Positions 1 through 64,000 of a stretch of 64,000 bases of DNA are shown piece by piece. Source of the DNA: an uncultured delta proteobacterium (GTDB lineage: Bacteria > Myxococcota_A > Polyangia > Polyangiales > Houyiibacteriaceae). The notes below the pieces were generated by a model. That model made no database searches. It saw nothing but the letters and a program-made list of their open reading frames with translations, and had not been told where the DNA came from. Both the position numbers and the translations under genes were made by a program. The stretch lies in NCBI GenBank assembly GCA_963786865.1, contig CAWBAV010000006.1, positions 299,837-363,836 on the forward strand, in the 5' to 3' direction. Numbering within the stretch: the first letter of the stretch is position 1; each line of letters opens with the position of its first letter.

Positions 1-811
1 GTGAAGCGCCGTGCGCGATCATGTCGGTGAGATCGCCGAGCCCCACCCGAACCGGATGGCGCGTCGCCGTGACGATCTGAACGATGTAGTCTTTTATCTT
101 CGGGTCTATGTACACGTGCCCGATCGTCTTGCGGGCCTCGAGCAGCTTCGCCGTGGTCGTGACCTGCTGCACCCCGGAGCCGGCGCCCGCGTCCCGGCCG
201 AGAAGCACGTGGTCCGAGATCTGATCCATGATCTTCCGCTCTTCGTCCTGGCTCGGGTAGTCGACGCGGACGTGGAGCATGAAACGGTCCACCTGCGCCT
301 CGGCGAGCGGGTAGGTGCCTTCCTGCTCGATCGGGTTCTGCGTCGCCATCACCATGAATGGCTGATCGAGCGGGTGGCTGGTGTCGCCGATGGTGACCTG
401 AAGCTCCTGCATCGCTTCGAGCAGTGCGCTCTGCACCTTGGCGGGCGCTCGGTTGATCTCGTCCGCGAGCACGAGGTTGGCGAAGATCGGCCCCTTCTTC
501 GCGGTAAACTCGCCGCGCTGTTGATTGTAGATGACCGTGCCGATCACGTCGGCTGGAAGAAGGTCCGGGGTAAACTGAATGCGTTGAAACTTGGCCGCGA
601 TCGTCTTGCAGATCGTATTGACCGTCAGCGTCTTCGCGAGCCCTGGAACACCTTCGAGCAGAATGTGCCCGCCGGTGAGAAGGCCGATCAAGATGCGCTC
701 GATCATCACATCTTGGCCGACGACGACCTTGTGAACCTCGTGAAGAACCGTATCGATGAAGGCGCTCTCGCGCTGAACCATTTCGTTGATGACACGAACG
801 TCGTTGGACAT
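1..811 (-). CDS. MoxR-family AAA+ ATPase; 3' end truncated by the window edge
   Basis: The minus-strand ATG at 811 opens MSNDVRVINEMVQRESAFIDTVLHEVHKVVVGQDVMIERILIGLLTGGHILLEGVPGLAKT...LADEINRAPAKVQSALLEAMQE...ATQNPIEQEGTYPLAEAQVDRF. This is the canonical MoxR P-loop / Walker B / sensor pattern. The listed + ORF 11..838 is its antisense shadow. Confidence 0.85.
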   Translation of the reverse strand, partial: MSNDVRVINEMVQRESAFIDTVLHEVHKVVVGQDVMIERILIGLLTGGHILLEGVPGLAKTLTVNTICKTIAAKFQRIQFTPDLLPADVIGTVIYNQQRGEFTAKKGPIFANLVLADEINRAPAKVQSALLEAMQELQVTIGDTSHPLDQPFMVMATQNPIEQEGTYPLAEAQVDRFMLHVRVDYPSQDEERKIMDQISDHVLLGRDAGAGSGVQQVTTTAKLLEARKTIGHVYIDPKIKDYIVQIVTATRHPVRVGLGDLTDMIAHGAS

Positions 812-910
812 GAATCTTTCCTCGGGTCGCTGGGCTAGCACGCAGCCAGACCCCCCACCAACAAGCTCCCGCGGGGGCTTATTCGCAAAAATCGCCAATT
901 CCCACTTTTT

Positions 911-930
911 GCCAGTGCCGGTATCAGCGG
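911..930 (+). repeat. Short CAGYGY-type hexanucleotide array (3 units)
   Basis: gccagt gccggt atcagc gg lies directly next to the inverted 105-nt element. It belongs to the same hexamer family as 12194, 20771, 21951, 22731 and 22923. Confidence 0.5.
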
Positions 931-934
931 AGAA

Positions 935-1040
935 CTGCTCGCGACGGGCGTGCTCGCGATTGGGACCCACTCGCCCCCAATTCCTCAAGACGCCCCACGG
1001 CTAGGCTCGACCCAATCGCTGCGCTGCCCATCCCGAGCCG
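935..1040 (-). repeat. 105-nt imperfect-palindromic intergenic element, copy C (inverted, divergent centre)
   Basis: The reverse complement matches copy A (21481..21585) 29/30 in the 5' arm (cggctcgggatgggcagcRcagcgattggg) and 29/30 in the 3' arm (cccaatcgcgagcacgcccgtcgcgagc). The centre of about 45 nt is unrelated. Confidence 0.8.
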
Positions 1041-1143
1041 TCCTCCTCCGAACGCTTCCAGTGTCAATGCCGCTGGCGCGGTATGGAGGGTTTCTCTTAT
1101 TAAGCAGCTTGACCCCGGCTATTGTCAAAGCAGGCTTCGGCAC

Positions 1144-1377
1144 ATGACCAGGAAGAAGCAGACCACTAAGAAGTGGAAGAAGCAGACAGGTAGCAACCCG
1201 CTGGACACCGATTTGGAACAGAAGGTCATTGCGGTTCAGTTCAACGCCCGTGAGATGGACACACTCCGCGAGGTTCTGGAGGCGCACCAGGCGAAGGGCA
1301 GCCGGGTCACGGTCAGCCAGCTAATCCGCTGGGCTGTAAACCACGCGGACTTCTCGGACATGCCCTTGGTTCCGTGA
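1144..1377 (+). CDS. Small hypothetical protein with a ribbon-helix-helix-like core and a Lys-rich N-terminal tail
   Basis: 77-aa ORF. KVIAVQFNAREMDTLREVLEAH...VTVSQLIRWAVNHA fits a beta-strand / helix / helix (CopG/Arc-like) layout. There is no obvious SD, and GC is lower than in the neighbouring genes. Confidence 0.4.
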   Translation: MTRKKQTTKKWKKQTGSNPLDTDLEQKVIAVQFNAREMDTLREVLEAHQAKGSRVTVSQLIRWAVNHADFSDMPLVP

Positions 1378-1468
1378 GCCAGCTCACCCATTCTTCAAAA
1401 GACTTTCGAATGAACTAGTTCTATTTCAAATAAAGAATTACCGTGTAGGTATGCGAAGGGAGCTCGCC

Positions 1469-1834
1469 ATGTTTGATAGCAAGATCATCGTTCGATACCT
1501 CATCGTCACCCTACTCGTGGGTTGCGGAGACAGCCCGGTGCCCGCAGTGCAGGGCTTCTACGATCCGGAGCCGCAGCCGGAACCCCAGGTGGTGGAGGTG
1601 CGCTGCGACCAGGCAGAAGTTGAGCCTGGGCACCTATATCTCTACGCGGAGGCCGACCTCGCTGACCCGATCCTGTCAGTGCTCGCCTGCACCGAGCAGG
1701 AGATCTCCGTCTTGCCCCCGGTCTGTGTACCCACGGAGGACTACTCCATCGATGAAGAAGGCGTGATTCGCGTGCTGTGCGGCGAGCTCAACGCAGACCC
1801 CGCGGACTTCGTCCGCATCGAAAGCACATACTGA
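1469..1834 (+). CDS. Hypothetical lipoprotein
   Basis: An internal ATG at 1469 is preceded by aagggag. The signal peptide MFDSKIIVRYLIVTLLVGC has an L-V-G-C lipobox. The mature part is acidic and contains Cys. The ORF track starts at 1451. Confidence 0.55.
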   Translation: MFDSKIIVRYLIVTLLVGCGDSPVPAVQGFYDPEPQPEPQVVEVRCDQAEVEPGHLYLYAEADLADPILSVLACTEQEISVLPPVCVPTEDYSIDEEGVIRVLCGELNADPADFVRIESTY

Positions 1835-1928
1835 GCACAGGGGCAGACGAAATCTTCGTCGACTGCGGCTGGCGTGAGCAAGGCCTACCGACTTGACATC
1901 GGCGGGCTGTCTCTGAACGCTGCGCGAC

Positions 1929-3212
1929 ATGTCCGACCCCATCTCCAGAGAGCTCTTCGCCCGCGCGTGCAAAGTCATCCCCGGCGGCGTCAACTCGCCC
2001 GTTCGCGCCTTTCGCGCTGTTGGAGGCGAGCCGATCTTCATCAAGGAAGCCCATGGGCCGATCCTCGTCGGGGCCGATGGGACCGAGTACGTGGACTACA
2101 TCGGCTCCTGGGGCCCGATGATCCTCGGGCATGCGCAGCCCGATGTCGTCGCCGCGATTCAGAAAGCCGCCGAGAAGGGCTCGAGCTATGGAGCGCCCAC
2201 CGAGGGCGAGATCACGATGGCCGAGCGCCTTCGCGATGCGGTTCCCTCGATGGAGATGTCTCGCCTGGTCTCGAGCGGCACCGAGGCCACGATGGGCGCG
2301 CTCCGGGTCGCGCGCGGATACACCGGTCGCGACCTGGTGGTGAAGTGTGTAGGCGGCTATCACGGCGGCGCGGACTACTTGCTCGTCAAAGGTGGGAGCG
2401 GCTTGGCAACGCTCGGCGAGCCGGACAGCGCCGGTGTGCCCGCGGCGATCGCTGAAACGACGCTGGTGGTTCCTTATAACGACGCTTATGCGCTCGAGAA
2501 GATCTTCGCCGAGCGCGGCTCCGAGATCGCGGCGGTGATCTTCGAGCCGGTCGCGGGCAACATGGGCTGCATCCCGCCCGATCCCGTCTGGTTGGGGGCG
2601 CTTCGGACGCAGACCCAGAACCACGGCGCCCTCCTGATCTGCGACGAGGTCATGACTGGCTTCCGTGTCGCCTGGGGTGGGGCTCAGGCCCTCTATGACA
2701 TTCGCCCTGACCTCACCTGCCTCGGTAAGATCATCGGGGGCGGTCTGCCAGTCGGCGCCTATGGCGGAAAGCGCGAAATCATGGAGAAAGTCGCGCCGCT
2801 CGGCCCGGTGTATCAGGCGGGAACGCTCAGCGGGAACCCGCTCGCCGTCGCCGCCGGCCTCGAGACGATCGAGCAGCTCCTGCGACCGGGCATCTACGAG
2901 GACCTCGAAACCAAGGGCGATCAGGTGCAGGCGCTTCTCGAGCAGCACGCCGGTGCCGCCGGGGTCCCGATCACGGTTCAGCGTGTCGGCTCGATGCTCA
3001 CAGCGTTCTTCCGGGGGAAGCCCGTTCGAAACTGGGACGAGGCTGCCGACACCGATCGGGACGCCTTTGCTCGCTGGCATGCCGCGCTTCTCGAGAACGG
3101 CGTCTACTGGCCGTGCAGCCAATTCGAAGCGGCGTTCATCTCACTTGCCCACGATGCGGTCGCCCTGGAGAAGACGGGTCGGGCATTCAAAGCCGCCTTC
3201 GCCGTTCTCTGA
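1929..3212 (+). CDS. hemL: Glutamate-1-semialdehyde 2,1-aminomutase
   Basis: 427 aa. The N-terminus LFARACKVIPGGVNSPVRAFRAVGG and ...DEVMTGFRV...GKIIGGGLPVGAYGG (PLP lysine region) are textbook HemL. Confidence 0.95.
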   Translation: MSDPISRELFARACKVIPGGVNSPVRAFRAVGGEPIFIKEAHGPILVGADGTEYVDYIGSWGPMILGHAQPDVVAAIQKAAEKGSSYGAPTEGEITMAERLRDAVPSMEMSRLVSSGTEATMGALRVARGYTGRDLVVKCVGGYHGGADYLLVKGGSGLATLGEPDSAGVPAAIAETTLVVPYNDAYALEKIFAERGSEIAAVIFEPVAGNMGCIPPDPVWLGALRTQTQNHGALLICDEVMTGFRVAWGGAQALYDIRPDLTCLGKIIGGGLPVGAYGGKREIMEKVAPLGPVYQAGTLSGNPLAVAAGLETIEQLLRPGIYEDLETKGDQVQALLEQHAGAAGVPITVQRVGSMLTAFFRGKPVRNWDEAADTDRDAFARWHAALLENGVYWPCSQFEAAFISLAHDAVALEKTGRAFKAAFAVL

Positions 3213-3261
3213 GACCCAAGAAACGAACGATTTCCTTGGTAGAAATGGTCTCCGACCAAGC

Positions 3262-3289
3262 TTGACCCTACATGCCTCCGTGCTATACG
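3262..3289 (+). promoter_or_regulatory. Candidate sigma-70-type promoter for the atp F0 cluster
   Basis: TTGACC (3262..3267), a 16-nt spacer, then TATACG (3284..3289), about 47 nt upstream of the atpZ start. This rests on a motif match only. Confidence 0.3.
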
Positions 3290-3335
3290 CCGCGCGCTCT
3301 TTGGGCGCGGATCCTTGGAACTTTAGGGTAACGAT

Positions 3336-3593
3336 GTGCTGGCGATGCTCCTCAACCGGGAACAGCGGGAGCAGCTCAGGCAGCTGGGTAGCTTCTCGAC
3401 GATTGGCCTCGAGCTCGGCCTTTCGATCGCGCTCGGCTATCTCGGAGGCGAATGGTTAGACGGCAAGCTTGGGACTGAGCCCTGGCTCAAATGGATTGGC
3501 CTCGGCTTTGGGCTTGCCGCAGGCGCACGAAGCCTCTACAGGGTCGTCCGCCGGGCCCAGCGCGTCATGGAACAAGAAGACGAAACCCCGTGA
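3336..3593 (+). CDS. AtpZ / ATPase_gene1-type small membrane protein
   Basis: 85 aa with two TM helices (GSFSTIGLELGLSIALGYLGGEWLD, WIGLGFGLAAGARSLY). It lies immediately upstream of atpI-atpB-atpE and has a GTG start. Confidence 0.7.
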   Translation: MLAMLLNREQREQLRQLGSFSTIGLELGLSIALGYLGGEWLDGKLGTEPWLKWIGLGFGLAAGARSLYRVVRRAQRVMEQEDETP

Positions 3594-3991
3594 TCGACCA
3601 ACTCAAAACGCAGACCCCACGCCACGTTGCCGTCGCAGCGCTCATGCTGACGGGCCTGGCGTTCGTGCTTGGCGGCACGGTCGTGGGGACAGGCGCTGCC
3701 GTGGGCGGCATCGTCGCCGCGTTGGACGCCTGGGCGATCACCTGGCTGGCTAGCCGCATCGTAAGCGGTGCCGGCTTCATCGGCCGCGGGTTTGCAGCGG
3801 CGCTTCTCGGCGCCAAGCTCGTCATCCTCTTGGCGGTTTGTTGGGCGTTACTCGCCCGTTGGGGCGTCGACCCGCTCGGTTTCTCCGTCGGTCTCGGCGC
3901 CTTGGTTCTCGGCATGCTCTACAGCGGTGCCGAATTGTCCATTCGAGAAGCCCAGGCCGCGCGGAAAACCCAAGCGGCAAGGGAGGGGTAA
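3590..3991 (+). CDS. atpI: ATP synthase protein I-like membrane protein
   Basis: The GTG at 3590 overlaps the atpZ stop (GTGA). The product is hydrophobic with four TM helices and sits directly before atpB. The ORF track begins at 3491, but that stretch overlaps atpZ. Confidence 0.65.
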   Translation: MIDQLKTQTPRHVAVAALMLTGLAFVLGGTVVGTGAAVGGIVAALDAWAITWLASRIVSGAGFIGRGFAAALLGAKLVILLAVCWALLARWGVDPLGFSVGLGALVLGMLYSGAELSIREAQAARKTQAAREG

Positions 3992-3994
3992 GGC

Positions 3995-4795
3995 ATGCCG
4001 CACGGCGAATCATGGTTTAGCTTCCTGCCGTTCTACGAATCGCTTCAGCACGCGATGTTCGAGGCGTTCGGCCCGAGCTACATGGAGCACAGCGGGCATC
4101 TCGGCGTGCAGCACGTCATCGCGTTCACCGTGATCGTGCTCTTCCTCATCGGGGTTGCGTTGTACGTGAATCGCCGACTGCAAAACACCGAGGCGAACAT
4201 CCTTCCGGAGGGCAAGGTCACCTTCTATGGCTTCGTCGAGACGATCGTCGGTGCGACCTACAACATGTCTTCGGACCTCATGGGCCCCAAGGCTGCCAAG
4301 TACTTCCTGCCGCTGATCGGCGCCTGTGCGTTGGTGATCTTCTTTTCGAACGCCCTCGGGCTGATTCCCGGGTTTCTTCCGCCGACCGACAATCTCAACA
4401 CGACTTTCGCCATGGCCATGGTGATCTTCGTCGTAACCCACGTGTACGGCGTCAAAGAGCACGGCTTCGTGAAGTACTTCTCGCACTTCTTCGGGCCGAA
4501 GGTGCCTTGGTGGATCGCCTGGTTCATCAACCCGCTGATGTTCTTCATCGAGCTGATCAGCCACATCGTGCGCCCGGTCACGTTGGCGATTCGTCTCATG
4601 GCCAACATGACGGCGGACCACCTCGTGCTCGGGATTTTCGTCAGCCTGTTTGCAGGGATGGGTCTCGTGCTTCTGCCGGTGCCCGTCGTTTTCTACCTGA
4701 TGGGCTGCCTGGTGATCACGGTCCAGACTTTGGTCTTTTGTTTGCTGTCGGTGATTTACATCACCCTTGCGATTCAACACGAAGAAGAACACTAA
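3995..4795 (+). CDS. atpB: F0F1 ATP synthase subunit a
   Basis: 266 aa. [26 protein letters not shown] contains the conserved stator Arg region of subunit a. Confidence 0.93.
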
Positions 4796-4835
4796 GTTTC
4801 CCTCTCGGAAGAGAGGCTTGAGGAGGCTCCGGAAA

Positions 4836-5156
4836 ATGAAGAAATTGGCTCTGCGACTTGTCAGCTTTGCTGCACCACTCGCTCTCACGGCGACCGCTTT
4901 CGCACAGGATGCGGCGGACGCAGAGGGTCAGGCCACCGCGATCGCGGGCCGCGCGCTTGCCGCCGGTCTGGCCATCGGCATCGCAGCATTCGGCTGCGGC
5001 ATGGGTCAGGGTCGCGCAGCGGCCGCAGCCCTCGAGGGTATCGCTCGTAACCCGAACGCTTCGGGCAAGATCCTCGTCCCGCTGATCCTCGGTCTGGCGC
5101 TCATCGAGTCGCTCGCGATTTACGCGCTCGTCATCGCATTCCAGGTGCAGCCGTAA
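4836..5156 (+). CDS. atpE: F0F1 ATP synthase subunit c with an N-terminal signal-like extension
   Basis: The ATG at 4836 follows gaggagg. The core [21 protein letters not shown]...[20 protein letters not shown] is a c-subunit hairpin with the carboxylate Glu. It is preceded by [25 protein letters not shown]. Confidence 0.9.
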
Positions 5157-5232
5157 GCCGTAACTCACGTCGGGGCGTGCTGGTTTTGGCGCGCCCTGGC
5201 GGGCGAGGGCTTCGAGCACCATACTTGCGACC

Positions 5233-5742
5233 ATGACGCGCGATCAGGATCCGACTCCAGCAGCCGAACCTTCCCGCAAGGGGCGAGTGCCCGGTGCGGC
5301 GAAAGTCGGTATGGTCTTCATCGTGCTCGTGGGCGCCGCTGCATGGCTGCTCTCCGGTAGCGACAACCCCTTCGTGTATTCCAAGCTAGTTCACGAAGTG
5401 ATGAACGAGCCCGGCTCCTTCGAAGGCCGCCGCCTCCGGGTCGAAGGCGAGCTCCGTCAGGGCTCCATCGAGTTCCGTGAAGAGCCATGCGAATGGCGCT
5501 TCGTTCTCTACAAAGAGGACAAGGAGATGCCCGTGCGTTTTCCGCAGTGCGTCGTGCCAGACACGTTCCGCGACGGGATGGGCATCCAGGTCACCGTGCA
5601 AGGCGAGCTCGGTAACGACGGCGTCTTCCTCGCCAACCAGGTGATTCCGCGCTGCCCCTCGAAATACGAGATGCAGCAGCGCATGGAAGCCGGCGAGGAA
5701 ATGCCCTACGACCCGAACGCTCCGCTTCCCGGTCAGAGCTAG
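5233..5742 (+). CDS. ccmE: Cytochrome c maturation haem chaperone CcmE, CxxxY variant
   Basis: 169 aa with an N-terminal TM anchor and an OB-fold region (RLRVEGELRQGSIEF...GIQVTVQGEL). Its C-terminal RCPSKY aligns to the E. coli LAKHDENY haem-binding motif. Confidence 0.8.
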   Translation: MTRDQDPTPAAEPSRKGRVPGAAKVGMVFIVLVGAAAWLLSGSDNPFVYSKLVHEVMNEPGSFEGRRLRVEGELRQGSIEFREEPCEWRFVLYKEDKEMPVRFPQCVVPDTFRDGMGIQVTVQGELGNDGVFLANQVIPRCPSKYEMQQRMEAGEEMPYDPNAPLPGQS

Positions 5743-5762
5743 CCGGGGCCAAGAGCGAAAAA

Positions 5763-5789
5763 AGCCCGCCTCCTCGATGGAGACGGGCT
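5763..5789. terminator. Bidirectional rho-independent terminator between ccmE and the convergent gene
   Basis: agcccgcctcc-tcgat-ggagacgggct forms an 11-bp stem with 1 mismatch. It is flanked by AAAAAA on the left (a U-tract for the minus gene) and TTT on the right. Confidence 0.7.
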
Positions 5790-5811
5790 TTCCGTTGGGT
5801 AGTCGCGCTCG

Positions 5812-6351
5812 TTACTGATCCGAGATCTGCTTGACGCGGGTCTCGTGCCGTTCCTTTTCTCGGGCCTCAGCCATGTCGATGTTTCTGAGCTGCTTCTCGT
5901 GAAGCTCGGTCACCCGAGCGCGTCGTGCCTCGATCTCCTTCATTTGAGTTTCGTGGCGCTTGGCTTCTTGCTCTAAGTAGCGCTCTTTGCGAGCGGCCTT
6001 TGCGGCCTCGAGCTTGGCCTGCTGCTCGGCTTTGCGCGCCTCGGCTTTGGCTTTTGCGGCGTCCTTCTGGGCTTGCGCGTTGGCCTCCGCCTTTTCTTTG
6101 GCGCTGGCCGCCTCTTTCTCGGCCTTGTCCTCGGCTGCTACTGCCTTCTCCTTGGCCCGGTACGCCTCTTTGTCGGCTTCCTTTTTCGCCTTTTCAGCTT
6201 CCTTCGAAGCCTCTGCCTTCGCGCTGCCGGCTTCCTTCTTGGCGCCGCTCTTCACCGCGTCGCCGGTGTCTGCGCTTGCGGTGGGTATGAGGGCACTGGA
6301 AATACCGAAGACCAGTGCCGATGCGATATACAATGCTGGAACGATTCTCAT
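5812..6351 (-). CDS. Secreted Ala/Lys/Glu-rich coiled-coil protein (hypothetical)
   Basis: A gaggag SD precedes the ATG. The signal peptide is MRIVPALYIASALVFGISSALIPTASA. It is followed by about 150 aa of low-complexity AKE-rich sequence. Confidence 0.6.
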   Translation of the reverse strand: MRIVPALYIASALVFGISSALIPTASADTGDAVKSGAKKEAGSAKAEASKEAEKAKKEADKEAYRAKEKAVAAEDKAEKEAASAKEKAEANAQAQKDAAKAKAEARKAEQQAKLEAAKAARKERYLEQEAKRHETQMKEIEARRARVTELHEKQLRNIDMAEAREKERHETRVKQISDQ

Positions 6352-6482
6352 TCTTTTTCTCCTCTTGGCCGCGAGCCTCGACGAAGTCGCCCCCGCCCCC
6401 GGTCATTGTCAGCCTAGGCCCGAAACCTCTGACCCCCAAGTGGACGCGAGCTTCTTGACCGGGCCGACTAAACAACCGTACA

Positions 6483-8912
6483 GTGCTGCGCATGAGCGCA
6501 GTGGGGGGGCACACAAGACCTCGAAATCAGCCGTTTCGAAGGGTGGATGAGCCCTGGGAGCGGCCAAGGGGCACCGGCGAAGTTCTCGAGCGATGGCGCA
6601 GCGGTGGCACCTGGCGAAACGTGACCTGGAGTCATCCAGTCGAGCCGCGTCAGGCCAGTTTCGAACCCATGCCGCCCGGTTTGGCGCCCGGGGTTGCACG
6701 GGCTCTCGAGCAGCGTGGGATCCGGGAGCTGTACAGCCATCAGGCGCGGGCCTTCGAGCTCGCCACCCGCGGCAAGCACCTGGTCGTCGCGACTCCAACC
6801 GCCTCGGGGAAGAGCCTTTGCTACAATCTGCCGGTGCTCCAGGCGCTCGCGGACGACCCGAGCGCAACCGCCCTTTATCTGTTTCCGACCAAAGCACTGT
6901 CGCGGGACCAAGAAGAGGCATTGCGCGGGCTGATCCGCGATTCCGATCTCAGCGTCGGGGCGATCACGTACGATGGCGACACGCCTAACGACGCGCGTCG
7001 AGCGGCGCGGCAACGTGCGGGCGTCTTGCTCACGAACCCCGACATGCTTCATGCAGGCATCTTGCCGCACCACACGGGCTGGGCGCGTCTCTTTTCAAAC
7101 TTGAAGTACATCGTCGTCGACGAGCTTCACAGCTACCGCGGCATCTTCGGTTCGCACCTCGCCAACGTGATGCGGCGCCTCATGCGCATTGCTCGTTTTC
7201 ACGGCTCGTCCCCGAGCTTCCTCTTTGCGTCCGCAACGATCGGCAATCCGCAAGAGCATGCGTCGCGCATCTGCGGCGCGCCGGTCGATCTGATCGACCA
7301 AAGCGGTGCGCCGACCGGACCTCGGCAGCTGGTCGTGTACAATCCGCCTGTCGTGAACGCGGAGCTCGGGATCCGGCAGAGCTACATCAAGACCGCGGTG
7401 CGCCTGACCCAGGATCTCGTGCGGGCTGGAGTTCCCACGCTGGTCTTTGGAAATTCGCGCAACGGCGTGGAGGTCATGCTCAAGTATCTCCGCGATCGAC
7501 TCGCTCGCGATCAGATCGACCCGGCTGCGATTCATGCGTACCGCGGCGGCTATCTCCCGCAGACTCGCCGTCGTATCGAAGGTGCCCTGCGAAGTGGTGA
7601 AATTCGCTGCGTGGTCGCGACCAACGCACTCGAGCTAGGCATCGACATCGGTGCGCTCGATGCCGTCGTCTGTGCCGGATATCCGGGCACCATGGCTGGG
7701 CTTTGGCAGCGTTTCGGTCGAGCGGGGCGACGGCAGGATCTCTCACTGGCAGTGCTGGTCGCCTCGAGCAGTCCGGTCGACCAGTACATGGCCCGCCATC
7801 CGCGTCAGCTGATTTCGGCACCGATCGAGCAGGCGCGCATCGATCCGGACAACATCGAAATCCTGATTCAGCATCTCAAATGCGCCGCGTTCGAGCTCCC
7901 GTTCGAACCCGATGATGCATACGGGGACGTTCCAGACGATGCGCTCGCCGAAGCCCTCGACTACCTCGCCGACAACGGGGTCGTTCACTCCACGTCGAGC
8001 GCCGCGGGGGTGATCTATCACTGGGCATCGGACAGCTACCCGGCAAACAACGTTTCGCTTCGAAGCGCGAGTTGGGACAACTTCGTCATCATCGACCTCG
8101 AGGGAAATCGCACCATCGCTGAGATGGACTGGCGGAGCACGCACACCATGCTGCACGAGCAGGCGATCTATCAGCACGAGGGTGGACAGTACCAAGTCGA
8201 GCGGCTCGACTTCGACAACCACAAAGCCTTCGTGCGTTACGTGAAGCCCGACTACTACACGACCGCCATGACGCACAGCAAGGTTGCCGTTCTGGAGCAG
8301 GACCAGAGCTCCACAATCGATCTCGGCGAGGTGCCACTCGACGCTGGTCTCGGCGATGTGAGCGTCATCGAGAAGGTCGTCGGGTACAAGAAGATCAAGT
8401 TCCACACCCACGAAAACGTGGGTTACGGAGAGGTGCATCTCCCCGAGATGCAGAAGCACACGAGCTCGTTTTGGCTCACGTTTCCCGAGGACTTCGTACA
8501 GAGTCAGCCCGAGTCGCGGGCCGTCGTGGTCGATGCCCTGCGCGGTCTTTCGAAGGCGATGCACGTCGTGGGCGCGATCGGTTTGATGATCGATCCCCGC
8601 GACCTCGGGCGTACCCTCGGAAGCCGCAGCGAGGACGAGGCGCCGCCCGGGAAAGGACAAGGTCCTGGTTTCGACCCTACGATTTTTCTCTACGACACGG
8701 TGGCCGGCGGAATCGGCCTGGCGTCACGGCTCTTCGAAGAGCGTGAAGAGCTTCTGCGGCGTGCGCGTCGATTGATCGAGAGCTGCGGGTGCGATGAAGG
8801 ATGCCCCGGTTGCATCGGACCGGACGCTTCGGGCGCGGATGAGCCGGAGGCGGCGCGCAAGCGCCTGGTGCTCGATTTGCTCGATGCCGTTGGCGTGAGC
8901 GCCACCCACTGA
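6483..8912 (+). CDS. DEAD/DEAH-box helicase with C-terminal DUF1998 (MZB) domain, YprA/MrfA-like
   Basis: Observed motifs: ELYSHQARAF, VVATPTASGKSLCYNLPVL (motif I), VVDELHSYRG (DExH), and helicase C motifs. The C-terminal four-Cys cluster is CGCDEGCPGCIG. The N-terminus aligns with B. subtilis YprA (NVTWSHPVEPRQASFEPMP). The exact start is uncertain, within 6483..6543. Confidence 0.85.
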   Translation: MLRMSAVGGHTRPRNQPFRRVDEPWERPRGTGEVLERWRSGGTWRNVTWSHPVEPRQASFEPMPPGLAPGVARALEQRGIRELYSHQARAFELATRGKHLVVATPTASGKSLCYNLPVLQALADDPSATALYLFPTKALSRDQEEALRGLIRDSDLSVGAITYDGDTPNDARRAARQRAGVLLTNPDMLHAGILPHHTGWARLFSNLKYIVVDELHSYRGIFGSHLANVMRRLMRIARFHGSSPSFLFASATIGNPQEHASRICGAPVDLIDQSGAPTGPRQLVVYNPPVVNAELGIRQSYIKTAVRLTQDLVRAGVPTLVFGNSRNGVEVMLKYLRDRLARDQIDPAAIHAYRGGYLPQTRRRIEGALRSGEIRCVVATNALELGIDIGALDAVVCAGYPGTMAGLWQRFGRAGRRQDLSLAVLVASSSPVDQYMARHPRQLISAPIEQARIDPDNIEILIQHLKCAAFELPFEPDDAYGDVPDDALAEALDYLADNGVVHSTSSAAGVIYHWASDSYPANNVSLRSASWDNFVIIDLEGNRTIAEMDWRSTHTMLHEQAIYQHEGGQYQVERLDFDNHKAFVRYVKPDYYTTAMTHSKVAVLEQDQSSTIDLGEVPLDAGLGDVSVIEKVVGYKKIKFHTHENVGYGEVHLPEMQKHTSSFWLTFPEDFVQSQPESRAVVVDALRGLSKAMHVVGAIGLMIDPRDLGRTLGSRSEDEAPPGKGQGPGFDPTIFLYDTVAGGIGLASRLFEEREELLRRARRLIESCGCDEGCPGCIGPDASGADEPEAARKRLVLDLLDAVGVSATH

Positions 8913-8918
8913 GAACCG

Positions 8919-10097
8919 ATGTCGATCAAACGAAATCTTGCCCGACTTGCTCAAACCACGCCTCGGCATCTCGATGTCGCGAGCATTCGGGGCGCGCTTC
9001 CGGGCCAGAGGCGTGAGACCGAGCATGGAGAGCTGCACCTGATCGATGCGTACCTGGAACCACGTCATCACCATGGGCGAGCACCGATCGCCAAGGCGCT
9101 CCAGGTCTCTACCGAGCGCCTGGCTCAACTCGCGCTCGATCCACTGCTTGCCGAGGTCGATCTTCAGCGCGCCTTGTTCCTCGACACCGAAACCACCGGG
9201 CTTGCCGGCGGCGCCGGAACGGTGCCCTTTCTGATCGGCATCGCCTGGTTCGAGGACCAGTCCATGCGAATTCAGCAGCTTTTTCTGTCTGATCTGGGTC
9301 GTGAAGCGCCGATGCTTCATTGGCTTCGTGAGCGCGTGCAAGAGAGCTCGTGCGTCGTTTCGTTCAATGGCAAAACCTTCGATTGGCCGCTCCTCCGCAA
9401 TCGATTCGTCTTGAATCGTGTTCGCGCACCAGCCTTGCCTCCGCACCTCGATCTCTTGCATTGCGCACGTCGAGTCTTGCGGCCGCGCTTGAAGTCGGTT
9501 CGGCTGGTAGAGATCGAGCGGCGCGTGCTCGGCATGTACCGCGAAGACGACATCTCGGGAGCGCTGATCCCTCAGCTCTACTTCGACTATCTCGACGGCG
9601 GGGACGTATCTCCGATCGCCAAGGTGATCGAGCACAACGCGAACGACCTAATCGCATTGGCGGCGCTCGTTGCCGAGCTGGTGAGTCACTTCGACGAAGT
9701 GCATGGTGGCGACGACCCGCGCGACCACCTCGCCTATGCCAGGGTTGCCGAACGCACCGGGGATCCATCGCGTGCGCGATCTTTTGCTGACGCCGCTGCG
9801 CAGGGAGGCGGCGAGTCGGCGTGCACGGTACAGGCCTGCATGCTCAATGCACGCATCGCTCGCCGTGGCGGCGACGTCGACGATGAAGAGCGCGCACTCT
9901 TGGAGGCGCTCCGTGCTTCGGATGACGAAGAGCTTCGCGCCGCCGTACAGCTCGCTCTCAGCAAGTTCTACGAGCATCGCCGAAAGGACGTTGCCCGCGC
10001 GCTCGAGCATGCCGCTGGGACCGCGCTTGCTGAGGGCGAGGAGGCGGCCGAGCGTCGCGCGGCCCGCCTCACCCGTCGCTTGGCAAGCCGGAGCTGA
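8919..10097 (+). CDS. YprB/MrfB-like RNase H-fold (DEDDh) exonuclease with a helical C-terminal region
   Basis: LFLDTETTGL (exo I), VSFNGKTFDWPLL (exo II) and IEHNANDLIAL (exo III, H-x4-D). It lies 6 nt downstream of the helicase stop. Confidence 0.8.
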   Translation: MSIKRNLARLAQTTPRHLDVASIRGALPGQRRETEHGELHLIDAYLEPRHHHGRAPIAKALQVSTERLAQLALDPLLAEVDLQRALFLDTETTGLAGGAGTVPFLIGIAWFEDQSMRIQQLFLSDLGREAPMLHWLRERVQESSCVVSFNGKTFDWPLLRNRFVLNRVRAPALPPHLDLLHCARRVLRPRLKSVRLVEIERRVLGMYREDDISGALIPQLYFDYLDGGDVSPIAKVIEHNANDLIALAALVAELVSHFDEVHGGDDPRDHLAYARVAERTGDPSRARSFADAAAQGGGESACTVQACMLNARIARRGGDVDDEERALLEALRASDDEELRAAVQLALSKFYEHRRKDVARALEHAAGTALAEGEEAAERRAARLTRRLASRS

Positions 10098-10124
10098 CCT
10101 TTTTGCACTAGGATCAGGCTCCCT

Positions 10125-10142
10125 TGGCACGCTCTGGCACGC
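10125..10142 (+). promoter_or_regulatory. Tandem direct repeat TGGCACGC x2 (10-bp period), candidate enhancer-binding-protein site
   Basis: tggcacgc tc tggcacgc lies about 60 nt upstream of the sigma-54 -24/-12 element. Confidence 0.35.
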
Positions 10143-10191
10143 CGGGTTATTCTCGACCCGCTAGTTTTCCAGCGTTTTTCGGCGCGCTACC

Positions 10192-10207
10192 TGGCATCAA
10201 AGTTGCT
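10192..10207 (+). promoter_or_regulatory. Sigma-54 (-24/-12) promoter
   Basis: cTGGCATcaaagTTGCTc matches the consensus TGGCAC-N5-TTGCW, with GG and GC 12 nt apart. It sits about 40 nt upstream of the lipoprotein ATG, which has its own GGAG SD. Confidence 0.55.
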
Positions 10208-10247
10208 CTTGTAGACGGCGTTGCCCCCCTGGCCGTGGAGTGAAGCG

Positions 10248-11651
10248 ATGAATCGATTCTGGTTGGCTTTTGGAATTCTGGGCGGCGTCGCCATGGCGGT
10301 GTCTGGTTGTGGTGAGAACAGCAGCGGCGACGTTGGGCCACTCGAGGGCTTCGTCTGCGGCAAAGACGGAAGCACCTATTCCGTCGAAGATGCGGTTCGA
10401 GGGGAGCATGAGGTCGAACACCGGGGGCGCTGCGACGCCCCGATGCACTGCGGCTCGCCCGAGGATTGCTTCGTGGGCGACGAATGCATGCCGGCCGACG
10501 CAGATGGCAATTGGTGCATCCCGGGTCCCACTCGTTGCAACTGCCCTGGCGTCTTCGAGCCGGTCTGCGGCGGCGACTCGCGCAACTACATCAATGCCTG
10601 CGAGGCTGCCTGTGCGGGTGTGGGCATCCGGCACGAGGGGTATTGCCAGGAGCCTCCGGGAGAGGGCTGTGTCCGCGCCGGTTGTAGCGGTCAGCTCTGC
10701 GTCGAAGAGGGCATGGACATCGCGAGCACCTGCGAGTGGCGTCCCGTGTACGAGTGCTACCAGCAGGCCAGCTGCGAGCGCCAGGAAAACGGCCAGTGCG
10801 GCTTCACGCCGACCCACGAGCTCGTCGACTGTCTCGAGCGATTCGGCGAGGGTATGTGCAGCGTCGATCCGCGTTGGCAGGATGGATTCGAGGCGGAATG
10901 CAGCAGCCCTCAGGTGCCCGGGATCGGCGGCGTCATCGCCGTGGAGCCTCATCAGATGATGCACCTCGGCGAATGGTTCGGTGCGAGCTTCAAGTTGCTC
11001 GAGCCGCCCGTCTTTGGCGACCTGTATGAAGGAGAGGGCTTGATCTTCTGCGATGGTGAGCGGACTGCTCTTCAGGGGCGAGTCCGGATGACGCCGCTCG
11101 GAGACCTCGAGGTCGAATGCCGAATCCTGCCCGAGATACATCCCGGCGAGTGCTACGACGATGGCGATTGCGCGCCCGGGACCTTCTGCGAGGCCGGGCA
11201 GTGCATCGCGAACTGCCCCGTCGAGACGCACATCCTCAACTTCCGAGGGGAGTGCGTGCCCAAGTGCTACGGCCCAGAACAGTGCGGCGACGAGCAGCAC
11301 TGCAACGCGGGCGAGGTCTGCTTGCAAGACCCGGCCTGCCCCGAATGCGACGTCTGCGTCGGCTGGTGCGAGGCACCGCCGGACGAATGCAGACCCACCG
11401 GTTGCAACGGCGAGATCTGCGCGAGCCAGGACGTGGCTTCTCCTTGTGTCGCGTTGCCTGAGTTCGCCTGTTACCAGGAGGTCGGCATTTGTGAGATGCA
11501 GACCTGGGGCCAGTGCGGCTGGACTCCCACGCCCGAGCTCGACGAATGCCTCTCTCAGTTTGATTGCCGGGCAGAGGGCTGTGCTGACGGCGCGTACTGC
11601 GGTTACTGCTGGACCAGCTGGGAATGCATCCCTGAAGGCGCAGTGTGTTGA
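10248..11651 (+). CDS. Cys-rich lipoprotein with Kazal-type domain(s) and two copies of an eight-Cys module
   Basis: Signal and lipobox: MNRFWLAFGILGGVAMAVSGC. Kazal signature: CNCPGVFEPVCGGDSRNYINACEAACAGVGIRHEGYC, plus a weaker first copy VCGKDGSTYSVEDA. A duplicated module is CVRAGCSGQLC...CGFTPTHELVDCL and CRPTGCNGEIC...CGWTPTPELDECL. The ORF track starts at a TTG at 10221. Confidence 0.75.
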   Translation: MNRFWLAFGILGGVAMAVSGCGENSSGDVGPLEGFVCGKDGSTYSVEDAVRGEHEVEHRGRCDAPMHCGSPEDCFVGDECMPADADGNWCIPGPTRCNCPGVFEPVCGGDSRNYINACEAACAGVGIRHEGYCQEPPGEGCVRAGCSGQLCVEEGMDIASTCEWRPVYECYQQASCERQENGQCGFTPTHELVDCLERFGEGMCSVDPRWQDGFEAECSSPQVPGIGGVIAVEPHQMMHLGEWFGASFKLLEPPVFGDLYEGEGLIFCDGERTALQGRVRMTPLGDLEVECRILPEIHPGECYDDGDCAPGTFCEAGQCIANCPVETHILNFRGECVPKCYGPEQCGDEQHCNAGEVCLQDPACPECDVCVGWCEAPPDECRPTGCNGEICASQDVASPCVALPEFACYQEVGICEMQTWGQCGWTPTPELDECLSQFDCRAEGCADGAYCGYCWTSWECIPEGAVC

Positions 11652-11699
11652 AGATCTAGCGTTGACCTCGCCGCTGGCCTGACGGCTTCACCATCTCCG

Positions 11700-12149
11700 T
11701 CAGGCTGGCGGCGAGATTTCTATCTTCGTCATCACCGAATTCGCAATGAAGCAGTACTTGTGCGCGTTCGCGTGAAGCTTCTCGAGCTGCTCCGGACTTG
11801 GAGGCTCACCTCCCCACTTGATCTTGGGGGTCAGGGTCACGCGCGTGATCGCGATTCGCTTCTCTTCGTTGCGCTCCATGGTGCCGACGGCCTCGACTTG
11901 ATACTCGTCGATTACGAACCCATCACGGGCGGCGAGCGATAGAAACGTCAGCATGTGGCAGCTCGAAAGGGCGGCAACATACGCTCGCTCCGGGTCGACC
12001 AACTCTGGGTTTCCCAGGTATTCGGGCGCTGCCGATGCACGGACTTGGCTGCCTCCCTCGAACTTCCAGACATGGTCACGCGTGTACTCCTTCGGCGTGA
12101 ATGGGGTGTCCTGACGATCCCAGTGAATCATGGCTCGGTGTACCGACAT
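11700..12149 (-). CDS. OsmC/Ohr-family peroxiredoxin-like protein
   Basis: 149 aa with two conserved Cys contexts (ALSSCHMLTF, HKYCFIANS), typical of OsmC family proteins. Confidence 0.75.
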   Translation of the reverse strand: MSVHRAMIHWDRQDTPFTPKEYTRDHVWKFEGGSQVRASAAPEYLGNPELVDPERAYVAALSSCHMLTFLSLAARDGFVIDEYQVEAVGTMERNEEKRIAITRVTLTPKIKWGGEPPSPEQLEKLHANAHKYCFIANSVMTKIEISPPA

Positions 12150-12171
12150 CGCTACTCCTTCGCGCCAGAAC

Positions 12172-13398
12172 CTAGGGTCGGTCGCGCGGCAAGGCCAGCG
12201 CCAGTGCCAGTGCCGGTGTCAGCCGCCGCTGCCTGGGTCTACGTAGGCTGGAGTGGTTTCGTCGGTCAGGCGGTTTTCGAGGAAACCTTCTGGAAGAGAG
12301 ACTTTTTGCCGGCCGGCAGTCTTTCCTCGGGGCACTCGCATCGCGTCGGGAGGGAAAGGGTTCGGATGCGTCGACGGTGCGGAGTACTACTTCGAGCTCC
12401 TCGAGGCGGGTTACTCGCATCAGTCGCGATCGGAGCTTGGCGCTTCCACGGAAGCCCTTGGTGTACCAACTGCTATGCCGACGGAACATTCGCATCGCCT
12501 GGGTTTCACCCGCCCATTCGCTCAGCAAGCGCGCGTGCTCGAGCGCGATTTCGACGACCTCGCCAAAGGTCGGCGGGTTCGGCGGCTCGTGGCCCTCGAA
12601 GACCTCGGCCAGATCTCGAAAGAGCCATGGGCGTCCGAGACATCCCCGGCCGATCACCACGCCATCGCATCCGGTCATGCGCATCATGCGGAGCGCGTCG
12701 TGAGCTTCCCAGATATCCCCGTTGCCGAGTACTGGTATCGATCGAACGTGTTGCTTCAGGCGAGCTATCGCTTCCCACTGGGCATCGCCGTCGTAGAGCT
12801 GTGAAGCCGTTCGCGCATGCAGAGCAACGGCGGCGCATCCCTCCTCTTCGGCGACGCGACCTGCGTCCTCGTAGGTGAGCAAGCTCTCGTCGATGCCCAT
12901 TCGGAACTTGATCGTGACCGGAATCTCGCCCGCGTTCTGGACAGCCGCGCGGACGATGTTCGCGAGGAGGCGTGGCTTTGCGGGGATGGCCGACCCGCCA
13001 CCCTTGCGCGTCACCTTCGGAACGGGGCATCCGAAGTTCATGTCGATGTGGTCCACGTGCCCTTCGCCAACCAGCCATTTCACTGCTTCGCCGACGTAGT
13101 GAGGATCGACGCCGTAGAGCTGGAGGCTGCGCGGCGATTCGTCTTTGCCGAACTCCGCGAGCATCAGGGCCTTGGCGCGTCCCTCGACCAGAGGTCGCGC
13201 CGTCACCATCTCGCTCACGTAAAGGCCTGCTCCGAAGCGCCTGCAAATTGCGCGAAAGGGCCAGTTGGTGACACCGGCCATCGGCGCGAGCACCACCGGC
13301 GGCCAGACCGACATCGGACCAATTTCGATCGGCGCAAATTCTCCGAGGCGCGCCACGGGCACCGCACGGTTCAGCTCGTTCTTGTACACCTGCTCCAT
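12172..13398 (-). CDS. dus: tRNA-dihydrouridine synthase; the 3' end is probably frameshifted
   Basis: Observed motifs: LAPMAGVTNWPFR, DMNFGCPVPKVTRKGGGSA, VTIKFRMG, HARTASQ. After ...TVDASE the conserved Dus tail PFPPDAMRVPRGKTAGRQKVSLPEGFLENRL continues in another frame, ending at a stop at 12219. The in-frame tail is R/P/S-rich and non-homologous. Confidence 0.85.
   Translation of the reverse strand: MEQVYKNELNRAVPVARLGEFAPIEIGPMSVWPPVVLAPMAGVTNWPFRAICRRFGAGLYVSEMVTARPLVEGRAKALMLAEFGKDESPRSLQLYGVDPHYVGEAVKWLVGEGHVDHIDMNFGCPVPKVTRKGGGSAIPAKPRLLANIVRAAVQNAGEIPVTIKFRMGIDESLLTYEDAGRVAEEEGCAAVALHARTASQLYDGDAQWEAIARLKQHVRSIPVLGNGDIWEAHDALRMMRMTGCDGVVIGRGCLGRPWLFRDLAEVFEGHEPPNPPTFGEVVEIALEHARLLSEWAGETQAMRMFRRHSSWYTKGFRGSAKLRSRLMRVTRLEELEVVLRTVDASEPFPSRRDASAPRKDCRPAKSLSSRRFPRKPPDRRNHSSLRRPRQRRLTPALALALALPRDRP
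12194..12229 (+). repeat. CAGYGY-type hexanucleotide array (6 units)
   Basis: gccagc gccagt gccagt gccggt gtcagc cgccgc. It overlaps the 3' end of dus. Confidence 0.6.
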
Positions 13399-13440
13399 GA
13401 AGGGAATGCTCGTCGGACGAAGGGGTTTCGCCGTCTTTGC

Positions 13441-14292
13441 TCAGCTCACGACGGCGAGACGGCGGTGGCCGCCAGTACGCACGAGCTTCATGCGCCAGTC
13501 GACGCCGATGAGCTCTCCGGGCTCGAGTGGAAGCCAAATATTCTCGCCCTGGATCGTCTCGCTCGAAAAAATCAGGTGATTGACGTAGCCGCTTTCCGAG
13601 GGCGCTTCGCATTCAGGTGACAGACTGGGGCACGAGTCGCGGTCCCCGCACTCCGTCTTGTAGGTCGACCAGAAGAGCTCCTTGCCGCCTTCGGCTGCCA
13701 CCATGGTCGTCCCGTCCGTGACGATGATCGTCAGAAGCGAGCGCTCTTTGTCGGGATCGACGTCGCAAATGGCGCGAACGTGCTCGAGCGTCGACTGCAG
13801 AGCCATGGACGTTTCTTCGACGCCGATGCGTCCATGGAGTGGACCATGCTGCGCAAGATGCGTGAGAAACATGAAGAATACGACCTCGCTGTCGGTTTCG
13901 CCGAGGATGTAGCGCCGCAGCTTCGGTGCGATGCGTCGAAGGAGCTCTGGGCGGTGCTTGGGAAAGTCCTGGATGTCGCCGTTGTGCGCCATGATCCACT
14001 TGCCGTACTGGAACGGGTGGCAGTTCAGGACGGAGAGCTCGCCGTTTGTTGCGCGTCGGACGTGAGCCAAGACGGTTTCGGAAGCCACGATACCGCTGAC
14101 GCGATGAAAGAGAGTGTCGTCGAGCGCGGTGGCGGGGCTTCGGGTGATGTGTGGCGCTCCGTCGACGTAAAACGCCACACCCCAGCCATCGCGGTGGTCG
14201 GTGCTCTGCGCGCCGAGCGCGTTGTCCGCGTCCATCAAGGACCGGTGTACCTGGCTCTGGATCACGCTTCGAAAGCCGAATAAGCGACACAT
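13441..14292 (-). CDS. Class II (Ntn) glutamine amidotransferase, YafJ-like
   Basis: The N-terminal MCRLFG supplies the Cys2 nucleophile. Other matches: DGWGVAFY, HVRRATNG...NCHPF, AHNGDI. Confidence 0.8.
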   Translation of the reverse strand: MCRLFGFRSVIQSQVHRSLMDADNALGAQSTDHRDGWGVAFYVDGAPHITRSPATALDDTLFHRVSGIVASETVLAHVRRATNGELSVLNCHPFQYGKWIMAHNGDIQDFPKHRPELLRRIAPKLRRYILGETDSEVVFFMFLTHLAQHGPLHGRIGVEETSMALQSTLEHVRAICDVDPDKERSLLTIIVTDGTTMVAAEGGKELFWSTYKTECGDRDSCPSLSPECEAPSESGYVNHLIFSSETIQGENIWLPLEPGELIGVDWRMKLVRTGGHRRLAVVS

Positions 14293-14356
14293 AACCCGTT
14301 CATTTTGACACGAACTGCGGCGTGATGCTCCCTCCGCTGTTCAGGAGCCGGGTCGG

Positions 14357-15723
14357 GTGTTAAGGTGCGCGCCCGTGAAGCGATTTCGGCGTCTTTTCAT
14401 CGCGAACCGTGGCGAGGTTGCCGCACGTGTCGCTCGGACATGCGATGCGATGGGCATCACGCCCGTCTTTGGCGTGTCGGATGCTGATCGCGACGCGCCG
14501 TACCTGCGAGGTCGGGAGTCCATAGTGCTTGGCCCGGCGAGATCGAGCGAGAGTTATCTCGCACGCGAGCGTATCGTGCAGGCGGCCGTTCAAGCTCAGT
14601 GCAGCGCCCTTCACCCGGGCTGGGGGTTTCTGGCGGAAGATCCGCTCTTTGCCTCTCTCTGTGAGGCGCATGGTGTGACGTTCATCGGACCGCCCTCCGC
14701 CGTCATGGCGAAGCTCGGTCGGAAGACGCCGGCCAAAGCAGCGATGGCCGCGGCTGGGTTGAAGCTCATTCCGGGGAGCGACGGGGTGCTGCTGGACGTC
14801 CAGCAGGCGCAGGAGATGGCGGCCGAGACAGGTTTTCCGATCCTCTTGAAAGCCGAGAGTGGTGGAGGCGGCCGAGGGATGCGCATCGTCCGGAAAGCGG
14901 CCGACTTGAAGGAGGCGTACGATTCCGCGCAGTCCGAGTCCCTGGCTTGCTTTGCCGACGACCGCCTCTACCTCGAGAAGCTGATCGAAGGCGGGCGGCA
15001 CATCGAGATTCAACTGCTCGCGGACAAGTATGGAAACGTCGTCCATCTGGGAGAGCGGGACTGCTCGGTGCAGCGCAAGCACCAGAAACTAATCGAGGAG
15101 TCGCCGGCCCTGGTTCTGAGCGCAGCGGAGCGCGAAAACACGCTCGCTGCGGCCGTTCGAGCTGCGCGCGCGATCGGCTACGTCGGCGCCGGCACGATGG
15201 AGTTCCTGCTCGACGAAGGTGGCGAGCTCCGATTCATGGAGATGAATGCGCGACTTCAAGTGGAGCATCCGGTTTCCGAGATGCGAACGGGCGTCGACCT
15301 GGTCGAGGCTCAGATCCGCATTGCAGGCGGGGAGCCGCTTTCGTTCTCGCAGGAAGACATCGAGTTCCGGGGACATGCGATCGAGTGCCGCATCAATGCG
15401 GAGGATCCATCGAACGGGTTCGCCCCGAGTCCGGGCGTCATCGAACGGTGGAAGGTCGCAGTCACTGGAGACGAACAGGTGCGCGTCGATACTCACGTCG
15501 AATCCGGATACGAGGTTCCGCCCCACTACGACAGCCTGATCTGCAAGGTGATCGCCTGGGGTGCGGATCGGGATGCGGCCTGCGATCGTTTGTCGGAGGC
15601 CTTGAAGAGCATCCGTTGCGATGGCATTTCGACGACGATACCCATGCACCTTGCGGTCCTGAGCTCGGAGGAGTTTCGCGAGAACCGGTACGACACGCGC
15701 GCCGTACCAGGGTGGGAGAGCTG

Positions 15724-15724
<1 letters not shown>
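14357..15724 (+). CDS. Biotin carboxylase subunit of an acyl-CoA carboxylase
   Basis: Observed motifs: [76 protein letters not shown]. The likely start is the GTG at 14375 ([14 protein letters not shown]). Confidence 0.9.
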
Positions 15725-17450
<1,726 letters not shown>

Positions 17451-17454
<4 letters not shown>

Positions 17455-18041
17455 GCGGCAACGCCTACGTCTTGCGGGCGCGGTTCGGGGAAGCCGGCAC
17501 GAGTCAGCTTCTGGCGCCGACGGTTGGCGTGTTCACCGCTCGGGTTCGTGAAGGAGAGCTCGTTTCCGCCGGGCAGGTGCTGGGGTCGATCGACGTTCTC
17601 GGCGTGCTGAGCGAGCTCCGCGCTCCCGAAGGTGTAGCCGGACGCGTCACGAGTCGAATAGGTGGCGCACGCACGCGGATTCCCGTTCAGTTTGGCGATC
17701 CGCTCTTCGCGATCTCGACGTCTTCGATGGCTCCGGTTGCCAAGTCGGGCGTGGTCGGCGGCGAGAGCTCCTCAGCCGCCCTTTCGTTTACTGCACCCAT
17801 GAGCGGCCGCTTCTACAGCCGGCCATCTCCAAGCGATCCACCATTCGTATCGGCGGGTGACATCGTCCAACGCGGTCAGACGATCGGCCTGCTCGAGGTG
17901 ATGAAGACCTTCAATCGGCTCGTGTACCAAGGAGAGGCTCTTCCTGAGCGAGCGCTGGTGGTGAAGATAGTCCCGGGCGAGGGTGACGACGTCGTTCGCG
18001 GGGATCTGATCCTGGCGCTCGGCTCGTCGACGAAGACCTGA
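17451..18041 (+). CDS. Biotin carboxyl carrier protein with a degenerate first lipoyl-like domain
   Basis: ATGA overlap with the CT gene. The C-terminal domain has [16 protein letters not shown] (biotinyl-Lys motif). The N-terminal domain, [21 protein letters not shown], has the same fold signature but no Lys. Confidence 0.8.
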
Positions 18042-18057
18042 AGCGCGGAGAGGCGAA

Positions 18058-19008
18058 ATGGGTAGGGCCTCATTGCTTCTCTTGCTGGTACTGAGCTCGT
18101 GTCGGACGCCGGGCCCGTCGACCGTGGCGGGCGATGTCAGTGAGATCAAGGGCTTCGTGTTCAAGCACGGGGGAATCGTGCGTTCGGTGGGCGTCTTCGA
18201 CCCGAGGCGGCCCGAGGAGATCGGGCTTCGACCGCTCGTCTTGGTCTTGCACGGTGGCCTCGGAGACGACGACGATACCGTGGTGCTCCGCTTTGGAAAG
18301 CTCAATCGCCTTGCAGCCGAGGATGATTTTCTGGTTGTCTATCCCCAAGGCCTTGGCGGACATTGGAACGACGGACGGGACGTGGAACGCTACGTCGCTC
18401 ACCGTGAGCGCGTCGACGACGTGGGCTTCTTGGCGTCCTTGATCGACGACCTGGTGGAGAAGCGCAACGTCGACGCCAACGCCGTGTTCATCGTCGGCGT
18501 GTCCGACGGCGCGATGATGGCGCATCGCTTCGCCTGTGAGCGCAGCGCAAAGCTCCGCGGTTTCACGGCGGTCGTCGGCGCGATGCCCTACAACGTCGCG
18601 CGCCGGTGGGCCCGATGCGGCAAGGACACGCTCTCGGTCTTGATGATCAACGGTACCGAGGATCCGATCGTTCCCTGGGAGGGCGGCTCAGTCACGTTCG
18701 ACGGACAGGAGCTCGGCAAGGTTCTTTCCGCCGAGCGCACGTTCGAGCTCTGGAGCCGGCACGACGGCTGCAAGGACGTCGCCATCACGATGATCCCCGA
18801 CTTCGTTCCGAGCGATGGCACTCGAATCGAAAGACGGCAGGCGATCGAGTGCCGCGACGGCAGCAAGGTCGAGCTCTTCGCCGTGCAGGGTGCAGGGCAC
18901 ACTTGGCCGTCCGGATGGCAATATCTTCCGGAGCACATGGTGGGCGCAACGAGCCGAGACATCGACGCGGCAATTGCTGCCTGGCGTTTCTTCCAGAGCA
19001 CGCTCTAG
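18058..19008 (+). CDS. LpqC/PHB-depolymerase-family esterase (lipoprotein)
   Basis: Signal and lipobox LLLLLVLSSC. Other matches: LVLVLHGG, VDDVGF, GVSDGAMMA (GxSxG), GTEDPIVPW, GAGHTWP. Confidence 0.7.
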   Translation: MGRASLLLLLVLSSCRTPGPSTVAGDVSEIKGFVFKHGGIVRSVGVFDPRRPEEIGLRPLVLVLHGGLGDDDDTVVLRFGKLNRLAAEDDFLVVYPQGLGGHWNDGRDVERYVAHRERVDDVGFLASLIDDLVEKRNVDANAVFIVGVSDGAMMAHRFACERSAKLRGFTAVVGAMPYNVARRWARCGKDTLSVLMINGTEDPIVPWEGGSVTFDGQELGKVLSAERTFELWSRHDGCKDVAITMIPDFVPSDGTRIERRQAIECRDGSKVELFAVQGAGHTWPSGWQYLPEHMVGATSRDIDAAIAAWRFFQSTL

Positions 19009-19038
19009 CGTCGTGCGTGAGGGTGCTAGACTGCACCC

Positions 19039-20226
19039 ATGCTGGCCCCGAAGCTCGGCGATCGCAGCCTATTTCCGGACCTCGAAGCGAGAGCGTACCT
19101 CGCACACGCGGCGATTTCGCCGCTTTCGCGTCCCGTTTGCGAACGCATCGCAGACGTTACGCAAGACTACGCGAGAGGCGGCATGGCGGGCTTCCTGCGC
19201 TGGGCGCCGCGGCTGAAAGAGGTGCGGAGCGGGTTCGCCCGATTGATCGGGGCCGCCCCGAACGAGATCGCGTTTGTCGCCAACACCACACAGGGCGTCA
19301 TCGACATCGCGTTCGGGCTTCCCTGGAAAAAGGGCGACCGCGTCCTGCTCTTCGATGGTGAGTTTCCGGCAAACGTCACGCCCTGGCAGCAAGCCGCCAA
19401 AGAGTTTGGTCTGGAGCTCTGCTGGCTCTCACTCGATGCGTTTCAACTCTCGATCGATGAAGGCCTCGCGGAGCTCGAGGGCGCGCTCGACCTAGGTGTT
19501 CGCCTAGTCGCGGTGAGTGCGGTCCAATACAAGACGGGGCTTCGCATGCCGCTCGCCGAGATGGCCGCGCTTTGCCACCGATATGGTGCTGAGATCTTCG
19601 TCGATGCGATTCAAGCGCTCGGAGCGACGCCTGTCGATGTCGCTTCGGGCATCGATTATCTCAGCTCCGGTAGCCACAAGCATCTGATGGGCGCCGAGGG
19701 GGCGGGCTTTTTGTATGTGGCCGAGCGCTGCGCCGACACGTTGCAACCGAGGCTCGCCGGCTGGCTCGGCCACGAAGACCCCGTCGCGTTCCTCGTGGGT
19801 GATGGCCCTCGACTCCGATACGACACTCCTCTGCTACACGGCGCTCCGGCCCTCGAAATCGGCACCAGCAATGTGATCGGTCTAGCCGCGGTGGGAGCAT
19901 CCATCGAGTTGCTCGAACAGCTCGGCGTGCCGCGGATCCACGCGCATGTCGGCGGCTATCTCGACGCGCTCGAATCCGGGCTCGTCGAGCTCGGCTTTCA
20001 GAGCCATCGCGCCACGGCGCCGGAGCTGCGTTCCACTCTCCTCAGCGTGACCGTTCCCGAAGACCTGCGACTCTCGAAGCTCGCGGCCGCGCTCAGGCAC
20101 GAGGGGGTGGTTTGCAATACGCCCGACGGTCTCATGCGCTTTGCCCCGCACTGGCCGAATGCGCACGATGAGGTTCCCACCGTTCTCGGTGCCGTGGAGC
20201 GGGCACTGGCCGAGCTTCGGACATGA
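19039..20226 (+). CDS. Class V aminotransferase / cysteine-desulfurase-like PLP enzyme
   Basis: 395 aa. FVDAIQALG...DYLSSGSHKHLMG (PLP lysine) shows the fold-type I class V pattern. Confidence 0.75.
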   Translation: MLAPKLGDRSLFPDLEARAYLAHAAISPLSRPVCERIADVTQDYARGGMAGFLRWAPRLKEVRSGFARLIGAAPNEIAFVANTTQGVIDIAFGLPWKKGDRVLLFDGEFPANVTPWQQAAKEFGLELCWLSLDAFQLSIDEGLAELEGALDLGVRLVAVSAVQYKTGLRMPLAEMAALCHRYGAEIFVDAIQALGATPVDVASGIDYLSSGSHKHLMGAEGAGFLYVAERCADTLQPRLAGWLGHEDPVAFLVGDGPRLRYDTPLLHGAPALEIGTSNVIGLAAVGASIELLEQLGVPRIHAHVGGYLDALESGLVELGFQSHRATAPELRSTLLSVTVPEDLRLSKLAAALRHEGVVCNTPDGLMRFAPHWPNAHDEVPTVLGAVERALAELRT

Positions 20227-20241
20227 ACCTAGGCTGGCACG

Positions 20242-20763
20242 ATGGCGGCTCAAAGCGACCGAAGCTTCTGGATCTTCAACGCGGCGGTTTCGAGTGCTGC
20301 CGTCGGGTTCCTCGGCTGGCTTCTGCTCATTCGTGAAGGCGGCGGCGTCGACGCAGACCTCGGTTTCATGCCCGGCGTGAACGCAGCGCTCAACGCCGCC
20401 GCCGCCTCCTTGCTGCTTCTCGGGCTGGCCGCGATCCGAAGCGGGCGCCGGGCAGTCCACAAGCGACTGATGGTTTCAGCGTTTGCCGCCTCGACCGTGT
20501 TCCTAGTGGGATATGTTCTTTACCACTACGTGCACGGCGACACTCCGTACCAGGGGGTCGGAACGATTCGCACCATCTACTTCACGATCCTGATCACCCA
20601 CGTTCTTCTGTCGATCGTGATGCTCCCGATGATTTTGACGACGTTCTATTTCGCGGCGCGTGAGCGCTTTGCAGCGCACAAGAAGCTCGCGAGGTGGACG
20701 CTACCGATCTGGCTCTACGTGTCGGTGACGGGTGTGATCATCTACTTCATGCTGCGCCCGTAG
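20242..20763 (+). CDS. DUF420-family membrane protein
   Basis: 173 aa with four TM helices and conserved His residues (VHKRLM, ILITHVLLS), as in DUF420/CtaM-like proteins. Confidence 0.6.
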   Translation: MAAQSDRSFWIFNAAVSSAAVGFLGWLLLIREGGGVDADLGFMPGVNAALNAAAASLLLLGLAAIRSGRRAVHKRLMVSAFAASTVFLVGYVLYHYVHGDTPYQGVGTIRTIYFTILITHVLLSIVMLPMILTTFYFAARERFAAHKKLARWTLPIWLYVSVTGVIIYFMLRP

Positions 20764-20770
20764 GAGTGCT

Positions 20771-20840
20771 CGTGTCCGTGACAGCGCCAGTGTCAGGGCC
20801 AGTGTCAGCGTCAGCGCCGGTGCCAGCGTCCGTGTCGGCG
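20771..20840 (+). repeat. CAGYGY-type hexanucleotide array (about 11 units)
   Basis: cgtgtc cgtgac agcgcc agtgtc agggcc agtgtc agcgtc agcgcc ggtgcc agcgtc cgtgtc. It starts 8 nt after the DUF420 stop. Confidence 0.8.
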
Positions 20841-20960
20841 ACTGTTGTTCCGGACGCACATCGTGCGTCTGGGGCACGCCCTTCCTTGTAAGATCCTCTG
20901 CGGTTTGCTGGTGCAGCAGCTGGCCCGGATCTTGCTTCGTTTTTCGGGCAGGATTTTGCC

Positions 20961-21440
20961 GTGAACGTCCGCGTACATTCTTTTTCGATTTACGCACTAG
21001 GGGCCGCTTTGCTCGGGCCATCCTCCCTGGGACTTGCGCAGGCCGCCCGATCCACGGAAGCACCACGATCGTCGATCGCGTACGCAGGGGATGAGCTCGC
21101 CTTTACGTCGACCACCGAGGACGTCGAGCATTCGCTGCATCGAGCCACGAAGAAGGTTCGCCGTGCCGGTGTTGGCCTAGGACTGTCGCTGGCGGCTGTT
21201 CCGGTGGGCGCCGCTCTGATCACGAAAGGCATGCAACGGAGTGTCGCTGCCTCTGCCGACGACGGTGACGCAATGCTCCTCGCCGGAATGGTGACGGCGA
21301 TCGGCGGCTTGGTCGGAGTCGTCGCGAGCGGCGCGGTTCTCGCCCCGGCCCGGCGAGACAAACGCCGTCTCCAAATGGCCCTCGCACCTACGACCCTGCG
21401 CCTCGGACCCGGCTCTGTAGCGATTGCCCATCGGTTCTAA
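20961..21440 (+). CDS. Hypothetical secreted/membrane protein
   Basis: GTG start. The signal-like N-terminus is FSIYALGAALLGPSSLGLAQA. Two Gly/Ala-rich TM segments follow. I recognised no homology. Confidence 0.4.
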   Translation: MNVRVHSFSIYALGAALLGPSSLGLAQAARSTEAPRSSIAYAGDELAFTSTTEDVEHSLHRATKKVRRAGVGLGLSLAAVPVGAALITKGMQRSVAASADDGDAMLLAGMVTAIGGLVGVVASGAVLAPARRDKRRLQMALAPTTLRLGPGSVAIAHRF

Positions 21441-21480
21441 ACGGCGGCAGTGTCTCTGAGTCGATATCTACGTAGGGGAG

Positions 21481-21585
21481 CGGCTCGGGATGGGCAGCAC
21501 AGCGATTGGGCGGGAGGCGAGACGTACGGAGTCGTAGAGAGACGGCCGAGCGGGCCCCAATCGCGAGCACGCCCGTCGCGAGCCG
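21481..21585 (+). repeat. 105-nt imperfect-palindromic intergenic element, copy A
   Basis: 102/105 identical to 22809..22913. The terminal arms are mutually complementary. It lies 96 nt upstream of the yeaQ-like ATG. Confidence 0.9.
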
Positions 21586-21681
21586 CCCCCCGGTGTGAAG
21601 CATGACGTTCGACCCGTTGGACCTGGGAATTCTTTACCCGTGGCTCGGTTTGTTCGACACTTCGCCCCAAGGAGAGCCTCG

Positions 21682-21933
21682 ATGGGAATCGTTTCGTGGA
21701 TTGTGTTCGGATTGATCGCTGGCTTGCTGGCCAAGTTCATCATGCCGGGCGATGACTCGGGTGGCTTCATCAAGACGACCGTGATCGGTGTCGTGGGCGC
21801 GCTCATCGGCGGCTACATCGGCACGCGGCTCGGCTTCGGCACCGTCACCGGATTCAACCTGCGCAGTCTCGCGATCGCCAGCGCAGGAGCGCTGATCGTG
21901 TTGTGGGTCTATCGGTTGGTGAAGAAGAACTGA
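21682..21933 (+). CDS. GlsB/YeaQ/YmgE-family (transglycosylase-associated) small membrane protein
   Basis: The ATG at 21682 follows aaggagag. MGIVSWIVFGLIAGLLAKFIMPG...GFIKTTVIGVVGALIGGYIG is the family signature. Confidence 0.8.
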   Translation: MGIVSWIVFGLIAGLLAKFIMPGDDSGGFIKTTVIGVVGALIGGYIGTRLGFGTVTGFNLRSLAIASAGALIVLWVYRLVKKN

Positions 21934-21950
21934 GCCCCCCGCGCCCCGAT

Positions 21951-22040
21951 CGTGCCAGCGCTAGCGCTAGCGCCAGTGGCAGTGTCAGCGTCAGTGTCAG
22001 CGCCAGTGCCAGAGATAGTGTCAGCGCCCACGTCCGTCTG
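21951..22040 (+). repeat. CAGYGY-type hexanucleotide array (about 15 units)
   Basis: cgtgcc agcgct agcgct agcgcc agtggc agtgtc agcgtc agtgtc agcgcc agtgcc agagat agtgtc agcgcc cacgtc cgtctg. It starts 18 nt after the yeaQ-like stop. It is preceded by ccgatcgtgcc, as is array 22923. Confidence 0.8.
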
Positions 22041-22058
22041 ACTCTTCTTTGTCATCGC

Positions 22059-22133
22059 GATCTCCTTTTCGCCTGTGTCTGGGGTCGGGCTTCGCCCTTT
22101 CGGGGAACCCCACACCCAGGCGAAAAGGAGATC
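22059..22133 (+). promoter_or_regulatory. Long hairpin sequestering the RBS of the four-helix-bundle gene
   Basis: The 27-nt arms 22059..22085 and 22107..22133 pair at 25/27 positions. The right arm contains AAGGAG (22125..22130), 7 nt before the ATG at 22138. Confidence 0.6.
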
Positions 22134-22137
22134 ACTC

Positions 22138-22464
22138 ATGCGACTCATCATTCAGCAACGGGCGCTCGAGGCAGCACGCGGGCTTCGGCAGGTGATGCCG
22201 GTCATCAAGAAGCGGGACCGGTCGCTCTTCGATCAGATCCATCGGGCGATGAATAGCGTCGTGCTCAACATCGCGGAGGCTGAAGGAAACGATCCCGGCA
22301 CGGCCAAGGCGCGCTTCGCGTCGGCCTGCGGGTCCGCCAAAGAAGTGCGGGCCGGCATCCAACTTGGAGTTGCATACGGCTACTTCCCGAGCGCAACAGT
22401 GAAATCCGTCGACACCGCGCTCGACGAAGTCTGCGCGATGTCGTGGCGGCTCTCGGGCCGCTAG
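22138..22464 (+). CDS. Four-helix-bundle protein (23S rRNA intervening-sequence protein family)
   Basis: 108 aa. DQIHRAMNSVVLNIAEAEGN...ARFASACGSAKEVRAGIQLGVAYGYF matches the TIGR02436/PF05635 pattern (NIAEG...GS..E). Confidence 0.8.
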   Translation: MRLIIQQRALEAARGLRQVMPVIKKRDRSLFDQIHRAMNSVVLNIAEAEGNDPGTAKARFASACGSAKEVRAGIQLGVAYGYFPSATVKSVDTALDEVCAMSWRLSGR

Positions 22465-22536
22465 ACACAGCCAAGGGCATCCGAGCCCTTGTCCCCGAAG
22501 ACCGCCGCTGTCCCCGCCACTGAAAGTGACGCGCGC

Positions 22537-22725
22537 AGGGGCACGGGCGAACGCGACGCGGGGTTCCGTCGAACGGCTCGGCTTGCAATTGTGGTCGGAT
22601 GCACTGGAGGGGTTGGACCACGCAAGCCTCGCCTCGGCGCTCACGCCAATCGGAGGTGGTTGCTCGCTTGCCGATTGTCATTCGCGACGTCGACTCCACC
22701 CCAGATCGCGTTCGCCCGTGCCCCT
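22537..22725. repeat. Perfect 20-bp inverted repeat pair separated by 149 bp
   Basis: aggggcacgggcgaacgcga (22537..22556) is the exact reverse complement of tcgcgttcgcccgtgcccct (22706..22725). Confidence 0.85.
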
Positions 22726-22730
22726 CCGTA

Positions 22731-22774
22731 CGGCAGTGTCACTCGCAGCGGCAGCGGCAGCGGCAGCGGCAGGG
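22731..22774 (+). repeat. Hexanucleotide array including four perfect CGGCAG units
   Basis: cggcag tgtcac tcgcag cggcag cggcag cggcag cggcag gg. Confidence 0.8.
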
Positions 22775-22808
22775 CCCGCGCGCGTGCATCGACGCGTACA
22801 AAGGAGGG

Positions 22809-22913
22809 CGGCTCGGGATGGGCAGCACAGCGATTGGGCGGGAGGCTAGACGTACGGAGTCGTAAAGAGACGGCCGAGCGGGACCCAATCGCGAGCACGC
22901 CCGTCGCGAGCCG
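22809..22913 (+). repeat. 105-nt imperfect-palindromic intergenic element, copy B
   Basis: 102/105 identical to copy A. It lies between the convergent four-helix-bundle and cstA genes. Confidence 0.9.
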
Positions 22914-22922
22914 TCCTCCGAT

Positions 22923-22946
22923 CGTGCCAGTGCCAGTGTCAGTGAA
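22923..22946 (+). repeat. CAGYGY-type hexanucleotide array (4 units) containing the cstA stop codon
   Basis: cgtgcc agtgcc agtgtc agtgaa. The cstA stop (tca on the + strand, 22939..22941) lies inside it. Confidence 0.6.
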
Positions 22947-24672
22947 CCGCGCCTTGCTCGGTCCGTTGGATCCGGCGCAGCGCGAGGACGCCTTCCACGA
23001 TCATCCAGAGCAGCAAGACGAGAAGAAGCGAGGCGAGGGCGGCGAGTGGGGCGTTTCCTTCTGCGAGGAAGTCTTGCAGCTTTGCGAAGAGCGCGAGGCC
23101 AGCGACCGGCATGACCAGCGCCATGGGGATGACCAGCGGCCATACCGGACGCTTTCGTGCGAGGAAGTAGAGGGCCAGCGTCATCAGGGTGAGCGCGGCT
23201 AGAAGTTGATTGCTTGCGCCAAAGATCGGCCAGAGCACCCATCCGACGGCCTTGGCTTGGCCGGTGCTCGGGTCGGGGGTTTCGGCGATCGCCAAGTACA
23301 TCGCGGGCACGACGGCGATGATCGTGGCGATGTACGGATTGGTGAGCGGCTTGAACCGGATGACTGCTCCGATCTCGCTGAGGATGAAGCGCTGAATGCG
23401 AGCGGCCGTGTCGAGTGAGGTGGCTGCGAAGGCGATCACCAGGACCGCCATCAAGGTGCGCGCGAGCTCCGGAGACAAGCCGACTGCTTCTAGGAACGCG
23501 CCGCCACCGAGTACGAACGCGGCGGCCTTGTTGCCGCCCGCGTGCGCCCAGCTGTCGTAGTAGATCGCCCAGCTGAGATCATCGACCGCGCCTTGGCCCG
23601 GCAAGGCGCAGGCGCCGACCAAGCCGATGCCGGCGACGGCGGCAAGCGTGGCCGCGAGCGCGAGCGACCCTTCACCGAGCATGCCGCCGTATCCGATCAT
23701 GCGGGCGTCCGATAGTCGATCGATTTGCTTCGAGGTCGTTCCGGCTGCGACCAGGCCGTGAAACCCGCTGATCGCGCCGCACGCGATGGTGACGAAGAGA
23801 ATGGGAAAGATCGAAGGCGCCCCAGCTTCTGGGCTACGGTAGATCGGTGCGTCGAACTCCGGGTGAGCGATGAGAACGCCCAGAAAGAGAAGACCCAGAC
23901 CGACGAAAAGCTGATGGCTGTTGATGTAGTCGCGCGGTTGAAGAAGCAGCCAGACCGGCAGAAGACTCGCGATGGCCGAATACACCAAGAGGAAGAAGAT
24001 CCAGCCCGTCGTTGCCGTGTGCTTGTCGACGCCCATCGCGACGAAGTCGATGGGGACTTTGGTACCCACCCAGACGAAGATGTAGAGCACGATGAGGGCG
24101 ATCACCGACGGCCAGAGGATCTTCACGCGGCGCTTGTAGATGAGCCAACCGATCAGGAGGGCCACGATGATCTGGATGTTGATCGGAATGACGCTGGCCG
24201 GCTCACTCACGAAGAGGCCGGCAATCGCCATCGCGAAGACCGCAAGAACGAGCCAAATCAGTACCAGCACGAAGCACATGAACAGAATCCGCGCGCGTCC
24301 GCTCACCGTCTTTGCGGTGATGTCCGCGATCGAACGACCCTTTTCGCGCACGCTCACGACCACCGCGCCGAAGTCGTGCGCGGCGCCCATGAAGATCGTG
24401 CCGAGAACCACCCACGCGAGGGCCGGGCCCCATCCCCAATAGGCCGCCACACAGGGGCCGATGATCGGCGCAGCGCCCGCGACCGAAGTGAAGTGGTGTC
24501 CGAACAGGATGGCCCGTTGCGTTGGCACGAAGTCCAGCCCGTCCTCGAGCTCATGGGCGGGCGTGATCAGGTCCTCTTGGTCCTGGTAGATCCGCTCGCC
24601 GAGGAATCGCGCGTAGAAGCGGTATGCGACCAGGAATGCACCGAGGATCAGAGCTGCGGCCAAGGCTGCCAT
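22939..24672 (-). CDS. cstA: Carbon starvation protein CstA (peptide/pyruvate transporter family)
   Basis: 577-aa polytopic membrane protein. ILFGHHFTSVAGAAPIIGP and FVTIACGAISGFHGLVAAGTTSKQ are CstA hallmarks. Confidence 0.9.
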   Translation of the reverse strand: MAALAAALILGAFLVAYRFYARFLGERIYQDQEDLITPAHELEDGLDFVPTQRAILFGHHFTSVAGAAPIIGPCVAAYWGWGPALAWVVLGTIFMGAAHDFGAVVVSVREKGRSIADITAKTVSGRARILFMCFVLVLIWLVLAVFAMAIAGLFVSEPASVIPINIQIIVALLIGWLIYKRRVKILWPSVIALIVLYIFVWVGTKVPIDFVAMGVDKHTATTGWIFFLLVYSAIASLLPVWLLLQPRDYINSHQLFVGLGLLFLGVLIAHPEFDAPIYRSPEAGAPSIFPILFVTIACGAISGFHGLVAAGTTSKQIDRLSDARMIGYGGMLGEGSLALAATLAAVAGIGLVGACALPGQGAVDDLSWAIYYDSWAHAGGNKAAAFVLGGGAFLEAVGLSPELARTLMAVLVIAFAATSLDTAARIQRFILSEIGAVIRFKPLTNPYIATIIAVVPAMYLAIAETPDPSTGQAKAVGWVLWPIFGASNQLLAALTLMTLALYFLARKRPVWPLVIPMALVMPVAGLALFAKLQDFLAEGNAPLAALASLLLVLLLWMIVEGVLALRRIQRTEQGAVH

Positions 24673-24755
24673 TTGTCGCGTTGGTGGGCTTTTTTCCGAT
24701 TCTGGTCAAGCACAATCCCGCTTTCCTTTGCGAGGAAAAACGCTAAGGTCCGGGC

Positions 24756-25817
24756 ATGAGTGGGACCTTCCGACCCCATGGTCTCTGGACTGCCCTTGCG
24801 ACGCCCTTCTCGGCGGACCAGCAGGTCGACTACGGCGCGCTGCGCCGCTTGATCGAATTTCAAGTGAACGAGGGCGTCGATGGCGTCGTTCCCTGCGGCA
24901 CGACCGGCGAGTCCCCGACGCTTTCGTGGCAAGAACACGACGCGATCGTCACTGCCGCGGTGCGCACGGTCGAAGGTCGAGCCGGCGTGCTCGCTGGCGC
25001 CGGGAGCAACAACACCGAGGAGGCGATTCACGCGACCCGCCAGGCCAAGGAGCTCGGGGCCACGGCTGCTTTGCTCGTGGACTGTTACTACAACGGGCCA
25101 TCGAGCCTCGAGCTGCGAACCGAATACTACGAACGAATCCTTGCGGGCGTTGCGGACATACCGCTCGTTCCTTACGTGATTCCAGGGCGCAGCGGTTGCG
25201 AGCTCTCGGCCGCTGATCTGGCCATCCTGCACCTCAACGACCCGCAGCGAGTGCCCGCGGTGAAGCAAGCGACCGGCGATCTCGATCGCATGCGGATGGA
25301 TCGCACGCTCGCAGGGCCGGGCCTGAGCATCCTCTCTGGTGACGACGAGCTCACGCTCACCATGATGCGCGACGAAGGCATTCGCGCGAGTGGCCTGATC
25401 AGCGTGATGTCGAACATCGCGCCGAGGGCGATTGGTTCGATGGTTCGGGCGCAGGTTGCCGCAGATCTCGATGAGACCGAGCGGCTCGCCCAAGTGCTGG
25501 CCCCGCTCTTCAGGGTGGTGACCTGCTCGGTGACCGCAGTGCGAACGCTTCCAAATGGGCAAGGCGTCGAGGTTACCGACAGGTTCCGGAACCCGGTGCC
25601 GGTGAAGACCATGATGGCGGGGCTTGGAATGCTGCCCTCGGGGAAAAGGCCACCGCTCGGGCGCATGAGCGTCGCGGCCGTCGCGCAATGCAGGGCCGCG
25701 CTCCGCGAAGTGCACGCGGCCGACCCGGGGATTCTGGGCCCGATCGAAAAGGCGTTCGACGTGCGCATCGGTCAATGCCTCGCGGACGATGTGAGGTGGT
25801 CGGCGCTCGCGCGTTGA
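24756..25817 (+). CDS. dapA: 4-hydroxy-tetrahydrodipicolinate synthase family protein (long form)
   Basis: CGTTGES, the YVIPGRSG region (Tyr/Arg) and AVKQATGD (Schiff-base Lys) are all present. At 353 aa it is about 60 aa longer than typical DapA. Confidence 0.7.
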   Translation: MSGTFRPHGLWTALATPFSADQQVDYGALRRLIEFQVNEGVDGVVPCGTTGESPTLSWQEHDAIVTAAVRTVEGRAGVLAGAGSNNTEEAIHATRQAKELGATAALLVDCYYNGPSSLELRTEYYERILAGVADIPLVPYVIPGRSGCELSAADLAILHLNDPQRVPAVKQATGDLDRMRMDRTLAGPGLSILSGDDELTLTMMRDEGIRASGLISVMSNIAPRAIGSMVRAQVAADLDETERLAQVLAPLFRVVTCSVTAVRTLPNGQGVEVTDRFRNPVPVKTMMAGLGMLPSGKRPPLGRMSVAAVAQCRAALREVHAADPGILGPIEKAFDVRIGQCLADDVRWSALAR

Positions 25818-25823
25818 GGGACC

Positions 25824-26867
25824 GTGTACAAGACACTGATTCGCCCGCTCCTGTACCTGCTGCCTGCAGAAACCGCCCATCATCTCGCGATTGCGTGCTT
25901 GCGATTTCTCGGTTGGATTCCTGGAGCGCTCAGGTTGATGCGCCGGGTGTTTCACGGAAGCGACGGGGCGTCGTCCGTAGAGGCACTAGGTCTCCGCTTT
26001 CCGAATCCCATCGGCCTGGCGGCGGGCTTCGACAAGGATGCGATCGCTTACGAGACCCTCGGAGCGATGGGCTTCGGGTTCGTCGAGGTGGGAACGCTCA
26101 CCGGCGAGCCTCAGCCCGGCAATCCGAGGCCTCGTTTGTTTCGACTTCCGAAAGACCGAGCGCTGGTGAATCGAATGGGCTTCAACAACGAAGGTTCTGC
26201 GAGCGCGGTGGCTCGACTTCAGCGGCCGCACGAGACGATTGTCGGCGTGAACATCGGCAAGACGAAACGCGTCGCCGAAGACGAGGCGATCGAAGACTAC
26301 GTCGCGAGCGCGAAGCGGGTGGGGCCGTACGCCGACTACCTGGCGGTGAACGTGAGCTCGCCCAACACGCCCGGCCTTCGCAACCTTCAGGCTACCGAGA
26401 GGCTACGCCCGCTCCTCGGCGCGGTTCGTGAAGCACTTAATGAAGTATCTCCCGGACGCCGGGTGCCACTGCTCGTCAAGATCGCCCCGGACTTGGCGGA
26501 CGGAGACGTAGACGCGGTGGCCGACCTCGCAATCGCGCTCGGTCTCGATGGGATCATCGCCACCAACACGACGGTTTCGAGAGACGGTCTCGTGAGCAAT
26601 GCCAATGACGTCGAGCGCTGCGGGGCTGGCGGCCTCAGTGGTCCAGCGCTGCGGGAACGCTCCCTCGAAGTGCTGCAAAGACTCCGCTCTAGAGTGGGTG
26701 ACCGGCTGGTATTGATCTCAGTCGGCGGAATCGAATCCGTGGAAGACGCCCGGGAGCGCCTCGAATCCGGCGCCACGCTCGTCCAAATCTACACCGCACT
26801 GGTCTACGAGGGCCCGTTCTTTCCGAAGCGACTAGCCATGGGTGTTGCCGATCTCGCTAGACGTTGA
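25824..26867 (+). CDS. pyrD: Dihydroorotate dehydrogenase (quinone), class 2
   Basis: GTG start. Observed motifs: [67 protein letters not shown]. Confidence 0.93.
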
Positions 26868-26878
26868 GCGCGCCTCCG

Positions 26879-28141
26879 CTATTCGCCGGCGTCGACGACG
26901 GCGGCAGCGATCGCATCCGACCAGACGTTGACCGTCGTGCGGCACATGTCGAGGATGCGGTCGACCGCGAGAATCAGTGCGACGGCGCTGGTCGGTAACC
27001 CTACCGCGTTGAGGACCACGACCATCATGACCATGCCTGCGTGCGGGATGCCCGCTGCGCCGATGCTGGCGAGCAAAGCCGTGAACGCGACGAGGGCTTG
27101 CTGGGTGAAGCTGAGGTCGATGCCGTAGACCTGGGCGATGAAAAGGACCGCCACGGCTTCGTAGAGCGCCGTGCCGTCCATGTTGATCGTCGCGCCGAGA
27201 GGAAGCACGAAGGAGGCGACCTGAGGCCTGACGCCTGCCCGTTCGACGTTCTCCATCGTGAGGGGAAGGGTGCCGTTGCTCGAAGCGGTGCTGAAGGCGG
27301 TTACCAGCGCGGTAGTGAGTGTGCGCGCGTACGCGATCGGCGAGCGGCCGGTGCGAACCTTGAGGATCAGCGGCAGCGTGATCGCGGCGTGAATGACGAG
27401 ACCGATGAAGACGGTGAGCACGTACCAGCCGAGGACCTGAAACGCCGCAGGCCCCTTGCCGGCTGCGGCATAGAGCGTGAAGCCAAAGACCCCGATCGGT
27501 GCGAACTTCACGACGGCGAGGGTCATCTGCATCATCACGTCGAATAGGCCCGAGAAAAATCGTCGCACGACGCTTGCGTCCTTCGAGCCTTCGCGGTGCT
27601 CGGCCATGCTGATGAAGACGCCGATCAGAAGTGCGAAGAAGATCACCGGCAACATATCGCCTTCGGTTGCCGCGGCGAGAGGGTTCTTCGGGATCAAACC
27701 CTCGAGTTGTTCCCAGAGGACCAGACCGATCCCTTTCGGTTCCTCAGCCAGAAGCGCTCCGGTCGCCGCGCCTTCTTCCAGAAGGGCGAGCTCGGCCCCA
27801 TCGCCGGGTCGGATGATGTTCACCATCACCATGCCGGTCACGATCGCAATGAAGCTGGTCGAAAGATAGAACCCGATCGCGCGTCCGCCGATGGAGCCGA
27901 GGGTCCGAAGGTCGCCCATCCCGGTCACGCCGGTGATCAGCGATGAGATGATCAGAGGAACGACCAGCATCTGCAGAAGCCGAAGAAAGAGGTCTCCGAT
28001 CGCCTTCCCGACCATGGCCACATTCCCGATGATGCTCGCGTCGACCATACCTTGGCCGCCTGCCCAGTTGAGCGTGAGCCCGAGGGCGGCGCCTAGACTC
28101 ATGGCGATCAGGATCCAATGATGGAGTTGCAGTCGTTTCAC
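26879..28141 (-). CDS. Dicarboxylate/amino acid:cation symporter (DAACS/GltP family)
   Basis: 420 aa. SSNGTLP, ATINMDGTALYEAVA and DRILDMCRTTVNVWSDA are family motifs. Confidence 0.88.
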   Translation of the reverse strand: MKRLQLHHWILIAMSLGAALGLTLNWAGGQGMVDASIIGNVAMVGKAIGDLFLRLLQMLVVPLIISSLITGVTGMGDLRTLGSIGGRAIGFYLSTSFIAIVTGMVMVNIIRPGDGAELALLEEGAATGALLAEEPKGIGLVLWEQLEGLIPKNPLAAATEGDMLPVIFFALLIGVFISMAEHREGSKDASVVRRFFSGLFDVMMQMTLAVVKFAPIGVFGFTLYAAAGKGPAAFQVLGWYVLTVFIGLVIHAAITLPLILKVRTGRSPIAYARTLTTALVTAFSTASSNGTLPLTMENVERAGVRPQVASFVLPLGATINMDGTALYEAVAVLFIAQVYGIDLSFTQQALVAFTALLASIGAAGIPHAGMVMMVVVLNAVGLPTSAVALILAVDRILDMCRTTVNVWSDAIAAAVVDAGE

Positions 28142-28186
28142 GGGCGCGCATTATGCGGACGCCTAGGTTCGATGTAAAACCAAGCC

Positions 28187-29347
28187 ATGACCGACGAGAA
28201 TCCAGACAAAGGGCCGCTTTCGGAGCTCAGGGGAGCGCTCGATGCCCTCGACCACGAGCTCCTGGCGCTCCTGGTCCGCCGGATGGACATCGTGGCGGAG
28301 ATCGCGGCTCGGAAGCGATCGCACCGCGTTCGGATTCGGGACCTCGCCCGGGAACGCCGCGTCCTCGAGGATCGCTGCGCCCGCGCCCAGGAGCTCGGCC
28401 TGCCGACCGGGGGTATCGAATCGGTCTGGCGTCAGTTGATGTTGATGAGCCGGGAGCGCCAGGCCGCGCTTCGAGCCGAGGTGCCGCTCGACGTGGAATC
28501 GAAGACCATCGCGATCATCGGAGGTGAAGGTGGGATGGGGCGCTCGCTCAACACTCTGTTCTCCGATCTCGGTCATGAGGTGCTGAGCGCCGACCTCGAG
28601 ACCCCGCTTCGACCCGAAGATGTCGCGGCAACCGCCGACGTGGTGATCATCAGCGTGCCAATTCGCGAGACACGATCGGTCATCGAACGACTCGGACCCT
28701 CGGTTCGGAAGGATGCGCTCTTGATGGACGTGACTTCGATCAAGACCGAGCCCATGAACGCCATGTTGGCTTCCACCGAGGCAAGCGTGCTCGGCACCCA
28801 TCCGATGTTCGGTCCCGGGGTCAATACGTATCAAGGTCAGCGCGTGGTGATCTGCCCGGGGCGCGGCGATGCTTGGCTCGACTGGGCTCGACAGATGTTT
28901 ACGGCGCGCGGATTGGTCATCACGGAAACGACTCCTTCGGAACACGATTCCATGATGGCCATCGTCCAGGTACTCCACCATTTCAAGACCCAGGTCCTCG
29001 GCCTGGCGCTCAGCCGCGCTGGCTCACCCCTCGAGGAGACCCTTCGTTTCACCTCGCCGGCCTACCTGCTCGAGGCCTACGTTACCGGCCGTCACTTCGC
29101 GCAGTCCCCTGATCTCTACGGGCCGATCGAGATGCTCAATCCGGACTCCGAGCGCGTGATCAAGGGGTTTCAAGAGGCCGCCGCGTATCTCGCCTCGGTC
29201 CTTGCGAAAGGCGATCAGAAGGCCTTCGACCAGGTCTTCGACGAGGTGCGCGAATTCTTCGGGGACTTCACGGATGAAGCCCTCGAGCAGAGCGGGTTTC
29301 TCATCGACCGCCTGGTCGAGCTCAGCGCGGGCCGCTCCTCGACCTAG
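28187..29347 (+). CDS. tyrA: Bifunctional chorismate mutase / prephenate dehydrogenase
   Basis: The N-terminal AroQ chorismate mutase helix pattern is LSELRGALDALDHELLALLVRRMDIVAEIA. It is followed by IAIIGGEGGMGRSL (Rossmann fold) and HPMFGP. Confidence 0.85.
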   Translation: MTDENPDKGPLSELRGALDALDHELLALLVRRMDIVAEIAARKRSHRVRIRDLARERRVLEDRCARAQELGLPTGGIESVWRQLMLMSRERQAALRAEVPLDVESKTIAIIGGEGGMGRSLNTLFSDLGHEVLSADLETPLRPEDVAATADVVIISVPIRETRSVIERLGPSVRKDALLMDVTSIKTEPMNAMLASTEASVLGTHPMFGPGVNTYQGQRVVICPGRGDAWLDWARQMFTARGLVITETTPSEHDSMMAIVQVLHHFKTQVLGLALSRAGSPLEETLRFTSPAYLLEAYVTGRHFAQSPDLYGPIEMLNPDSERVIKGFQEAAAYLASVLAKGDQKAFDQVFDEVREFFGDFTDEALEQSGFLIDRLVELSAGRSST

Positions 29348-29388
29348 GCTCGATTGACGCTCGTCGCCGCATCTGCGATGCCATCTCC

Positions 29389-30195
29389 ATGGTGCAGGTT
29401 GCGATTCACGGGGCCGCGGGTCGGATGGGGCAGAGCATCGCCGCCGTCTTGAACGAAGACCGCGAAGCCAATCTCGTTGCCGCGATGGATCACGAAGGAT
29501 GCGGGATCCTCGGCAAGGACATGGGCTCGCTCCTCGGCGCGGCGCCCAGCGGCGTCAAAATCACTTCCGATGTCGAGGAGTTCCTCGGTAACGTCGAGGT
29601 GGTGATCGATTTCAGCATCCCGTCCGCGACGGCAAAGTTGCTTCCGATCTGCGCGGGGCAGCACATCCCGATGGTGATCGGGACTACCGGGCTCGATGCG
29701 GCGACTCGCGCAGCCCTGGAGCGGGCCGCTGAACGAGTGCCGATCGTGTTCGCCCCCAACTACAGTCAGGGCGTCAATGCTCTCTACTTCCTCGCGGCAC
29801 GCGCGACCGAGCTCCTCGGTCCGGGCTTCGATGCGGAGATCGTCGAGATTCATCATCGCCACAAGATCGATGCCCCGAGCGGCACTGCGGTGCGTCTCGG
29901 CGAGGTCGTCGCGAGGGCCAAGGGGCTCGATCCTGAACGGGCGGTGAGTCACGGGCGAAGTGGTCAGGTGGGAGCGAGACCCCTCGAAGAGATCGGTGTC
30001 ATGGCTCTTCGTGGCGGCGATGCGGTCGGCGAGCACACCCTCTACCTCGTCGGAGAAGGGGAGCGCATCGAGCTCACCCATCGCGCAACGAACCGTTCGA
30101 TCTTCGCCAGGGGTGCCGTGCGCGCTGCTCGCTGGGTCGTGACCCGGCCCGCTGGGCTCTACGACATGGCAGACGTCATGGGGATTCCCCGCTAG
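29389..30195 (+). CDS. dapB: 4-hydroxy-tetrahydrodipicolinate reductase
   Basis: Observed motifs: MVQVAIHGAAGRMG, IGTTGL, APNYSQGVN, EIHHRHKIDAPSGTA. Confidence 0.93.
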   Translation: MVQVAIHGAAGRMGQSIAAVLNEDREANLVAAMDHEGCGILGKDMGSLLGAAPSGVKITSDVEEFLGNVEVVIDFSIPSATAKLLPICAGQHIPMVIGTTGLDAATRAALERAAERVPIVFAPNYSQGVNALYFLAARATELLGPGFDAEIVEIHHRHKIDAPSGTAVRLGEVVARAKGLDPERAVSHGRSGQVGARPLEEIGVMALRGGDAVGEHTLYLVGEGERIELTHRATNRSIFARGAVRAARWVVTRPAGLYDMADVMGIPR

Positions 30196-30257
30196 TGCCG
30201 AGCGCTAAGCAAGCACGAAGCCAGGTCTTGCGAATTCTGATACGGTAGGGGCGCATC

Positions 30258-30860
30258 ATGGATTGTCCTCAATGTGGAGCCCTAGTTCCCTCCGACGACT
30301 TGTTCTGCGGCAAGTGCGGGTACGCGATGCGCGATCACGGGCCAGAGCGACTGGACCAGTCGAGAATTCGCATGCACGAGGAGCCCGAACGGCCGGCTGG
30401 AGATTCGCAGAGCCGCTCCTCGTCGCAGCAACGCGTTCGTAAGCACACCGTGCTCGGAATGCCCTCGGCCACGCCGCCGCATGGGACTCGTCCTCCGGCG
30501 CCGGCACCGGTGGTCCCGTCCCCGCCGACTTCGATCGCATCGGCACGTGCCGGTGGATCGCGAACGAGAACGCCTCAGAAGACCATGCTCGGCATCCCGC
30601 GCCACGAGATCCCCGATCGCCCGAGCGCTCCCCCGTCAGCCGAGTCGGCGGTCGAAGAAGCCACCGTTACGGTCGAAGAGAGCGCGCCGAGTGACACGAC
30701 CACGCCGAGTCATCGCGCACGGGCTCGCGTCCGTTACGACAGCGCCAACGAGCCGTTTCCCGCCACCCAGCTCAGAAAGAAGGCCATCTTCGGTCTCGCA
30801 ATCCTGGTTCTCTTTGCCTCAGCGTGGATCGGCTACCGCTATCTGACCTTGAATGGCTAG
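30258..30860 (+). CDS. Zinc-ribbon protein with a Pro-rich linker and a C-terminal TM anchor
   Basis: MDCPQCGALVPSDDLFCGKCG (CxxC...CxxC), a long disordered P/S/R-rich region, and a C-terminal AIFGLAILVLFASAWIGY helix. Confidence 0.6.
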   Translation: MDCPQCGALVPSDDLFCGKCGYAMRDHGPERLDQSRIRMHEEPERPAGDSQSRSSSQQRVRKHTVLGMPSATPPHGTRPPAPAPVVPSPPTSIASARAGGSRTRTPQKTMLGIPRHEIPDRPSAPPSAESAVEEATVTVEESAPSDTTTPSHRARARVRYDSANEPFPATQLRKKAIFGLAILVLFASAWIGYRYLTLNG

Positions 30861-32697
30861 CACGGCGCCAGGCAGCCAGTCGCGATGTCATGCGTGCGGG
30901 GAGGGCAACCCTCACGAGTCGAAGTTCTGCGGCAGATGCGGAACGCCGATCGTCTCTTCGCTGCCCAAGCCGGGTGACATCATCGCGGAGCGCTACCGGG
31001 TCATCGCACCGATCGGGCGAGGCGCCATGGGGACGGTGTATCGCGCCGAGCACGTTCAGATCAGCAAGGTGGTGGCGATCAAGCTGCTTCACGAAGAGCT
31101 CCAGCAAGAACAAGAGAACGTTGCGCGCTTTCACCGAGAAGCCGAGTCGGCCTCCCGCCTCAACCATCCAAACACGGTTCACGTATTCGACTTCGGGCGC
31201 ACCAAGTCGGGCGCGCTCTACCTCGTGATGGAGTACGTCGAAGGCGTCGATCTGGCCAAGATCATCGAGAAGGAAGGGCCCATGGCGTTTGGGCGAGTCG
31301 CGTTCCTCCTCGCTCAGGTCGCGGGGTCGGTCGCCGACGCCCACGCCGCAGGTATCGTTCATCGCGATCTCAAGCCCGAAAACATCGTCGTCGCGGAAGG
31401 TCGTGACGGGGAGACCGCGAAGGTATTGGATTTCGGACTCGCCAAGCTCTTCGCAGGGACGGTCGAAGCTCAGGTGACCAGCAGCGGCACGATCGTCGGC
31501 ACGCCGTTCTACATGTCCCCCGAACAGATTCAGGGCCAAGATCTCGATGGGCGAAGTGACGTCTACGCGATGGGCGCGATCATGTATGAATGCGTCGTCG
31601 GAAGACCACCGTTCGAGGCGCCCAATCCGGTCGGAGTTCTGTCGAAGCACCTCTCCGAGGAGCCACTGCGTCCGTCGGCGCGGTCACCAATCTCCGTTCC
31701 GGCGGAAGCCGATGAGATCGTCATGCGCTGTCTCGCCAAGGACCGGAACGAACGCTATCAGACGGCAGAGGATCTCAGGCAGGAACTGATCGAGTACCTC
31801 GGCAACCTCGGCACGGTGGACTCGGCTCCGAAACCAAAGCGAAGGCTTTGGAGGAGTGTCTTAATCCTGATTCTCCTCGGCGGAGCCGTCGCCGCCTGGC
31901 AGCTCGCGATTCGCGGACCCTCGGAGCGGGAGCCGAATCACCGCGCAAAGAATGCGACTCCGCTGCTCGAGAACACCGAGATGAAAGCCTACCTAGGTCA
32001 GCGTCTCAGCGAGACTTCGGGCGACGTCGACTCGTTCGAGATCGAGCACTCTGGGCCCGAGCGTCGTGCCGCAGAGATCGACGTCAGCTCGATTCCCAAC
32101 ATGGACGTTCTGATCGAGCTCCTGAAGCCGGATCAAGAACAGCCGATCATCGTCGGCGACTCGAGAGGGCTCGGGCAGGGGGAGCGCCTGCCGAACGTGC
32201 CCCTCGAGCCCGGGCGATACCTGGTTCGCGTGCGCGAGCACGCGGTCGACGGGACCCTGCCTACCGAGAACGTTTCCGACGCGTATTTCGTTCGTTGGCG
32301 CCTTCTCGATCCGGACGAAAGCTTCGAACACGAGCCGAACGATTCCCTCGAGCTCGCCGAGTCAATTGCGCTCGGCGCGGAAAGCCGCGGCTGGATTGGA
32401 TGGTCGGGCGACGTCGACACTTTTTGCCTGAGCGAAGAAGCCGAGCGGGTGGTCGCGCAGGTGAGCGCGCTCGGAGAGGTCGATCTCGTCCTTCGTGTCG
32501 TCGATCAGCGCAGCGATCGCAGCGGAAAGTACGACGACAAGGGTGTGGGTCGCGGTGAAACCAGCAAGAGCTGGCGCAGCGCGGAGCCGCAGACGCTGTG
32601 TGTCGAGGTTTCGGCGGACCCACGCGACGAAAACGGTCGCCCTGCACAGCCCGACGCAACCTATGGAGTGCGATTCATCACAGCCCCTGGACTCTAG
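30853..32697 (+). CDS. Ser/Thr protein kinase with an N-terminal zinc ribbon, a TM helix and PPC-like extracytoplasmic domains
   Basis: CHACG...CGRCG is followed by kinase subdomains (IGRGAMGTVY, VAIKLL, HRDLKPENI, DFGLAK, GTPFYMSPE). The TM helix is VLILILLGGAVAAWQL. It is followed by HEPNDSLELAE...GDVDTFCL (pre-peptidase C-terminal-like). The gene overlaps the upstream gene by 8 nt. Confidence 0.9.
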   Translation: MASTAPGSQSRCHACGEGNPHESKFCGRCGTPIVSSLPKPGDIIAERYRVIAPIGRGAMGTVYRAEHVQISKVVAIKLLHEELQQEQENVARFHREAESASRLNHPNTVHVFDFGRTKSGALYLVMEYVEGVDLAKIIEKEGPMAFGRVAFLLAQVAGSVADAHAAGIVHRDLKPENIVVAEGRDGETAKVLDFGLAKLFAGTVEAQVTSSGTIVGTPFYMSPEQIQGQDLDGRSDVYAMGAIMYECVVGRPPFEAPNPVGVLSKHLSEEPLRPSARSPISVPAEADEIVMRCLAKDRNERYQTAEDLRQELIEYLGNLGTVDSAPKPKRRLWRSVLILILLGGAVAAWQLAIRGPSEREPNHRAKNATPLLENTEMKAYLGQRLSETSGDVDSFEIEHSGPERRAAEIDVSSIPNMDVLIELLKPDQEQPIIVGDSRGLGQGERLPNVPLEPGRYLVRVREHAVDGTLPTENVSDAYFVRWRLLDPDESFEHEPNDSLELAESIALGAESRGWIGWSGDVDTFCLSEEAERVVAQVSALGEVDLVLRVVDQRSDRSGKYDDKGVGRGETSKSWRSAEPQTLCVEVSADPRDENGRPAQPDATYGVRFITAPGL

Positions 32698-32699
32698 GA

Positions 32700-34885
<2,186 letters not shown>

Positions 34886-34987
34886 ATTGGAACGCGCCAG
34901 CCCGAGCGCAGCTCATCGATTGACGACATTCTTGCTGCGGGGTATGGGCCGAACTTCTGCGTCGACTTCGCGGGAGAAGGTAGAGGC

Positions 34988-36539
34988 ATGACAGAGATCA
35001 AGCGCGCACTGATATCGGTCTCCGACAAGACCGGCGTCGTCGAATTCGCCAGAGGGCTTTCCAGCGCTGGCGTCGAGATTCTTTCCACCGGCGGCACGGC
35101 TCGGGCGCTCCGAGATGGCGGAGTTTCGGTGATCGATGTTTCGGAGTACACGGAATCGCCGGAGATCATGGATGGCCGCGTGAAGACGTTGCACCCGCGC
35201 GTCCACGGCGGCATTCTAATGCGTGAGAGCAGTCAGGATCGCGACGCCCTCGGCGCCATCGGTGGCAAGTCGATCGATCTGGTCTGCGTGAACCTCTATC
35301 CCTTCGAGCAGACCGTCGCTCGGGGCGCATCCCACGATGAGACGATCGAGAACATCGACATCGGCGGACCCTCGATGGTTCGAAGTGCGGCGAAGAACCA
35401 AGCGCGCGTCACCGTCGTCACGGATCCGAGCGACTACGACGAGGTCCTCCACGCGGTGAAGTCGGGAGATGGACCGAACGCGAGCCTCCGCGCGCGCTTG
35501 GCAGCCAAGGCGTTTGCTCAGACCGCAGCCTACGACGGTGCCATCGCGGCCTACCTCACCTCCCAGGGGACTGACTCCAAGTTCCCTGGCGCGCTGACCT
35601 TGAGCTTCACGAAGGCCTACGATGTGCGTTACGGCGAGAACCCGCATCAGCAGGGCGCTTTCTACGTCGAGCGCAATGCGCCTGCGGGAAGCCTAGCGAT
35701 GGCAGAGTCCTTGGGTGCCGGCGGCAAAGAGCTCTCCTTCAACAACCTGGTCGACGTCGATGCCACCATCGAAGCGGTCCGCGAGTTCGAGGGTCCCGCA
35801 GCGGTCGTCGTAAAGCACACCAATCCATGCGGTGTGGCGACAGCGGACACGCTCGAGTCAGCGTACCGGATCGCTCGCGAGGCGGACGCGCAGAGTGCGT
35901 TCGGCGGCATCGTCGCCCTCAACCGCGAGGTCGACGATGCGACGGCGGAGGCAGTCGCTGAGACCTTCATCGAATGCATCATCGCGCCGAGCTTCGCGCC
36001 TGCGGCGCTCGAGCGGCTCCAAAAGAAGAAGAACCTCAGGATTCTCGCAACCGGGGAATGGCTGTCCGGCCGACTATGCGGCGCTCCAGTTCAAGCGCGT
36101 CGGGGGCGGTCTCGTCGTGCAAGATCGCGATGCAACCGGTCCGAGCGAGGTTCGCGCCGGCAAAGTCGTCAGCAAACGTCAGCCAACCGACGAGGAGATG
36201 CGCGCGCTCGATTTTGCCTGGCGCGTTTGCAAGCACGTGAAGTCGAACGCGATCATCTTCGCCAAGCCGGACCGCACCGTGGGCGTCGGGGCCGGACAAA
36301 TGGCGCGGGTGACCGCCGTCGGCATTGCGGCCCAGAAGGCGGGCGAGCTCTCGAAAGGCGCCGTCATGGCCTCGGACGCGTTCTTCCCTTTCCCTGACGG
36401 CATCGAGGCTGCCGCCAAGGTCGGCATCACCGCGGTCGTCCACCCAGGCGGTTCCAAAGGCGACGACAAAGTGATCGCTGCAGCCGACGCTGCCGGCATG
36501 GCGATGGTCTTCACCGGCGTTCGCCACTTCCGGCACTGA
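34988..36539 (+). pseudogene. purH: Bifunctional AICAR transformylase / IMP cyclohydrolase, interrupted by a +1 frameshift near 36053..36066
   Basis: ORF 34988.. encodes canonical PurH up to ...[13 protein letters not shown] and then becomes Arg-rich nonsense. The canonical continuation [22 protein letters not shown]...HPGGSKGD...FTGVRHFRH is in the +1 frame (ORF 35832..36539). The junction contains a GGGG run. Confidence 0.9.
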
Positions 36540-36541
36540 GG

Positions 36542-37810
36542 ATGCGCGTTCTCATCGTAGGGGGCGGCGCCCGCGAACATGCACTCGCCTGGCGGCTGTC
36601 ACAGGACGACGGGGTCGAGATCATCGGGGCGCCCGGCAATGCGGGCCTCGCGCTGATCGGCCGTACCGTTCCGATCGACCCTACCGATGCCGATCGCGTG
36701 GTCGCGCTCGCGCGGCAAGAATCAGCCGACCTGGTGCTCGTCGGCCCGGAGGCACCGCTGGTTGCTGGCGTCGTCGATGCGCTTCGCGACGACGGAATCG
36801 ACGCCTTCGGCCCGGACCGAGAGGCTGCCCAACTCGAAGGCTCCAAGATCTTCTCGAAAGAGTTCATGGCGCGCCATCAGATCCCGACAGCAGGCTTTGC
36901 GGTCTTCGACGATCCGGACGCGGCGACCCGCTACATCGAGGAGGCGAATCGTCCCCTGGTCGTGAAGGCCGATGGTCTCGCGGCGGGTAAGGGCGTCATC
37001 GTCGCAAGCGATGCCGCCGAAGCGATCGCTGGCATCGACCTCATCATGCGAGATCGCGCGTTTGGAAGCGCAGGCGATCGCGTTCTCATCGAGGAGTGCC
37101 TCGTCGGTCAGGAGGTGAGCTATCACGTCGTTTCCGACGGAAAGCGCTTCATTCCACTGGCTCCCGCTCAGGACCACAAGCGCGCCTTCGACGGAGACAA
37201 GGGGCCGAACACCGGAGGCATGGGAGCGTACTCTCCGCCGCCGATCGTCACTTCTGCTGTCGAGCGAAAGATCATCGAGCGTGTCATCGAGCCGACTCTC
37301 GAAGGCATGGCGGCCGAGGGGCGCCCGTTCCGAGGCGCGCTCTTCGTTGGCTTGATGATCGTGGACGGCGAGCCCCTCGTCCTCGAGTACAACACCCGAT
37401 TCGGCGACCCCGAGTGCCAGACCTTGATGACGCGCTGGAAGGGATCGATCATGCCCTTGATTCGTGGCTCTGCGCTGGGCGATTTCGGCGGATTGAGCCC
37501 CCAGTGGGAGGCTCCCGCTTCGCTTTGCGTCGTCCTGGCCGCGGGCGGCTACCCGGGCAGCTACGAAAAGGGGAAACCGATCCGCGGCCTCGACGAAGCA
37601 TCTGCGCTTCCCGGCGTGACCGTGTTTCATGCGGGCACCGCGTTCGAAGGCGATCAGGTCGTCACCTCGGGTGGAAGGGTCCTTTCGGTGACGGCGATCG
37701 GCGAGACGATCGACGAAGCCGCCGAGCGCGCGTACGCCGCCGCCGCCAAGATCGAGTTCGAGGGCAAGCAATTCCGCCGCGATATCGGCTGGCGGGCCCG
37801 CAGCCGCTGA
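36542..37810 (+). CDS. purD: Phosphoribosylamine-glycine ligase
   Basis: Observed motifs: [31 protein letters not shown], EEFLxGxE-like [31 protein letters not shown]. Confidence 0.94.
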
Positions 37811-38388
37811 TGGACGCGCTAGCACCCTTTGTGAAGATTCTCGAGGAGGGTGGCATCGTGGCCTGTCCAACCGAGACCTGGCTGGGCCTCCTCGCCGATG
37901 CCCGCAGCTTCGAGGCGGTCCGCCGGGTCTCCGAGCTCAAGGGCCGGCCGCACGAGATGCCGATCGCCTTGCTCCTCCCAAACGCCTCCGCCGTCTCGGA
38001 GCTCGCTGAGTCTTGCTCCGATGCAGCGCAGTCCCTCATGAGGACTTACTGGCCCGGACCTCTGACAATCCTCCTGCTGGCCAAGCCAGGCCTGAGCCCC
38101 GGGCTCGTGAAAGATGGCAAGGTCGGCGTCCGCGTTCCCGGCTCGAGCCAGGCGGCCGAGCTGGTGCGCGCCTTTGGGCATCCACTGACCGCCACCAGCG
38201 CCAATCTGAGCGGGCAGCCCCCGCTCCGAAGCATCGACGAGCTTCCTCCAGGCATGGTTCGCGGGCTTGGCGGAATGGTTCCTGGGGTCGCGCCGGGCGG
38301 TGCGCCTTCGACCTTGATCGACGCCACCACGACACCCATGAAGGTCCTGCGCCACGGAGCGATCGAGGTCGACACCGCCGCTCTTTGA
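37810..38388 (+). CDS. tsaC: L-threonylcarbamoyladenylate synthase (YrdC/TsaC domain)
   Basis: The ATG overlaps the purD stop. Observed motifs: CPTETWLGLLADA, KGRPHEMPIALL, WPGPLTILL, VRVPGS, LTATSANLSGQPP. The listed ORF 37096..38388 has a spurious 5' extension inside purD. Confidence 0.85.
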   Translation: MDALAPFVKILEEGGIVACPTETWLGLLADARSFEAVRRVSELKGRPHEMPIALLLPNASAVSELAESCSDAAQSLMRTYWPGPLTILLLAKPGLSPGLVKDGKVGVRVPGSSQAAELVRAFGHPLTATSANLSGQPPLRSIDELPPGMVRGLGGMVPGVAPGGAPSTLIDATTTPMKVLRHGAIEVDTAAL

Positions 38389-38431
38389 CAGAGGCGGTGC
38401 TGCTGCGTCACTCTTCGCCTACGGAGGACCG

Positions 38432-38695
38432 ATGGCGCTGATCGAAACCGAAGAAGCCGCACGTCGCTTGGCACGCGCGATCTCGAGTGACCTTGCTCTC
38501 TACAACGAGGACAAGATTGCCGAGGGCGTTCGAAACGACAATCTTTTCGACCTGATGGAGGACGAAATTCAAGAAGGTCGTGACCTTTATCAGAGCCGAG
38601 TCGCGCCCGAGCTCATCGGTCGCAACCTCTACGACCGAGCGATCGTCGACCTGCTCGTCCGTTCCAAGGCGCACGTCGAATCTCCGATCTGGTAG
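38432..38695 (+). CDS. Hypothetical small acidic helical protein
   Basis: 87-aa ORF with ordinary amino-acid composition (MALIETEEAARRLARAISSDLALYNEDKIAEG...). I recognise no family. Confidence 0.45.
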   Translation: MALIETEEAARRLARAISSDLALYNEDKIAEGVRNDNLFDLMEDEIQEGRDLYQSRVAPELIGRNLYDRAIVDLLVRSKAHVESPIW

Positions 38696-38708
38696 GCCTG
38701 GGCGCGCG

Positions 38709-39434
38709 ATGACTGGCACCTGCATCGGGCGGCTGGCGGTAGCTGGCTGCCTTGGTCTCCTTCTTGCCGGGTGCGGTGATGAGAGCACCGGCTCGGCCGG
38801 CAGCGCCGGCACCGGGGGCGTCGCGGGCAGCGGCGGAGCGGGAGGCGTTGGGGGCACCGGCGGCGCGACCCCAGCTCCCATTGCGGGTCTTTGGGATGGA
38901 GGGCGCAACGGCTTTCGGGTCTGTATGTTCGTCGGCTTCGAGGGCCAACGGCTCGAGGCGAGCCCCGAATGCGATCTAGGGGATGCAGCGGAGCCCAGCG
39001 CGGGCGCCTATGCCTTCGATCTCAGCGTCGATGGGGTCGGAGTCGATCAGAACGGCGCGAATTGTAGCTTCGTCGTGCGCTACGAGGGGGACGTGCCCAT
39101 CCATGAGCTGACCGGAGTGTTTCGAGTGGACGCGGCCCCTGGACCGGGCGGCTCCACGCTCTCCTTGTCGGGCGAAATCGCGGGGGACCAGGCGACGGGT
39201 GTCGCGCGCTCCGAGCTGGACGGTTCTTATTGCGAGGTCGGCTGGGCGGCCGAGCGGACCACGCAATGCGACGATGCGGCGATCAACGCGTGCCTCGACC
39301 TCCAGGACTGCTGCAGGGCGATCCTGGTCAATCCGATCTTCTTCCAGACCTGCAATTCGGTCGTGCTCCGGTGCGACAAGGCGGCCTGCGAGGCGGTGCT
39401 GGCCGGGTACCCGCAATGCGCGCCGGACGAATAG
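38709..39434 (+). CDS. Hypothetical lipoprotein with a Gly-rich linker and a Cys-rich C-terminus
   Basis: The ATG at 38709 opens MTGTCIGRLAVAGCLGLLLAGCGDE (lipobox LAGC). A GSAGTGG linker follows, and the C-terminal part contains 10 Cys. Confidence 0.6.
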   Translation: MTGTCIGRLAVAGCLGLLLAGCGDESTGSAGSAGTGGVAGSGGAGGVGGTGGATPAPIAGLWDGGRNGFRVCMFVGFEGQRLEASPECDLGDAAEPSAGAYAFDLSVDGVGVDQNGANCSFVVRYEGDVPIHELTGVFRVDAAPGPGGSTLSLSGEIAGDQATGVARSELDGSYCEVGWAAERTTQCDDAAINACLDLQDCCRAILVNPIFFQTCNSVVLRCDKAACEAVLAGYPQCAPDE

Positions 39435-39445
39435 CAGTCCGCCTT

Positions 39446-40390
39446 CTAATCGAGGCGCAAGGCCCTCAGCGCACGCTGGAAATCTTCGGGGGGCTCGGTT
39501 TCGAACCGCAATGGCTCGCCCGTGATCGGATGCGCGAACGCGAGCAGCGCGGCGTGCAGCGCTTGACGACCGAGCTCGGCCGAAACGCCTCGAAGCTCGG
39601 GATCGCCGACCGACTTTCCGTAGAGCGGGTCGCCGAGAACAGGATGACCGTGCTCCGCGAGGTGCACCCGGATCTGATGCGTGCGACCCGTCTCGAGACG
39701 ACAACGAACCAGAGCGCTTCCGTGGAGAAACTCGAGAGATTCTAGGTGAGTGATCGCGCGGCGGCCCCGATCGCCTCGTGAGGTGAACTTCTTTCGGTTC
39801 GCCGGATGTCGCCCATGGAAGGTGTCGTAGGTGACCGAGCGCGGCGGTCGGCCGAGCACGATCGCGAGATATGCGCGCTCGAGGGCGTGCTCTTGAAACA
39901 TCTCCACCAAACGCTCATGGGCCCTCGCCGTCTTGGCGACGACCATCACTCCGCTGGTGTCCTTGTCGAGCCGATGCACGATCCCCGGGCGGAGCGGGTC
40001 GGAGCCTCCCTGGACCGCCGCATGATGCAAGAGCGCATTGACGAGGGTGCCATCGGGGTGGCCCGGCGCCGGGTGGACGACCAGGCCTGCGGCCTTGTCC
40101 AGCAGAACCAGATGCTCGTCTTCGAAGAGCACGGTCAGCGGGATCTCTTGCGGCTCCGCGCTCATGGCCTCGGGTGGGGCGGGGTGAATCGTCACCTCGG
40201 CGCCGGCTTCGGCCTTGGTCTTTCGAGAAACGACCTCGCCGGCCTGCTCGATACGGCCCTGCTCGATCCAGCGCTGCAGGGCGCTCCTCGAATACTCGGG
40301 GCAGCGGCGTGCCAGGACTCTGTCAATTCGCTCTCCGGCATCGTCGTCCGAGACGATGAGCACGGTCGGCGTCGGCGCCGAGTCCGACAT
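39446..40390 (-). CDS. rluD: RluA-family 23S rRNA pseudouridine synthase (RluD-like, with S4 domain)
   Basis: N-terminal S4-like RIDRVLA. Other matches: LLDKAAGLVVHP, the catalytic HRLDKDTSGVMVVAKT, and TGRTHQIRVHL. Confidence 0.88.
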   Translation of the reverse strand: MSDSAPTPTVLIVSDDDAGERIDRVLARRCPEYSRSALQRWIEQGRIEQAGEVVSRKTKAEAGAEVTIHPAPPEAMSAEPQEIPLTVLFEDEHLVLLDKAAGLVVHPAPGHPDGTLVNALLHHAAVQGGSDPLRPGIVHRLDKDTSGVMVVAKTARAHERLVEMFQEHALERAYLAIVLGRPPRSVTYDTFHGRHPANRKKFTSRGDRGRRAITHLESLEFLHGSALVRCRLETGRTHQIRVHLAEHGHPVLGDPLYGKSVGDPELRGVSAELGRQALHAALLAFAHPITGEPLRFETEPPEDFQRALRALRLD

Positions 40391-40393
40391 TGC

Positions 40394-41041
40394 CTACTTG
40401 AGTCTCTTGGCGAGCTGCTGGGCGTTGGTCTGCATGTCGATGTTCTGAAACACGCAGATGCCGAGCTCGGGCTGAAGGCTGTTGCAGTGATCGGCGATCT
40501 TGGCGATCGAAGCCTCGTCGTAGCGGGACCGGTGGCCCGCCGGGCCAGGGAGGCGGATGTAGACGAAGTCGGACTTGGGTGGAGGATCCTCGAGAAGCGG
40601 GTCGTACGCTGCGACGGCAGGCCGATCCCCGCAGGCCGCGGCGATGTCACTTGGCTTCCAGGCGTCGAGATCGAACACGACCGTGGGCATGTCCGATGGC
40701 AAGAAACCTAGAAACGATCGAAGAGCACTCCGGTTGGCCTTGCCATGCTTGAAGTTTTCGTCCGCGTTGAAGACGACCGCTTTGGCCTTGAGCTTCTTGG
40801 CCAGGGCCGCCACAGCCTCGCAGGTCGCCTTGTTCTCCTTGGTGCGCCGAAACCCGGAGTCGCTCACCGACTTGGGCGCCACCACGGAGAAGAGGAAGCC
40901 TTCGGGGGATTCCCGAACCCAGCGCCGGACGGTACCCGCACCAGGAATGGCGATCTCCGTGTCCGAGATTTCCACCGCATCAAATTCTCGCCAGTATCGG
41001 CTGACCGGCACGGGGAAGCCGGAGCACGCGACTACAAACAT
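40394..41041 (-). CDS. DUF72 (YecE-like) family protein
   Basis: The start is taken at the ATG at 41041 (MFVVACSGFPVPVSRYWREFDAVEISDT...). WVRESPEGFLFSVVAPK fits DUF72. The track ORF extends to 41278 with non-homologous sequence. Confidence 0.6.
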   Translation of the reverse strand: MFVVACSGFPVPVSRYWREFDAVEISDTEIAIPGAGTVRRWVRESPEGFLFSVVAPKSVSDSGFRRTKENKATCEAVAALAKKLKAKAVVFNADENFKHGKANRSALRSFLGFLPSDMPTVVFDLDAWKPSDIAAACGDRPAVAAYDPLLEDPPPKSDFVYIRLPGPAGHRSRYDEASIAKIADHCNSLQPELGICVFQNIDMQTNAQQLAKRLK

Positions 41042-41140
41042 TGCGCGAGAGTATACAAGCTTTGGCGAAGAAGGCCCGAGCTGAACCCTCGATTGGCGGG
41101 AATTCCTCGGTTCGGGATCAGCTCTGATAGGATCGCGGCC

Positions 41141-42523
41141 GTGTCTGATTTCGGATTCGACGCCCATGCGCTCGACGAGGCGGATACCGCCGGGGGGCCG
41201 CATCCGTTGGAGATCGCTCGCGATCTGATCGCGCGGGGAAAGGCCCTCGCTGCGCTCCAGTTGCTCAGCGGGCACCATGACGAAATGGCGGACGATCCAG
41301 ACTATCTGCTGGTCTGTTCCGAGGCCTGGTGTGCCGAAGGCGATGAGCTACGCGCGCAGCAAGCGCTCCTGGGCGCTGCGCGCCTTGCGCCCGAGGATCC
41401 GCGACCCTTGCTATGGCTGGGCGAGCTCTTGAGTGAGCTCGGGGAGCATGCCAAGGCCGAACGCGTCATGGCGAAAGCGCGTGCCTTGAGCAACCGGCCC
41501 AGCTGGGCAGCGGTTTCCGAGGACGATGAAGCGTCGGGTGCGGACGACGACCTGATCGCGTTCGCGGAGAGGCAGGAGCGCAGGACTCAATCTGCCATGA
41601 GCCCGAAGCATCTCGCTCTTGGCGTCGCGGCATTGGCCCTCGTCGGGCTGACGGTGGCCGGCATCGCCAGACTCACCTCAGGCCCCGTCGAGCCGAGCCT
41701 GCCCCCTCCGGCAACCGCGCCCGAGATCGCGGTCGAGCCTCAGCCCGAGCCCCACATTGCGACCGAGATCGCGCCCGCCGTCGGGCATGCCGAGGTCGAG
41801 CCAGAGCCGCCAGGCTCCATCGGAGAGGCCCCGCTCGAGTTGCTTCCTCCATCCATCCTTCGAGCGACGGAGCACGCCACGAGCGACGCCCCTGGATCGA
41901 GCAGGATCACCGACGTTCCCGAGACCGCTGCGGCGGTTCGCAAGGCTCCGCCGTCGGCGCCACGCGAGACGGCTTCTTCGACGACACGCAACGCCGATCG
42001 ACCGTCGAGGGACGCGGAGCCCCCTGCGAGCGTCGTCCAAGCCGAGCTGGCGTCCATGAATCCGGAGGAGCTGACGACGCGCGGCGACGCGCTCTACGCA
42101 CGGGGTCACTCAGGTCTTGCCGCCATCTACTATCGACGTGCGCTCGAGCTCGACCCTGACTACGCGCCCGCTCTGGTTGGAGCCGGCCGAGGCACCTTGC
42201 GCGCGAAGAAGTACTCCGAGGCCATGCGCAGCGCGACACGTGCGCTCGCGCTCGCCCGCGGGGTGGACGCGCGCCCGGGCCTCGAGGCTGCAGCCCTCTA
42301 TCAAATGGGTCGCGTCAAGTTCGAGCAGGGCGAACGTGATGCGGCGCGGCAGTTGTTCCGTCAGTCGATCTCGCTTCCCGGCGCGCCTCCGCAGGCCTGG
42401 TTCTATCTTGGCGAAGCCCTTGCGAGCGACAACTCGCCCGTCGCCAGGGAGGCCTACGAGCGCTATCTCGAGCTCGTCCCACAGGGGCATTTGGCAGATC
42501 GGGCCCGCAGAGCCATTCAGTAG
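41141..42523 (+). CDS. TPR-repeat membrane protein
   Basis: Probable GTG start at 41141. There is a central TM helix (HLALGVAALALVGLTVAGIA), a Pro/Glu-rich linker and C-terminal TPR repeats (GDALYARGHSGLAAIYYRRALELDPDYAPAL...). The 5' part of ORF 40745.. overlaps DUF72 antisense. Confidence 0.6.
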   Translation: MSDFGFDAHALDEADTAGGPHPLEIARDLIARGKALAALQLLSGHHDEMADDPDYLLVCSEAWCAEGDELRAQQALLGAARLAPEDPRPLLWLGELLSELGEHAKAERVMAKARALSNRPSWAAVSEDDEASGADDDLIAFAERQERRTQSAMSPKHLALGVAALALVGLTVAGIARLTSGPVEPSLPPPATAPEIAVEPQPEPHIATEIAPAVGHAEVEPEPPGSIGEAPLELLPPSILRATEHATSDAPGSSRITDVPETAAAVRKAPPSAPRETASSTTRNADRPSRDAEPPASVVQAELASMNPEELTTRGDALYARGHSGLAAIYYRRALELDPDYAPALVGAGRGTLRAKKYSEAMRSATRALALARGVDARPGLEAAALYQMGRVKFEQGERDAARQLFRQSISLPGAPPQAWFYLGEALASDNSPVAREAYERYLELVPQGHLADRARRAIQ

Positions 42524-42535
42524 TATGCTCCGGCG

Positions 42536-42853
42536 ATGGTGAAGAAACAGAACGAGCGGCGCCAAGCTCGAAAGGAGCGCGCGCGGGAAGCAAAGGAAGC
42601 CAAGCGCGAAGCCCAGGAGCGTGCAGAGCGGCGGCGTCGCATGCAGCTCCGACTGTCCGCAGCGGTCGCGGCGCTCACGTTGCTGATCGCTGGGATTTGC
42701 TACTGGGCGCTCGACAACCGTCAACTGATGGGCATCACGCTTCTCGTCGGTGGCGTGCTCTTCCTCGTGATCGCGCTCGGAACCTTGGCTTCTGGTGTGC
42801 AGCCGCGCGATCGAACGCGCGCTGGGTCCATCGATTACGGCAATCGGAACTGA
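42536..42853 (+). CDS. Hypothetical small membrane protein with a highly charged N-terminus
   Basis: 105 aa. A KERAREAKEAKREAQERAERRRR stretch is followed by two TM helices. Confidence 0.45.
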   Translation: MVKKQNERRQARKERAREAKEAKREAQERAERRRRMQLRLSAAVAALTLLIAGICYWALDNRQLMGITLLVGGVLFLVIALGTLASGVQPRDRTRAGSIDYGNRN

Positions 42854-42863
42854 GGAGATTCCC

Positions 42864-43382
42864 TTGGATGAGTCCGAGTCCGAGCGATGGGAAGCCGCCG
42901 AAGAGGGGATGGAGCTCCTGCACTCCGGCGAGATCGATCGAGCGATCGACGAGCTCGTTCGGGTGACACGCGAAGATCCGACGAACGAGTACGCGTTTCA
43001 CTTCCTCGGGCACGCATACTTTCAGAAGGAGGCGTTCCCCGAGGCGCTCAAGAGCTACGTCGAAGCGCTCAAGCTCGCTCCCGAATACATCGGCGCAATG
43101 ATCGGCGCCGGACAGACCCTTCGCATGATGGGCGAGTACGACCGCGCGATTCGCATGGGTCGCCGAGTGCTTCGGGAGCGCGAGGATGACGGCGACGCGC
43201 TCTTTCTCGTAGGGGCGGCACACTTTCAAAAGGGAGAAAACCAGGCGGCAAAGCGGTATCTCGAGCGTTTCCTGGAGACCAGTCCGGAGCTCGAAATTGC
43301 GCTGGAAGTCGAGGGCATGCTGCAGGTCATCCGCGGCGAGGTCTTGCCTTTCCCAGGCGCCGAGGACACGGTAGAGAACTAG
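42864..43382 (+). CDS. TPR-repeat protein
   Basis: An in-frame TTG at 42864 follows gaggag. TPR repeats: AIDELVRVTREDPTNEYAFHFLGHAYFQKEAFPEALKSYVEALKLAPEY... The start is uncertain. Confidence 0.6.
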   Translation: MDESESERWEAAEEGMELLHSGEIDRAIDELVRVTREDPTNEYAFHFLGHAYFQKEAFPEALKSYVEALKLAPEYIGAMIGAGQTLRMMGEYDRAIRMGRRVLREREDDGDALFLVGAAHFQKGENQAAKRYLERFLETSPELEIALEVEGMLQVIRGEVLPFPGAEDTVEN

Positions 43383-43394
43383 CAGGAGGCAGCG

Positions 43395-45107
43395 GTGGCC
43401 GCGGACCCGGCAAAGAGACTGACAGCGGAGGGCGCTTCGAGCGACGAAGAAGAGACCCTTCGCGAGGAGGCCCGCCGCTGGCGCGAAGAGGACGTGAAGG
43501 CCGCGACCACGCGTCATCCCCTGCGCAAGGATCGCTTCACCACACTCAGCGACCTCGAGGTGCCAGACCTGCTCACGCCGGCGGACCTCGACGAGGATTA
43601 CCAGCGCGACCTCGGTTTTCCCGGGCAGTTTCCCTATACGCGCGGGGTGCAGCCGACGATGTACCGCGGTCGCCTCTGGACCATGCGGATGTTCGCGGGT
43701 TTCGGGACCCCCCGTCAGACGAACGAGCGTTTTCGTTACTTGCTCGACCAGGGACAGACCGGTCTTTCCACGGCCTTCGATTTTCCAACGTTGATGGGCT
43801 ACGACAGCGACTCCCCTCGCTCGCTCGGCGAGGTGGGCATGGTGGGCGTCGCCGTCGACACTCTCCATGACATGGAGGTTCTCTTCGACCAGATCCCGCT
43901 CGACAAGGTCACCACGTCGATGACGATCAATGGTCCGGCGGCCGTCCTCCTCGGATTCTACGTGGCGCTGGCGGACAAACGCGGCATTCGGCGAGACCAG
44001 ATCGGTGGCACGGTCCAAAACGATTGCCTCAAGGAGTTCATCGCACAGCATGCCTGGGTGGTTCCGCCACGCCCGGCAATGCGAATCGTCACCGATTCGA
44101 TCGAGTTTTGTACGAAAGAAGTTCCGCGCTGGAACAGCGTCAGCATCAGCGGCTACCACATTCGCGAGGCGGGCTCGACCGCTGCACAGGAGCTTGCGTT
44201 CACGATCGCCGATGGACTCGAATACGTGAAATGGGGAGTCGAGCGTGGCTTGGACGTCGATGCGTTCGCACCGCGTCTCTCGTTCTTTTTCGACGTTCAC
44301 AGCGACTTCTTCGAAGAGGTTGCGAAGTTCCGTGCTGCCCGTCGCATGTGGGCCCGACTCATGAAAGACCGGTTCAATCCGAAGAACCCCGGCTCGATGA
44401 TGCTGCGCACGCACGCCCAGACGGCCGGTGTTTCGCTGACCGCGCAGCAGCCCTACAACAACGTCGCGCGCGTCGCACTCCAGGCTCTTGCCGCGGTCTT
44501 GGGCGGCACTCAGTCCCTACACACCAACAGCCTCGACGAGACATTCGCGCTTCCGACCGAAGAAGCCGTGACCATCGCGCTTCGTACGCAGCAGATCATC
44601 GCCGAGGAGTCGGGCGTGACCAACAGCATCGACCCGCTGGCGGGCAGTTACTTCGTCGAATGGATGACCGATCGCATGGAAGAAGAGGCCATGGGTTACA
44701 TCCGCAAGATCGACGAGCTCGGAGGGATGGTGGAAGCGGTCGAGCGCGGCTATCCGCAGCGTGAGATCGCCGCTTCGGCGTATCGTCTTCAGCGGCAGAT
44801 CGAGAGTGGCGAGAAGACGCTCGTGGGCGTGAACAAGTACGTCCAGGACGAGCACGCCGACATTCCGACCCTCCGGGTCGACGAGTCGATCCAGAAGGAG
44901 CAGGTCGAAAGCCTGGCGAGGGTCAAGGCCCAGCGAGATGCCGGTGCCGTCTCGAAGGCCCTCGCAGCGATCGCCGAAGACTGCCGCGCCGATCGCAACG
45001 TCATGCCAGGCATCGTCGAAGCTGCCAAGGTTTACTGCACTGAACAAGAGATCTGCGACGTCTTCCGCGGGGTCTTCGGGCAGTACCAAGACCGCCCCGA
45101 ATTCTAG
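43395..45107 (+). CDS. Methylmalonyl-CoA mutase-family large subunit (catalytic TIM-barrel domain only)
   Basis: A GTG follows aggagg. Observed motifs: [68 protein letters not shown]. No C-terminal DxHxxG B12-binding domain is present. Confidence 0.88.
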
Positions 45108-45115
45108 GCCTCAGC

Positions 45116-45547
45116 CTAGTGCCCCGTCATGCGTAGCCACATGGCGGCCAGCATGGCAGCGACCATGAGCGCGAGCCCCACCGTGCCGATGATGTCCTCC
45201 ACGCGCTTTCGCCGGTGTCGGTCGTCCAACCAGCCAGGGGCCGCGAGATCCGGGGGAGAGCTCTTCTTGGACGGAAGCGGCGCGGGAGGCGGCAAGGGTC
45301 TCCGCAGGAGCGGATCGGGCAGGGCGGGAGCTGGGTTGATCACGTCGCGCCATTGTTCTTGTCGCAACCGCCGACCCTGCACAACGTGACTCGAATCGCT
45401 CGGGGCAGCGGATGGATCACGGAGCGCTCGAACGACCTTGCGGGTCGTGTCCCGTGGTTTCTTTCGGAAATGACTCGGCCGTCGCCTTGGCTTTCCGGGG
45501 AGCTCCGGGTCGTCGTCAGGGTGCGGCACGGCTGATTTTCCTTTCAC
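45116..45547 (-). CDS. Hypothetical tail-anchored Pro/Arg-rich protein
   Basis: GTG start. The N-terminal part is basic and Pro-rich, with a single C-terminal TM helix (IIGTVGLALMVAAMLAAMWL). No homology recognised. Confidence 0.35.
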   Translation of the reverse strand: MKGKSAVPHPDDDPELPGKPRRRPSHFRKKPRDTTRKVVRALRDPSAAPSDSSHVVQGRRLRQEQWRDVINPAPALPDPLLRRPLPPPAPLPSKKSSPPDLAAPGWLDDRHRRKRVEDIIGTVGLALMVAAMLAAMWLRMTGH

Positions 45548-45640
45548 CGTCCCCCTGCGGCTTGTTTTCGAGTATACCGCTCAATCGTTCAGTGTCATCG
45601 CGCTGCTCGACTTTTGGAGAGTTCTCTTACAATTCGACCG

Positions 45641-46351
45641 ATGAATCTACAGCAAGCGGCGGAAGAGATCGATGGCGACTTCGAGGGACGACTGGTGTTC
45701 ACTTGCGAGCATGCGTCGGCTGAGCTGCCCGAGCCGTGGCAATGGCCGGAAGACGACCGCTGGTTGGTCGATACGCACTGGGCGTCCGACCTCGGCGCCG
45801 CTGCATTCACGCGAAGGGTTGCGCGTCTCATGAATGCGCCCGCGGTGCTCTCACGCTTTTCCCGCTTGCTGATCGATCCAAATCGCCCTCTCGATTCGGA
45901 GACGCTCTTCCGGGAGAACGCCGATGGCAAGACCGTGCATCTGAACGAAGGACTGCTCGAAGCCGAGCGCAAACGACGAATCGATCGATTCTACCATCCG
46001 TACCACGCGGCGGTCCGCTCGATGGTCAAGCGGAGTCGCGCCGACACCGTATTCGCCATACACACGTTCACCGACAGCTACGAAGGCGAGGCGCGCGTCT
46101 TGGAGATCGGGGTCCTCTTCGACCACGACGAGGAGCCGGCGCACCGGCTGGTACGCCATCTCGAACGTGCCGGTTTCCACGCTGCGCCCAACGAGCCCTG
46201 GTCGGGCAAGTTGGGGCTCGCGTATTCACCGGTGCTTCACGCACGCGAGTACGGTCGATGCGCCCTCGAGATCGAGGCGCGGCAGGACCTGATCGTGCAA
46301 GAACCATTCGCTCGACGTCTTGCGGAGTCGATCGCGGACTTTTTCTCGTAG
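45641..46351 (+). CDS. N-formylglutamate amidohydrolase-family protein
   Basis: Matches to PF05013-type proteins: LVFTCEHAS, SRLLIDPNR, YHPYH, FAIHTFT, ALEIEARQD. The ATG at 45641 is preferred over the TTG at 45614 because TACAAT lies 7 nt upstream. Confidence 0.65.
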   Translation: MNLQQAAEEIDGDFEGRLVFTCEHASAELPEPWQWPEDDRWLVDTHWASDLGAAAFTRRVARLMNAPAVLSRFSRLLIDPNRPLDSETLFRENADGKTVHLNEGLLEAERKRRIDRFYHPYHAAVRSMVKRSRADTVFAIHTFTDSYEGEARVLEIGVLFDHDEEPAHRLVRHLERAGFHAAPNEPWSGKLGLAYSPVLHAREYGRCALEIEARQDLIVQEPFARRLAESIADFFS

Positions 46352-46361
46352 GCTTCATTCG

Positions 46362-47216
46362 ATGCAACGCATGCGCTCCGAACGAACCGGGCTGTCGTAC
46401 CTCTCATCGGGCGATGAGGGCGCTCCGCTGGTTCTCTGTTTGCACGGGTTTCCGGACATCCCGCGCACCTGGGAGCTCCTCGCCGAGCGCCTCGTCCAAG
46501 CCGGGTACCGCGTGATCCGTCCTTGGCTGTCCGGATACGCGCCTTCCTCGCTCGAGGGGCCGTTCGATGTTCCCGCGCTCAGCCGCACGATCCTCTCGCT
46601 CATCGAAGAGCTTTCCCCTTCTGAGCCGATCCGAATCGTAGGGCACGATTGGGGCGCCATCCTCACCCAGCTCGTGACCGCTCAACGGCCAGAGCAATTT
46701 CGCGCTTCGGCAGCGCTTGCCGTTCCTCACATGCTGGCGTTCGAAGCAAACCTGGGGCGGCATCCACGACAACTGCTGAAGAGCGCGTACATGGGCTTCT
46801 TCCAAATCCCGTGGGCGTCCAATTGGGCGCTCAAGCTTCGGAGCTACCGTCTCATCGAACGTCTCTGGGCGGCCTGGTCGCCGGGTTTCGAACCAGGAGA
46901 AGAGTACTTCGAGGAGCTCAAGCTCTGCCTAGGGTCCAGCATGCCCGCTCCCCTGAAGTATTATCGCGCGCTCAAATCACCCGGAGCAATTCGCGAGATT
47001 CGTGCGACTTTCGGCGCGGGGCCCATCATGGTGCCGACGCTCTATCTGCATGGAGAGCGCGACGGATGCATCGGCGCGGAGCTCGCCGATGGACAAGGTC
47101 AGTACTACAGCGCCCTCTTCGAAACGTTGCAGCTCGCCGACGCTGGGCACTTCTTGCATCTCGAGCGACCTGCGGAAGTGAACGCGGCGATTCTTCGCTG
47201 GTTCGAAGCGCACTAG
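46362..47216 (+). CDS. Alpha/beta hydrolase (epoxide hydrolase/dehalogenase-like)
   Basis: LVLCLHGFPDIPRTW and the nucleophile elbow VGHDWGA, with a C-terminal GHFLHLERP. Confidence 0.75.
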   Translation: MQRMRSERTGLSYLSSGDEGAPLVLCLHGFPDIPRTWELLAERLVQAGYRVIRPWLSGYAPSSLEGPFDVPALSRTILSLIEELSPSEPIRIVGHDWGAILTQLVTAQRPEQFRASAALAVPHMLAFEANLGRHPRQLLKSAYMGFFQIPWASNWALKLRSYRLIERLWAAWSPGFEPGEEYFEELKLCLGSSMPAPLKYYRALKSPGAIREIRATFGAGPIMVPTLYLHGERDGCIGAELADGQGQYYSALFETLQLADAGHFLHLERPAEVNAAILRWFEAH

Positions 47217-47239
47217 CCAGCCGCCATGCATCGACGCGG

Positions 47240-48700
47240 TCAGACGCCAACGAGTGGGAGCTGGCGCCGAAGGGTGATGTCGTCGGTGACGGGGATCGGA
47301 TAGCGTCCGCTGAAGCAGGCGCTGCAGAAGCCTTCGCCGCCGACCGCACGCTTCAATCCCTCGAGCGAGAGGTAGCCGAGGCTGTCTGCCGTGACGTAGT
47401 CGTTGACCTGGTCCACCGAGTTGTGTGCGGCGATCAGCTCTTCGCGTGTCGGTGTGTCGATGCCGTAGAAGCAGGGCCAAATCGTCGGTGGCGAGCTGAT
47501 TCGCAGATGAACTTCTTTGGCGCCGGCGTCGCGGATCATCTTTACGATCTTGCGGCTCGTGGTGCCACGCACGATCGAATCGTCGATGACGACGACGCGC
47601 TTTCCTTCGAGGAGGCTTTGGACCGGGTGCAGCTTGAGACGCACGCCGAAGTGGCGAATCGACTGGGCCGGCTCGATGAAGGTGCGGCCTACATAGTGAC
47701 TCCGAATGAGACCGAGCTCGAAGGGAAGCTTTGAGGCTTCGGCGTAGCCAAGGGCGGCCGCGACCCCGCTGTCGGGAACGGGGACGACCAGATCGGCCTC
47801 GACCGGCTGGTCTTCATAAAGGGCGCGGCCCATGCGCTTGCGGGCCTCGTACACGCTGATCCCGTCGAACGAGGCATCGGGGCGGGCGAAGTAGACGTAC
47901 TCGAATATGCACATGTATCGGCGCGCAGCGTCGGTGCGAAACGGTCGAAGGCTCCGAAGCCCCGACTCGTTGATGACGACCATCTCCCCGGGATTGATGT
48001 CGCGAACGAACTTCGCGCCGATAAGCTGAAACGCCGGCGGCTCCGAAGCGATGACGTACGCTCCGTCGAGCTTTCCGAGGCAGAGAGGACGAAATCCGTA
48101 CGGGTCGCGCACCGCGACGAGCTCCTCGGGCGAGAGAAAGACCAGCGAGTACGCGCCCTCGACCTGGTGCAGCGCGTCGGCCACGCGGTCGACCATCGTC
48201 TCTGCCTTGGAGCGTGCGATGAGATGAACCAGCACCTCGGTGTCGCTGTCCGACGAGAAGATCGAACCGTCTTGTTCGAGTTGGTGCCGAAGCGCAAGAC
48301 CGTTCGTCAGATTGCCGTTGTGGGCGACGGCGATCGAGCCATGGCCGCAATCGACTGCCAAGGGTTGTGCGTTCTTGATGTGACTTCCGCCGGCGGTCGT
48401 GTATCGAACGTGTCCGATGGCGCTGCTTCCTGGCAGCTTTTGGATCTGGTCGGCGGTGAAGACATCTTGCACGAGTCCCATTCCTCGATGCACGAAGAGC
48501 TGACCGCCGTTGCTGGAAACGATCCCGGCGGCTTCTTGGCCTCGGTGCTGCAACGAGTGCAGGCCGAGGTAAGCGAGATTCGAGGCCTCACCGGCTCCAA
48601 ACACGCCAAACACGCCGCATTGATCATGAAAATGATCGTCGTCCAAGTCCCGCACTGCGCTTTCATAGCGCCGCGCCACCCTCGCGTCCATGACTCCCAC
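47240..48700 (-). CDS. purF: Amidophosphoribosyltransferase
   Basis: CGVFGVFG is the Ntn Cys, here residue 28 of the ORF. Other matches: [41 protein letters not shown] and the C-terminal Fe-S Cys ([15 protein letters not shown]). The exact start and propeptide length are uncertain. Confidence 0.93.
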
Positions 48701-48741
48701 ATGCCCCTTGTCCCGGCGTGCGCTAGACCTCGCGGGTTGGG

Positions 48742-51381
48742 ATGCCGCGGATACTCAAGCGAATCGAATCGGTCGTTCCCCGGAGGGCTTCGGCTTACGG
48801 TGGCAAAGCCCGCGGCCTGGCGGCGCTTGCTCGAGCGGGGTTTCCGGTGCCCGCGGCTTACGCGATGCCCGGATGGGTAGGCGACTCTTTCTTTTCGAGC
48901 GTATTGGAGATCTCCGATCGACCGCGAGCGCTTCTGCGCAGCCCGCACGTGCCTGATGCACGACTTCAGACGATCGCCGAGCGCGTGCGTGAAGCCACGC
49001 TACCACAAGACGTGGTGCGCAGCGTGCGCGATGCGGTGCTCGCCATGCAGGACGAGGGCGCGACCAGCTTCGCCGTTCGCTCCTCGGCCCTGCACGAAGA
49101 TCAGGAAGGCGCCTCCGCCGCTGGCATGCATTTGACCCTGCTCAACTTGAGCCGCGAGGACGAGGTTCTCGATGCGATCAAGGCTTGCTGGGCGAGCACA
49201 TTCCGGCCGCGTGTGCTTTCGTACTTGCGCGCGCTCGGAGAGGACGTTCCGGTGTCGGTCGGGATCGTCATTCAGGCCATGGTTCCCGCGGAGATCTCGG
49301 GCGTCCTGTTTACGGCCAACCCCCTCACCGGTGATGCGGGTGAGGTGGTCATCAATGCGGCGTACGGGCTCGGATCTTCAGTCGTGGATGGCCGAGTGAC
49401 GCCGGACACCTATCGGGTCGACAAGGCCACCGGTCAGCTCCGTGATCGAATCATCGGAGACAAAGCCCAGCAGACTGTGCTCGAGAGCTCGGGTGGCGTG
49501 AAGGAGGTCGCGGTCGCCCCGGCCGAGCGCGAACGCGCGGCCCTGAGTGAACCCCAGCTTCTGCACCTCAGCGAGCTCGCCGACCGAATCGAGCGACACT
49601 TTGGCGATGCCCGAGACGTGGAGTGGGCGATCGCCGAACAGCAAGTGTACGTGCTTCAGGCGCGCCCCATCGTCGTCTCCGAGGTGCGAAGCCGTCGCGG
49701 GTCGCGCCGCGACAGGCCAATCGATCGTCGCAAGATCGTCTGGAGCAACGCAAACGTCGGTGAGGCGCTGCCGGGGGTCGCCACGCCTTTCACCTGGTCG
49801 GTGCTGAGCCAGTTCAGCGATCTCGGTTTCCGCCGAGCCTTTGGCGCGATGGGCTGCACGGTGCCGCGCGACGCGGAGCTGGTGGGCGACTTCCGGGGCC
49901 GAATCTACATCAATCTCACCGAGTTCAGCACCATCATGGCGCAGATCCCGTGGCTTCATCCTTCGACTCTCGTCCGCCTCGGTGGTGGACAGTACGCCTC
50001 GGAGCTCGACGAGGTCGTTGCAGAGCGTAGCTCGACCGGGTTCTTTTTGCGGTTGCCACAGACGGTGTCGCGATACACTCGGGAGAACTTCCGGCTCAAG
50101 GCTCGCATCGAAGAGTTCGAGGCCTACTTCGCGGACGAACGAGTGCGGATGAACGGGACGGACCCGAGACTTCTCGAGCCGAGCGGTCTCGACCGGATGC
50201 TGGGCGACGTGGAGCATCTCCTCGACGAAACCGGCTCCATCATGCTGACCGCCTATGCGAACCTGCTGACCACGGTGCTCTTGTTGATCGGTCTACTGCG
50301 TGTGTTTGCTCAGGACCTCGGTCCTGGTTTCTACCGCGAGCTCCTTTCCGGCCTCGAGGACGTGGCAAGCGCACGGCCTGGTTTCGTTCTACGCAAGATC
50401 GCTCGGCTCGCCGCGGAAGAACCCGAGTTGGCGGCGCTCATTCGCGACGCAAATCTTTCGGAGCTCCGGGTTTCGAATCTGCCTCCGGGACGCACGCGAG
50501 ATGCGCTCCATCGCTTCCTCGAGGACTACGGGTATCGCGGCATACGGGAAGCCGAGATCGCAGCACCGCGATGGTCCGAAGACCCGACACTGATGTTCGC
50601 TACCCTTCGTTCGCATCTTGCAAACACCGTCGACCTCGACGCGCGTGAGCGGGACCTGCGGCAAAGGCGCGAAGATGCAGAACGGAAGCTCCAGAAGAGC
50701 GTGCCTTTCGCGTTTAGACCGGCGGTGACCAAGTTGCTCGACTTGGTCCGTCGCTACACGAGGATGCGCGAGCATCTGCGCGGCCACGTCGTAGAGGTTC
50801 TCGGGATGTTTCGTCGCGTCGCGCTCGAGGCCTCTCGCCGCATCGAAGCGCGCGAGCCCGAGGCTGGTCCCGATGCAGCGTTTTTCCTCACGATGGCGGA
50901 GCTTCGTCGCGTGCTCTACGACGAAAACGAGCGCGTCGCGATTCGAGTCCAACGGCGACGGCTCGAGTACGAACGGAACCAGGCCTTGCCCGAGCCACCG
51001 ACTACGTTCGTCGGCTTCCCGCCCGACGACCTCGGCGTCGCAACGGCCACCAAGCGGCTGCGCGGCCTCGCGGCGAGCCGTGGCATCGCGGAGGGCAAGG
51101 TGCGACTTCTCAGCAAGCCGTCTCAGGCCGCCGATTTTCGGACGGGCGAGATTCTCGTCGTGGCCGCAGCGGACACTGGCTGGGCGCCTTTGTTCTTGGC
51201 GGCCTCAGGTGTGATCACCGAGCTCGGGGGCCCGCTTTCCCACGCGGCGATCATCCTGCGGGAGTATGGGGTACCGGCTGTGGTCAACGTGAGCAATGCA
51301 ACTCGGTCTCTTCGTGATGGTGATCTCGTTCGCCTCGACGGGGACGCCGGGACCGTGGAGATCCTCGTTGGCTCGCACTGA
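48742..51381 (+). CDS. PEP-utilising enzyme with an N-terminal ATP-grasp (PPDK_N) domain and a C-terminal swivel-His domain (PpsA / rifampicin-phosphotransferase-like architecture)
   Basis: 879 aa. The N-terminus has [11 protein letters not shown] and [19 protein letters not shown]. The C-terminus has [17 protein letters not shown]...[24 protein letters not shown] (phospho-His motif). Confidence 0.8.
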
Positions 51382-52087
51382 GACGATCGAGCCTGAAATC
51401 ATTCATCGCGACACGGATCTCCTCGTGGTGCACAAGCCGCCCGGCCTTCCGACGACCGCGCCGACGGCAGCCGAGCCTTCGCTGGTTCGCTGGGTCTCCG
51501 AACGATTCCCCGAGCTTCGAGCGCATGCCACGTCCCGGCTGGACTCCCAGGTGAGTGGTCTGGTGACGTTCGCGCTGAACCGCGAAGCGAACCAGCACCT
51601 ACTCGATGCGCGCAAGTCCGGGACCTACGAGCGGGTCTATCTCGGGATTACGATTCACGAGCTCGCGGACGATGCGGGACAATGGGATTGGCCGATCTCG
51701 ATCGACCCCCGTGACCCAAAGCATCGCCGTGCCGGGTCGGGTCCCGGCGAGCGCCACGCGATGACCCGATACGAAGTGGCGGCCCGCCGACCGGGAGCGA
51801 CACTGCTTCGCTTGATGCCAAAGACGGGACGAACGCACCAACTGAGGGTGCACGCGGCCGAGGCTGGCGCACCACTCTTCGGGGATCCCGCGTACGGAGG
51901 CGAGCGGCGAGCCGTGTTGCCGGACGGCGTCGTCATCACCGCCCGCCGAGTGATGCTTCACTGTGCTCGTGTGAGCTTCCCGCCTCTGTCCGGCTCTGAA
52001 CGCATCGTGGTCGAGGCGGCGGTGCGACCCGACATGCAGCGAATTTGGCAGGCCTTTGCGGGGGTTCCGTCCGAGCTTCAGGCCTGA
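51368..52087 (+). CDS. RluA-family pseudouridine synthase
   Basis: Observed motifs: LLVVHKPPGLPT, SRLDSQVSGLVTFA (catalytic Asp), TGRTHQLRVH. The start is uncertain; a TTG at 51368 overlaps the upstream gene by 14 nt. Confidence 0.75.
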   Translation: MARTETIEPEIIHRDTDLLVVHKPPGLPTTAPTAAEPSLVRWVSERFPELRAHATSRLDSQVSGLVTFALNREANQHLLDARKSGTYERVYLGITIHELADDAGQWDWPISIDPRDPKHRRAGSGPGERHAMTRYEVAARRPGATLLRLMPKTGRTHQLRVHAAEAGAPLFGDPAYGGERRAVLPDGVVITARRVMLHCARVSFPPLSGSERIVVEAAVRPDMQRIWQAFAGVPSELQA

Positions 52088-53118
52088 CGTTTCGTCGTGT
52101 ATTTCGTTCCTGCGGGAACGTCCTGCGGCCTGTTGAAATGGGCTTCGAGCTCGCGATGCAGAATCTCCTGTACGTCTTCTTGCAAGCCGAGCGGGTGGCG
52201 AATCAATCGTTCGATGTTTCGCTGGTACACGAAGAGGCGACGCTGTTCTTCGCCTCCAGCGTTGGTTGCCATTTCGTCGAGCAGAAGCGGCGTGCGCGGG
52301 TCTACCCCTTCGGCCACGACTTCCAGACCCGGTAGGTCGGTGACCATGATGAGATTCCCTTCGAGCCGTTGCTTGAGCTCTTCTGGCAGCTCACGCAGCG
52401 CCGACTGCACGACCTTTTCGAACCTTGCGTGCGACGGAGACCAAGGAGCTCGCGGCAGCAGACCGTCGAGATGGCGGGTCTTCAAGAACGCAAGCGAGGC
52501 TTCATCAGGGCGGTCTTGGCGGTCGCGCAAGAGTCCGAGGTAGTACAACACGTCGGGCGATGCGTCCGAGGGCTCGGCGGCCCGTTCGATGAGAGCTGCC
52601 GCCTCATCGATCTGATCGAGCTCGAAGTGCGCCCGGCCGATCAAGAAGTCGAGTTGCTGATTTTCGAAAGGCCCTTCGGGAAGACCCAGCAAGAGCTCGG
52701 TGGCGGCGGCATGGTCGCCCTGTTGCAGCAGTGCGTCGACCTTGAGAACGGAAGCATCCGCGATGTCATCTGCCGTCTCACAGCTTTCGAGCGCCTGATC
52801 GAGCACGCGTATCGCTTCGGCGAAGCTTCCAAGGGGATGAATCAAGAGCTCGGCAGCGTTCAGCATGGCCTCGAGGTAGTGCTCGTCGAGATCGATGGCT
52901 TGCCGGTAGTGTTCGAGCGCCAAGTCGAGGTTGCCGTTGGCTGCATGGATGTAGCCGATGAGATTGTGCGCATCCGGCGAATCGCCGTCGAGCTCCAGGG
53001 TCTGCTCGGCCGACGCCATGGCGCCGTTCAAGTCGCCCTGCGTAACCAGCTCCCAGCCGCGGTCGAGGTGCGCGCTCAGGCGATCCATGAATCCTTCGTT
53101 CTGCTCGGACATCGTCAA
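52078..53118 (-). CDS. TPR repeats fused to a zincin-like (DUF1025-type) C-terminal domain with a degenerate metal motif
   Basis: The N-terminal TPRs include AHNLIGYIHAANGNLDLALEHYRQAIDLD. The C-terminal LFVYQRNIERL...VQEILHRELEAHF resembles the family but reads HRELEAH instead of HExxH. Confidence 0.6.
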   Translation of the reverse strand: MTMSEQNEGFMDRLSAHLDRGWELVTQGDLNGAMASAEQTLELDGDSPDAHNLIGYIHAANGNLDLALEHYRQAIDLDEHYLEAMLNAAELLIHPLGSFAEAIRVLDQALESCETADDIADASVLKVDALLQQGDHAAATELLLGLPEGPFENQQLDFLIGRAHFELDQIDEAAALIERAAEPSDASPDVLYYLGLLRDRQDRPDEASLAFLKTRHLDGLLPRAPWSPSHARFEKVVQSALRELPEELKQRLEGNLIMVTDLPGLEVVAEGVDPRTPLLLDEMATNAGGEEQRRLFVYQRNIERLIRHPLGLQEDVQEILHRELEAHFNRPQDVPAGTKYTTKRQA

Positions 53119-53160
53119 TTCGCAAAGTTACGTGGCCGGTATGCGACGTCAAGCGGAACC

Positions 53161-54066
53161 ATGCGCTATCATGCTTTTGGAATGGTTAGGTTTTTCACCG
53201 TTCTAGGAATCGCGGCGATCTGTTCCTGCATCGCCGAGCCTCTGCCGGTGGGCCAGGCGATCTCCGTAGGTACCGCTGACCACGGATACCTCCGCGATGC
53301 AGTCCGCTTGGAGGATCGAGGCCCTGGATATCGACGCATACGCCCGGGCGAAGGCAGCCGGTACGGAACTCCCACGCTGGTCGCTGCGATCGGGCGCGCT
53401 GCCGAGGAAGTGGCTCGCGCCTTTCCCGGCGGACACCCGCTTCGTGTCGGGGATCTGTCGAATTCCAACGGGGGACAACATTCGCGACATCGCACCCACC
53501 GCGTGGGGCGAGATGTCGATCTCTTATTCTTTGCCGAGGACACCGGTGGAGTCACGGCACCAAGCGACGGCTGGCTTCAGTTCGACCGATTTGGCCTCGC
53601 GTCGCTCAACGGACGGGTCTTTGGCTTCGACGAGGCGCGCAATTGGCACCTCGTTCGAACGCTCGTCATGGACGAGCGCGCACGCGTGAAATGGCTCTTC
53701 TGCTCGAACGAGCTCAAGGCGAGGCTCTTGCGCTATGCAGCGCGCCATGAACGCTCGCCGCAGGCCATCGTTCGAGCGACCTGGATCCTTCATCAACCGT
53801 CGACGGGCGATTCCCATCGAGATCACTTCCATCTTCGCGTCGGTTGCGGGGAGAACGAGCGGCACTTCGGTTGCGAGGAGCAAGCGCCGTTCTGGCCCTG
53901 GCTGAGCGATCCCGCGCGCAAGGAAGAGATCGGGGCAACTCCGGCGGCGAGCGATGAGCGCTTGATTCGCTGGCTATTCACCGAGGAGCATGTGGATCAG
54001 GGACGCGACGTCGTCGGGCGTCGCCTCGACACCGCAACGCAGCCATCCGCGGTCGTGCGTCGCTAG
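53161..54066 (+). CDS. mepA: Penicillin-insensitive murein endopeptidase (peptidase M74, MepA-like)
   Basis: The ATG at 53161 is followed by a signal sequence. GGQHSRHRTHRVGRDVDLLF and SHRDHFHLRV match the MepA metal-site motifs. The 5' part of ORF 52369.. is antisense to the TPR gene. Confidence 0.75.
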   Translation: MRYHAFGMVRFFTVLGIAAICSCIAEPLPVGQAISVGTADHGYLRDAVRLEDRGPGYRRIRPGEGSRYGTPTLVAAIGRAAEEVARAFPGGHPLRVGDLSNSNGGQHSRHRTHRVGRDVDLLFFAEDTGGVTAPSDGWLQFDRFGLASLNGRVFGFDEARNWHLVRTLVMDERARVKWLFCSNELKARLLRYAARHERSPQAIVRATWILHQPSTGDSHRDHFHLRVGCGENERHFGCEEQAPFWPWLSDPARKEEIGATPAASDERLIRWLFTEEHVDQGRDVVGRRLDTATQPSAVVRR

Positions 54067-54789
54067 GTCGGTGAGATCCCTGTGTTGCTCGGTCGCACCC
54101 CAGATCAACACGGCGGAGCTCTTCGGAAGCTCGTGGGCGAGAGTCGCGATCGTCGACGGTTGCACCGATGCTTCGACGCAGTCGATCACCACCAGAGGGC
54201 TGAGGGACGCGGTCGCCTTGAGGTTGTCTAGAAACGCAACCACGTCTTGGATCTGTTGAACCGCTGCGGAGTCTCCGACCTTGTCGGCGATCCTGGCGCA
54301 GCGCTCGCGACTGCGGGTCGCCACGAAGACCATGGGCAGGGCCGAGCCCTGCGGCTGCATGGTCGGGTACTTCGACGTATCCGTCTCCGTTGAGGGTTTC
54401 GGGGCACGCTGCGTCACTCCCGAGTCTTGGCGATCACGGCCCAGCTTGCGCGTGGCGTCTGCGCGAACGGTTTGGCGCGGTGGTTGAGCGCTCACCCTGT
54501 CTGCCATCGTCAGCATGGGCGCGAGATTCTGCATGACCGCGTCGCTCGCCTCGTCGCCTACGTAGAAGGCCATGGCGGTTCGGAGGTGCTTGTCGATGAA
54601 GCGCTGGAGCGGCTCACCGGTAGCGGGAATCTCGTGCTCTCGCGCCATGTGCAGGGCGCGGTGGAGGATCCGGAGTCGTACCTCCGGGGTGGCGACCGTT
54701 TCGATCGCCTCCCGCACCATTTGGGCGATCGGAGTTTCCCTCACCATTTGTTCCTCATCCCCAGAGTCGGCGTATGTTCGAGATACCAC
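53974..54789 (-). CDS. Hypothetical protein with a receiver-like C-terminal region
   Basis: 271-aa ORF (GTG at 54789; an ATG at 54747 has a better SD). The C-terminal PMVFVATRS...LVVIDCVE...VLIWG pattern resembles a CheY-like fold. I am not confident of any family. Confidence 0.45.
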   Translation of the reverse strand: MVSRTYADSGDEEQMVRETPIAQMVREAIETVATPEVRLRILHRALHMAREHEIPATGEPLQRFIDKHLRTAMAFYVGDEASDAVMQNLAPMLTMADRVSAQPPRQTVRADATRKLGRDRQDSGVTQRAPKPSTETDTSKYPTMQPQGSALPMVFVATRSRERCARIADKVGDSAAVQQIQDVVAFLDNLKATASLSPLVVIDCVEASVQPSTIATLAHELPKSSAVLIWGATEQHRDLTDLATHDRGWLRCGVEATPDDVASLIHMLLGE

Positions 54790-54865
54790 GACACCATAAT
54801 ATTACCGTGATTGGGCCAGGCAGCCAACATTCCACCCCTGGTAGGGCATTCGACGGCCATGGTAC

Positions 54866-55798
54866 ATGCGGGACATGCTGGTCATGGGGGTCGACGAGAA
54901 CGGGCTAGGGCCCAGGCTGGGGCCCATGGTGGCGACCTCCCTAGCGCTGGAAACGCCCCGGTACGACAGGGCGTCCCTCTCGGAGCGTGGCCTGGCCCTT
55001 GGCCTGACGGACAGCAAGCAAACCGGCGGATTCGGCCGCTTGGGGTTCATGGAATCGGTCGCCCTCGGTCTACTCAGCCAAACCGGCCTTGGGACGCCAG
55101 GCTCGGCGGACGAGCTACTCAGAAGGGTTTCGCCGGGGACCGCGGAGCGCCTTCGGGGCTGCTGTCCCGATGAGTCGAGCGCTGCCCAGTGCTGGGCCGT
55201 CGATTTTCCGCTACCCGGCTTCGGGGGTGACGCGTCCTTCGGCGAAGGCTTGCTCGAACGCCTGGTCGGCCGATCCAGGCTTCGGATCGTGGACGTGGAA
55301 AGCCGCGTGGTCTGTGCCGGTCTGCTCAACGAGAAGCTGGCCGCAGGCCGTAACAAGCTTGCCGTGGACCTCGAGCTCTTCGAGGAGCTGATCGCCTCGG
55401 TGCAGGGCCGCCATGGCGCACCGCTACTGGCCGTTTGCGGCATGATCGGCGGCATTCGCGATTACCAGTCGCGCTTCTCCAGCTTTGAGCCCGGCCGAGT
55501 CCAGGAGCTCGCGAACCGCCGCGGGCAGCGAAGGTATTCCATCGAGCGCTTGGGCGAGGTTCGGTTCGAGATCGATGCAGACTCGCGTCACCTTCCGGTG
55601 GCCCTCGCTTCGATCGTTGGAAAATACGTTCGCGAGATTTGCATGCGTCGGATTGGGGAGTTCTATCGGCAGGACGACCCGGCCTTGGAGCTCGCGAGCG
55701 GTTACCACGATCCAGTGACCACGCGATTCATCGACGCCACAGAGCCGGCGCGACGGCGCCTGCAAATCGCGCCGGACTGCTTCAGGCGGCAAGCGTGA
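54866..55798 (+). CDS. Divergent RNase HII-like protein with a large internal insertion
   Basis: Four motifs appear in RNase HII order: GVDENGLGP (compare GIDEAGRGP), LTDSKQ (DSK), DADSRHLPVALASIVGKYVRE (AD....ASIxAKxxR) and SGYHDP (GSGYxSD). The region between motifs 2 and 3 is about 85 aa longer than usual. Confidence 0.5.
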   Translation: MRDMLVMGVDENGLGPRLGPMVATSLALETPRYDRASLSERGLALGLTDSKQTGGFGRLGFMESVALGLLSQTGLGTPGSADELLRRVSPGTAERLRGCCPDESSAAQCWAVDFPLPGFGGDASFGEGLLERLVGRSRLRIVDVESRVVCAGLLNEKLAAGRNKLAVDLELFEELIASVQGRHGAPLLAVCGMIGGIRDYQSRFSSFEPGRVQELANRRGQRRYSIERLGEVRFEIDADSRHLPVALASIVGKYVREICMRRIGEFYRQDDPALELASGYHDPVTTRFIDATEPARRRLQIAPDCFRRQA

Positions 55799-55819
55799 CC
55801 CTCGTGCTAAGAGGCAGGC

Positions 55820-56971
55820 ATGTCGGAGCGTGACAGGATTCCTCGATGGGTTCTCTGGCTCGGAGCTTCGTTCCTCGTCGGATGGCTGCTCTACACGCTG
55901 CGTGGCGTCTTGGCCCCGGTGTTCTTCGCGTTTCTCATCGCGTACATGCTCGATCCCCTGGTCGACCGAATCGAGCAGAGCCGTGCGCTACGCGGCAGAG
56001 CCATCGGCCGCGGGGTGGGAATTGCGCTGCTCCTTGCGGCTCTCTTCGCGATCTCGGTGTTTTCCATTTTGGTGCTGGTCCCGATGGTCTACGAGGAGGT
56101 CGCGAGCTTCGTGCGACGCCTCCCAGGGCTCGTTGCCCGGAGCCGCGCAGAGTGGGAGCCGGTTCTCGCGGAGTACGGATTGCGTGTTCCGGCCTCCGTG
56201 GGCGAGGCGTTCGAAGAGCTTCACCTCGACCTACAGTCGGTGCTGACCAAGGGCTACACGCCTGCGACCGCGCTTGCGAAATCACTCCTCGGCGGAACGG
56301 CCTCGGCCCTCGCGGCGATCGTTGCTTCGCTGATGGTTCCGGTGTTTGCCTTCTATCTGCTCTACGATTTCGACGCGCTCGTCGCCAAGGCTGGAGATCT
56401 GATTCCTCCGCGACTTCGGCCTCAGACGAACCGCTTCTTCGGCGATGTGGATGCCGTTCTCGGACAGTTCTTCCGCGGCCAGTTCACGGTCATGGCCATT
56501 CTCGCGGGGCTCTATTCGCTCGGCTACGGCGTCATTGGAGTGCCGCTGGCGCTGCCGATCGGGCTCATGGCCGGGGTCCTTTCATTCATTCCGTACGTGG
56601 GGAGCACGCTCGCGCTGGCGGCTGCTCTGCTGATGACCGCGCTCGATTGGCAGGGTTGGACGCAAATACTCTGGGTGCTCGGGGTACACGCGATCATTCA
56701 GGGCTTGGAAGGCTTCGTGATCACTCCCAAGATCATGGGTGACACGGTCGGGATCTCCGCAATCACGGTCCTGCTCGCCCTTCTGGTCGGCGCAGAGCTC
56801 CTCGGTTTCACGGGGGTCCTGCTCGCGGTACCCGCGGCGGCCGTCACCAAGATCCTCGTCATGCGAGTCGACGAACGTTACCGCCAATCGGAGTTTTTCG
56901 TAGGACGAAACCCCGGCGCGAGCGAGGTTAGGGAGAGCTCCGAAGACGAGTCAGGTCGACCTTTACCATGA
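55820..56971 (+). CDS. AI-2E family transporter (PerM/YhhT-like permease)
   Basis: 383 aa with about 8 TM helices. LAPVFFAFLIAYMLDP and the C-terminal GFVITPKIMG...GVLLAVP are typical. Confidence 0.8.
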   Translation: MSERDRIPRWVLWLGASFLVGWLLYTLRGVLAPVFFAFLIAYMLDPLVDRIEQSRALRGRAIGRGVGIALLLAALFAISVFSILVLVPMVYEEVASFVRRLPGLVARSRAEWEPVLAEYGLRVPASVGEAFEELHLDLQSVLTKGYTPATALAKSLLGGTASALAAIVASLMVPVFAFYLLYDFDALVAKAGDLIPPRLRPQTNRFFGDVDAVLGQFFRGQFTVMAILAGLYSLGYGVIGVPLALPIGLMAGVLSFIPYVGSTLALAAALLMTALDWQGWTQILWVLGVHAIIQGLEGFVITPKIMGDTVGISAITVLLALLVGAELLGFTGVLLAVPAAAVTKILVMRVDERYRQSEFFVGRNPGASEVRESSEDESGRPLP

Positions 56972-57863
56972 TGATCCGGGCGCGACGTCGAACGCGCGCG
57001 GATCGCAGCAGCTCCCGCCAGAGCGGCTCCATCGAAACGGGGGGAGACGCGACCCAGGCCTCGATGAGCTCGGCGTTCTTCTCGGCCTGCTCCTCGCTCG
57101 AGATTTCGAGGTAGAGCTCCAGCATCTCATCGCTGCCTGATTTCACGGAGACCGCGATCGCTTGCGCGTCGTCTAGCGGGGACGCTTTGCCCCCAAACCT
57201 CGTCGCCGCGGCGAGGGCCGACTTCCAGTGTTCCGGTGGTTCGACGATCGCCGCGATCGCGGCTCCGATGCTCAGCGTCGGCCAGAATCGCGACAGGGTG
57301 GCCCGTTCGATGAGGCTCGGCGCCGCACCTCGTCGTACCTCCATCACTTCGCTCACCGTTGCGATCGATCCGGTCACGATCGTGCGCTCATCGAGTAGGG
57401 CGATCGCGCTCCGACCATCGCGACTCGAGAGCAAAGGACCGGCGGGGCTGTCCAGACGCAGTACCGAGCCGGCCCGTCCTTCGACGAGCGAGCGGTGACA
57501 TGCGGCGAGCGCCTCTCCATCGACGCTGCGTCCTCGCAACATCAAGCCGATCGCTTGAAACGGTTCCTCGTCGGGCCCGCGGACCCATAGGGTGGCGTCG
57601 CTCAACGTGGCCAGTGGATCGAGACTGCAGACCGCCTCGATCTCGCTGAGCGCGTCGTCGGGCAGGAAGGCCTCGACGAGAATCCGAGCCGCCTCGGTGC
57701 GCTCCAATGCGCGGATGTCGAGCTGCAGGAGCGCTCGGGCCGTGCTTGGCAGCGCTTCCAGCGATTGGCGCGCGCGCAGGGACCGTCCATGTCGAATCGC
57801 CGCAAATAGCAGGGCGGCCATCATGATCGAGACGAGGGCCAGCACTTTGAGCGAGCGGTACAT
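56928..57863 (-). CDS. Hypothetical protein with an N-terminal TM/signal anchor
   Basis: The start is taken at the ATG at 57863 (MYRSLKVLALVSIMMAALLFAAI). The upstream part of ORF ..58226 is Arg-rich and antisense to rnhA. Confidence 0.45.
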   Translation of the reverse strand: MYRSLKVLALVSIMMAALLFAAIRHGRSLRARQSLEALPSTARALLQLDIRALERTEAARILVEAFLPDDALSEIEAVCSLDPLATLSDATLWVRGPDEEPFQAIGLMLRGRSVDGEALAACHRSLVEGRAGSVLRLDSPAGPLLSSRDGRSAIALLDERTIVTGSIATVSEVMEVRRGAAPSLIERATLSRFWPTLSIGAAIAAIVEPPEHWKSALAAATRFGGKASPLDDAQAIAVSVKSGSDEMLELYLEISSEEQAEKNAELIEAWVASPPVSMEPLWRELLRSARVRRRARIIMVKVDLTRLRSSP

Positions 57864-57919
57864 CGTTCGAGGGTAGGAAGTTCTTTTGCCCGGGCAAGGC
57901 CTCGTGCTAACGCCTGCCC

Positions 57920-58615
57920 ATGTCGTGGCGCCGAATGCGATTGCGCAATGCCGAAGTTCTCGCCCGCTGCGACGAGAGCGGGAACTTGGTTTCCAATGGC
58001 GGCCGGGTCGAAATTCGATACAAACCCAACGATGGGCGCGCCTACTTCGCCGCGGCCTCGAACCTGACGCCCCTCGCGGGCGAGCCTGGGATCGAGCAGG
58101 ACTCGTATTGCGGCCCGGGCGAATCCGTCCAGAAGCAGTCGAAGCCTTCGAAGAAATCCGCCGGCTCCGCTTCGGCGCCGGAATCGCCGCAAGGGGACGA
58201 GCTGCTCGTGTACGCGGATGGAGCATGCAGTGGGAACCCGGGCCCCGCTGGAGTTGGCGTCGTCGCGCTCTGGGGAGATCGACGGCGCGAGCTGAGCGAG
58301 TACATCGGCGAAGCGACGAACAACATCGCCGAGCTCACCGGCATACTTCGCGCCGCCGAGCTCGCGCAAGAGCTGGGCAGACCGCTCCGGCTCTACACCG
58401 ATTCGACGTACTCGATCGGTGTGCTCACCAAGGGTTGGAAGGCCAAAGCAAACAAGGAGCTCGTTGCCGCCGTGCGCGAGGCATTGGGCGCGCAGCCAGA
58501 CGCCAAGCTCTTTCACGTACGCGGCCACGAAGGGGTCCTCCTCAACGAGCACGCCGACGAGCTTGCCGTTCGCGCCGTCCAAAACAAGACGTCTACGGGT
58601 TGGATCGATCGCTAA
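57920..58615 (+). CDS. rnhA: Ribonuclease HI with an N-terminal extension of about 100 aa
   Basis: The C-terminal domain has LLVYADGACSGNPGPAG, NNIAELTG, LYTDSTY and NEHADELA (the DEDD catalytic set). The N-terminal 100 aa have unknown function. Confidence 0.85.
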   Translation: MSWRRMRLRNAEVLARCDESGNLVSNGGRVEIRYKPNDGRAYFAAASNLTPLAGEPGIEQDSYCGPGESVQKQSKPSKKSAGSASAPESPQGDELLVYADGACSGNPGPAGVGVVALWGDRRRELSEYIGEATNNIAELTGILRAAELAQELGRPLRLYTDSTYSIGVLTKGWKAKANKELVAAVREALGAQPDAKLFHVRGHEGVLLNEHADELAVRAVQNKTSTGWIDR

Positions 58616-59528
58616 ATCGCCGTGCGGCTTCTTCGAGCGTGACCAGCTCGTAACCCGCGTCGCGAATCACGCGGAGAGCGAGCCCTATCGCGCCGAGCTT
58701 CTCGGATGCTTTGCGTTTCAGATCCGCGCGGTGCCGTGCCAGGGTTTCGATGCCGTCCTCGACCGCGTCGGACGCGTCGAGGCCGTGGAGCTCGAGGTTG
58801 ATCAGCTCCCGTCCGAGCATCTGCTTGCTGAGCCGTTCTGCCATTCGGTCTCCGCCGAGCACGAGGGAGGTGCCGATGAAAGGCATTTGCAGCGGCGTGA
58901 CACCGATCGGAAGCTCGAGAATTCCATCGCCCTTTCGCCAGTACGGGCGACCCACACGATACGGCTGCCGCGGCGCTCGCAAGACCGCCGGCGTATCGAG
59001 CACGCTCGCGCTCCGGCGCCCGATCGCCCTGAACGCGCCGAGGGCGAGAGCCTTGGCCGCGTAGTAGCTCGCGCATGGAAAGACGCTCGAATCGTACGTG
59101 ACGCCCGCCACGTCGAGCGCGCTGAAGAGCGCATCGCTGACCGTGTAGCCGGGCGCGCGAAAACCCGAGGGCCGCGCTCCGCAGGCCAGCTCGATGATCG
59201 CTGCCCCGCGTTCGATCTCGTCGCGGACCTCGGCAGCAGCGCGCCGGGTGAGGTCATAGTGATGGTGATACGAGTGGTTCCCGATCTCGTGTCCCGCACG
59301 ATGGAGCCTGGCGACGGTCGTTTTGTTCTCGTCGCGCTCGAGGTCCTCCCCGATCACGAAGAACGTGGCTGGGATCGACTCCTCGTCGAGCCATGCTTCC
59401 AATCGAGGCACTGCCGCGTCATAGACCGCATGGGCTTCCGGACCCGTCGGCTGCTCGATGCCATGGATCGCCGCGTAACGAGGGATCTCGTCCAAGTCGA
59501 TCGATATCGATGCGAGCCTGAGGGTCAC
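58593..59528 (-). CDS. Polysaccharide deacetylase (NodB/CE4-like)
   Basis: The GTG at 59528 overlaps the GT2 stop (GTGA). Observed motifs: [33 protein letters not shown]. The rest of ORF ..60134 is an out-of-frame shadow of GT2. Confidence 0.8.
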
Positions 59529-60247
59529 CCTTTGATCCGAATTGCGAAGAAGAGCTTGGCCAAGTTCTTCAAGACGTTGGGAACGCGCTTCACCAAGCCC
59601 ACGGTTGGAGGCCGTTTCTCCAGAACACGAACGGGGATCTCGCGGACGCAAAGGCCCGCACGCGCCGTCCGGATCACCAGCTCGGAGGCGAACAGATCGC
59701 GATCGACCAGGCATGCTCGAGCGACCGGCGCAACGGGTTCCCGCCGGAATGCCTTCAGTCCGTGGGTGTCCGTTCCCTCGAACCCGAGCGCGAGTCGGAG
59801 CATCCCGTTGATCACGACGGTGCCCAGCCGGCGGAACAGAGGTCGTTGATCCATCGCTCCTTCCATGACCTTCGACCCGACCACGAAGTCGACGGACCGA
59901 TCTTCGAGCAGCGCCATCGCGCGCTGGTAGAAGTCCGTATCGCATAGATCGATCTCGTCGCAGATGACGATTTCGCCCTTCGCGTGGAGGATTCCATCGC
60001 GAAGCGCAGCGCCATAGTTGGGTTCGTCCGTGTGGAGGCAGACGATCTGCTGGAAACGCTCGGCGAGAGCGAGCGCCTCCTCGGAGGTCCGGTCCGTCGA
60101 ACCGTTCTCGGCGAGAATCAGCTCGTACGACCATGAAAGCGCGCCGAGTCGGTCGATCAGGTCGACCACGGCAGCGCGCAGAATCGCCTCCTCGTTGTAC
60201 ACGGGGATGACGATCGAAACGTTCGGCGGCGCGTTCGGTTCAGTCAA
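59525..60247 (-). CDS. Family 2 glycosyltransferase (polyprenol-phosphate sugar synthase-like, Dpm1/ArnC type)
   Basis: Observed motifs: [29 protein letters not shown] (DxD). The product is short (240 aa) and soluble, of the type typical for polyprenyl-P glycosyltransferases. Confidence 0.8.
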
Positions 60248-60280
60248 CGGGCGGCACTCTCTAACGCGTGCATTCCGGGG

Positions 60281-61363
60281 TCAAGCCAATGCGCAGAGCA
60301 CCGCATGTGCTGCCTCCAGCTCGATCTGCAACGGTCCGAGGCATGCTGGGAGCGCGGCGGTTTGACCGGTCGTCAGAATGCATTGCGTTGCACCGTCATC
60401 GAGTCGCGCTCGTCCGGCGAGAACCGTGAGCGAGCGAAGGCGGTTCTCCGCGTCCAGCTCGAGCTGTCCCGTTCCAGACAGACGCCGCAACGAGAACCGC
60501 GTTGACCGTGCGGGGCCTGCCTCGCTAGCGATAATCTCGAGCTGCGCCGTGTCATCGGTTCGTGCCGGTCCGGAGCGGTGGCGCACCGCGGCCAGAAGCG
60601 CTGCGCCTCGGGGACTGTCCCATCGCGTCACATCGAGCGCGCGGTTCCGATGAAGCTGGCGCGGTTTTCCCCCGGGGTCGATGCGACCGGCACTGTCGTA
60701 CTTGCGATTCCAATCCCAGTAGCGGTAGGTGAGGCCGCGACGACCTGGAGCGACGCGCTGAGGCTCCAGAAGGAGCACACCCTTGCCGATCGCGTGCGGC
60801 GTTCCAGGCTCGATCAGAAAGACATCGCCCGGTGACACCGGCACGAACGACATCAGCGCGTCGACCGCTCCTCCCTCGTCGATCGCGGTTTCGACGTCCT
60901 GCCTCGACACTCCGTCGCGAAAGCCGAGGTAGAGACCGGCGCCCTCATCCGCGTCGATGATGTACCAGGCCTCGGGCTTTCCGCTTTCGTCGGCCGCGAG
61001 CTTCGGGTCGTCGTCGCTCGGATGGATCTGCACCGAGAGCTCGTCGGCAGCGTCGACCAGCTTGACCAGAAGAGCGGTCGAGCCGAGCTCTGCTTCGACC
61101 CCGAGCAGGGCGGGGTCGGCGCGCAGGACTTCATCGAGCGTCGGCCCATCGACCAAGCGGCTCGGGAAATCGGGCTCCACCGAAAGCTCCCAGGCTTCGC
61201 CCACCGGGCCGTGATCCCGCAGGCCAACGTTTGCCTTCAACTTTTCGCTGATCCGGCGGCCTCCCCAAGGGGTCCGCGATGGGGGCGTGAAATTGTCCGC
61301 TTGAAGGACGAGAGGGCGCCGCCAATTTCTTGGTCCTACTTTATCCCACATGTAAGGTGACAC
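60281..61363 (-). CDS. Type I phosphomannose isomerase-like protein
   Basis: Observed motifs: TPWGGRRI, GEAWELS, LSVQIHPSD, KPEAWYI, PGTPHAIG. The Zn ligands Q/H/E/H are in the expected order. Confidence 0.75.
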   Translation of the reverse strand: MSPYMWDKVGPRNWRRPLVLQADNFTPPSRTPWGGRRISEKLKANVGLRDHGPVGEAWELSVEPDFPSRLVDGPTLDEVLRADPALLGVEAELGSTALLVKLVDAADELSVQIHPSDDDPKLAADESGKPEAWYIIDADEGAGLYLGFRDGVSRQDVETAIDEGGAVDALMSFVPVSPGDVFLIEPGTPHAIGKGVLLLEPQRVAPGRRGLTYRYWDWNRKYDSAGRIDPGGKPRQLHRNRALDVTRWDSPRGAALLAAVRHRSGPARTDDTAQLEIIASEAGPARSTRFSLRRLSGTGQLELDAENRLRSLTVLAGRARLDDGATQCILTTGQTAALPACLGPLQIELEAAHAVLCALA

Positions 61364-61396
61364 CGAATCCTATGGTAGCGCCCCGGGAGGTTTCTG

Positions 61397-61714
61397 ATGG
61401 GTTATTTGGGCAAAGAACGACGCATTCATCGCATTTTCGTGACTCGCAACAGTGAATACCACGTTCGTCGGAACGTCTGCGTCGGCGTTCGAGACCGCCG
61501 CAGCGGCGAGTGGCTCGGCGGCCATCTCGCGCTCCGCAGCACGGTTTCGGGAGGCCTGAAGTTCCACGACAATGGCGCGATCAGCGCGTCGGAGGGTCTT
61601 CCCACGGTCGGCGAGTCGCTGTTCTTCATCGCGGCAGGCCGGGATCTCATCACCAGCCCCGTGCTCAACGTCGAACGGCCGGCCCGAGAGATCGTTCACA
61701 ATTACCCAATCTAA
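61397..61714 (+). CDS. Hypothetical protein
   Basis: 105-aa ORF following a gggagg SD (MGYLGKERRIHRIFVTRNSEYHVRR...). No family recognised. Confidence 0.45.
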   Translation: MGYLGKERRIHRIFVTRNSEYHVRRNVCVGVRDRRSGEWLGGHLALRSTVSGGLKFHDNGAISASEGLPTVGESLFFIAAGRDLITSPVLNVERPAREIVHNYPI

Positions 61715-61758
61715 GCACCAGGCGGACGGGATGCTATATCCTGCCCGTGTCGTCGCAG

Positions 61759-62148
61759 ATGAAGACCATTCGAGTGGTTGCCGCCCTCGTGGAACGAGAC
61801 GGGCGGTATCTGATAACGCAGCGTCGCGCGAGCGCAGTGCTTCCCTTGCTTTGGGACTTTCCCGGCGGGCGAGTCGAAGACGGTGAGAGCGACGAAGCCG
61901 CTTTGGCGCGCGAAGTCGGCGAACGCCTCGGCGCGACCGTGGAGGTCGGGCAGTTGATATCGTTCGTCAATCATCCGTACGAGCGATACGCGGTCGACTT
62001 GTATCTCTATCAGTGCGAGTTGCTGAGCGACCAGCTTCACTGTCGTGCCGTCAACGACTACGCATGGGTGAGCTCCAAGGAAATGGAGGCCTACGCCTTC
62101 ACCCCCGTAGATGAAGCCTCGATGAGTAAGCTTCTCGGCGAGCTTTGA
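61759..62148 (+). CDS. Nudix hydrolase (MutT-like)
   Basis: The ATG at 61759 opens the ORF. The Nudix box is GGRVEDGESDEAALAREVGERLG, and LWDFPGG precedes it as in 8-oxo-dGTPases. Confidence 0.8.
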   Translation: MKTIRVVAALVERDGRYLITQRRASAVLPLLWDFPGGRVEDGESDEAALAREVGERLGATVEVGQLISFVNHPYERYAVDLYLYQCELLSDQLHCRAVNDYAWVSSKEMEAYAFTPVDEASMSKLLGEL

Positions 62149-62158
62149 GCACGCCGGG

Positions 62159-63016
62159 CTAGACGTCGTAGAAGATCGGCGGTCGCTTGCGGACGAAGCG
62201 CAGGACCAAGTCTCGTGCCTCGTCTGAGAGGTCTTCGAACTGGATGCCCATCCCAGGCTCCGACTCGGACATGAAATCCATCGGGTCGCGAACGAAGCGC
62301 ACGTAACCGTCGCACTCGAACTCGAAGCCACCGGGAAGGGTCACCAACATTCGCACCGAGGTGTCTTTTGGAAGCGCTTCGTACGTGGCCAGAAACACCC
62401 CTCCATGAGCGATTTCGCCGCTGAACCCCACGTAGAAGTTCGACTGAGTGGTCGCGCCGAGGTTGGCCTCGACCGCTTGTCGCTCGCCCGTGGGAATCGG
62501 AGCCGGCGGTGGCAGCAGCGAAGTGGGGATCGGCTGGGGCGCACCCGAATGCGGTCTGCCCGACTGCGGCCGCTCGGAAGCTGGTTGGCTGAGCGGCCGT
62601 ACACTCGAGGCCGGGCGACTCGACGCGGGCACGGACTGCGGGCGCGTGGCGGGACGCGCCGACTCGGGCGGGCGACTCAGCGGAGCCACGCTCGGCTTGT
62701 TCGTGAGCGGAAAGAGAACGCTGATGACGTCGGCGATGCTCTCCGTCGCGGTTTCAACGCCTTCGTGCTCGCTCTTCACGTCTTGAAGGAGTGCCAGCGT
62801 TTGGCTGAGCGTGCCGAGCGCGTTCTTCACGCAGGTCTTTCCGTCGACCTCGGTCGATGCGTACTCTGCTTCGAAGAGGGCGCCGATGGACTTCGCGACG
62901 TTTTGCGTCAGTCCAAGAACCTCCTCGGGAACCTCCGAGTCTTTTTGAAGCGCCTCGAGCGCTTTTCCGAGCGATTCACGAGCCTGTCGTGCCTCGGCCG
63001 CTGATGAGTAAGCCAT
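62159..63016 (-). CDS. PilZ-like (TIGR02266-type) domain protein with a Pro/Ser-rich linker
   Basis: The C-terminal GEIAHGGVFLAT...VRMLVTLPGG...GYVRFVRD...EPGMGIQFEDLSDEARDLVLRFV matches the myxobacterial PilZ-type paralogous domain. Confidence 0.7.
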   Translation of the reverse strand: MAYSSAAEARQARESLGKALEALQKDSEVPEEVLGLTQNVAKSIGALFEAEYASTEVDGKTCVKNALGTLSQTLALLQDVKSEHEGVETATESIADVISVLFPLTNKPSVAPLSRPPESARPATRPQSVPASSRPASSVRPLSQPASERPQSGRPHSGAPQPIPTSLLPPPAPIPTGERQAVEANLGATTQSNFYVGFSGEIAHGGVFLATYEALPKDTSVRMLVTLPGGFEFECDGYVRFVRDPMDFMSESEPGMGIQFEDLSDEARDLVLRFVRKRPPIFYDV

Positions 63017-63071
63017 GCTTGATTTCCCCGCCTGCCTGCTTCGCTCCAGAATACCGGGAGTCGCGGTCGCG

Positions 63072-63509
63072 TCAAAGCTCCTTGACGAATACCACGCGTG
63101 AGCGGCCTGGGCCCGCGTAGTCCGCGACTTCGGAGCTCTCGAAACCCATCGATTCGTGGAAGCGGACGGGGCCCTCGTGTCCGGCTGACGCGATGGACTT
63201 GATGCGCTTCATTCCGGCAGCCCGGCACCGCTCCGAGAAATTCTCGTAGAGGTGTTTCCCGACGCTGCGACGACGGTGATCCGGGTGAATTCCGACCAGG
63301 TGCACGTAGCCCGTGGCCGACGGGGCAGGAACCATGACGCCGAAGAGAAACCCGATCAGCTGTCCGTCGCGTTCAGCGACCAGAGCATGCTCGCCGAACT
63401 CGTAGAAGAACATCGGATCGGCCCGTTTGCCAGCTGGACCACCCCACCACTGGTCCAGGACCGAGATGATATAGTCGTAATCGACCTTGGTGATTCCCCG
63501 AATCTCCAT
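63072..63509 (-). CDS. GNAT-family N-acetyltransferase
   Basis: The ATG at 63509 opens the ORF. IGIHPDHRRRSVGKHLY is the acetyl-CoA-binding motif A (R-x-x-G-x-G/A-like). Confidence 0.75.
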   Translation of the reverse strand: MEIRGITKVDYDYIISVLDQWWGGPAGKRADPMFFYEFGEHALVAERDGQLIGFLFGVMVPAPSATGYVHLVGIHPDHRRRSVGKHLYENFSERCRAAGMKRIKSIASAGHEGPVRFHESMGFESSEVADYAGPGRSRVVFVKEL

Positions 63510-63568
63510 GTCCCCGAACAGCGAATAACACGAACACCGTAATAACGCACGACGATCCCGATCGAAGC

Positions 63569-64000
63569 ATGCCACCGGCCCCAGCAAGATCCGAGCCCAT
63601 CGAAATCCTGTTCTGCCCTTTCTGTCGCGATGGCTTCGAGGGACGCAGCGACTGCCCGGAGCACGATCTCACGCTGGTTCCCATCGACGAGCTTCCGCGC
63701 AGCGGCGATCGTCGGCTCCAAGGCGTGATGTTCTTCGCGGACCCACGACTTGGTCGGGGTACCGTGCTGCTGGGCGTCTCTTTGGCGCTGTTGGGCTTTC
63801 TCGTGCCACTGGTGCGCTACGGGGAGGTCGTCGAGTCCGCGCTGGAGGTCGCGATGGAGGGCGCCGGCAATCTCTGGCTCGCACCCGTTGCGGCACTGGC
63901 CATCCTCGCGATTCTGTGGCGCCGGAGGACCAGGTCGGCGATGCGCGCTGGGCGCGCGGCTGTATTTGGGCTCGCCCTGGGGGGATCCTGCCTTTGCTCT
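63569..64000 (+). CDS. Hypothetical zinc-ribbon membrane protein; 3' end beyond the window
   Basis: An open frame runs from the ATG at 63569 to the window end: MPPAPARSEPIEILFCPFCRDGFEGRSDCPEHDL... followed by hydrophobic segments. It is not in the ORF track because it is open-ended. Confidence 0.45.
   Translation, partial: MPPAPARSEPIEILFCPFCRDGFEGRSDCPEHDLTLVPIDELPRSGDRRLQGVMFFADPRLGRGTVLLGVSLALLGFLVPLVRYGEVVESALEVAMEGAGNLWLAPVAALAILAILWRRRTRSAMRAGRAAVFGLALGGSCLCS

Follow-up and report, generated by a model that had tools for sequence, protein, structure and literature searches.

The window, i.e., the whole 64-kb stretch of DNA that was analyzed, stems from a metagenomic assembly and contains an imperfect palindrome upstream of a moxR gene together with two further copies of it. 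The locus raises the question of what this element is: a regulatory leader of moxR, a structured non-coding RNA, or a DNA repeat that is copied within genomes. The patterns of both arms each had three exact sites in the window, whereas none were expected in shuffles. The copies were named C, A, and B, and their stems P1 to P3 from the outside inwards. Their features are as follows:

929..1046, minus strand: copy C, whole hairpin of 118 nt, centre of subtype T1, -70.8 kcal/mol, z-score -4.78
1046-1011, minus strand: 5' arm of copy C, with P1 (GGAGGACGGCTCG), G, P2 (GATGGGC), the loop AGCGCAG, and P3 (GCGATTGGG)
1010-965, minus strand: centre of copy C (T1)
964-929, minus strand: 3' arm of copy C
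1011-1039 and 937-964, minus strand: arms of copy C, exact pattern match
1047..1070, minus strand: position of the family leader block (about 24 nt, upstream of P1; consensus TACGTCGACTTCTACRN or ATCCATATCCATTCAAT), degenerate in copy C
904..928, minus strand: position of the family tail (about 25 nt, after P1; consensus CCGGTGNCTCAGTTG...), which reads GCTGATACCGGCACTGGCAAAAAGT in copy C
21475..21591, plus strand: copy A, whole hairpin of 117 nt, centre of subtype T2, -71.2 kcal/mol
21482-21510 and 21556-21583, plus strand: arms of copy A, exact pattern match
22803..22919, plus strand: copy B, whole hairpin of 117 nt, centre of subtype T2, -73.7 kcal/mol, z-score -7.6
22810-22838 and 22884-22911, plus strand: arms of copy B, exact pattern match

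The original prediction had claimed that copy C matches copy A at 29 of 30 positions at both ends, and exactly this was observed. Positions 1040..1011 (minus strand) differ from 21481..21510 by a single G/A difference, and positions 964..935 (minus strand) differ from 21556..21585 by a single A/C difference. The arms of all three copies are identical save one base each, and the centre of copy C differs. Over 124 nt, the identity between copies A and B amounts to 93%, and the two have in common a variant of the centre that was not seen in other genomes. Folding reproduced the proposed pairing of the arms by 7 + 7 + 9 bp, including one U-G pair, around a 6x6 loop, which can also hold two G-C pairs in the window copies. 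The core of the element had thus been recognized correctly, but its limits had been set too narrowly at 935-1040, because the helix runs 6 bp further on each side (GGAGGA.../...TTCTCC) and copy C therefore extends from 929 to 1046. In copy A, P1 is formed by GGGGAGCGGCTCG and CGAGCCGCCCCCC. Compared with shuffles, the folds of the window copies have z-scores of -4.8 to -7.6. The centre of copy C had been described as unrelated to that of copy A. This holds for the pairwise comparison, in which 28 of 46 positions are identical (shuffles 25.3 +/- 2.2; 76 of 500 composition shuffles reach this value), but not for the family as a whole (see below). The predicted gene neighborhood was also found. 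Copy C lies 123-124 nt upstream of the ATG of moxR (811, minus strand), which was confirmed to encode an AAA_3/MoxR ATPase, and copy A lies 96 nt upstream of the ATG (21682) of the yeaQ-like gene, which was confirmed as Transgly_assoc (YeaQ/GlsB-like). The 3' end of copy B is 19 nt away from the stop codon of cstA, which is encoded on the opposite strand.

A local duplication as the source of the three copies is contradicted by the distribution of further copies. The exact 24-nt 5' arm (one N allowed) was found in 84 stretches from 20 MAGs of a species-representative genome collection, with up to about 14 copies in a single fragmentary MAG. The carrier MAGs are labeled Polyangiales, Polyangiaceae, Sandaracinaceae, Myxococcales, or Deltaproteobacteria; the exceptions are two that are labeled 'uncultured bacterium' only and one Gemmatimonadales. 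A degenerate pattern of the 3' arm matched at least 120 metagenome stretches, many of which represent chance matches in GC-rich coding DNA, and 38 non-redundant full hairpin copies were recovered from them. Many copies sit at the very ends of contigs, as is expected of repeats that break assemblies. A scan of viral contigs and a search of plasmids did not reveal any hairpin copy. The presence of the exact 24-nt arm in 20 species-level genomes, together with centre subtypes that are common to several genomes, is a degree of conservation that would be unusual in a selfish repeat; it counts against a mobile element and could reflect a host function.

The layout of the family was deduced from alignments of 79 and of 45 copies. 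The hairpin has a length of about 118 nt, or about 165 nt with leader and tail, and consists, from 5' to 3', of the leader, P1, a G opposite G, P2, an internal loop, P3, the apical centre of about 45 nt, the returning arm, and the tail. P1 comprises 13 bp with the consensus AGGAGRACGGCUCG. The G/G position between P1 and P2 is a G-C or C-G pair in some lineages. P2 is GAUGGGC/GCCCGUC with an invariant U-G pair, and P3 is GCGAUUGGG/CCCRAUCGC. Between them lies the invariant internal loop, in which AGCACAG is opposite GCGAGCACG, so that 'AGCAC' is present on both strands. The most conserved part of the hairpin is internal (P2, loop, and P3), and the outermost stem P1 varies and covaries. In an inverted comparison, the arms are only 68-74% alike, and this asymmetry is itself conserved.

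The centres belong to about four conserved subtypes. Among about 120 copies, T1 was found 26 times, T2 30 times, T3a 25 times, and T3b 35 times, and each subtype occurs in several genomes. The subtypes have a common skeleton of GCC-UAG, a 5-bp hairpin AGNCG/CGNCU, U-NAGGA, and GGC-GA-G. Copy C therefore carries another subtype of the family rather than a random sequence. As the arms are identical between the subtypes, recombination between arms could swap the centres.

All three stems were found to covary. RNAalifold recovered P1 to P3 from 79 copies, with 9 pairs showing double changes, e.g., the column pair 10/123 is A-U in 41 copies, G-C in 32, G-U in 4, and A-C in 2. These 79 copies had been chosen by the exact 5' arm, and thus P2 and P3 were unable to covary in this set. 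Compensation in these two stems was seen in copies that were found with nhmmer or picked by the 3' arm only. The compensated variants of P2 are GAUGCCC/GGGCGUC, GAUGGCC/GGCCGUC, and GAUGCGC/GUGCGUC, and those of P3 are GUGAAUGGG/CCCAUUCGC, GCGAGUGGG/CCCGCUCGC, and GCAAGUGGG/CCCGCUUGC. The loop residues are unchanged across all of them. In an alignment of 45 sequences, 92.3% of the cells form standard pairs, compared with 89.0% in shuffles and 34-44% when the partners were slid. Changes on both sides were found in 13 pairs (shuffles 7.9, none of 500 reaching 13; slid 3-7), and the covariation score was 0.139 (shuffles 0.080; slid at most 0.063); as the aligned sequences are relatives of each other and also served to derive the structure, these figures are supportive and do not represent formal probabilities.

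The exchanges also reveal which strand folds. The variable sites contain far more G-U/U-G than A-C/C-A cells (52:2 and 73:4; about 20:1). A G-U pair on one strand corresponds to an A-C mismatch on its complement, and therefore it is the written strand that folds, i.e., the minus strand for copy C and the plus strand for copies A and B. The complementary strands of the window copies fold 4-18 kcal/mol worse. The molecular signature is that of selection on a folded single strand that is read by a protein, the protein being a prediction.

A functional RNA is classically recognized by stems that covary and loops that do not change, and the bias for G-U over A-C, which marks one strand, as well as the very high stability of the folds are in agreement with such an RNA. 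It is therefore possible, although we view it with some doubt, that the hairpins form a structured non-coding RNA family, the copies of which are transcribed from the leader of about 24 nt or by read-through and act as hairpin RNAs. They might, for example, bind proteins or act as decoys by means of the invariant loop and of the apical centre with its GGA. Alternatively, they might affect the processing (of the RNase III type) or the stability of mRNAs from within their 3' regions. The multiplicity of copies would then reflect duplicated genes or domesticated repeats. The fact that the arms are exactly conserved in 20 species-level genomes, the subtypes common to genomes, and the skeleton that the centres keep (CUAG, the 5-bp hairpin, NAGGA, then GGC-GA) also argue for an RNA. 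However, the P5 helix of the centre was only 66% paired in the 45 sequences. Moreover, the folding bias for one strand holds equally for RNA and for single-stranded DNA, because G-T wobbles are also tolerated in single-stranded DNA hairpins; the bias is thus no proof of RNA.

Conservation reaches about 24 nt beyond the hairpin on its upstream side and 25 nt on its downstream side, as might be expected for an RNA. Against an RNA, nothing is conserved beyond -36, and no sigma-70-like promoter was found near any of the window copies. A U-tract terminator is absent from copies A and B and from copy C itself, with no U tract on either side, and among 89 copies only 5 have a T5 in the 150 nt that follow downstream. 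Known RNA families did not account for the element either. With Rfam release 15 (4227 models), no match at the gathering score was obtained in the 64-kb window, and a search around the three copies at E<=10 returned only chance matches, the best of which were microRNA-precursor hairpins with 13.7-21.2 bits versus thresholds of 70-137. The hairpin thus resembles Rfam structured RNAs in its covarying stems and invariant loops, but it differs from them in that no family matches. A full-text literature search for REP, REPIN, MITE, and structured RNA in myxobacteria yielded no description of such a repeat in Myxococcota. The original prediction had placed the element among ERIC/Correia/MITE-type repeats or stem-loop RNAs with a variable apex, outside of any described family, and the further copies, the covariation, and the negative Rfam result are in congruence with this view.

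The 5' arm contains an AGGAGG 10 nt in front of an ATG (ATG GGC AGC ACA GCG ATT GGG ...), and the SD-like AGGAG and the ATG are kept in nearly all copies. A small protein gene could be opened by these signals, but we regard this as extremely improbable. The frame has 15 codons in T2/T3 and 35 codons in T1, the peptides are unrelated beyond MGS(T/A)AIG, and the SD motif is buried in P1. In addition, non-synonymous variants (ATG CGC GGC, ATG GCC AGC, and ATG TGC GGC) occur where the opposite arm compensates. The small open reading frame was rejected on the grounds that conservation of the peptide is lacking and that codon changes in variant copies go along with compensated base pairs.

All examined copies are intergenic, and most of them are located at the 3' ends of genes. 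The open reading frames were called by an approximate GC3-based method that missed some genes, including moxR, and therefore the following counts are approximate. On the 5' side of the element, the neighboring gene is on the same strand in 38 cases (median distance 215 nt) and on the opposite strand in 17 cases (median 180 nt). On the 3' side, it is on the opposite strand in 45 cases, with a median of 48 nt (mostly 6-97 nt) to its stop codon, and on the same strand in 23 cases, with a median of 76 nt to its start codon. Co-oriented genes thus make up 38 of 55 on the 5' side and 23 of 68 downstream. The flanking genes converge at 19 copies and diverge at 6, and pairs in the same direction account for 9 versus 7 copies, depending on the orientation of the element. 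The longer distances on the 5' side result from additional modules, i.e., hexamer arrays and a module of 193 nt, which are described below. The flanking genes have very diverse functions: 122 flanking proteins match 163 Pfam families, which include IMPDH, GMP synthase, sigma-70, aminotransferases, and molybdopterin enzymes, and none of them dominates.

This context bears on three of the possible explanations. With 38 of 55 upstream genes co-oriented (38:17), the folding strand would enter read-through transcripts, which is in favor of an RNA. The positions at gene ends would also fit a bidirectional transcription terminator, or a hairpin protecting mRNA 3' ends, that was recruited to these sites. 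Convergent pairs are about threefold more common than divergent pairs (19 versus 6), the 3' side of the element has a median distance of 48 nt from the stop codon of the converging gene in 45 cases, and both strands fold stably. Nevertheless, this explanation is unlikely. There is no U tract on either side, 6 copies are situated between divergent genes, and 23 copies, including C and A, lie upstream of co-oriented starts (median 76 nt). The location of the additional modules on the 5' side accounts for the short distance on the 3' side, and a plain terminator would not require an invariant 6x6 loop, a structured apex, or a defined strand.

The third explanation is a cis-regulatory leader, e.g., a riboswitch or an attenuator, of moxR and other downstream genes; the original prediction had placed the element in the 'moxR leader'. 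Copies C and A indeed precede genes of their own orientation by 124 and 96 nt, this arrangement is kept in L067 and L053, and an alternative pairing would be possible between the GGAGG of P1 and a CCUCC immediately upstream. However, only 23 of the 68 downstream genes are co-oriented with the element, orthologous genes carry it on either strand, copy B faces the 3' end of cstA, and the flanking genes span 163 Pfam families without a common theme. A leader is accordingly very improbable, and a riboswitch or leader was rejected in view of the many flanking families, none of which is dominant, and the flips in orientation at orthologous genes. Thus, the position upstream of moxR was confirmed, but it should not be taken to imply cis-regulation, given the unrelated neighbors, the prevalence of gene 3' ends, and the occurrence of both orientations. 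The location of the element next to moxR is probably incidental, and it should not be regarded as a dedicated regulator.

Copy B is accompanied by further repeated elements, which are found at the following positions:

22535..22727, plus strand: second conserved structured module of 193 nt that precedes copy B, minimum free energy -113.8 kcal/mol
22731..22772, plus strand: hexamer array (GCAGCG)n that separates copy B from the 193-nt module
22924..22944, plus strand: hexamer array (GTGCCA)n directly after copy B, overlapping the stop codon of cstA

The 193-nt module consists of two inner hairpins and a long outer stem that covaries. It has no match in Rfam, and in other genomes at least 19 hairpin copies have it on their upstream side. 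Arrays of a similar kind (CAGYGN/CACTGR) are found next to many copies in other loci, and a module consisting of an A-run, a hairpin, and a T-run is a further repeated motif in the intergenic mosaics.

Comparisons between genomes revealed a considerable turnover. When orthologous genes of different MAGs are compared, the element is found at the same gene end, but its orientation and its centre subtype vary (T3 in L013, T1 in L041, and T2 in L047; T3 in L008 versus T1 in L076). Such flips relative to orthologous genes argue against an RNA. A composite of 1 kb at 21934-22938 comprises hexamers, a gene for a 23S_rRNA_IVP four-helix bundle, the 193-nt module, and copy B. The syntenic L053 lacks this composite, and there the two convergent stop codons are only 3 nt apart. 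This one empty site concerns a composite that fills the whole intergenic gap; for the solo hairpin, a clean pair of a filled and an empty site was not found, the BLAST search with flank pairs being swamped by other repeated modules. Stable arrangements were observed as well. Copy C and the copy in L067 both precede moxR in the same orientation, with flanks that are 88-89% identical, and copy A and the copy in L053 both precede the yeaQ-like gene in the same orientation. This retention of place and orientation in another genome counts against a mobile element and is in agreement with an RNA.

Within individual genomes, dispersed copies have private variants in common. The copies in CAXMRN01 contain the compensated variant CGGGTCG/CGACCCG, those in SHLP01 contain GAAGAAC/GTTCTTC, and the G-G position has changed into G-C in the copies of QMMB01. 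Such private variants, to which the common centre of window copies A and B belongs, indicate copying from master copies or concerted evolution within each genome rather than conservation in place, which counts against an RNA. Furthermore, tandem copies and solo 3' arms occur, and derivatives without a centre (L110, L167) as well as a fusion to the 193-nt module (L175) were found. The persistence of solo arms, deletion derivatives, and centre-less copies likewise does not favor an RNA. In a composite form of about 480 nt, an exact inverted 3' arm with tail (about 42 nt) is followed by the 193-nt module and the hairpin, and this form is thus bounded by long exact terminal inverted repeats of about 42 nt.

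Interspersed palindromic repeats have been well studied in enterobacteria, pseudomonads, and Neisseria, and the present family has features of several of them. BIMEs of E. coli are mosaics of REP/PU motifs with other short motifs. The mosaic of hairpin, 193-nt module, hexamer arrays, and A-run/hairpin/T-run module at gene ends, in which combinations and orientations vary, is similar to BIMEs, but its modules are much longer, individually highly structured, and without sequence relationship. ERIC/IRU and Correia (NEMIS) elements are MITEs of enterobacteria and Neisseria that are bounded by terminal inverted repeats (TIRs). Like the hairpin repeat, they are imperfect intergenic palindromes of 100-150 bp that are conserved across species, occur in either orientation at orthologous sites, have size variants with internal insertions or deletions, and form long RNA hairpins when they are co-transcribed. 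In contrast to them, neither a TA nor any other target duplication was seen at the hairpin copies, with no recurrent direct repeat at the copy junctions. The ends of the hairpin-only form are not its conserved part, long exact TIRs are present only in the composite of about 480 nt, and no related IS was identified in the loci examined, nor was a transposase gene found between paired ends. The wobble bias and the covariation of the stems point to a folded single strand as the target of selection. Neither wobble asymmetry nor covariation would arise if selection acted on double-stranded TIRs, and the family therefore differs from classical TIR-MITEs.

REPINs have two conserved inverted ends and a less conserved spacer, can fold in single-stranded DNA or mRNA, and commonly show compensatory changes (Bertels & Rainey 2011, PMC3116915). 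The hairpin repeat resembles them as an extragenic repeat of about 100 nt that occurs tens of times per genome, has conserved inverted regions around a less conserved spacer, is predicted to form a hairpin with compensatory changes, is found as singlets, truncated remnants, and ordered clusters, and persists across related lineages. Unlike in REPINs, the arms do not represent the same REP twice (68-74% alike), no variation is found in the asymmetric internal loop, the highest conservation is internal (P2, loop, P3) with a covarying outermost P1, and the repeat is accompanied by a structured module of 193 nt and by hexamer arrays. A further difference to REP-RAYT systems is that no RAYT was detected near 127 strong copies. 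This result is based on E. coli RayT (b0228) as a single, distant query, which had no match in tblastn and phmmer searches of 1.33 Mb around the copies. A transposase family was also absent from the 25 commonest of the 163 Pfam families of flanking genes, a scan that may miss RAYT-like proteins, as E. coli RayT itself has no Pfam match at E<=0.01. As the arms are not one REP, the conserved part is internal, and a RAYT was not found, membership in the REPINs is not established. The asymmetry of the arms fits better to an RNA or a single-strand recognition site than to a REP doublet or double-stranded TIRs.

Taken together, we favor, with modest confidence, a new REPIN/MITE-like hairpin repeat that is mobilized through a single-stranded intermediate by a putative enzyme. 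Several observations lead to a replicating repeat, i.e., the multiple copies per genome, the private variants, the turnover of orientation and subtype, the differences in presence and absence, the tandem, truncated, and nested forms, the indifference to gene function, and the scarcity between divergent gene pairs. The data do not settle the choice between a MITE and an RNA, and we lean towards a replicating DNA repeat. The two are not mutually exclusive, because domesticated repeats are common.

According to this proposal, the element would be copied and spread within genomes as DNA in the fashion of REPINs or MITEs. Its functional form, as judged from the covariation and the wobble bias, is one given strand folded into a long imperfect hairpin, in which P1, P2, and P3 would only need to pair. 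The invariant loop (5' AGCACAG opposite 5' GCGAGCACG) and the neighboring bases probably represent a sequence-specific contact site for a protein. This partner would most likely be the mobilizing enzyme; the obvious candidate is a single-strand-specific (HUH/Y1-like) transposase, which was not found in the searches described above. The apical centre could diverge freely into subtypes, centres might be exchanged between copies by recombination in the identical arms, and selection against the disruption of promoters would leave copies mostly at the 3' ends of genes.

A broader proposal, which we put forward tentatively, is that the hairpin, possibly together with the 193-nt module, represents a new class of functional structured nucleic acid that is kept by the host. 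It might be a multi-copy protein-binding RNA with the two-fold-symmetric AGCAC/AGCAC loop as a putative binding site. Alternatively, it might be the substrate of an unrecognized single-strand-specific mobilizing enzyme that has co-evolved vertically with the Polyangiales, i.e., a REPIN-like replicator without RAYT.

Bacterial interspersed palindromic repeats as such are well known, but this family, the 193-nt module, and the hexamer arrays appear to be undescribed. They apparently constitute recurrent intergenic DNA of a widespread uncultured lineage of Polyangiales, which is found in soils and marine sediments. The hairpin repeat breaks MAG assemblies, and it offers a ready lineage marker as well as a covariance model for annotation. 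The covarying stems, the invariant symmetric loop, and the defined strand provide a clear starting point for identifying the protein by which it is read. This reader could be an RNA-binding factor; if it is instead a transposase, the REPIN-type idea of a 'vertically inherited replicator' would be extended to a new phylum.

The gap between the convergent yeaQ-like gene and cstA is filled in the window by a 1-kb composite, and CCGATCGTGCCAG is present at both ends of this insert. At the syntenic locus L053 (719-730) of another genome, the stop codons of the two genes are just 3 nt apart. The composite, its parts and related arrays are the following:

21934-22938, 1-kb composite of hexamers, a four-helix-bundle gene, the 193-nt module and copy B of the interspersed hairpin
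22059-22133 (+), hairpin with 27-bp arms, 93% complementary
22139-22464 (+), 23S_rRNA_IVP gene (four-helix bundle)
22535-22727 (+), 193-nt module, conserved and highly structured (MFE -113.8 kcal/mol)
12194-12222, 20771-20842, 21952-22028, 22731-22772 and 22924-22944, intergenic hexamer arrays, (CAGYGN / CACTGR)n

The 23S_rRNA_IVP gene is likely to start at the ATG at 22139, and its AAGGAG Shine-Dalgarno motif is buried by the hairpin with the 27-bp arms. A homologue of this gene was found at L075, 65 nt upstream of a copy of the interspersed hairpin. In other genomes, many copies of the hairpin are bordered by the same hexamer arrays, which can lie upstream or downstream of the copy, occur in both orientations and sometimes extend over more than 80 nt.

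Copy C is located within a divergent region of 332 nt that separates moxR from a 77-aa ORF, for which the sole match was weak and DmsR_N-like. Two further features belong to these surroundings:

885-915 (-), A-run / GGGGTCAGACCCC / T-run module, degenerate form
1144-1377 (+), 77-aa ORF divergent from moxR, a gene call also in the source assembly

The small A-run / GGGGTCAGACCCC / T-run module is repeated near several hairpin copies (L032, L053, L065, L011 and L067), and in both L067 and the window it lies between the hairpin and moxR. It looks like a bidirectional intrinsic terminator.

The hairpin itself also occurs in variant forms. At L033 (5467-5571), a perfect complement of the 5′ arm replaces the usual 3′ arm as its pairing partner. 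Mini versions that have no centre are present at L110 and L167, and stem P2 of L167 is triply compensated (GAUGCCC/GGGCGUC). As a separate observation, the 3′ arm holds TCGCGAGC twice at a spacing of 15 nt, and it has GCGAGCACG in common with arrays of a 15-nt unit repeated in tandem, (GGTCGCGAGCACGGC)n, on contigs from marine metagenomes (L113, L117, L140, L156, L199, L201 and L205).

The 193-nt module folds into a long outer stem and two inner hairpins, and multiple compensated variants of the outer stem were found, e.g., GGCGGAA/UUCCGCC versus GGAAAAA/UUUUUCC. No match to the module was found in Rfam. In other MAGs, at least 19 hairpin copies have it on their upstream side. At six loci (L012, L031, L069, L046, L020 and L032), an exact inverted copy of the hairpin 3′ arm and tail (~42 nt, AACCGTACGATCGGAGAACGGCTCGCGACGGGCGTGCTCGCG) is situated about 300 nt upstream of the hairpin and is followed by the 193-nt module. 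The resulting unit spans about 480 nt and is bounded by terminal inverted repeats that are long and exact. At L069, the 3′ arm is matched better by the far inverted copy than by the adjacent 5′ arm.

Follow-up and report, generated by a model that had tools for sequence, protein, structure and literature searches.

The 2.2-kb islet between DUF420 and cstA, located within a 64-kb window (the whole stretch of DNA that was analysed) from a Polyangiales (myxobacterial) genome, is not a single element. It consists of two swollen intergenic gaps that flank a conserved yeaQ gene and are filled by a repeat kit specific to this Polyangiales lineage, made up of polar hexamer arrays, small gene cassettes and structured non-coding elements. 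On the evidence of alignments with related loci, these two gaps are a real variable hotspot. The explanation that we lean towards is a modular repeat kit in which the arrays would move cassettes at the two gaps beside yeaQ.

DUF420, Transgly_assoc/YeaQ, 23S_rRNA_IVP and CstA, covering genes of the islet and its flanks, all exceeded their Pfam cut-offs. The features of the islet, together with relatives of its repeats elsewhere in the window, are as follows.

925..1058 (about), minus strand: element H copy C, apical variant i, outside the islet, with short hexamer runs on both sides
12194..12223, plus strand: isolated hexamer array, oriented as the islet arrays are
20771..20842, plus strand: hexamer array a1, (CAGYGN)n, starting 8 nt past the DUF420 stop codon
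20846..20876, plus strand: 14-bp hairpin leading the hyp159 cassette (-22.9 kcal/mol, z -6.4)
20961..21440, plus strand: hyp159, predicted small secreted or membrane protein of 159 aa with a signal peptide and two hydrophobic helices
21469..21592, plus strand: element H copy A, 124-nt imperfect hairpin, apical variant ii (-73.6 kcal/mol, z -5.0)
21682..21933, plus strand: yeaQ, a GlsB/YeaQ/YmgE (Transgly_assoc) gene and conserved core gene of the locus (Pfam 1.1e-12)
21952..22028, plus strand: hexamer array a2, bounding the four-helix-bundle (4HB) cassette on its 5' side, from repeat detection
22029..22058, plus strand: conserved 4HB-1 leader (…GTCTGACTCTTCTTTGTCATCGC), from alignment across 61 loci
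22059..22133, plus strand: 27-bp hairpin whose 3' arm contains the Shine-Dalgarno AAGGAG of the 4HB gene (-48.8 kcal/mol, z -6.9)
22138..22464, plus strand: 4HB-1, four-helix-bundle protein (PF05635 / TIGR02436, Avd-like), pI 9.9, from profiles and PDB 2GSC
22472..22491, plus strand: 7-bp hairpin directly past the 4HB stop codon (z -3.2, modest)
22504..22758, plus strand: element X, a structured dispersed repeat of ~255 nt bounded by inverted repeats, usually 5' of H
22731..22772, plus strand: hexamer array a3, GCAGCG type, between X and H
22797..22920, plus strand: element H copy B, with 17 nt between its 3' end and the cstA stop codon, a typical H placement
22924..22945, plus strand: hexamer array a4, overlapping and supplying the cstA stop codon
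22939..24672, minus strand: cstA (CstA Pfam match), its stop codon overlapped by array a4

The sequence check and repeat tools recovered everything in the feature list of an earlier note on this DNA except an "element remnant" at 21932-21956. This remnant is not established, because 92 of 2000 shuffles reached its score, and outside the array it has only CCGATCGTG in common with the element. Elements A and B are present, their real length being 124 nt and not the 105 nt first given, and the hairpin at 20850-20872 is real with a stem of 14 bp over 20846-20876 where 10 bp had been described. The 27-bp and 7-bp hairpins and the perfect 20-bp inverted repeat pair (22537-22556 / 22706-22725) were found as reported. 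The islet is plausibly the least coding stretch of the 64-kb window, a comparison that rests on crude gene calls and in which other apparent gaps are covered by long ORFs.

Rfam 15 gave no match at gathering score in the 64-kb window, including none to rRNA, and at E values up to 5 it gave only chance matches to miRNA-precursor hairpins. No intrinsic terminator with a U-tract was detected at H, X or the 4HB hairpin; one weak terminator-like site lies inside array a1, with 1.5 expected by chance.

Variation around yeaQ among relatives

The yeaQ product matched PF04226 at 48.4 bits (cut-off 25.3), and the gene was found in conserved position in all relatives with recovered DNA downstream of DUF420. 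In three relatives, whose DUF420 is 84-86% identical, the order DUF420-yeaQ-cstA is compact, with gaps of 3-64 nt, such as DUF420-13 nt-yeaQ-8 nt-cstA in L048 and DUF420-64 nt-yeaQ-3 nt-cstA in L053. Because relatives keep this compact order, yeaQ is a core gene, and its earlier description as accessory-type is rejected. cstA is absent at the locus in L046 and L052. Expanded forms in L044, L045 and L062 read DUF420-4HB-1-4HB-2(-yeaQ), as far as each extends, and the L050 contig stops inside 4HB-1.

L044, a 91% relative, carries the same 4HB cassette on the other side of yeaQ than in the window, and has a CBS gene and two reversed H copies between yeaQ and cstA. Four blocks are colinear between the window and L044; yeaQ and the 4HB-1 cassette have swapped places, and the window lacks the partner gene 4HB-2. 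All four blocks end in, or at most 7 nt from, a hexamer array in at least one genome; window block 21952-22464, for example, corresponds to L044 8549-9055 with an 85% match.

The compact forms, the form lacking cstA and the differently ordered expanded form bear out the expectation that the locus varies between relatives, and the DUF420-to-cstA alignment proposed in the earlier note places the hotspot in the two gaps beside yeaQ. The note's further claim that the repeats themselves shuffle cassettes is better put as something they may do: among the loci compared we found no recombinase, clean filled/empty site pair, target-site duplication or circular form, and the Pfam gene list of syntenic L044 contains no transposase, integrase or RAYT within ~8 kb.

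hyp159 is absent at the locus from all relatives and is an inserted cassette gene. It has no Pfam or NCBIfam match, and its six homologues at E < 1e-10 conserve the layout of a signal peptide and two helices. Its codon-position GC is atypical (0.72/0.56/0.67), a weak signal. A 67% homologue in L137 keeps the array-hairpin-gene order beside a different neighbour gene, in another genomic context.

Hexamer arrays and the four-helix-bundle cassette

Six arrays were detected in the 64-kb window, four of them in the 2.2-kb islet, compared with zero in each of 10 and 20 shuffles. TRF reported periods of 6, 12, 18, 24 and 30, and the composition over 2799 units was C.99, A.90, G.97, Y (T.59, C.39), G.99, N. 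Roughly every second array is at most 14 nt away from a stop codon; the L044 orthologue of a1 starts directly at the DUF420 stop codon, that of a4 is 123 nt long, and the 3' end of H in L044 directly abuts an array. As in microsatellites, the units run head to tail and their number differs between close relatives, with L045 carrying exactly two more CAGTGC units than L044, L050 and L062.

With a strict detector, no locus had arrays in both orientations, and array orientation was independent of H orientation (L028 has H both ways). A permissive detector found both array orientations in L059, L103, L120 and L123, and a degenerate reversed array adjoins a reversed X in L055 and L059. The polarity of an array therefore follows the element that it adjoins and not the chromosome.

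4HB-1 scored 50.2 bits against Pfam PF05635 (cut-off 33.8) and 46.8 bits against TIGR02436 (cut-off 24), and a profile built from four 4HB members matched PDB 2GSC at 4.6e-6. The 4HB proteins are basic, with a pI of 9.1-9.9. Genes of the PF05635 four-helix-bundle family occur very widely, and we know of no role for them outside diversity-generating retroelements (DGRs). The gene in the window sits between yeaQ and cstA and not within a 23S rRNA intervening sequence (IVS), and no reverse transcriptase (RVT) is present among the called genes within 8 kb in syntenic L044 (Pfam list).

The earlier note had asked whether 4HB genes elsewhere are flanked by the same arrays and the same 124-nt element. 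The arrays are indeed tied to 4HB genes: all 69 of 69 metagenomic loci have a same-orientation array upstream of 4HB-1, none reversed, against a background of 23 arrays in 289 kb. The array ends 60-140 nt before the 4HB-1 ATG in 66 of the 69; again in 66, next come the conserved leader and a hairpin of 25-27 bp that sequesters the RBS and covaries, the 61-sequence alignment showing compensatory double changes in 11 of 23 pairs. Regular flanking by the 124-nt element did not hold up, as H accompanies only 6 of 80 loci and X 10 of 80.

At least 60 of the 80 loci carry a convergent partner, 4HB-2, a paralogue 48% identical to 4HB-1. On its side a mirror-image leader and hairpin are followed by a second array in the same chromosomal orientation. 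Decay was also seen, with 4HB-1 internally deleted in L052 and remnants of 4HB-2 elsewhere. The upstream neighbours at 52 loci fall into ~40 different protein clusters and are co-oriented in 43, and the downstream neighbour is convergent in 23 of 28. These many contexts are not proof of many copies per genome, because the 80 metagenomic loci come from many organisms.

We found no report in the literature of a link between such arrays and 4HB genes. Separately, 23S rRNA IVP figures among the array-linked proteins of one large CRISPR survey (PMC10910872). The 4HB genes follow a strict, testable genomic grammar in one lineage, namely polar array, leader, RBS-hiding hairpin, gene, convergent paralogue, mirror leader and hairpin, and second array, with the module set between convergent host genes and beside ~40 upstream neighbour families. 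This grammar makes scattered genes of unknown function open to specific experiments on binding of the proteins to arrays, on processing of the hairpin and on mobility bounded by arrays.

Elements H and X

H copies A and B are 93% identical. The element has 36-nt arms and a 45-nt spacer, and its consensus structure of 40 pairs shows compensatory changes in 10. Among the variable pairs of the long stem, G.U combinations outnumber A.C by 22 to 3, and one U.G pair does not vary at all. In 23 of 45 copies, a converging stop codon is 7-58 nt away from the 3' end of H; the neighbours of H are mostly ordinary genes. At least 10 MAGs have almost the same arm sequences, 3'-arm conservation being partly forced by the exact 24-mer search. 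H has three copies in 64 kb, and exact 24-mer matching to the contigs of one MAG (DASRZF01) gave ~20 hits. Copy C appears orthologous to a copy in L033, because its 3' flank closely matches that locus. The H near cstA, on the other hand, points in opposite directions in the window and in L044, and copies truncated to the 3' arm are common.

No direct duplication flanking H was visible in 49 aligned copies; the element is palindromic throughout, and its ends read ...AGGAGGGCGG and ...CCGTCCTCCGATCG, with no attC core site. H probably moves by a route other than that of the gene cassettes, because it occurs in both orientations relative to the arrays. H is a dispersed Polyangiales hairpin of REPIN/ERIC-like kind, whose pairing covaries and is strand-specific.

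The perfect 20-bp inverted repeat of X lies within a 69-nt, 75% complementary inverted repeat (22504-22572 / 22690-22758), and X folds with z scores of -6.6 and -7.1. Copies with 75-92% identity occur in 29 loci, at least 12 times immediately 5' of H. We found no report in the literature of this mosaic extragenic repeat family, documented here in the little-studied Polyangiales. Such repeats disrupt short-read assemblies, as in DASRZF, where the contig ends inside the cassette.

Explanations for the islet and comparison with known systems

In the explanation that we lean towards, the first module would be the polar (CAGYGN)n arrays, which start at or near flanking stop codons and change length by whole units. 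The second would be self-contained cassettes inside or against the arrays: the 4HB cassette (array, leader, RBS-sequestering hairpin and Avd-like gene, normally half of a convergent 4HB pair), the hyp159 cassette (array, small hairpin and gene) and the non-coding X-H composite (~255-nt X, then 124-nt hairpin H). Arrays would act as portable homology or landing sites, with slippage and recombination between same-orientation arrays inserting, moving, truncating and deleting the intervening DNA. By this route the 4HB cassette and yeaQ may have come to stand in a different order than in the 91% relative, the window may have lost 4HB-2, and H copies may have been cut down to the 3' arm. H and X would be non-autonomous structured elements of the REPIN/ERIC/MITE kind, and selection or a trans-acting enzyme may act on the single-stranded form of one particular strand. 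The long hairpin before 4HB most likely serves translation control, or may be an RNase III processing site. The arrays are imperfect and long exact homology between loci is therefore rare, which weakens a simple RecA-dependent model; arrays could also be a consequence of insertion, growing from a seed at element ends, and not its cause.

Host selection offers an unlikely but reasonable alternative, in which hairpins and arrays are regulatory RNA (3'-UTR stabilisers, convergent-gene insulators or small-RNA genes) and relatives differ by ordinary indels and not by mobility. The placement of H just past converging stop codons, its covariation and strand-specific G.U pairs, the near-identical arms in at least 10 MAGs, the apparently orthologous site of copy C in L033 and the folding of X and H far better than shuffled sequence are all consistent with it. 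However, because the G.U-tolerating strand runs antisense to the neighbouring gene, the 3' UTR of that gene is not where H forms its best hairpin. The lack of U-tract terminators at the hairpins and of Rfam matches in the window, the inversion and truncation of H, the ~40 contexts of one 4HB cassette and the part of 3'-arm conservation that comes from the search also argue against it. It is doubtful, too, that the basic, oligomeric Avd-like 4HB proteins use the arrays as binding platforms, much as TRAP binds spaced GAG triplets, in which case arrays and the 4HB pair would make up a self-contained nucleoprotein system that serves autoregulation, or recombination or mobility guided by protein. 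Here the complete and polar association at 69 of 69 loci, CAG triplets at an exact 6-nt spacing with almost no variation in C, A, G or the fifth-position G, the basic pI, the relationship to 2GSC and DGR Avd, and the position of the array upstream of a translation-blocking hairpin on the 4HB-1 sense strand would fit, and DGR Avd works with nucleic acid (PMC10053308). Yet arrays have the opposite orientation relative to 4HB-2, also lie a long way from any 4HB gene (position 12194 of the window, and beside H and hyp159), and would be associated equally well if cassettes hitch-hiked in them. If the arrays and the convergent pair nevertheless form a new genetic element, a speculative and rather improbable proposal, the spaced CAG triplets may be cis sites bound by a 4HB oligomer on DNA or RNA, as well as landing pads that move the pair, hyp159 and X-H between gene 3' ends with no classical transposase or integrase. 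This would be the first function for stand-alone 23S rRNA IVS-family proteins.

That the islet is an integron-like cassette array without an integrase (CALIN), with H as its attC site, is highly improbable. Small genes do lie beside imperfect structured hairpins with no integrase in view, H copy A follows hyp159, and strand-specific folding of H recalls attC bottom-strand recombination; but the ends of H lack RYYYAAC / GTTRRRY core sites, its copies are 93% identical where attC sites of different cassettes diverge widely, yeaQ is a core gene, and H mostly adjoins ordinary genes and rarely 4HB genes (6/80 loci). Scarcely credible is a coding role for the arrays, as repeat peptides from an ATG opposite the 4HB leader or as extensions of neighbouring genes. 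The palindromic hairpin offers a second Shine-Dalgarno and ATG (MTKS...) reading into the array, and arrays are open in most reading frames. This reading is already contradicted by frequent loss of the ATG (CGAGGAC upstream of 4HB-1; ATC, AGG and ATA on the 4HB-2 side), variable unit positions that never fall at wobble positions except in the frame containing TGA stops, implied codons (ACT, GCT, CCA, TCA) unusual for a 64% GC genome, and an arbitrary ORF end inside the antisense strand of the neighbouring gene.

Among known repeats, REPINs and REP-BIME mosaic elements occur in Pseudomonas and E. coli and are mobilised by RAYT transposases (PMC3116915, PMC2817692). Like a REPIN, H is extragenic, with two inverted arms and a spacer forming one long imperfect hairpin; its 3' arm has a small palindrome of its own (TCGCGA...TCGCGA), and single-arm remnants exist. 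As in REP-BIMEs, H lies just past stop codons and combines with X and arrays into mosaics. H differs from REPINs in being longer (124 nt), with fixed conserved arm differences and three apical variants, and in having no linked RAYT (L044 Pfam list, within ~8 kb); hexamer arrays accompany H and not BIMEs. ERIC and Correia MITE-like elements are imperfect palindromes of about 100-150 bp in enterobacteria and Neisseria. H resembles them in size, its long imperfect palindrome, intergenic location, high conservation across species and internal variants, whereas no terminal inverted repeat with a target-site duplication could be demonstrated for it and it belongs to the Polyangiales. The STRRs of heterocystous cyanobacteria are short tandemly repeated heptamers. 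Like these and bacterial microsatellites, the arrays have intergenic head-to-tail units of 6-7 nt, one polarity per array and whole-unit changes; unlike STRRs, their unit CAG-Y-G-N has two freely varying positions, and they abut stop codons and are tied in fixed orientation to particular gene cassettes.

Integron cassettes and CALINs share with the islet small genes linked to structured sites, an order that varies between relatives and no recombinase nearby. They differ in that the defining attC features are absent here, the sites to which the genes are linked are hexamer arrays or repeats that are nearly identical, and one "cassette", yeaQ, is a core gene. The 4HB-1 protein is a clear member, small and basic, of the PF05635 / TIGR02436 family of DGR Avd and 23S rRNA IVS ORFs (PMC10053308), and the long perfect stem before its gene is reminiscent of the stems that RNase III cuts in rRNA intervening sequences. 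Unlike IVS ORFs, 4HB-1 lies outside any rRNA gene, and unlike DGR Avd it has no reverse transcriptase in the L044 Pfam gene list. What sets the gene apart from both is that it comes as two convergent paralogues, 48% identical, with hexamer arrays on either side of the pair.

Anatomy of the islet

The 2.2-kb islet between DUF420 and cstA holds three small genes (a 159-aa ORF, yeaQ and a four-helix-bundle (4HB) gene) within a window of 63.7% GC. Repeat tools recovered the features that an earlier note had read there from sequence alone, except for a supposed remnant of the 3' end of element H at 21932-21956, which matched no better than chance.

Features of the islet and related repeats in the window
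925-1058 (approximate), minus strand: H copy C, reversed, apical variant i (repeat tools)
12194-12223 and 44134-44153: isolated short hexamer arrays, same orientation as the islet's four, far from any 4HB gene
20242-20763: DUF420 gene (Pfam 4e-43)
20771-20842, 21952-22028, 22731-22772 and 22924-22945: the islet's hexamer arrays (repeat tools)
20846-20876: hairpin, folding z -6.4 against shuffled sequence
between DUF420 and cstA: hyp159, ORF of 159 aa, no family match
21469-21592 and 22797-22920: H copies A and B, 93% identical (repeat tools)
21682-21933: Transgly_assoc/YeaQ gene (profile match)
22059-22133: 27-bp hairpin (repeat tools), folding z -6.9 against shuffled sequence
22138-22464: 4HB-1, 23S_rRNA_IVP four-helix-bundle gene (profile match)
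22504-22572 and 22690-22758: imperfect inverted repeat of 69 nt containing a perfect 20-bp pair (repeat tools)
22939-24672, minus strand: cstA

The cstA stop codon is supplied by the last array (22924-22945). Folding energies lay far from those of shuffles for the 124-nt hairpin element H (z -5.0) and for X, a ~255-nt element bounded by inverted repeats (z -6.6/-7.1). An Rfam search matched no known RNA family, and within the islet neither terminators nor sigma-70 promoters rose above chance. H copy C (925-1058) has short hexamer runs on either side and, read from the sequence, a plus-strand gene from ~1147 and a minus-strand gene from ~811 as neighbours; its 3' flank and that of a MAG locus (L033) are closely similar, so the copies appear orthologous.

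The codon-position GC of hyp159 is atypical. Six homologues were found with E < 1e-10, with a conserved layout. The homologue at L137 (67%) lies beside an SMC-like gene; the array and small hairpin upstream of it are retained, and a short array lies downstream. Since array and hairpin are kept in another context, hyp159 behaves as a further array-tagged cassette.

Variation of the locus among relatives

Hundreds of proteins are 80-95% identical to the DUF420 protein, and their sources label them Polyangiales. Compact DUF420-yeaQ-cstA loci were found at 84% DUF420 identity (L048/L049, gaps of 13 and 8 nt) and at 86% (L053/L054, gaps of 64 and 3 nt), and at 87% (L046/L047, L052) cstA is absent and DHDPS directly follows yeaQ. 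The 91% relatives L044/L045 and the metagenomic contig L062 read DUF420-array-4HB-1-4HB-2-array-yeaQ to each contig's reach, where 4HB-2 is a second, convergent 4HB gene; L050 starts in the same way and its contig ends within 4HB-1. Exactly two hexamer units set L045 apart from L044, L050 and L062. After yeaQ, L044 continues with a reversed H, an array, a CBS gene, a second reversed H, an array and cstA. The locus is thus variable between relatives, as the earlier note had anticipated, with compact, cstA-less and differently ordered expanded forms. The same note had counted yeaQ among accessory-type genes. Because yeaQ occurs in every relative with sequence recovered beyond DUF420, it is instead a conserved core gene and the variable part is its two flanking gaps.

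Compared directly, the window and L044 share four colinear blocks:
block 1: DUF420 and array
block 2: 3' end of H and yeaQ
block 3: array, leader, hairpin and 4HB-1
block 4: array and end of cstA

Blocks 2 and 3 are swapped in order between the two, and all four blocks end in an array, or at most 7 nt from one, in at least one genome. L052 carries at 11168-11465 a 4HB-1 pseudogene with an internal deletion that joins the leader to ~codon 64. A 135-nt array, immediately after DHO_dh, precedes it, and the pseudogene represents a decayed cassette in a further gap of this neighbourhood. Between Biotin_lipoyl and Aminotran_5, an Abhydrolase_2 gene is likewise found in some relatives and missing from others among L044, L046, L047, L048, L052 and L053.

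4HB modules, hexamer arrays and elements H and X

Searching metagenomes with an alignment of four 4HB proteins gave 80 loci at 81-94% identity, at least 60 of which have 4HB-2 (48-50% identical) directly after 4HB-1. Wherever enough upstream DNA was available (69/69 loci), an array in the same orientation precedes 4HB-1, ending 60-140 nt before its ATG in 66 of the 69, compared with a background rate of 23 arrays in 289 kb. The interval between array and ATG holds a conserved leader and a 25-27-bp hairpin with AAGGAG in its 3' arm and compensatory double changes at 11/23 pairs. The 4HB-2 side is a mirror image: it too has a covarying hairpin and a leader, and the array beyond them points the same way along the chromosome as the upstream one, so that direct arrays bracket the 4HB pair. 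In the window, 4HB-1 stands alone without 4HB-2, and X comes after it, an arrangement shared with the closest metagenomic relatives (L055, L059, L060).

Upstream neighbours at 52 loci fell into ~40 unrelated clusters. The module usually lies between convergent genes (upstream gene co-oriented in 43/52, downstream gene convergent in 23/28), statistics that are approximate because the GC3-based gene caller misses many genes (71% coding). At one locus (L038, DASRZF010000150, 3960-4987) a 4HB-2-type cassette stands alone behind an MBL-fold gene, with an H 3'-arm remnant and an array before it and a full H and more arrays after it.

Across 2799 units the hexamer consensus is C(.99) A(.90) G(.97) Y(T.59, C.39) G(.99) N, and the detector found zero arrays in shuffled windows. 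About half of the arrays beside 4HB modules start or stop within 14 nt of the neighbouring gene's stop codon. With a strict detector, no locus had arrays of both orientations and array orientation was independent of H orientation. At L055 and L059 a reversed degenerate array travels with a reversed X; given this and the existence of mixed loci, polarity belongs to the adjoining module. GC-skew sign agreed with array orientation in only ~11/16 loci, too few to tie polarity to the replication strand, and a more permissive detector found four mixed-orientation loci.

The compact, 'empty' DUF420-yeaQ gap of L053 retains, at 8007-8025, exactly two hexamer units (CAGCGTCAGTGT) directly 3' of the stop codon, which could be a seed, target or footprint of arrays. 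A family of ~35-nt small hairpins (CCCCGTAAA...CACGGGG and CCCCGTGGAC...CTACGGGG) lies inside arrays or between two-unit hexamer seeds (L046 8520-8650; downstream of 4HB-2 in L068, L092, L106 and L115), and is also present between DUF420 and yeaQ in an 87% relative without H or 4HB. In L074, L103, L107 and L113 a further element (GGCGAATTAGCCCTTTCAAAAAGGGGACTGTCCCC...) occurs within arrays after 4HB-2.

An exact 24-mer from the H 3' arm matched 43 stretches of GTDB genomes, nearly all Polyangiales/Myxococcota MAGs. The one unlike all others is an H-X-array locus on a 654-kb contig (L014, CAVPYI010000002) of a MAG labelled Gemmatimonadales, which may reflect a binning error or horizontal transfer. 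We aligned 49 copies by eye and 39 formally. Both arms vary hardly at all, in the 3' arm partly by construction because the search used that exact 24-mer, and the outer stem covaries (AU 18, GC 15, GU 5 at one pair). Among variable pairs of the long stem, G.U exceeded A.C by 22 to 3 and one U.G pair is invariant, so it is one particular strand that folds. The apical part has three variants. CTAG in its loop (for example at 21520-21530 and 22848-22858 in the window) is kept in nearly all aligned copies of all three while the surrounding loop sequence differs; a few copies have CGAG, CCAG, CGGG or GTTG instead.

In 23/45 cases, 7-58 nt separate the 3' end of H from a converging gene's stop codon, and a gene hardly ever adjoins the 5' side of the element. 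X occurs at 29 loci (75-92% identity), at least 12 times directly 5' of H, with a constant X-H junction in several MAGs; in the window an array intervenes. H is cut down to its 3' arm in five loci (L007, L029, L034, L038, L040), and L044 has a shorter fragment of the H 3' end upstream of yeaQ. Adjoining 4HB loci, H is present at only 6/80 and X at 10/80.

Weighing the readings

The anatomy and associations of the modules are established. The reading we modestly favour is a lineage-specific mosaic-repeat system in which self-contained cassettes reside in polar hexamer arrays at the ends of genes. The arrays would probably mediate rearrangement of the cassettes. They are so imperfect that RecA-type homology would not come easily. 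The loci compared showed no clean empty site, target-site duplication or circular form, and the synteny gene lists (L044) contained no recombinase. Phages and viral contigs gave no match and plasmids matched only the yeaQ coding sequence, so we rejected a phage or plasmid origin; tblastn likewise found no 4HB on plasmids.

That the structured elements are regulatory RNAs selected by the host, to which the covarying stems and strand preference of H would be relevant, seems unlikely to us. Somewhat less likely again is that the arrays are binding platforms for 4HB proteins, which are basic (pI 9.1-9.9); their PDB match, 2GSC, has been related to DGR Avd in a published comparison (PMC10053308). 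An integron-like system is very improbable, the defining features of integrons and attC sites being absent. Coding arrays, including a divergent MTK ORF, were rejected because the variable unit positions are non-wobble in any stop-free frame and the opposite-strand ATG is not conserved.

Literature searches returned no description of such arrays in myxobacteria, nor of an array link to 4HB genes. Separately, a figure legend in a large CRISPR survey names 23S rRNA IVP among CRISPR-array-linked proteins (PMC10910872). Within the mosaic-repeat reading, it is the strict grammar of array, leader, hairpin and 4HB pair that most deserves further study. Single ingredients have known analogues in REPIN/BIME, ERIC, microsatellite/STRR and PF05635, and H and X are structured elements of the REPIN/ERIC/MITE-like kind.

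Follow-up and report, generated by a model that had tools for sequence, protein, structure and literature searches.

The family of dispersed hairpins analyzed here resembles known kinds of dispersed bacterial repeat, its closest known analogues being the ERIC, REPIN/BIME and BOX sequences. The ERIC (or IRU) sequences of Enterobacteria are 127-nt imperfect palindromes which reside in intergenic regions that are probably transcribed, including within operons, and are conserved beyond the genes flanking them; a TA target duplication has reportedly been found as well. BIMEs comprise alternating REPs, with adjacent modules on opposite strands, while the BOX element of Streptococcus pneumoniae is built as boxA-boxB-boxC, with a variable number of units between conserved structured modules. 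The attC sites of integrons are imperfect hairpins, 57-141 nt long and with a center that varies, which fold in a strand-specific manner and lie 3' of a small ORF. REPINs, as presented in two studies, consist of two inverted arms and a spacer, are extragenic and multi-copy, and fold into hairpins as mRNA or as single-stranded DNA (PMC3116915; PMC3733652); the same studies describe REP doublets as better conserved than lone arms and as located mainly after genes, between convergent or tandem ORFs (PMC3116915; PMC3733652). Members of the GTAG and CGTC superfamilies of REPs carry a terminal tag, a stem of 8-9 bp, a loop of 4-5 nt and a short tail, and a survey of REPs reports none from Myxococcota.

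The stretch of DNA analyzed here (64,000 nucleotides, the window) originates from an uncultured member of the Polyangiales and contains exactly three copies of a hairpin repeat, as scored with a covariance model (CM R1). Copy A (21473..21591, plus strand, with a 105-nt core at 21481-21585; 112.7 bits) is of central subtype II and has an RNA fold of -71.2 kcal/mol (z -4.7); copy B (22801..22919, plus strand, core 22809-22913; 123.6 bits) is of the same subtype; copy C (929..1048, minus strand; 131.8 bits) is of subtype I, with a MoxR-like gene ~120 nt downstream. A reading of the letters of the window without database searches (the sequence-only reading) had noticed that only 3 of the 105 positions separate the core of A from that of B, and an in-register comparison bears this out (G, G and C in A; T, A and A in B). 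In a repeat search the pair grows to 124 nt at 93% identity, and an exact 36-nt core occurs twice vs. 0 expected from shuffles. The weaker likeness upstream of the cores was likewise correctly perceived, TCGAY..GTAC..GGAG being a leader common to many members of the family, and so was the divergent center of the inverted copy C, which has ~80% identity to A. The interval from A to B, 1223 bp long, does hold a yeaQ-like gene, a four-helix-bundle (4HB) gene and hexamer arrays as that reading had listed, but also two structured modules (22059-22133 and 22536-22727) which it had passed over.

The region is a mosaic of modules, comprising hexamer arrays, a module that we call BIG, the hairpin and sometimes an array-hairpin-4HB unit. 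The arrays, delineated with TRF, are (CAGYGY)n at 20771..20842 (repeat family D1), 3' of the DUF420 stop codon; a run with NAG every 6 nt at 21952..22028, upstream of the 4HB gene; (GCAGCG)n at 22731..22772, between BIG and hairpin B; and a short (GTGCCA)n at 22924..22944, which separates hairpin B from the stop codon of CstA and which sequence comparison shows to be kept in three related loci (L044, L045 and L046). A sigma-54 reading of the TGGCAC arrays was discarded on inspection, as the distance from GG to GC misses the required value by one. BIG (22536..22727, ~190 nt) has a long closing stem with two internal hairpins and lies directly upstream of hairpin B. The yeaQ-like gene (21682..21933, plus strand), of the transglycosylase-associated family (PF04226, 48.4 bits vs. 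a cut-off of 25.3), begins 90 nt from copy A. A further reading frame, orf159, is doubtful: its codon bias is weak (GC3 0.67), and it matches nothing in Pfam or NCBIfam. Exact-protein look-ups of yeaQ and the 4HB protein gave no match, nor did the 33-mer of the yeaQ leader occur in the metagenome scan.

Beyond the window, the repeat is a multi-copy, intergenic family of imperfect hairpins of ~116 nt dispersed in Polyangiales/Myxococcota. The exact 24-mer of its 3' arm was found at 43 loci from about 12 species represented by MAGs, and the 27-mer of its 5' arm in at least 120 metagenome contigs; in the 105 copies that the 5'-arm search retrieved, at most one mismatch was seen in the 28-nt 3' arm of 80 and at most three in that of 101, a conservation partly forced by search patterns that required an exact 24- or 27-nt match. 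The arms, of the TCAACCGTACGATCGGAGAAC... type, are 36 nt long, 75% complementary and 45 nt apart, and between the two arms of every copy there are systematic differences at ~6/30 positions; lone arm fragments are also present. AGGAGG followed by 10 nt and ATG is invariant across copies, and a conserved 5' leader, TACANA or TTCAATA, stands immediately ahead of AGGAG. There are three central subtypes (I, II and III), whose mutual indels shift the frame of the invariant 3' arm. A protein-coding reading of the element was rejected on account of this change in frame and of subtype II stopping after 15 codons.

The sequence-only reading had ascribed the likeness of A and B to a recent duplication or gene conversion and had proposed that RecA-dependent recombination between them could excise or amplify the interval with yeaQ and the 4HB gene as a cassette. 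Part of the evidence is in keeping with a local event: of the 159 copies sampled, B is the nearest to A and A the nearest to B (3 differences vs. at least 4 to any other), they share a subtype that the counterpart of A in the syntenic locus L062 does not, and adjacent copies elsewhere are also often alike (L004a/b, 98.1%; L035a/b, 95.2%). RecA-dependent recombination is generally held to require less homology than the longest uninterrupted identity blocks of the pair (~30-38 nt), and a RecA-mediated deletion between A and B is physically possible. Against this stand identities that are as high or higher between unlinked copies and between species, as evidenced by: 1) the cross-species pairs L015-L022 (99.1%) and L037-L028b (98.1%); 2) the unlinked pair L004a-L024 of a single genome (98.1%). 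L085, an unlinked copy of another organism, differs from A at 4 positions (96.2% identity). Type-I pairs have a mean identity of 93%, with 5% of them reaching at least 97%, and A and B each carry ~2 private changes relative to the subtype-II consensus. Copy C, whose orthologous site is occupied in a relative (L033, DASRZF01), has 93-96% identity to copies of other species vs. 91.5% to its own ortholog. Given a margin of one nucleotide, together with unlinked and cross-species pairs that equal or exceed 97%, high identity is largely a property of the family, which is the finding that the sequence-only reading had itself named as speaking against its proposal.

The history of the locus in relatives is also at odds with a cassette. 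In close relatives yeaQ is kept, whereas orf159, the 4HB gene and the greater part of the two hairpins are absent. By blastn and junction sequences, L044 (96% identical) lacks 20762..21573, with an array, orf159 and all of hairpin A except its last ~22 nt, as well as 21935..22927, with an array, the hairpin bearing the ribosome-binding site, the 4HB gene, BIG, an array and hairpin B; L045, also without the 4HB gene, retains the 3' end of BIG and the 5' arm of hairpin B. The deletion junctions of these close relatives lie in short homologies or hexamer arrays and never join A to B, and the structural variants at the locus are imprecise deletions; the single-element junction (21480-22914) predicted for cassette excision was sought in relatives, where variants do exist (L044, L045 and L046), and all of these have other junctions. 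In L049, the order is CstA, 91 bp, yeaQ, 15 bp and DUF420, and a remnant consisting of a 3' arm alone follows yeaQ; in L062 (77% identical), BIG and a hairpin follow immediately 3' of the DUF420 stop codon; L048, which is without yeaQ, has no hairpin at the junction. Since yeaQ sits between DUF420 and CstA in L044, L045 and L049, it is an ancestral resident of the locus and not cargo, retained where the elements were lost, and A and B occupy two separate intergenic spacers that vary independently of each other.

Taken together, A and B are probably resident copies of a dispersed, conserved hairpin family which flank an ancestral yeaQ, with their 97% identity being mainly a trait of family and subtype, every copy being held close to a consensus, and not the mark of a recent event that created a cassette. 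The likeness, mostly a family trait, is no evidence for an excisable bracketed cassette, and we consider a recent duplication or conversion combined with RecA-dependent mobility of the interval to be rather improbable. Some local copying or gene conversion between A and B may still have contributed, given that they are mutual nearest neighbors, that neighbors elsewhere are alike and that L062 carries another subtype. The outcome for the pair of repeats is thus deflationary, with neither a recent duplication nor an excisable yeaQ/4HB cassette in evidence.

Pairing in the hairpin is maintained on one strand only, and G-U is tolerated on that strand: 97.8% of cells over its 37 pairs were paired vs. 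93.8% in shuffles, G-U occurred at 16 pair positions vs. A-C at 3, and the forward strand was the more stable in 41/41 copies, with slid controls being 35-46% paired. Two-sided changes affected 11 pairs vs. 5.2 +/- 1.1 in shuffles (0/500 reaching 11); the internal mismatches are invariant, and compensatory changes lie in the basal stem and central helices, also at orthologous loci. At the orthologous guaB-guaA locus (L041 vs. L028), for example, the flanking genes are 82% and the hairpin 91% identical, with compensatory differences in the stems and, as read off the printed alignment, ~98% identity outside the basal stem and ~97% in the center of BIG. In BIG, 18 of 55 pairs have compensatory changes (0/500 shuffles match) and base pairing is better kept on the minus strand, with A-C at 13 pair positions vs. 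G-U at 1 and the reverse strand more stable in 14/16 copies. Covariation is unusually clean in both modules, which adjoin each other and are selected on opposite strands. BIG is upstream of the hairpin in the same relative orientation in 40/51 full copies and abuts stop codons, usually beginning 0-16 nt 3' of them. Opposite-strand selection also brought a retron (msr/msd) to mind, a reading that was rejected: the modules are in the wrong order either way, the elements occur in many copies and a reverse transcriptase is absent.

Genes in the related loci were called approximately with a GC3-based caller, which placed no gene over the hairpin in 35/41 copies checked and an overlapping call in 6/41. 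Among 159 hairpin copies, the upstream gene was on the same strand in 80 and on the opposite strand in 32, and the downstream gene was convergent in 85 and co-oriented in 48; convergent genes flanked 40/88 copies and divergent genes 9/88, the hairpin and the stop codon of the convergent gene being a median of 44 nt apart. The mosaic thus shows a preference for the 3' ends of genes, above all where two genes converge. This placement, with only 48 co-oriented downstream genes, makes it quite improbable that the hairpins are independent small-RNA genes with their own promoter or cis-regulatory leaders in 5'-UTRs, as could be surmised from A and C lying upstream of same-strand genes, from the conserved 5' leader and from the strand-specific structure. 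The neighbors moreover are unrelated housekeeping genes, no sigma-70 consensus promoter was found in 20600-23100, and the covarying 5' strand would be missing from a transcript that starts at the -10-like box, given that this box adjoins the basal stem. The hairpin has no U-tract on its 3' side such as intrinsic terminators possess, the flanks being CCGATCGTAYGGTTG or CCGGTGAC, and a consensus scan of 20600-23100 returned neither a terminator at the elements nor a sigma-70 promoter.

We surmise that the likely role of the family is that of a strand-specific structure at gene 3' ends. In the reading that we tentatively prefer, while giving it somewhat less than an even chance, the hairpin and BIG are 3'-end RNA structures on opposite strands which have spread in the manner of non-autonomous repeats of the ERIC/REPIN/BIME type, copies being deleted over time. 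The hairpin would act on the aligned strand and BIG on its complement, at transcript 3' ends, each being the last stable structure ahead of the gene on the far side, and the two together would constitute a two-way terminator, barrier or 3'-end protector. Each transcript would reach the less favored module first, which is awkward for a simple terminator model. Since neither a transposase partner nor a clear target-site duplication was found, we infer mobility from the distribution of copies alone.

A purely selfish origin, in which the hairpin, alone or with BIG, belongs to a MITE- or REPIN-like non-autonomous transposon and serves transposition with no RNA function, strikes us as on the unlikely side. 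The structure would then be a hairpin in single-stranded DNA, which would likewise tolerate G-T wobble, or terminal inverted repeats for a transposase encoded elsewhere, and dispersal of copies at unrelated loci, lone arm fragments and avoidance of divergent promoter regions are compatible with this. Terminal inverted repeats of the kind seen in MITEs are indeed present in the hairpin arms and in 13 composites, 237-569 nt in length, whose boundaries are inverted arms of ~45 nt with TCAACC ends. BIG, moreover, adjoins stop codons, among which TAG/TAA seem commoner than would generally be expected at high GC, as would fit rare AT-containing insertion sites. On the other hand, the 64-kb window contains no transposase, integrase, reverse transcriptase or RAYT/Y1 domain, and in the window and 169 loci no gene lies inside any arm pair, nor are any arm pairs 600-4000 nt apart as would befit an autonomous partner; phmmer found no IS200-like ORF in the loci, a weak test with an IS200 TnpA query. 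Target-site duplication is not recognizable, and the outer ends of the composites show no consistent one. Orthologous copies retained across species, with compensatory changes and with identity above that of flanking genes, would be unexpected for decaying selfish DNA, and the systematic differences between the two arms also speak against it.

In comparison with the described systems, the hairpin family shares with ERIC a similar size, a long imperfect hairpin, multiple copies, sites in probably transcribed intergenic DNA, within operons too (guaB-guaA), and a sequence conserved across species more than the flanking genes; it differs in belonging to another phylum, with no sequence similarity sought or seen, in being one module of a BIG/array mosaic and in that a TA duplication is not demonstrable. 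With REPINs and BIMEs it has in common two arms with a spacer that form a hairpin, multiple extragenic copies (as found for the 159 copies with mapped gene flanks), location after genes and adjacent modules on opposite strands. Its arms, in contrast, are ~36-50 nt long vs. the 20-40-nt REP palindromes and are systematically unlike each other, and no RAYT was found near the family, although this is a weak test. Nor does it possess a GTAG or CGTC tag joined to an 8-9-bp stem with a 4-5-nt loop; a CGTC does occur in the 3' arm and is followed by GCGAGCCGYYCTCC, with no stem-loop of the tag type, and assignment to the tagged REPs was rejected. The likeness to BOX is that of a modular intergenic mosaic, but sequence and host are unrelated, here it is a 6-nt array that varies, and structure is far stronger in the modules.

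The 4HB gene (22138..22464, plus strand) encodes a member of the 23S rRNA intervening-sequence protein/Avd-like family, above curated cut-offs for PF05635 (3.5e-13; 50.2 bits vs. 33.8) and TIGR02436 (2.8e-12; 46.8 bits vs. 24). Its ribosome-binding site, AAGGAG, is in the 3' arm of a separate hairpin (22059..22133, plus strand; 27-nt arms, 93% complementary; fold z -6.9), which is predicted to sequester it and is conserved in L053, with arms altered and complementarity kept. The array-hairpin-4HB unit (21952-22465) aligns at 77-85% with L053 and L131, and at 81% with L083 from 21969 to 22318 only. A 4HB gene was near the 116-nt hairpin in only 9 of ~170 sequences searched; at 7 of these 9 loci it was directly upstream on the same strand, the distance being 65-100 nt in L038, L053, L083, L115, L135 and L158 and 224 nt in L141. 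The gene is thus a recurrent companion of the hairpin family. We know of no role for the Avd-like 4HB family outside DGRs. A more ambitious reading, which we regard as unlikely, is that the hairpin and BIG are two undescribed classes of structured RNA, selected on opposite strands and forming a dedicated two-way barrier at gene ends, and that the 4HB unit, made up of the NAG array, the hairpin sequestering the ribosome-binding site, the 4HB gene and then the 116-nt hairpin, is self-contained and mobile from one such site to another, with its protein binding these RNAs; if true, this would give the orphan '23S rRNA intervening-sequence protein' family its first functional and mobility context outside DGRs.

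The same gene, given that its family includes the DGR protein Avd, brings up a DGR in which A and B would be a TR/VR pair, and the hairpin recalls attC in its imperfect, strand-specific 116-nt fold, conserved unpaired bases, variable center and, at some copies, a small ORF upstream. Both readings were rejected, as their defining features are lacking, and we give them hardly any probability. The ends of the hairpin are without RYYYAAC/GTTRRRY core sites, the copies stand singly among housekeeping genes instead of in an array, most of them without a cassette ORF, and integrase and reverse transcriptase are absent from the 64 kb; the differences between A and B (G/T, G/A and C/A) are not adenine-specific, and most copies of the hairpin have no 4HB gene nearby. 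As in 23S rRNA intervening sequences and with DGR Avd, a PF05635-family gene is again found between stable hairpins, but here it lies outside rRNA, with no reverse transcriptase, template or variable repeats, and recurs in intergenic DNA as an array-hairpin-ORF-hairpin unit.

Rfam 15 gave no match at or above the gathering threshold in the whole window and nothing relevant at E<=5 in 20600-23100, and across 18 related loci it recovered only tRNA and SRP RNA; keyword searches of the accessible literature for Polyangiales or myxobacterial repeats returned nothing specific, the hairpin family not being among the results. Abundant in uncultivated Polyangiales and without an Rfam entry, the family is worth recording. 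It is also relevant to annotators of myxobacterial MAGs in that short-read assemblies are broken by the repeat: contig L047 terminates where CstA has its stop codon, and the DASRZF01 relative (L033 and L023) has the element no more than a few hundred bases from contig ends.

In the window, a covariance model recovers three hairpin repeat copies and no more, scoring 131.8 (C), 123.6 (B) and 112.7 (A) bits (their reverse strands reach just 41-50 bits): A and B on the forward strand, with 105-nt cores at 21481-21585 and 22809-22913, and C on the reverse strand at about 929-1048. A and B align in register with three mismatches (G, G and C in A; T, A and A in B), the match found by a repeat search spans 124 nt at 93%, and a 36-nt core occurs exactly twice, with no occurrence expected in shuffles. 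Sequence comparison confirmed the weaker likeness noticed over some 20 nt upstream as well as the central divergence of copy C, which is about 80% identical to A. The sequence-only reading took A and B for a recent duplication or conversion, forming direct repeats around an excisable cassette of yeaQ and a four-helix-bundle (4HB) gene; our test of this claim was mostly negative. Over the 105-nt core, A and B are 97.1% identical, either copy is 94-95% identical to two copies of the same subtype (II, of three defined by the hairpin centre) in the relative genome DASRZF01, and A matches an unlinked copy on an unrelated metagenome contig (L085) at 96.2%, or 4 differences, leaving A/B an excess of one nucleotide. 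Subtype-I copies average 93% identity and reach 97% or more in 5% of pairs, among them the cross-species locus pairs L015-L022 (99.1%) and L037-L028b (98.1%), and two unlinked copies of one genome (L004a-L024) are 98.1% identical. Copy C is 93-96% identical to copies of other species vs. 91.5% to its own positional ortholog in DASRZF01 (L033), and about two private changes separate each of A and B from the subtype-II consensus. What stands of the duplication claim is that neighbouring copies tend to be alike (98.1% for L004a/b and 95.2% for L035a/b, besides A/B) and that, ranked by identity among inter-locus pairs, A/B falls at the 98.4th percentile, so that some local copying or conversion is possible. 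We consider that the interest lies in the repeat family and not in the A/B pair.

The 1223-bp interval between A and B had been described as two small genes plus arrays; it does hold yeaQ (21682-21933; PF04226), the 4HB gene (22138-22464; PF05635/TIGR02436, a family that includes the Avd of DGRs) and hexamer arrays, together with two structured modules missing from that description, one at 22059-22133 and a three-helix module of about 190 nt at 22536-22727, here called BIG. Related contigs were reached through CstA homologues. In L049 (CstA 87% identical in amino acids) the order is CstA, 91 bp, yeaQ, 15 bp, DUF420, with a lone 3'-arm remnant, CCCAGCGCGAGCACGTGCGTCGCGACCGATTCTCC, in the 91-bp spacer, and L048 (CstA 88%) has neither yeaQ nor a hairpin at the junction. 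L062, syntenic with window 11376-20757 at 77% nucleotide identity, has BIG and a hairpin of subtype III immediately past the DUF420 stop codon, where A sits in the window. Among closer relatives, L044 (96%) keeps yeaQ and lacks 20762-21573 and 21935-22927, and all that is left of its elements is a short array and the final ~22 nt of A; L045 (96%) has yeaQ together with the final 8 nt of BIG and the leader and 5' arm of B, without the 4HB gene; and in L046 (89%) a long array and a 5'-arm fragment, inverted, lie next to the stop codon of CstA. These arrangements indicate that yeaQ is an old resident and that both flanking spacers have long been home to family members; the variable DNA falls into two separate segments with yeaQ between them, rather than one cassette. 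Deletion junctions lie at short homologies (CCGT, GCCCC, CGAT) or within arrays, and none of those examined is the single-element junction expected of A x B excision. The family is lost through imprecise deletion, and it is kept at orthologous sites.

Within this locus, a 159-codon ORF (20961-21440) lying between the array and hairpin A shows weak codon bias (GC3 0.67, GC2 0.56), matches nothing in Pfam or NCBIfam, is missing from L044, L048 and L049, and is probably not a gene. A further contig with an identical CstA (L047; Logan SRR33469053) has its end precisely at the stop codon of CstA, next to array and hairpin, consistent with repeats breaking assemblies; in DASRZF01 an element lies ~110 nt from the end of the L033 contig and ~360 nt from the L023 locus edge. 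In these organisms the repeats probably break up MAG assemblies. A ~860-bp segment of the window (1071-1912), lying between hairpin C and hemL, has two small ORFs (1144-1377 and 1469-1834), neither matching a Pfam family above the curated cut-off; the segment is missing in DASRZF01, where hemL is ~150 nt from the element (L023).

Each copy of the repeat is an imperfect hairpin of ~116 nt, AGGAGRR-CGGCTCGGGATGGGCAGCACAGCGATTGGG, a variable centre and CCCAATCGCGAGCACGCCCGTCGCGAGCCG-YYCTCC, with a fold z-score of -4.7, and no Rfam family matched it in the window or 18 related loci. An exact 24-mer of the 3' arm was found at 43 loci in about 12 species-level Polyangiales/Myxococcota MAGs, 18 of them in DASRZF01, a genome that around copy C matches the window at ~90% identity. 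Scanning independently for a 27-mer of the 5' arm gave at least 120 metagenome contigs; in full-length copies so obtained, the 28-nt 3' arm had at most one mismatch in 80 of 105 and at most three in 101, so that its conservation does not stem from the first search pattern. An alignment of 41 copies was analyzed against 500 shuffles and slid controls; the consensus has 37 pairs with 97.8% of cells paired (35-46% in slid controls), and 11 pairs show changes on both sides, vs. 5.2 +/- 1.1 in shuffles, none of which reached 11. Covariation lies mainly in the basal stem (GGAGAA/UUCUCC, GGAGGG/CCCUCC, GGGGGA/UCCCCC, UGCCUCG/CGAGGCA) and the central helices, which define the three subtypes. Internal mismatches do not vary. 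There are 16 pair positions with G-U and 3 with A-C, and the as-aligned strand gives the more stable fold in 41/41 copies; the structure is thus maintained on one strand, as RNA or single-stranded DNA. A protein-coding reading was rejected: AGGAGG-N10-ATG is invariant, but subtype indels shift the frame while the 3' arm stays unchanged.

BIG also has no Rfam entry. In 40 of its 51 full copies it stands upstream of a hairpin and keeps one orientation relative to it, across a gap (median 45 nt) of CATATCCATTCAATA or a hexamer array of variable length. Of its 55 predicted pairs, 18 carry compensatory changes (0/500 shuffles; slid controls 37-47%). The hairpin's bias is turned round in BIG, with A-C at 13 pair positions, G-U at 1 and the reverse complement more stable in 14/16 copies, so that the two modules seem to be under selection on opposite strands. 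BIG starts 0-16 nt (median 6.5 nt) past the stop codon of an upstream same-strand gene in 25 of 34 cases, with TAG and TAA seemingly frequent; in other cases an inverted 3'-arm copy precedes it, which yields 13 composites, 237-569 nt long, whose boundaries are inverted ~45-nt arms ending in TCAACC, with no gene inside and no recognisable target duplication. The arrangement guaB-[BIG-hairpin]-guaA is orthologous in two species (L041 and L028), whose flanking genes are 82% identical and hairpins 91% overall; by our reading of the alignment, identity is ~98% in the hairpin outside the basal stem and ~97% in the BIG centre, and the stems of both modules carry compensatory differences.

Gene flanks, mapped for 159 hairpins with an approximate gene caller, place the family at gene 3' ends. 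The upstream gene is co-oriented in 80 cases and opposite in 32, the downstream gene convergent in 85 and co-oriented in 48, and 40 of 88 hairpins lie between convergent genes vs. 9 between divergent ones; the median distance to the convergent gene's stop codon is 44 nt. The same caller placed no gene over 35 of 41 checked copies and an overlapping call on 6. The family is, in sum, a conserved, strand-specific, structured and modular intergenic repeat. Between convergent genes, a rightward transcript would pass BIG before the hairpin, which it would meet in the favoured orientation shortly ahead of the opposing gene; a leftward one would pass the hairpin before BIG, the latter now favourably oriented and lying right against the stop codon of the upstream gene. 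On the simplest reading, we surmise that two one-way modules may make a two-way barrier, terminator or 3'-end protector, and that the family may have spread as a non-autonomous repeat. Against this reading, the hairpin has no U-tract behind it, a scan of 20600-23100 found no consensus terminators or promoters, and no transposase partner was found. The 64-kb window contains no transposase, integrase or reverse transcriptase and is otherwise made up of housekeeping genes.

The closest analogues of the hairpin/BIG family are ERIC/IRU, REPIN/BIME and BOX elements. The hairpin shares with REPINs, as described in PMC3116915, inverted arms that form a hairpin, extragenic position, a multitude of copies, and a stronger conservation of doublets than of lone arms; it does not fit the GTAG/CGTC REP definition (PMC3733652), and searches of the related loci and the 64-kb window turned up no RAYT transposase. 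Nor does it fit the definitions of attC, DGR or retron elements, or, having no U-tract, of an intrinsic terminator. We file it with dispersed structured intergenic repeats, a known kind, in which opposite-strand selection, stop-codon adjacency, hexamer arrays and the link to 4HB genes are unusual.

As to that link, a PF05635 gene lies near a hairpin in 9 of the searched sequences, directly upstream on the same strand in 7 of these (65-100 nt away in six loci, 224 nt in L141); in the window BIG stands between the 4HB gene and hairpin B, 338 nt apart. The unit of array, RBS-hairpin and 4HB gene is 77-85% conserved between the window and the loci L053 and L131, and L083 matches 21969-22318 only (81%). 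The leader hairpin at 22059-22133 (27-nt arms, z -6.9), present also in L053, L131 and L083, ends ~5 nt before the start codon and, in the predicted fold, holds the AAGGAG ribosome-binding site in its 3' arm; its arms differ in sequence between the window and L053 with complementarity kept. This suggests translational control of the 4HB gene by a leader hairpin sequestering the Shine-Dalgarno sequence. The motif GGGCTTCGCCCTTCGGG, two UUCG-type mini-hairpins, recurs in the loop of this leader (22086-22106) and in the BIG-hairpin spacers of five loci (L020, L037, L040, L039 and L043), and may be a further mosaic module. Arrays of 6-nt units (CAGYGY, or CTGRCR on the other strand) occur in many loci and in the window at 12194-12222, 20771-20842, 21952-22028, 22731-22772 and 22924-22944; very variable in length (to ~190 nt in L053), they border on hairpins, BIG and 4HB genes and are sites of deletion junctions. 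Upstream of 4HB genes they are always in sense orientation, with NAG every 6 nt. On the metagenome contig L131 (803-1458), two different 4HB genes, one 87% identical to the window type and the other 90% identical to the L038 type, stand tail to tail ~14 bp apart, with a hairpin ~640 nt from the pair.
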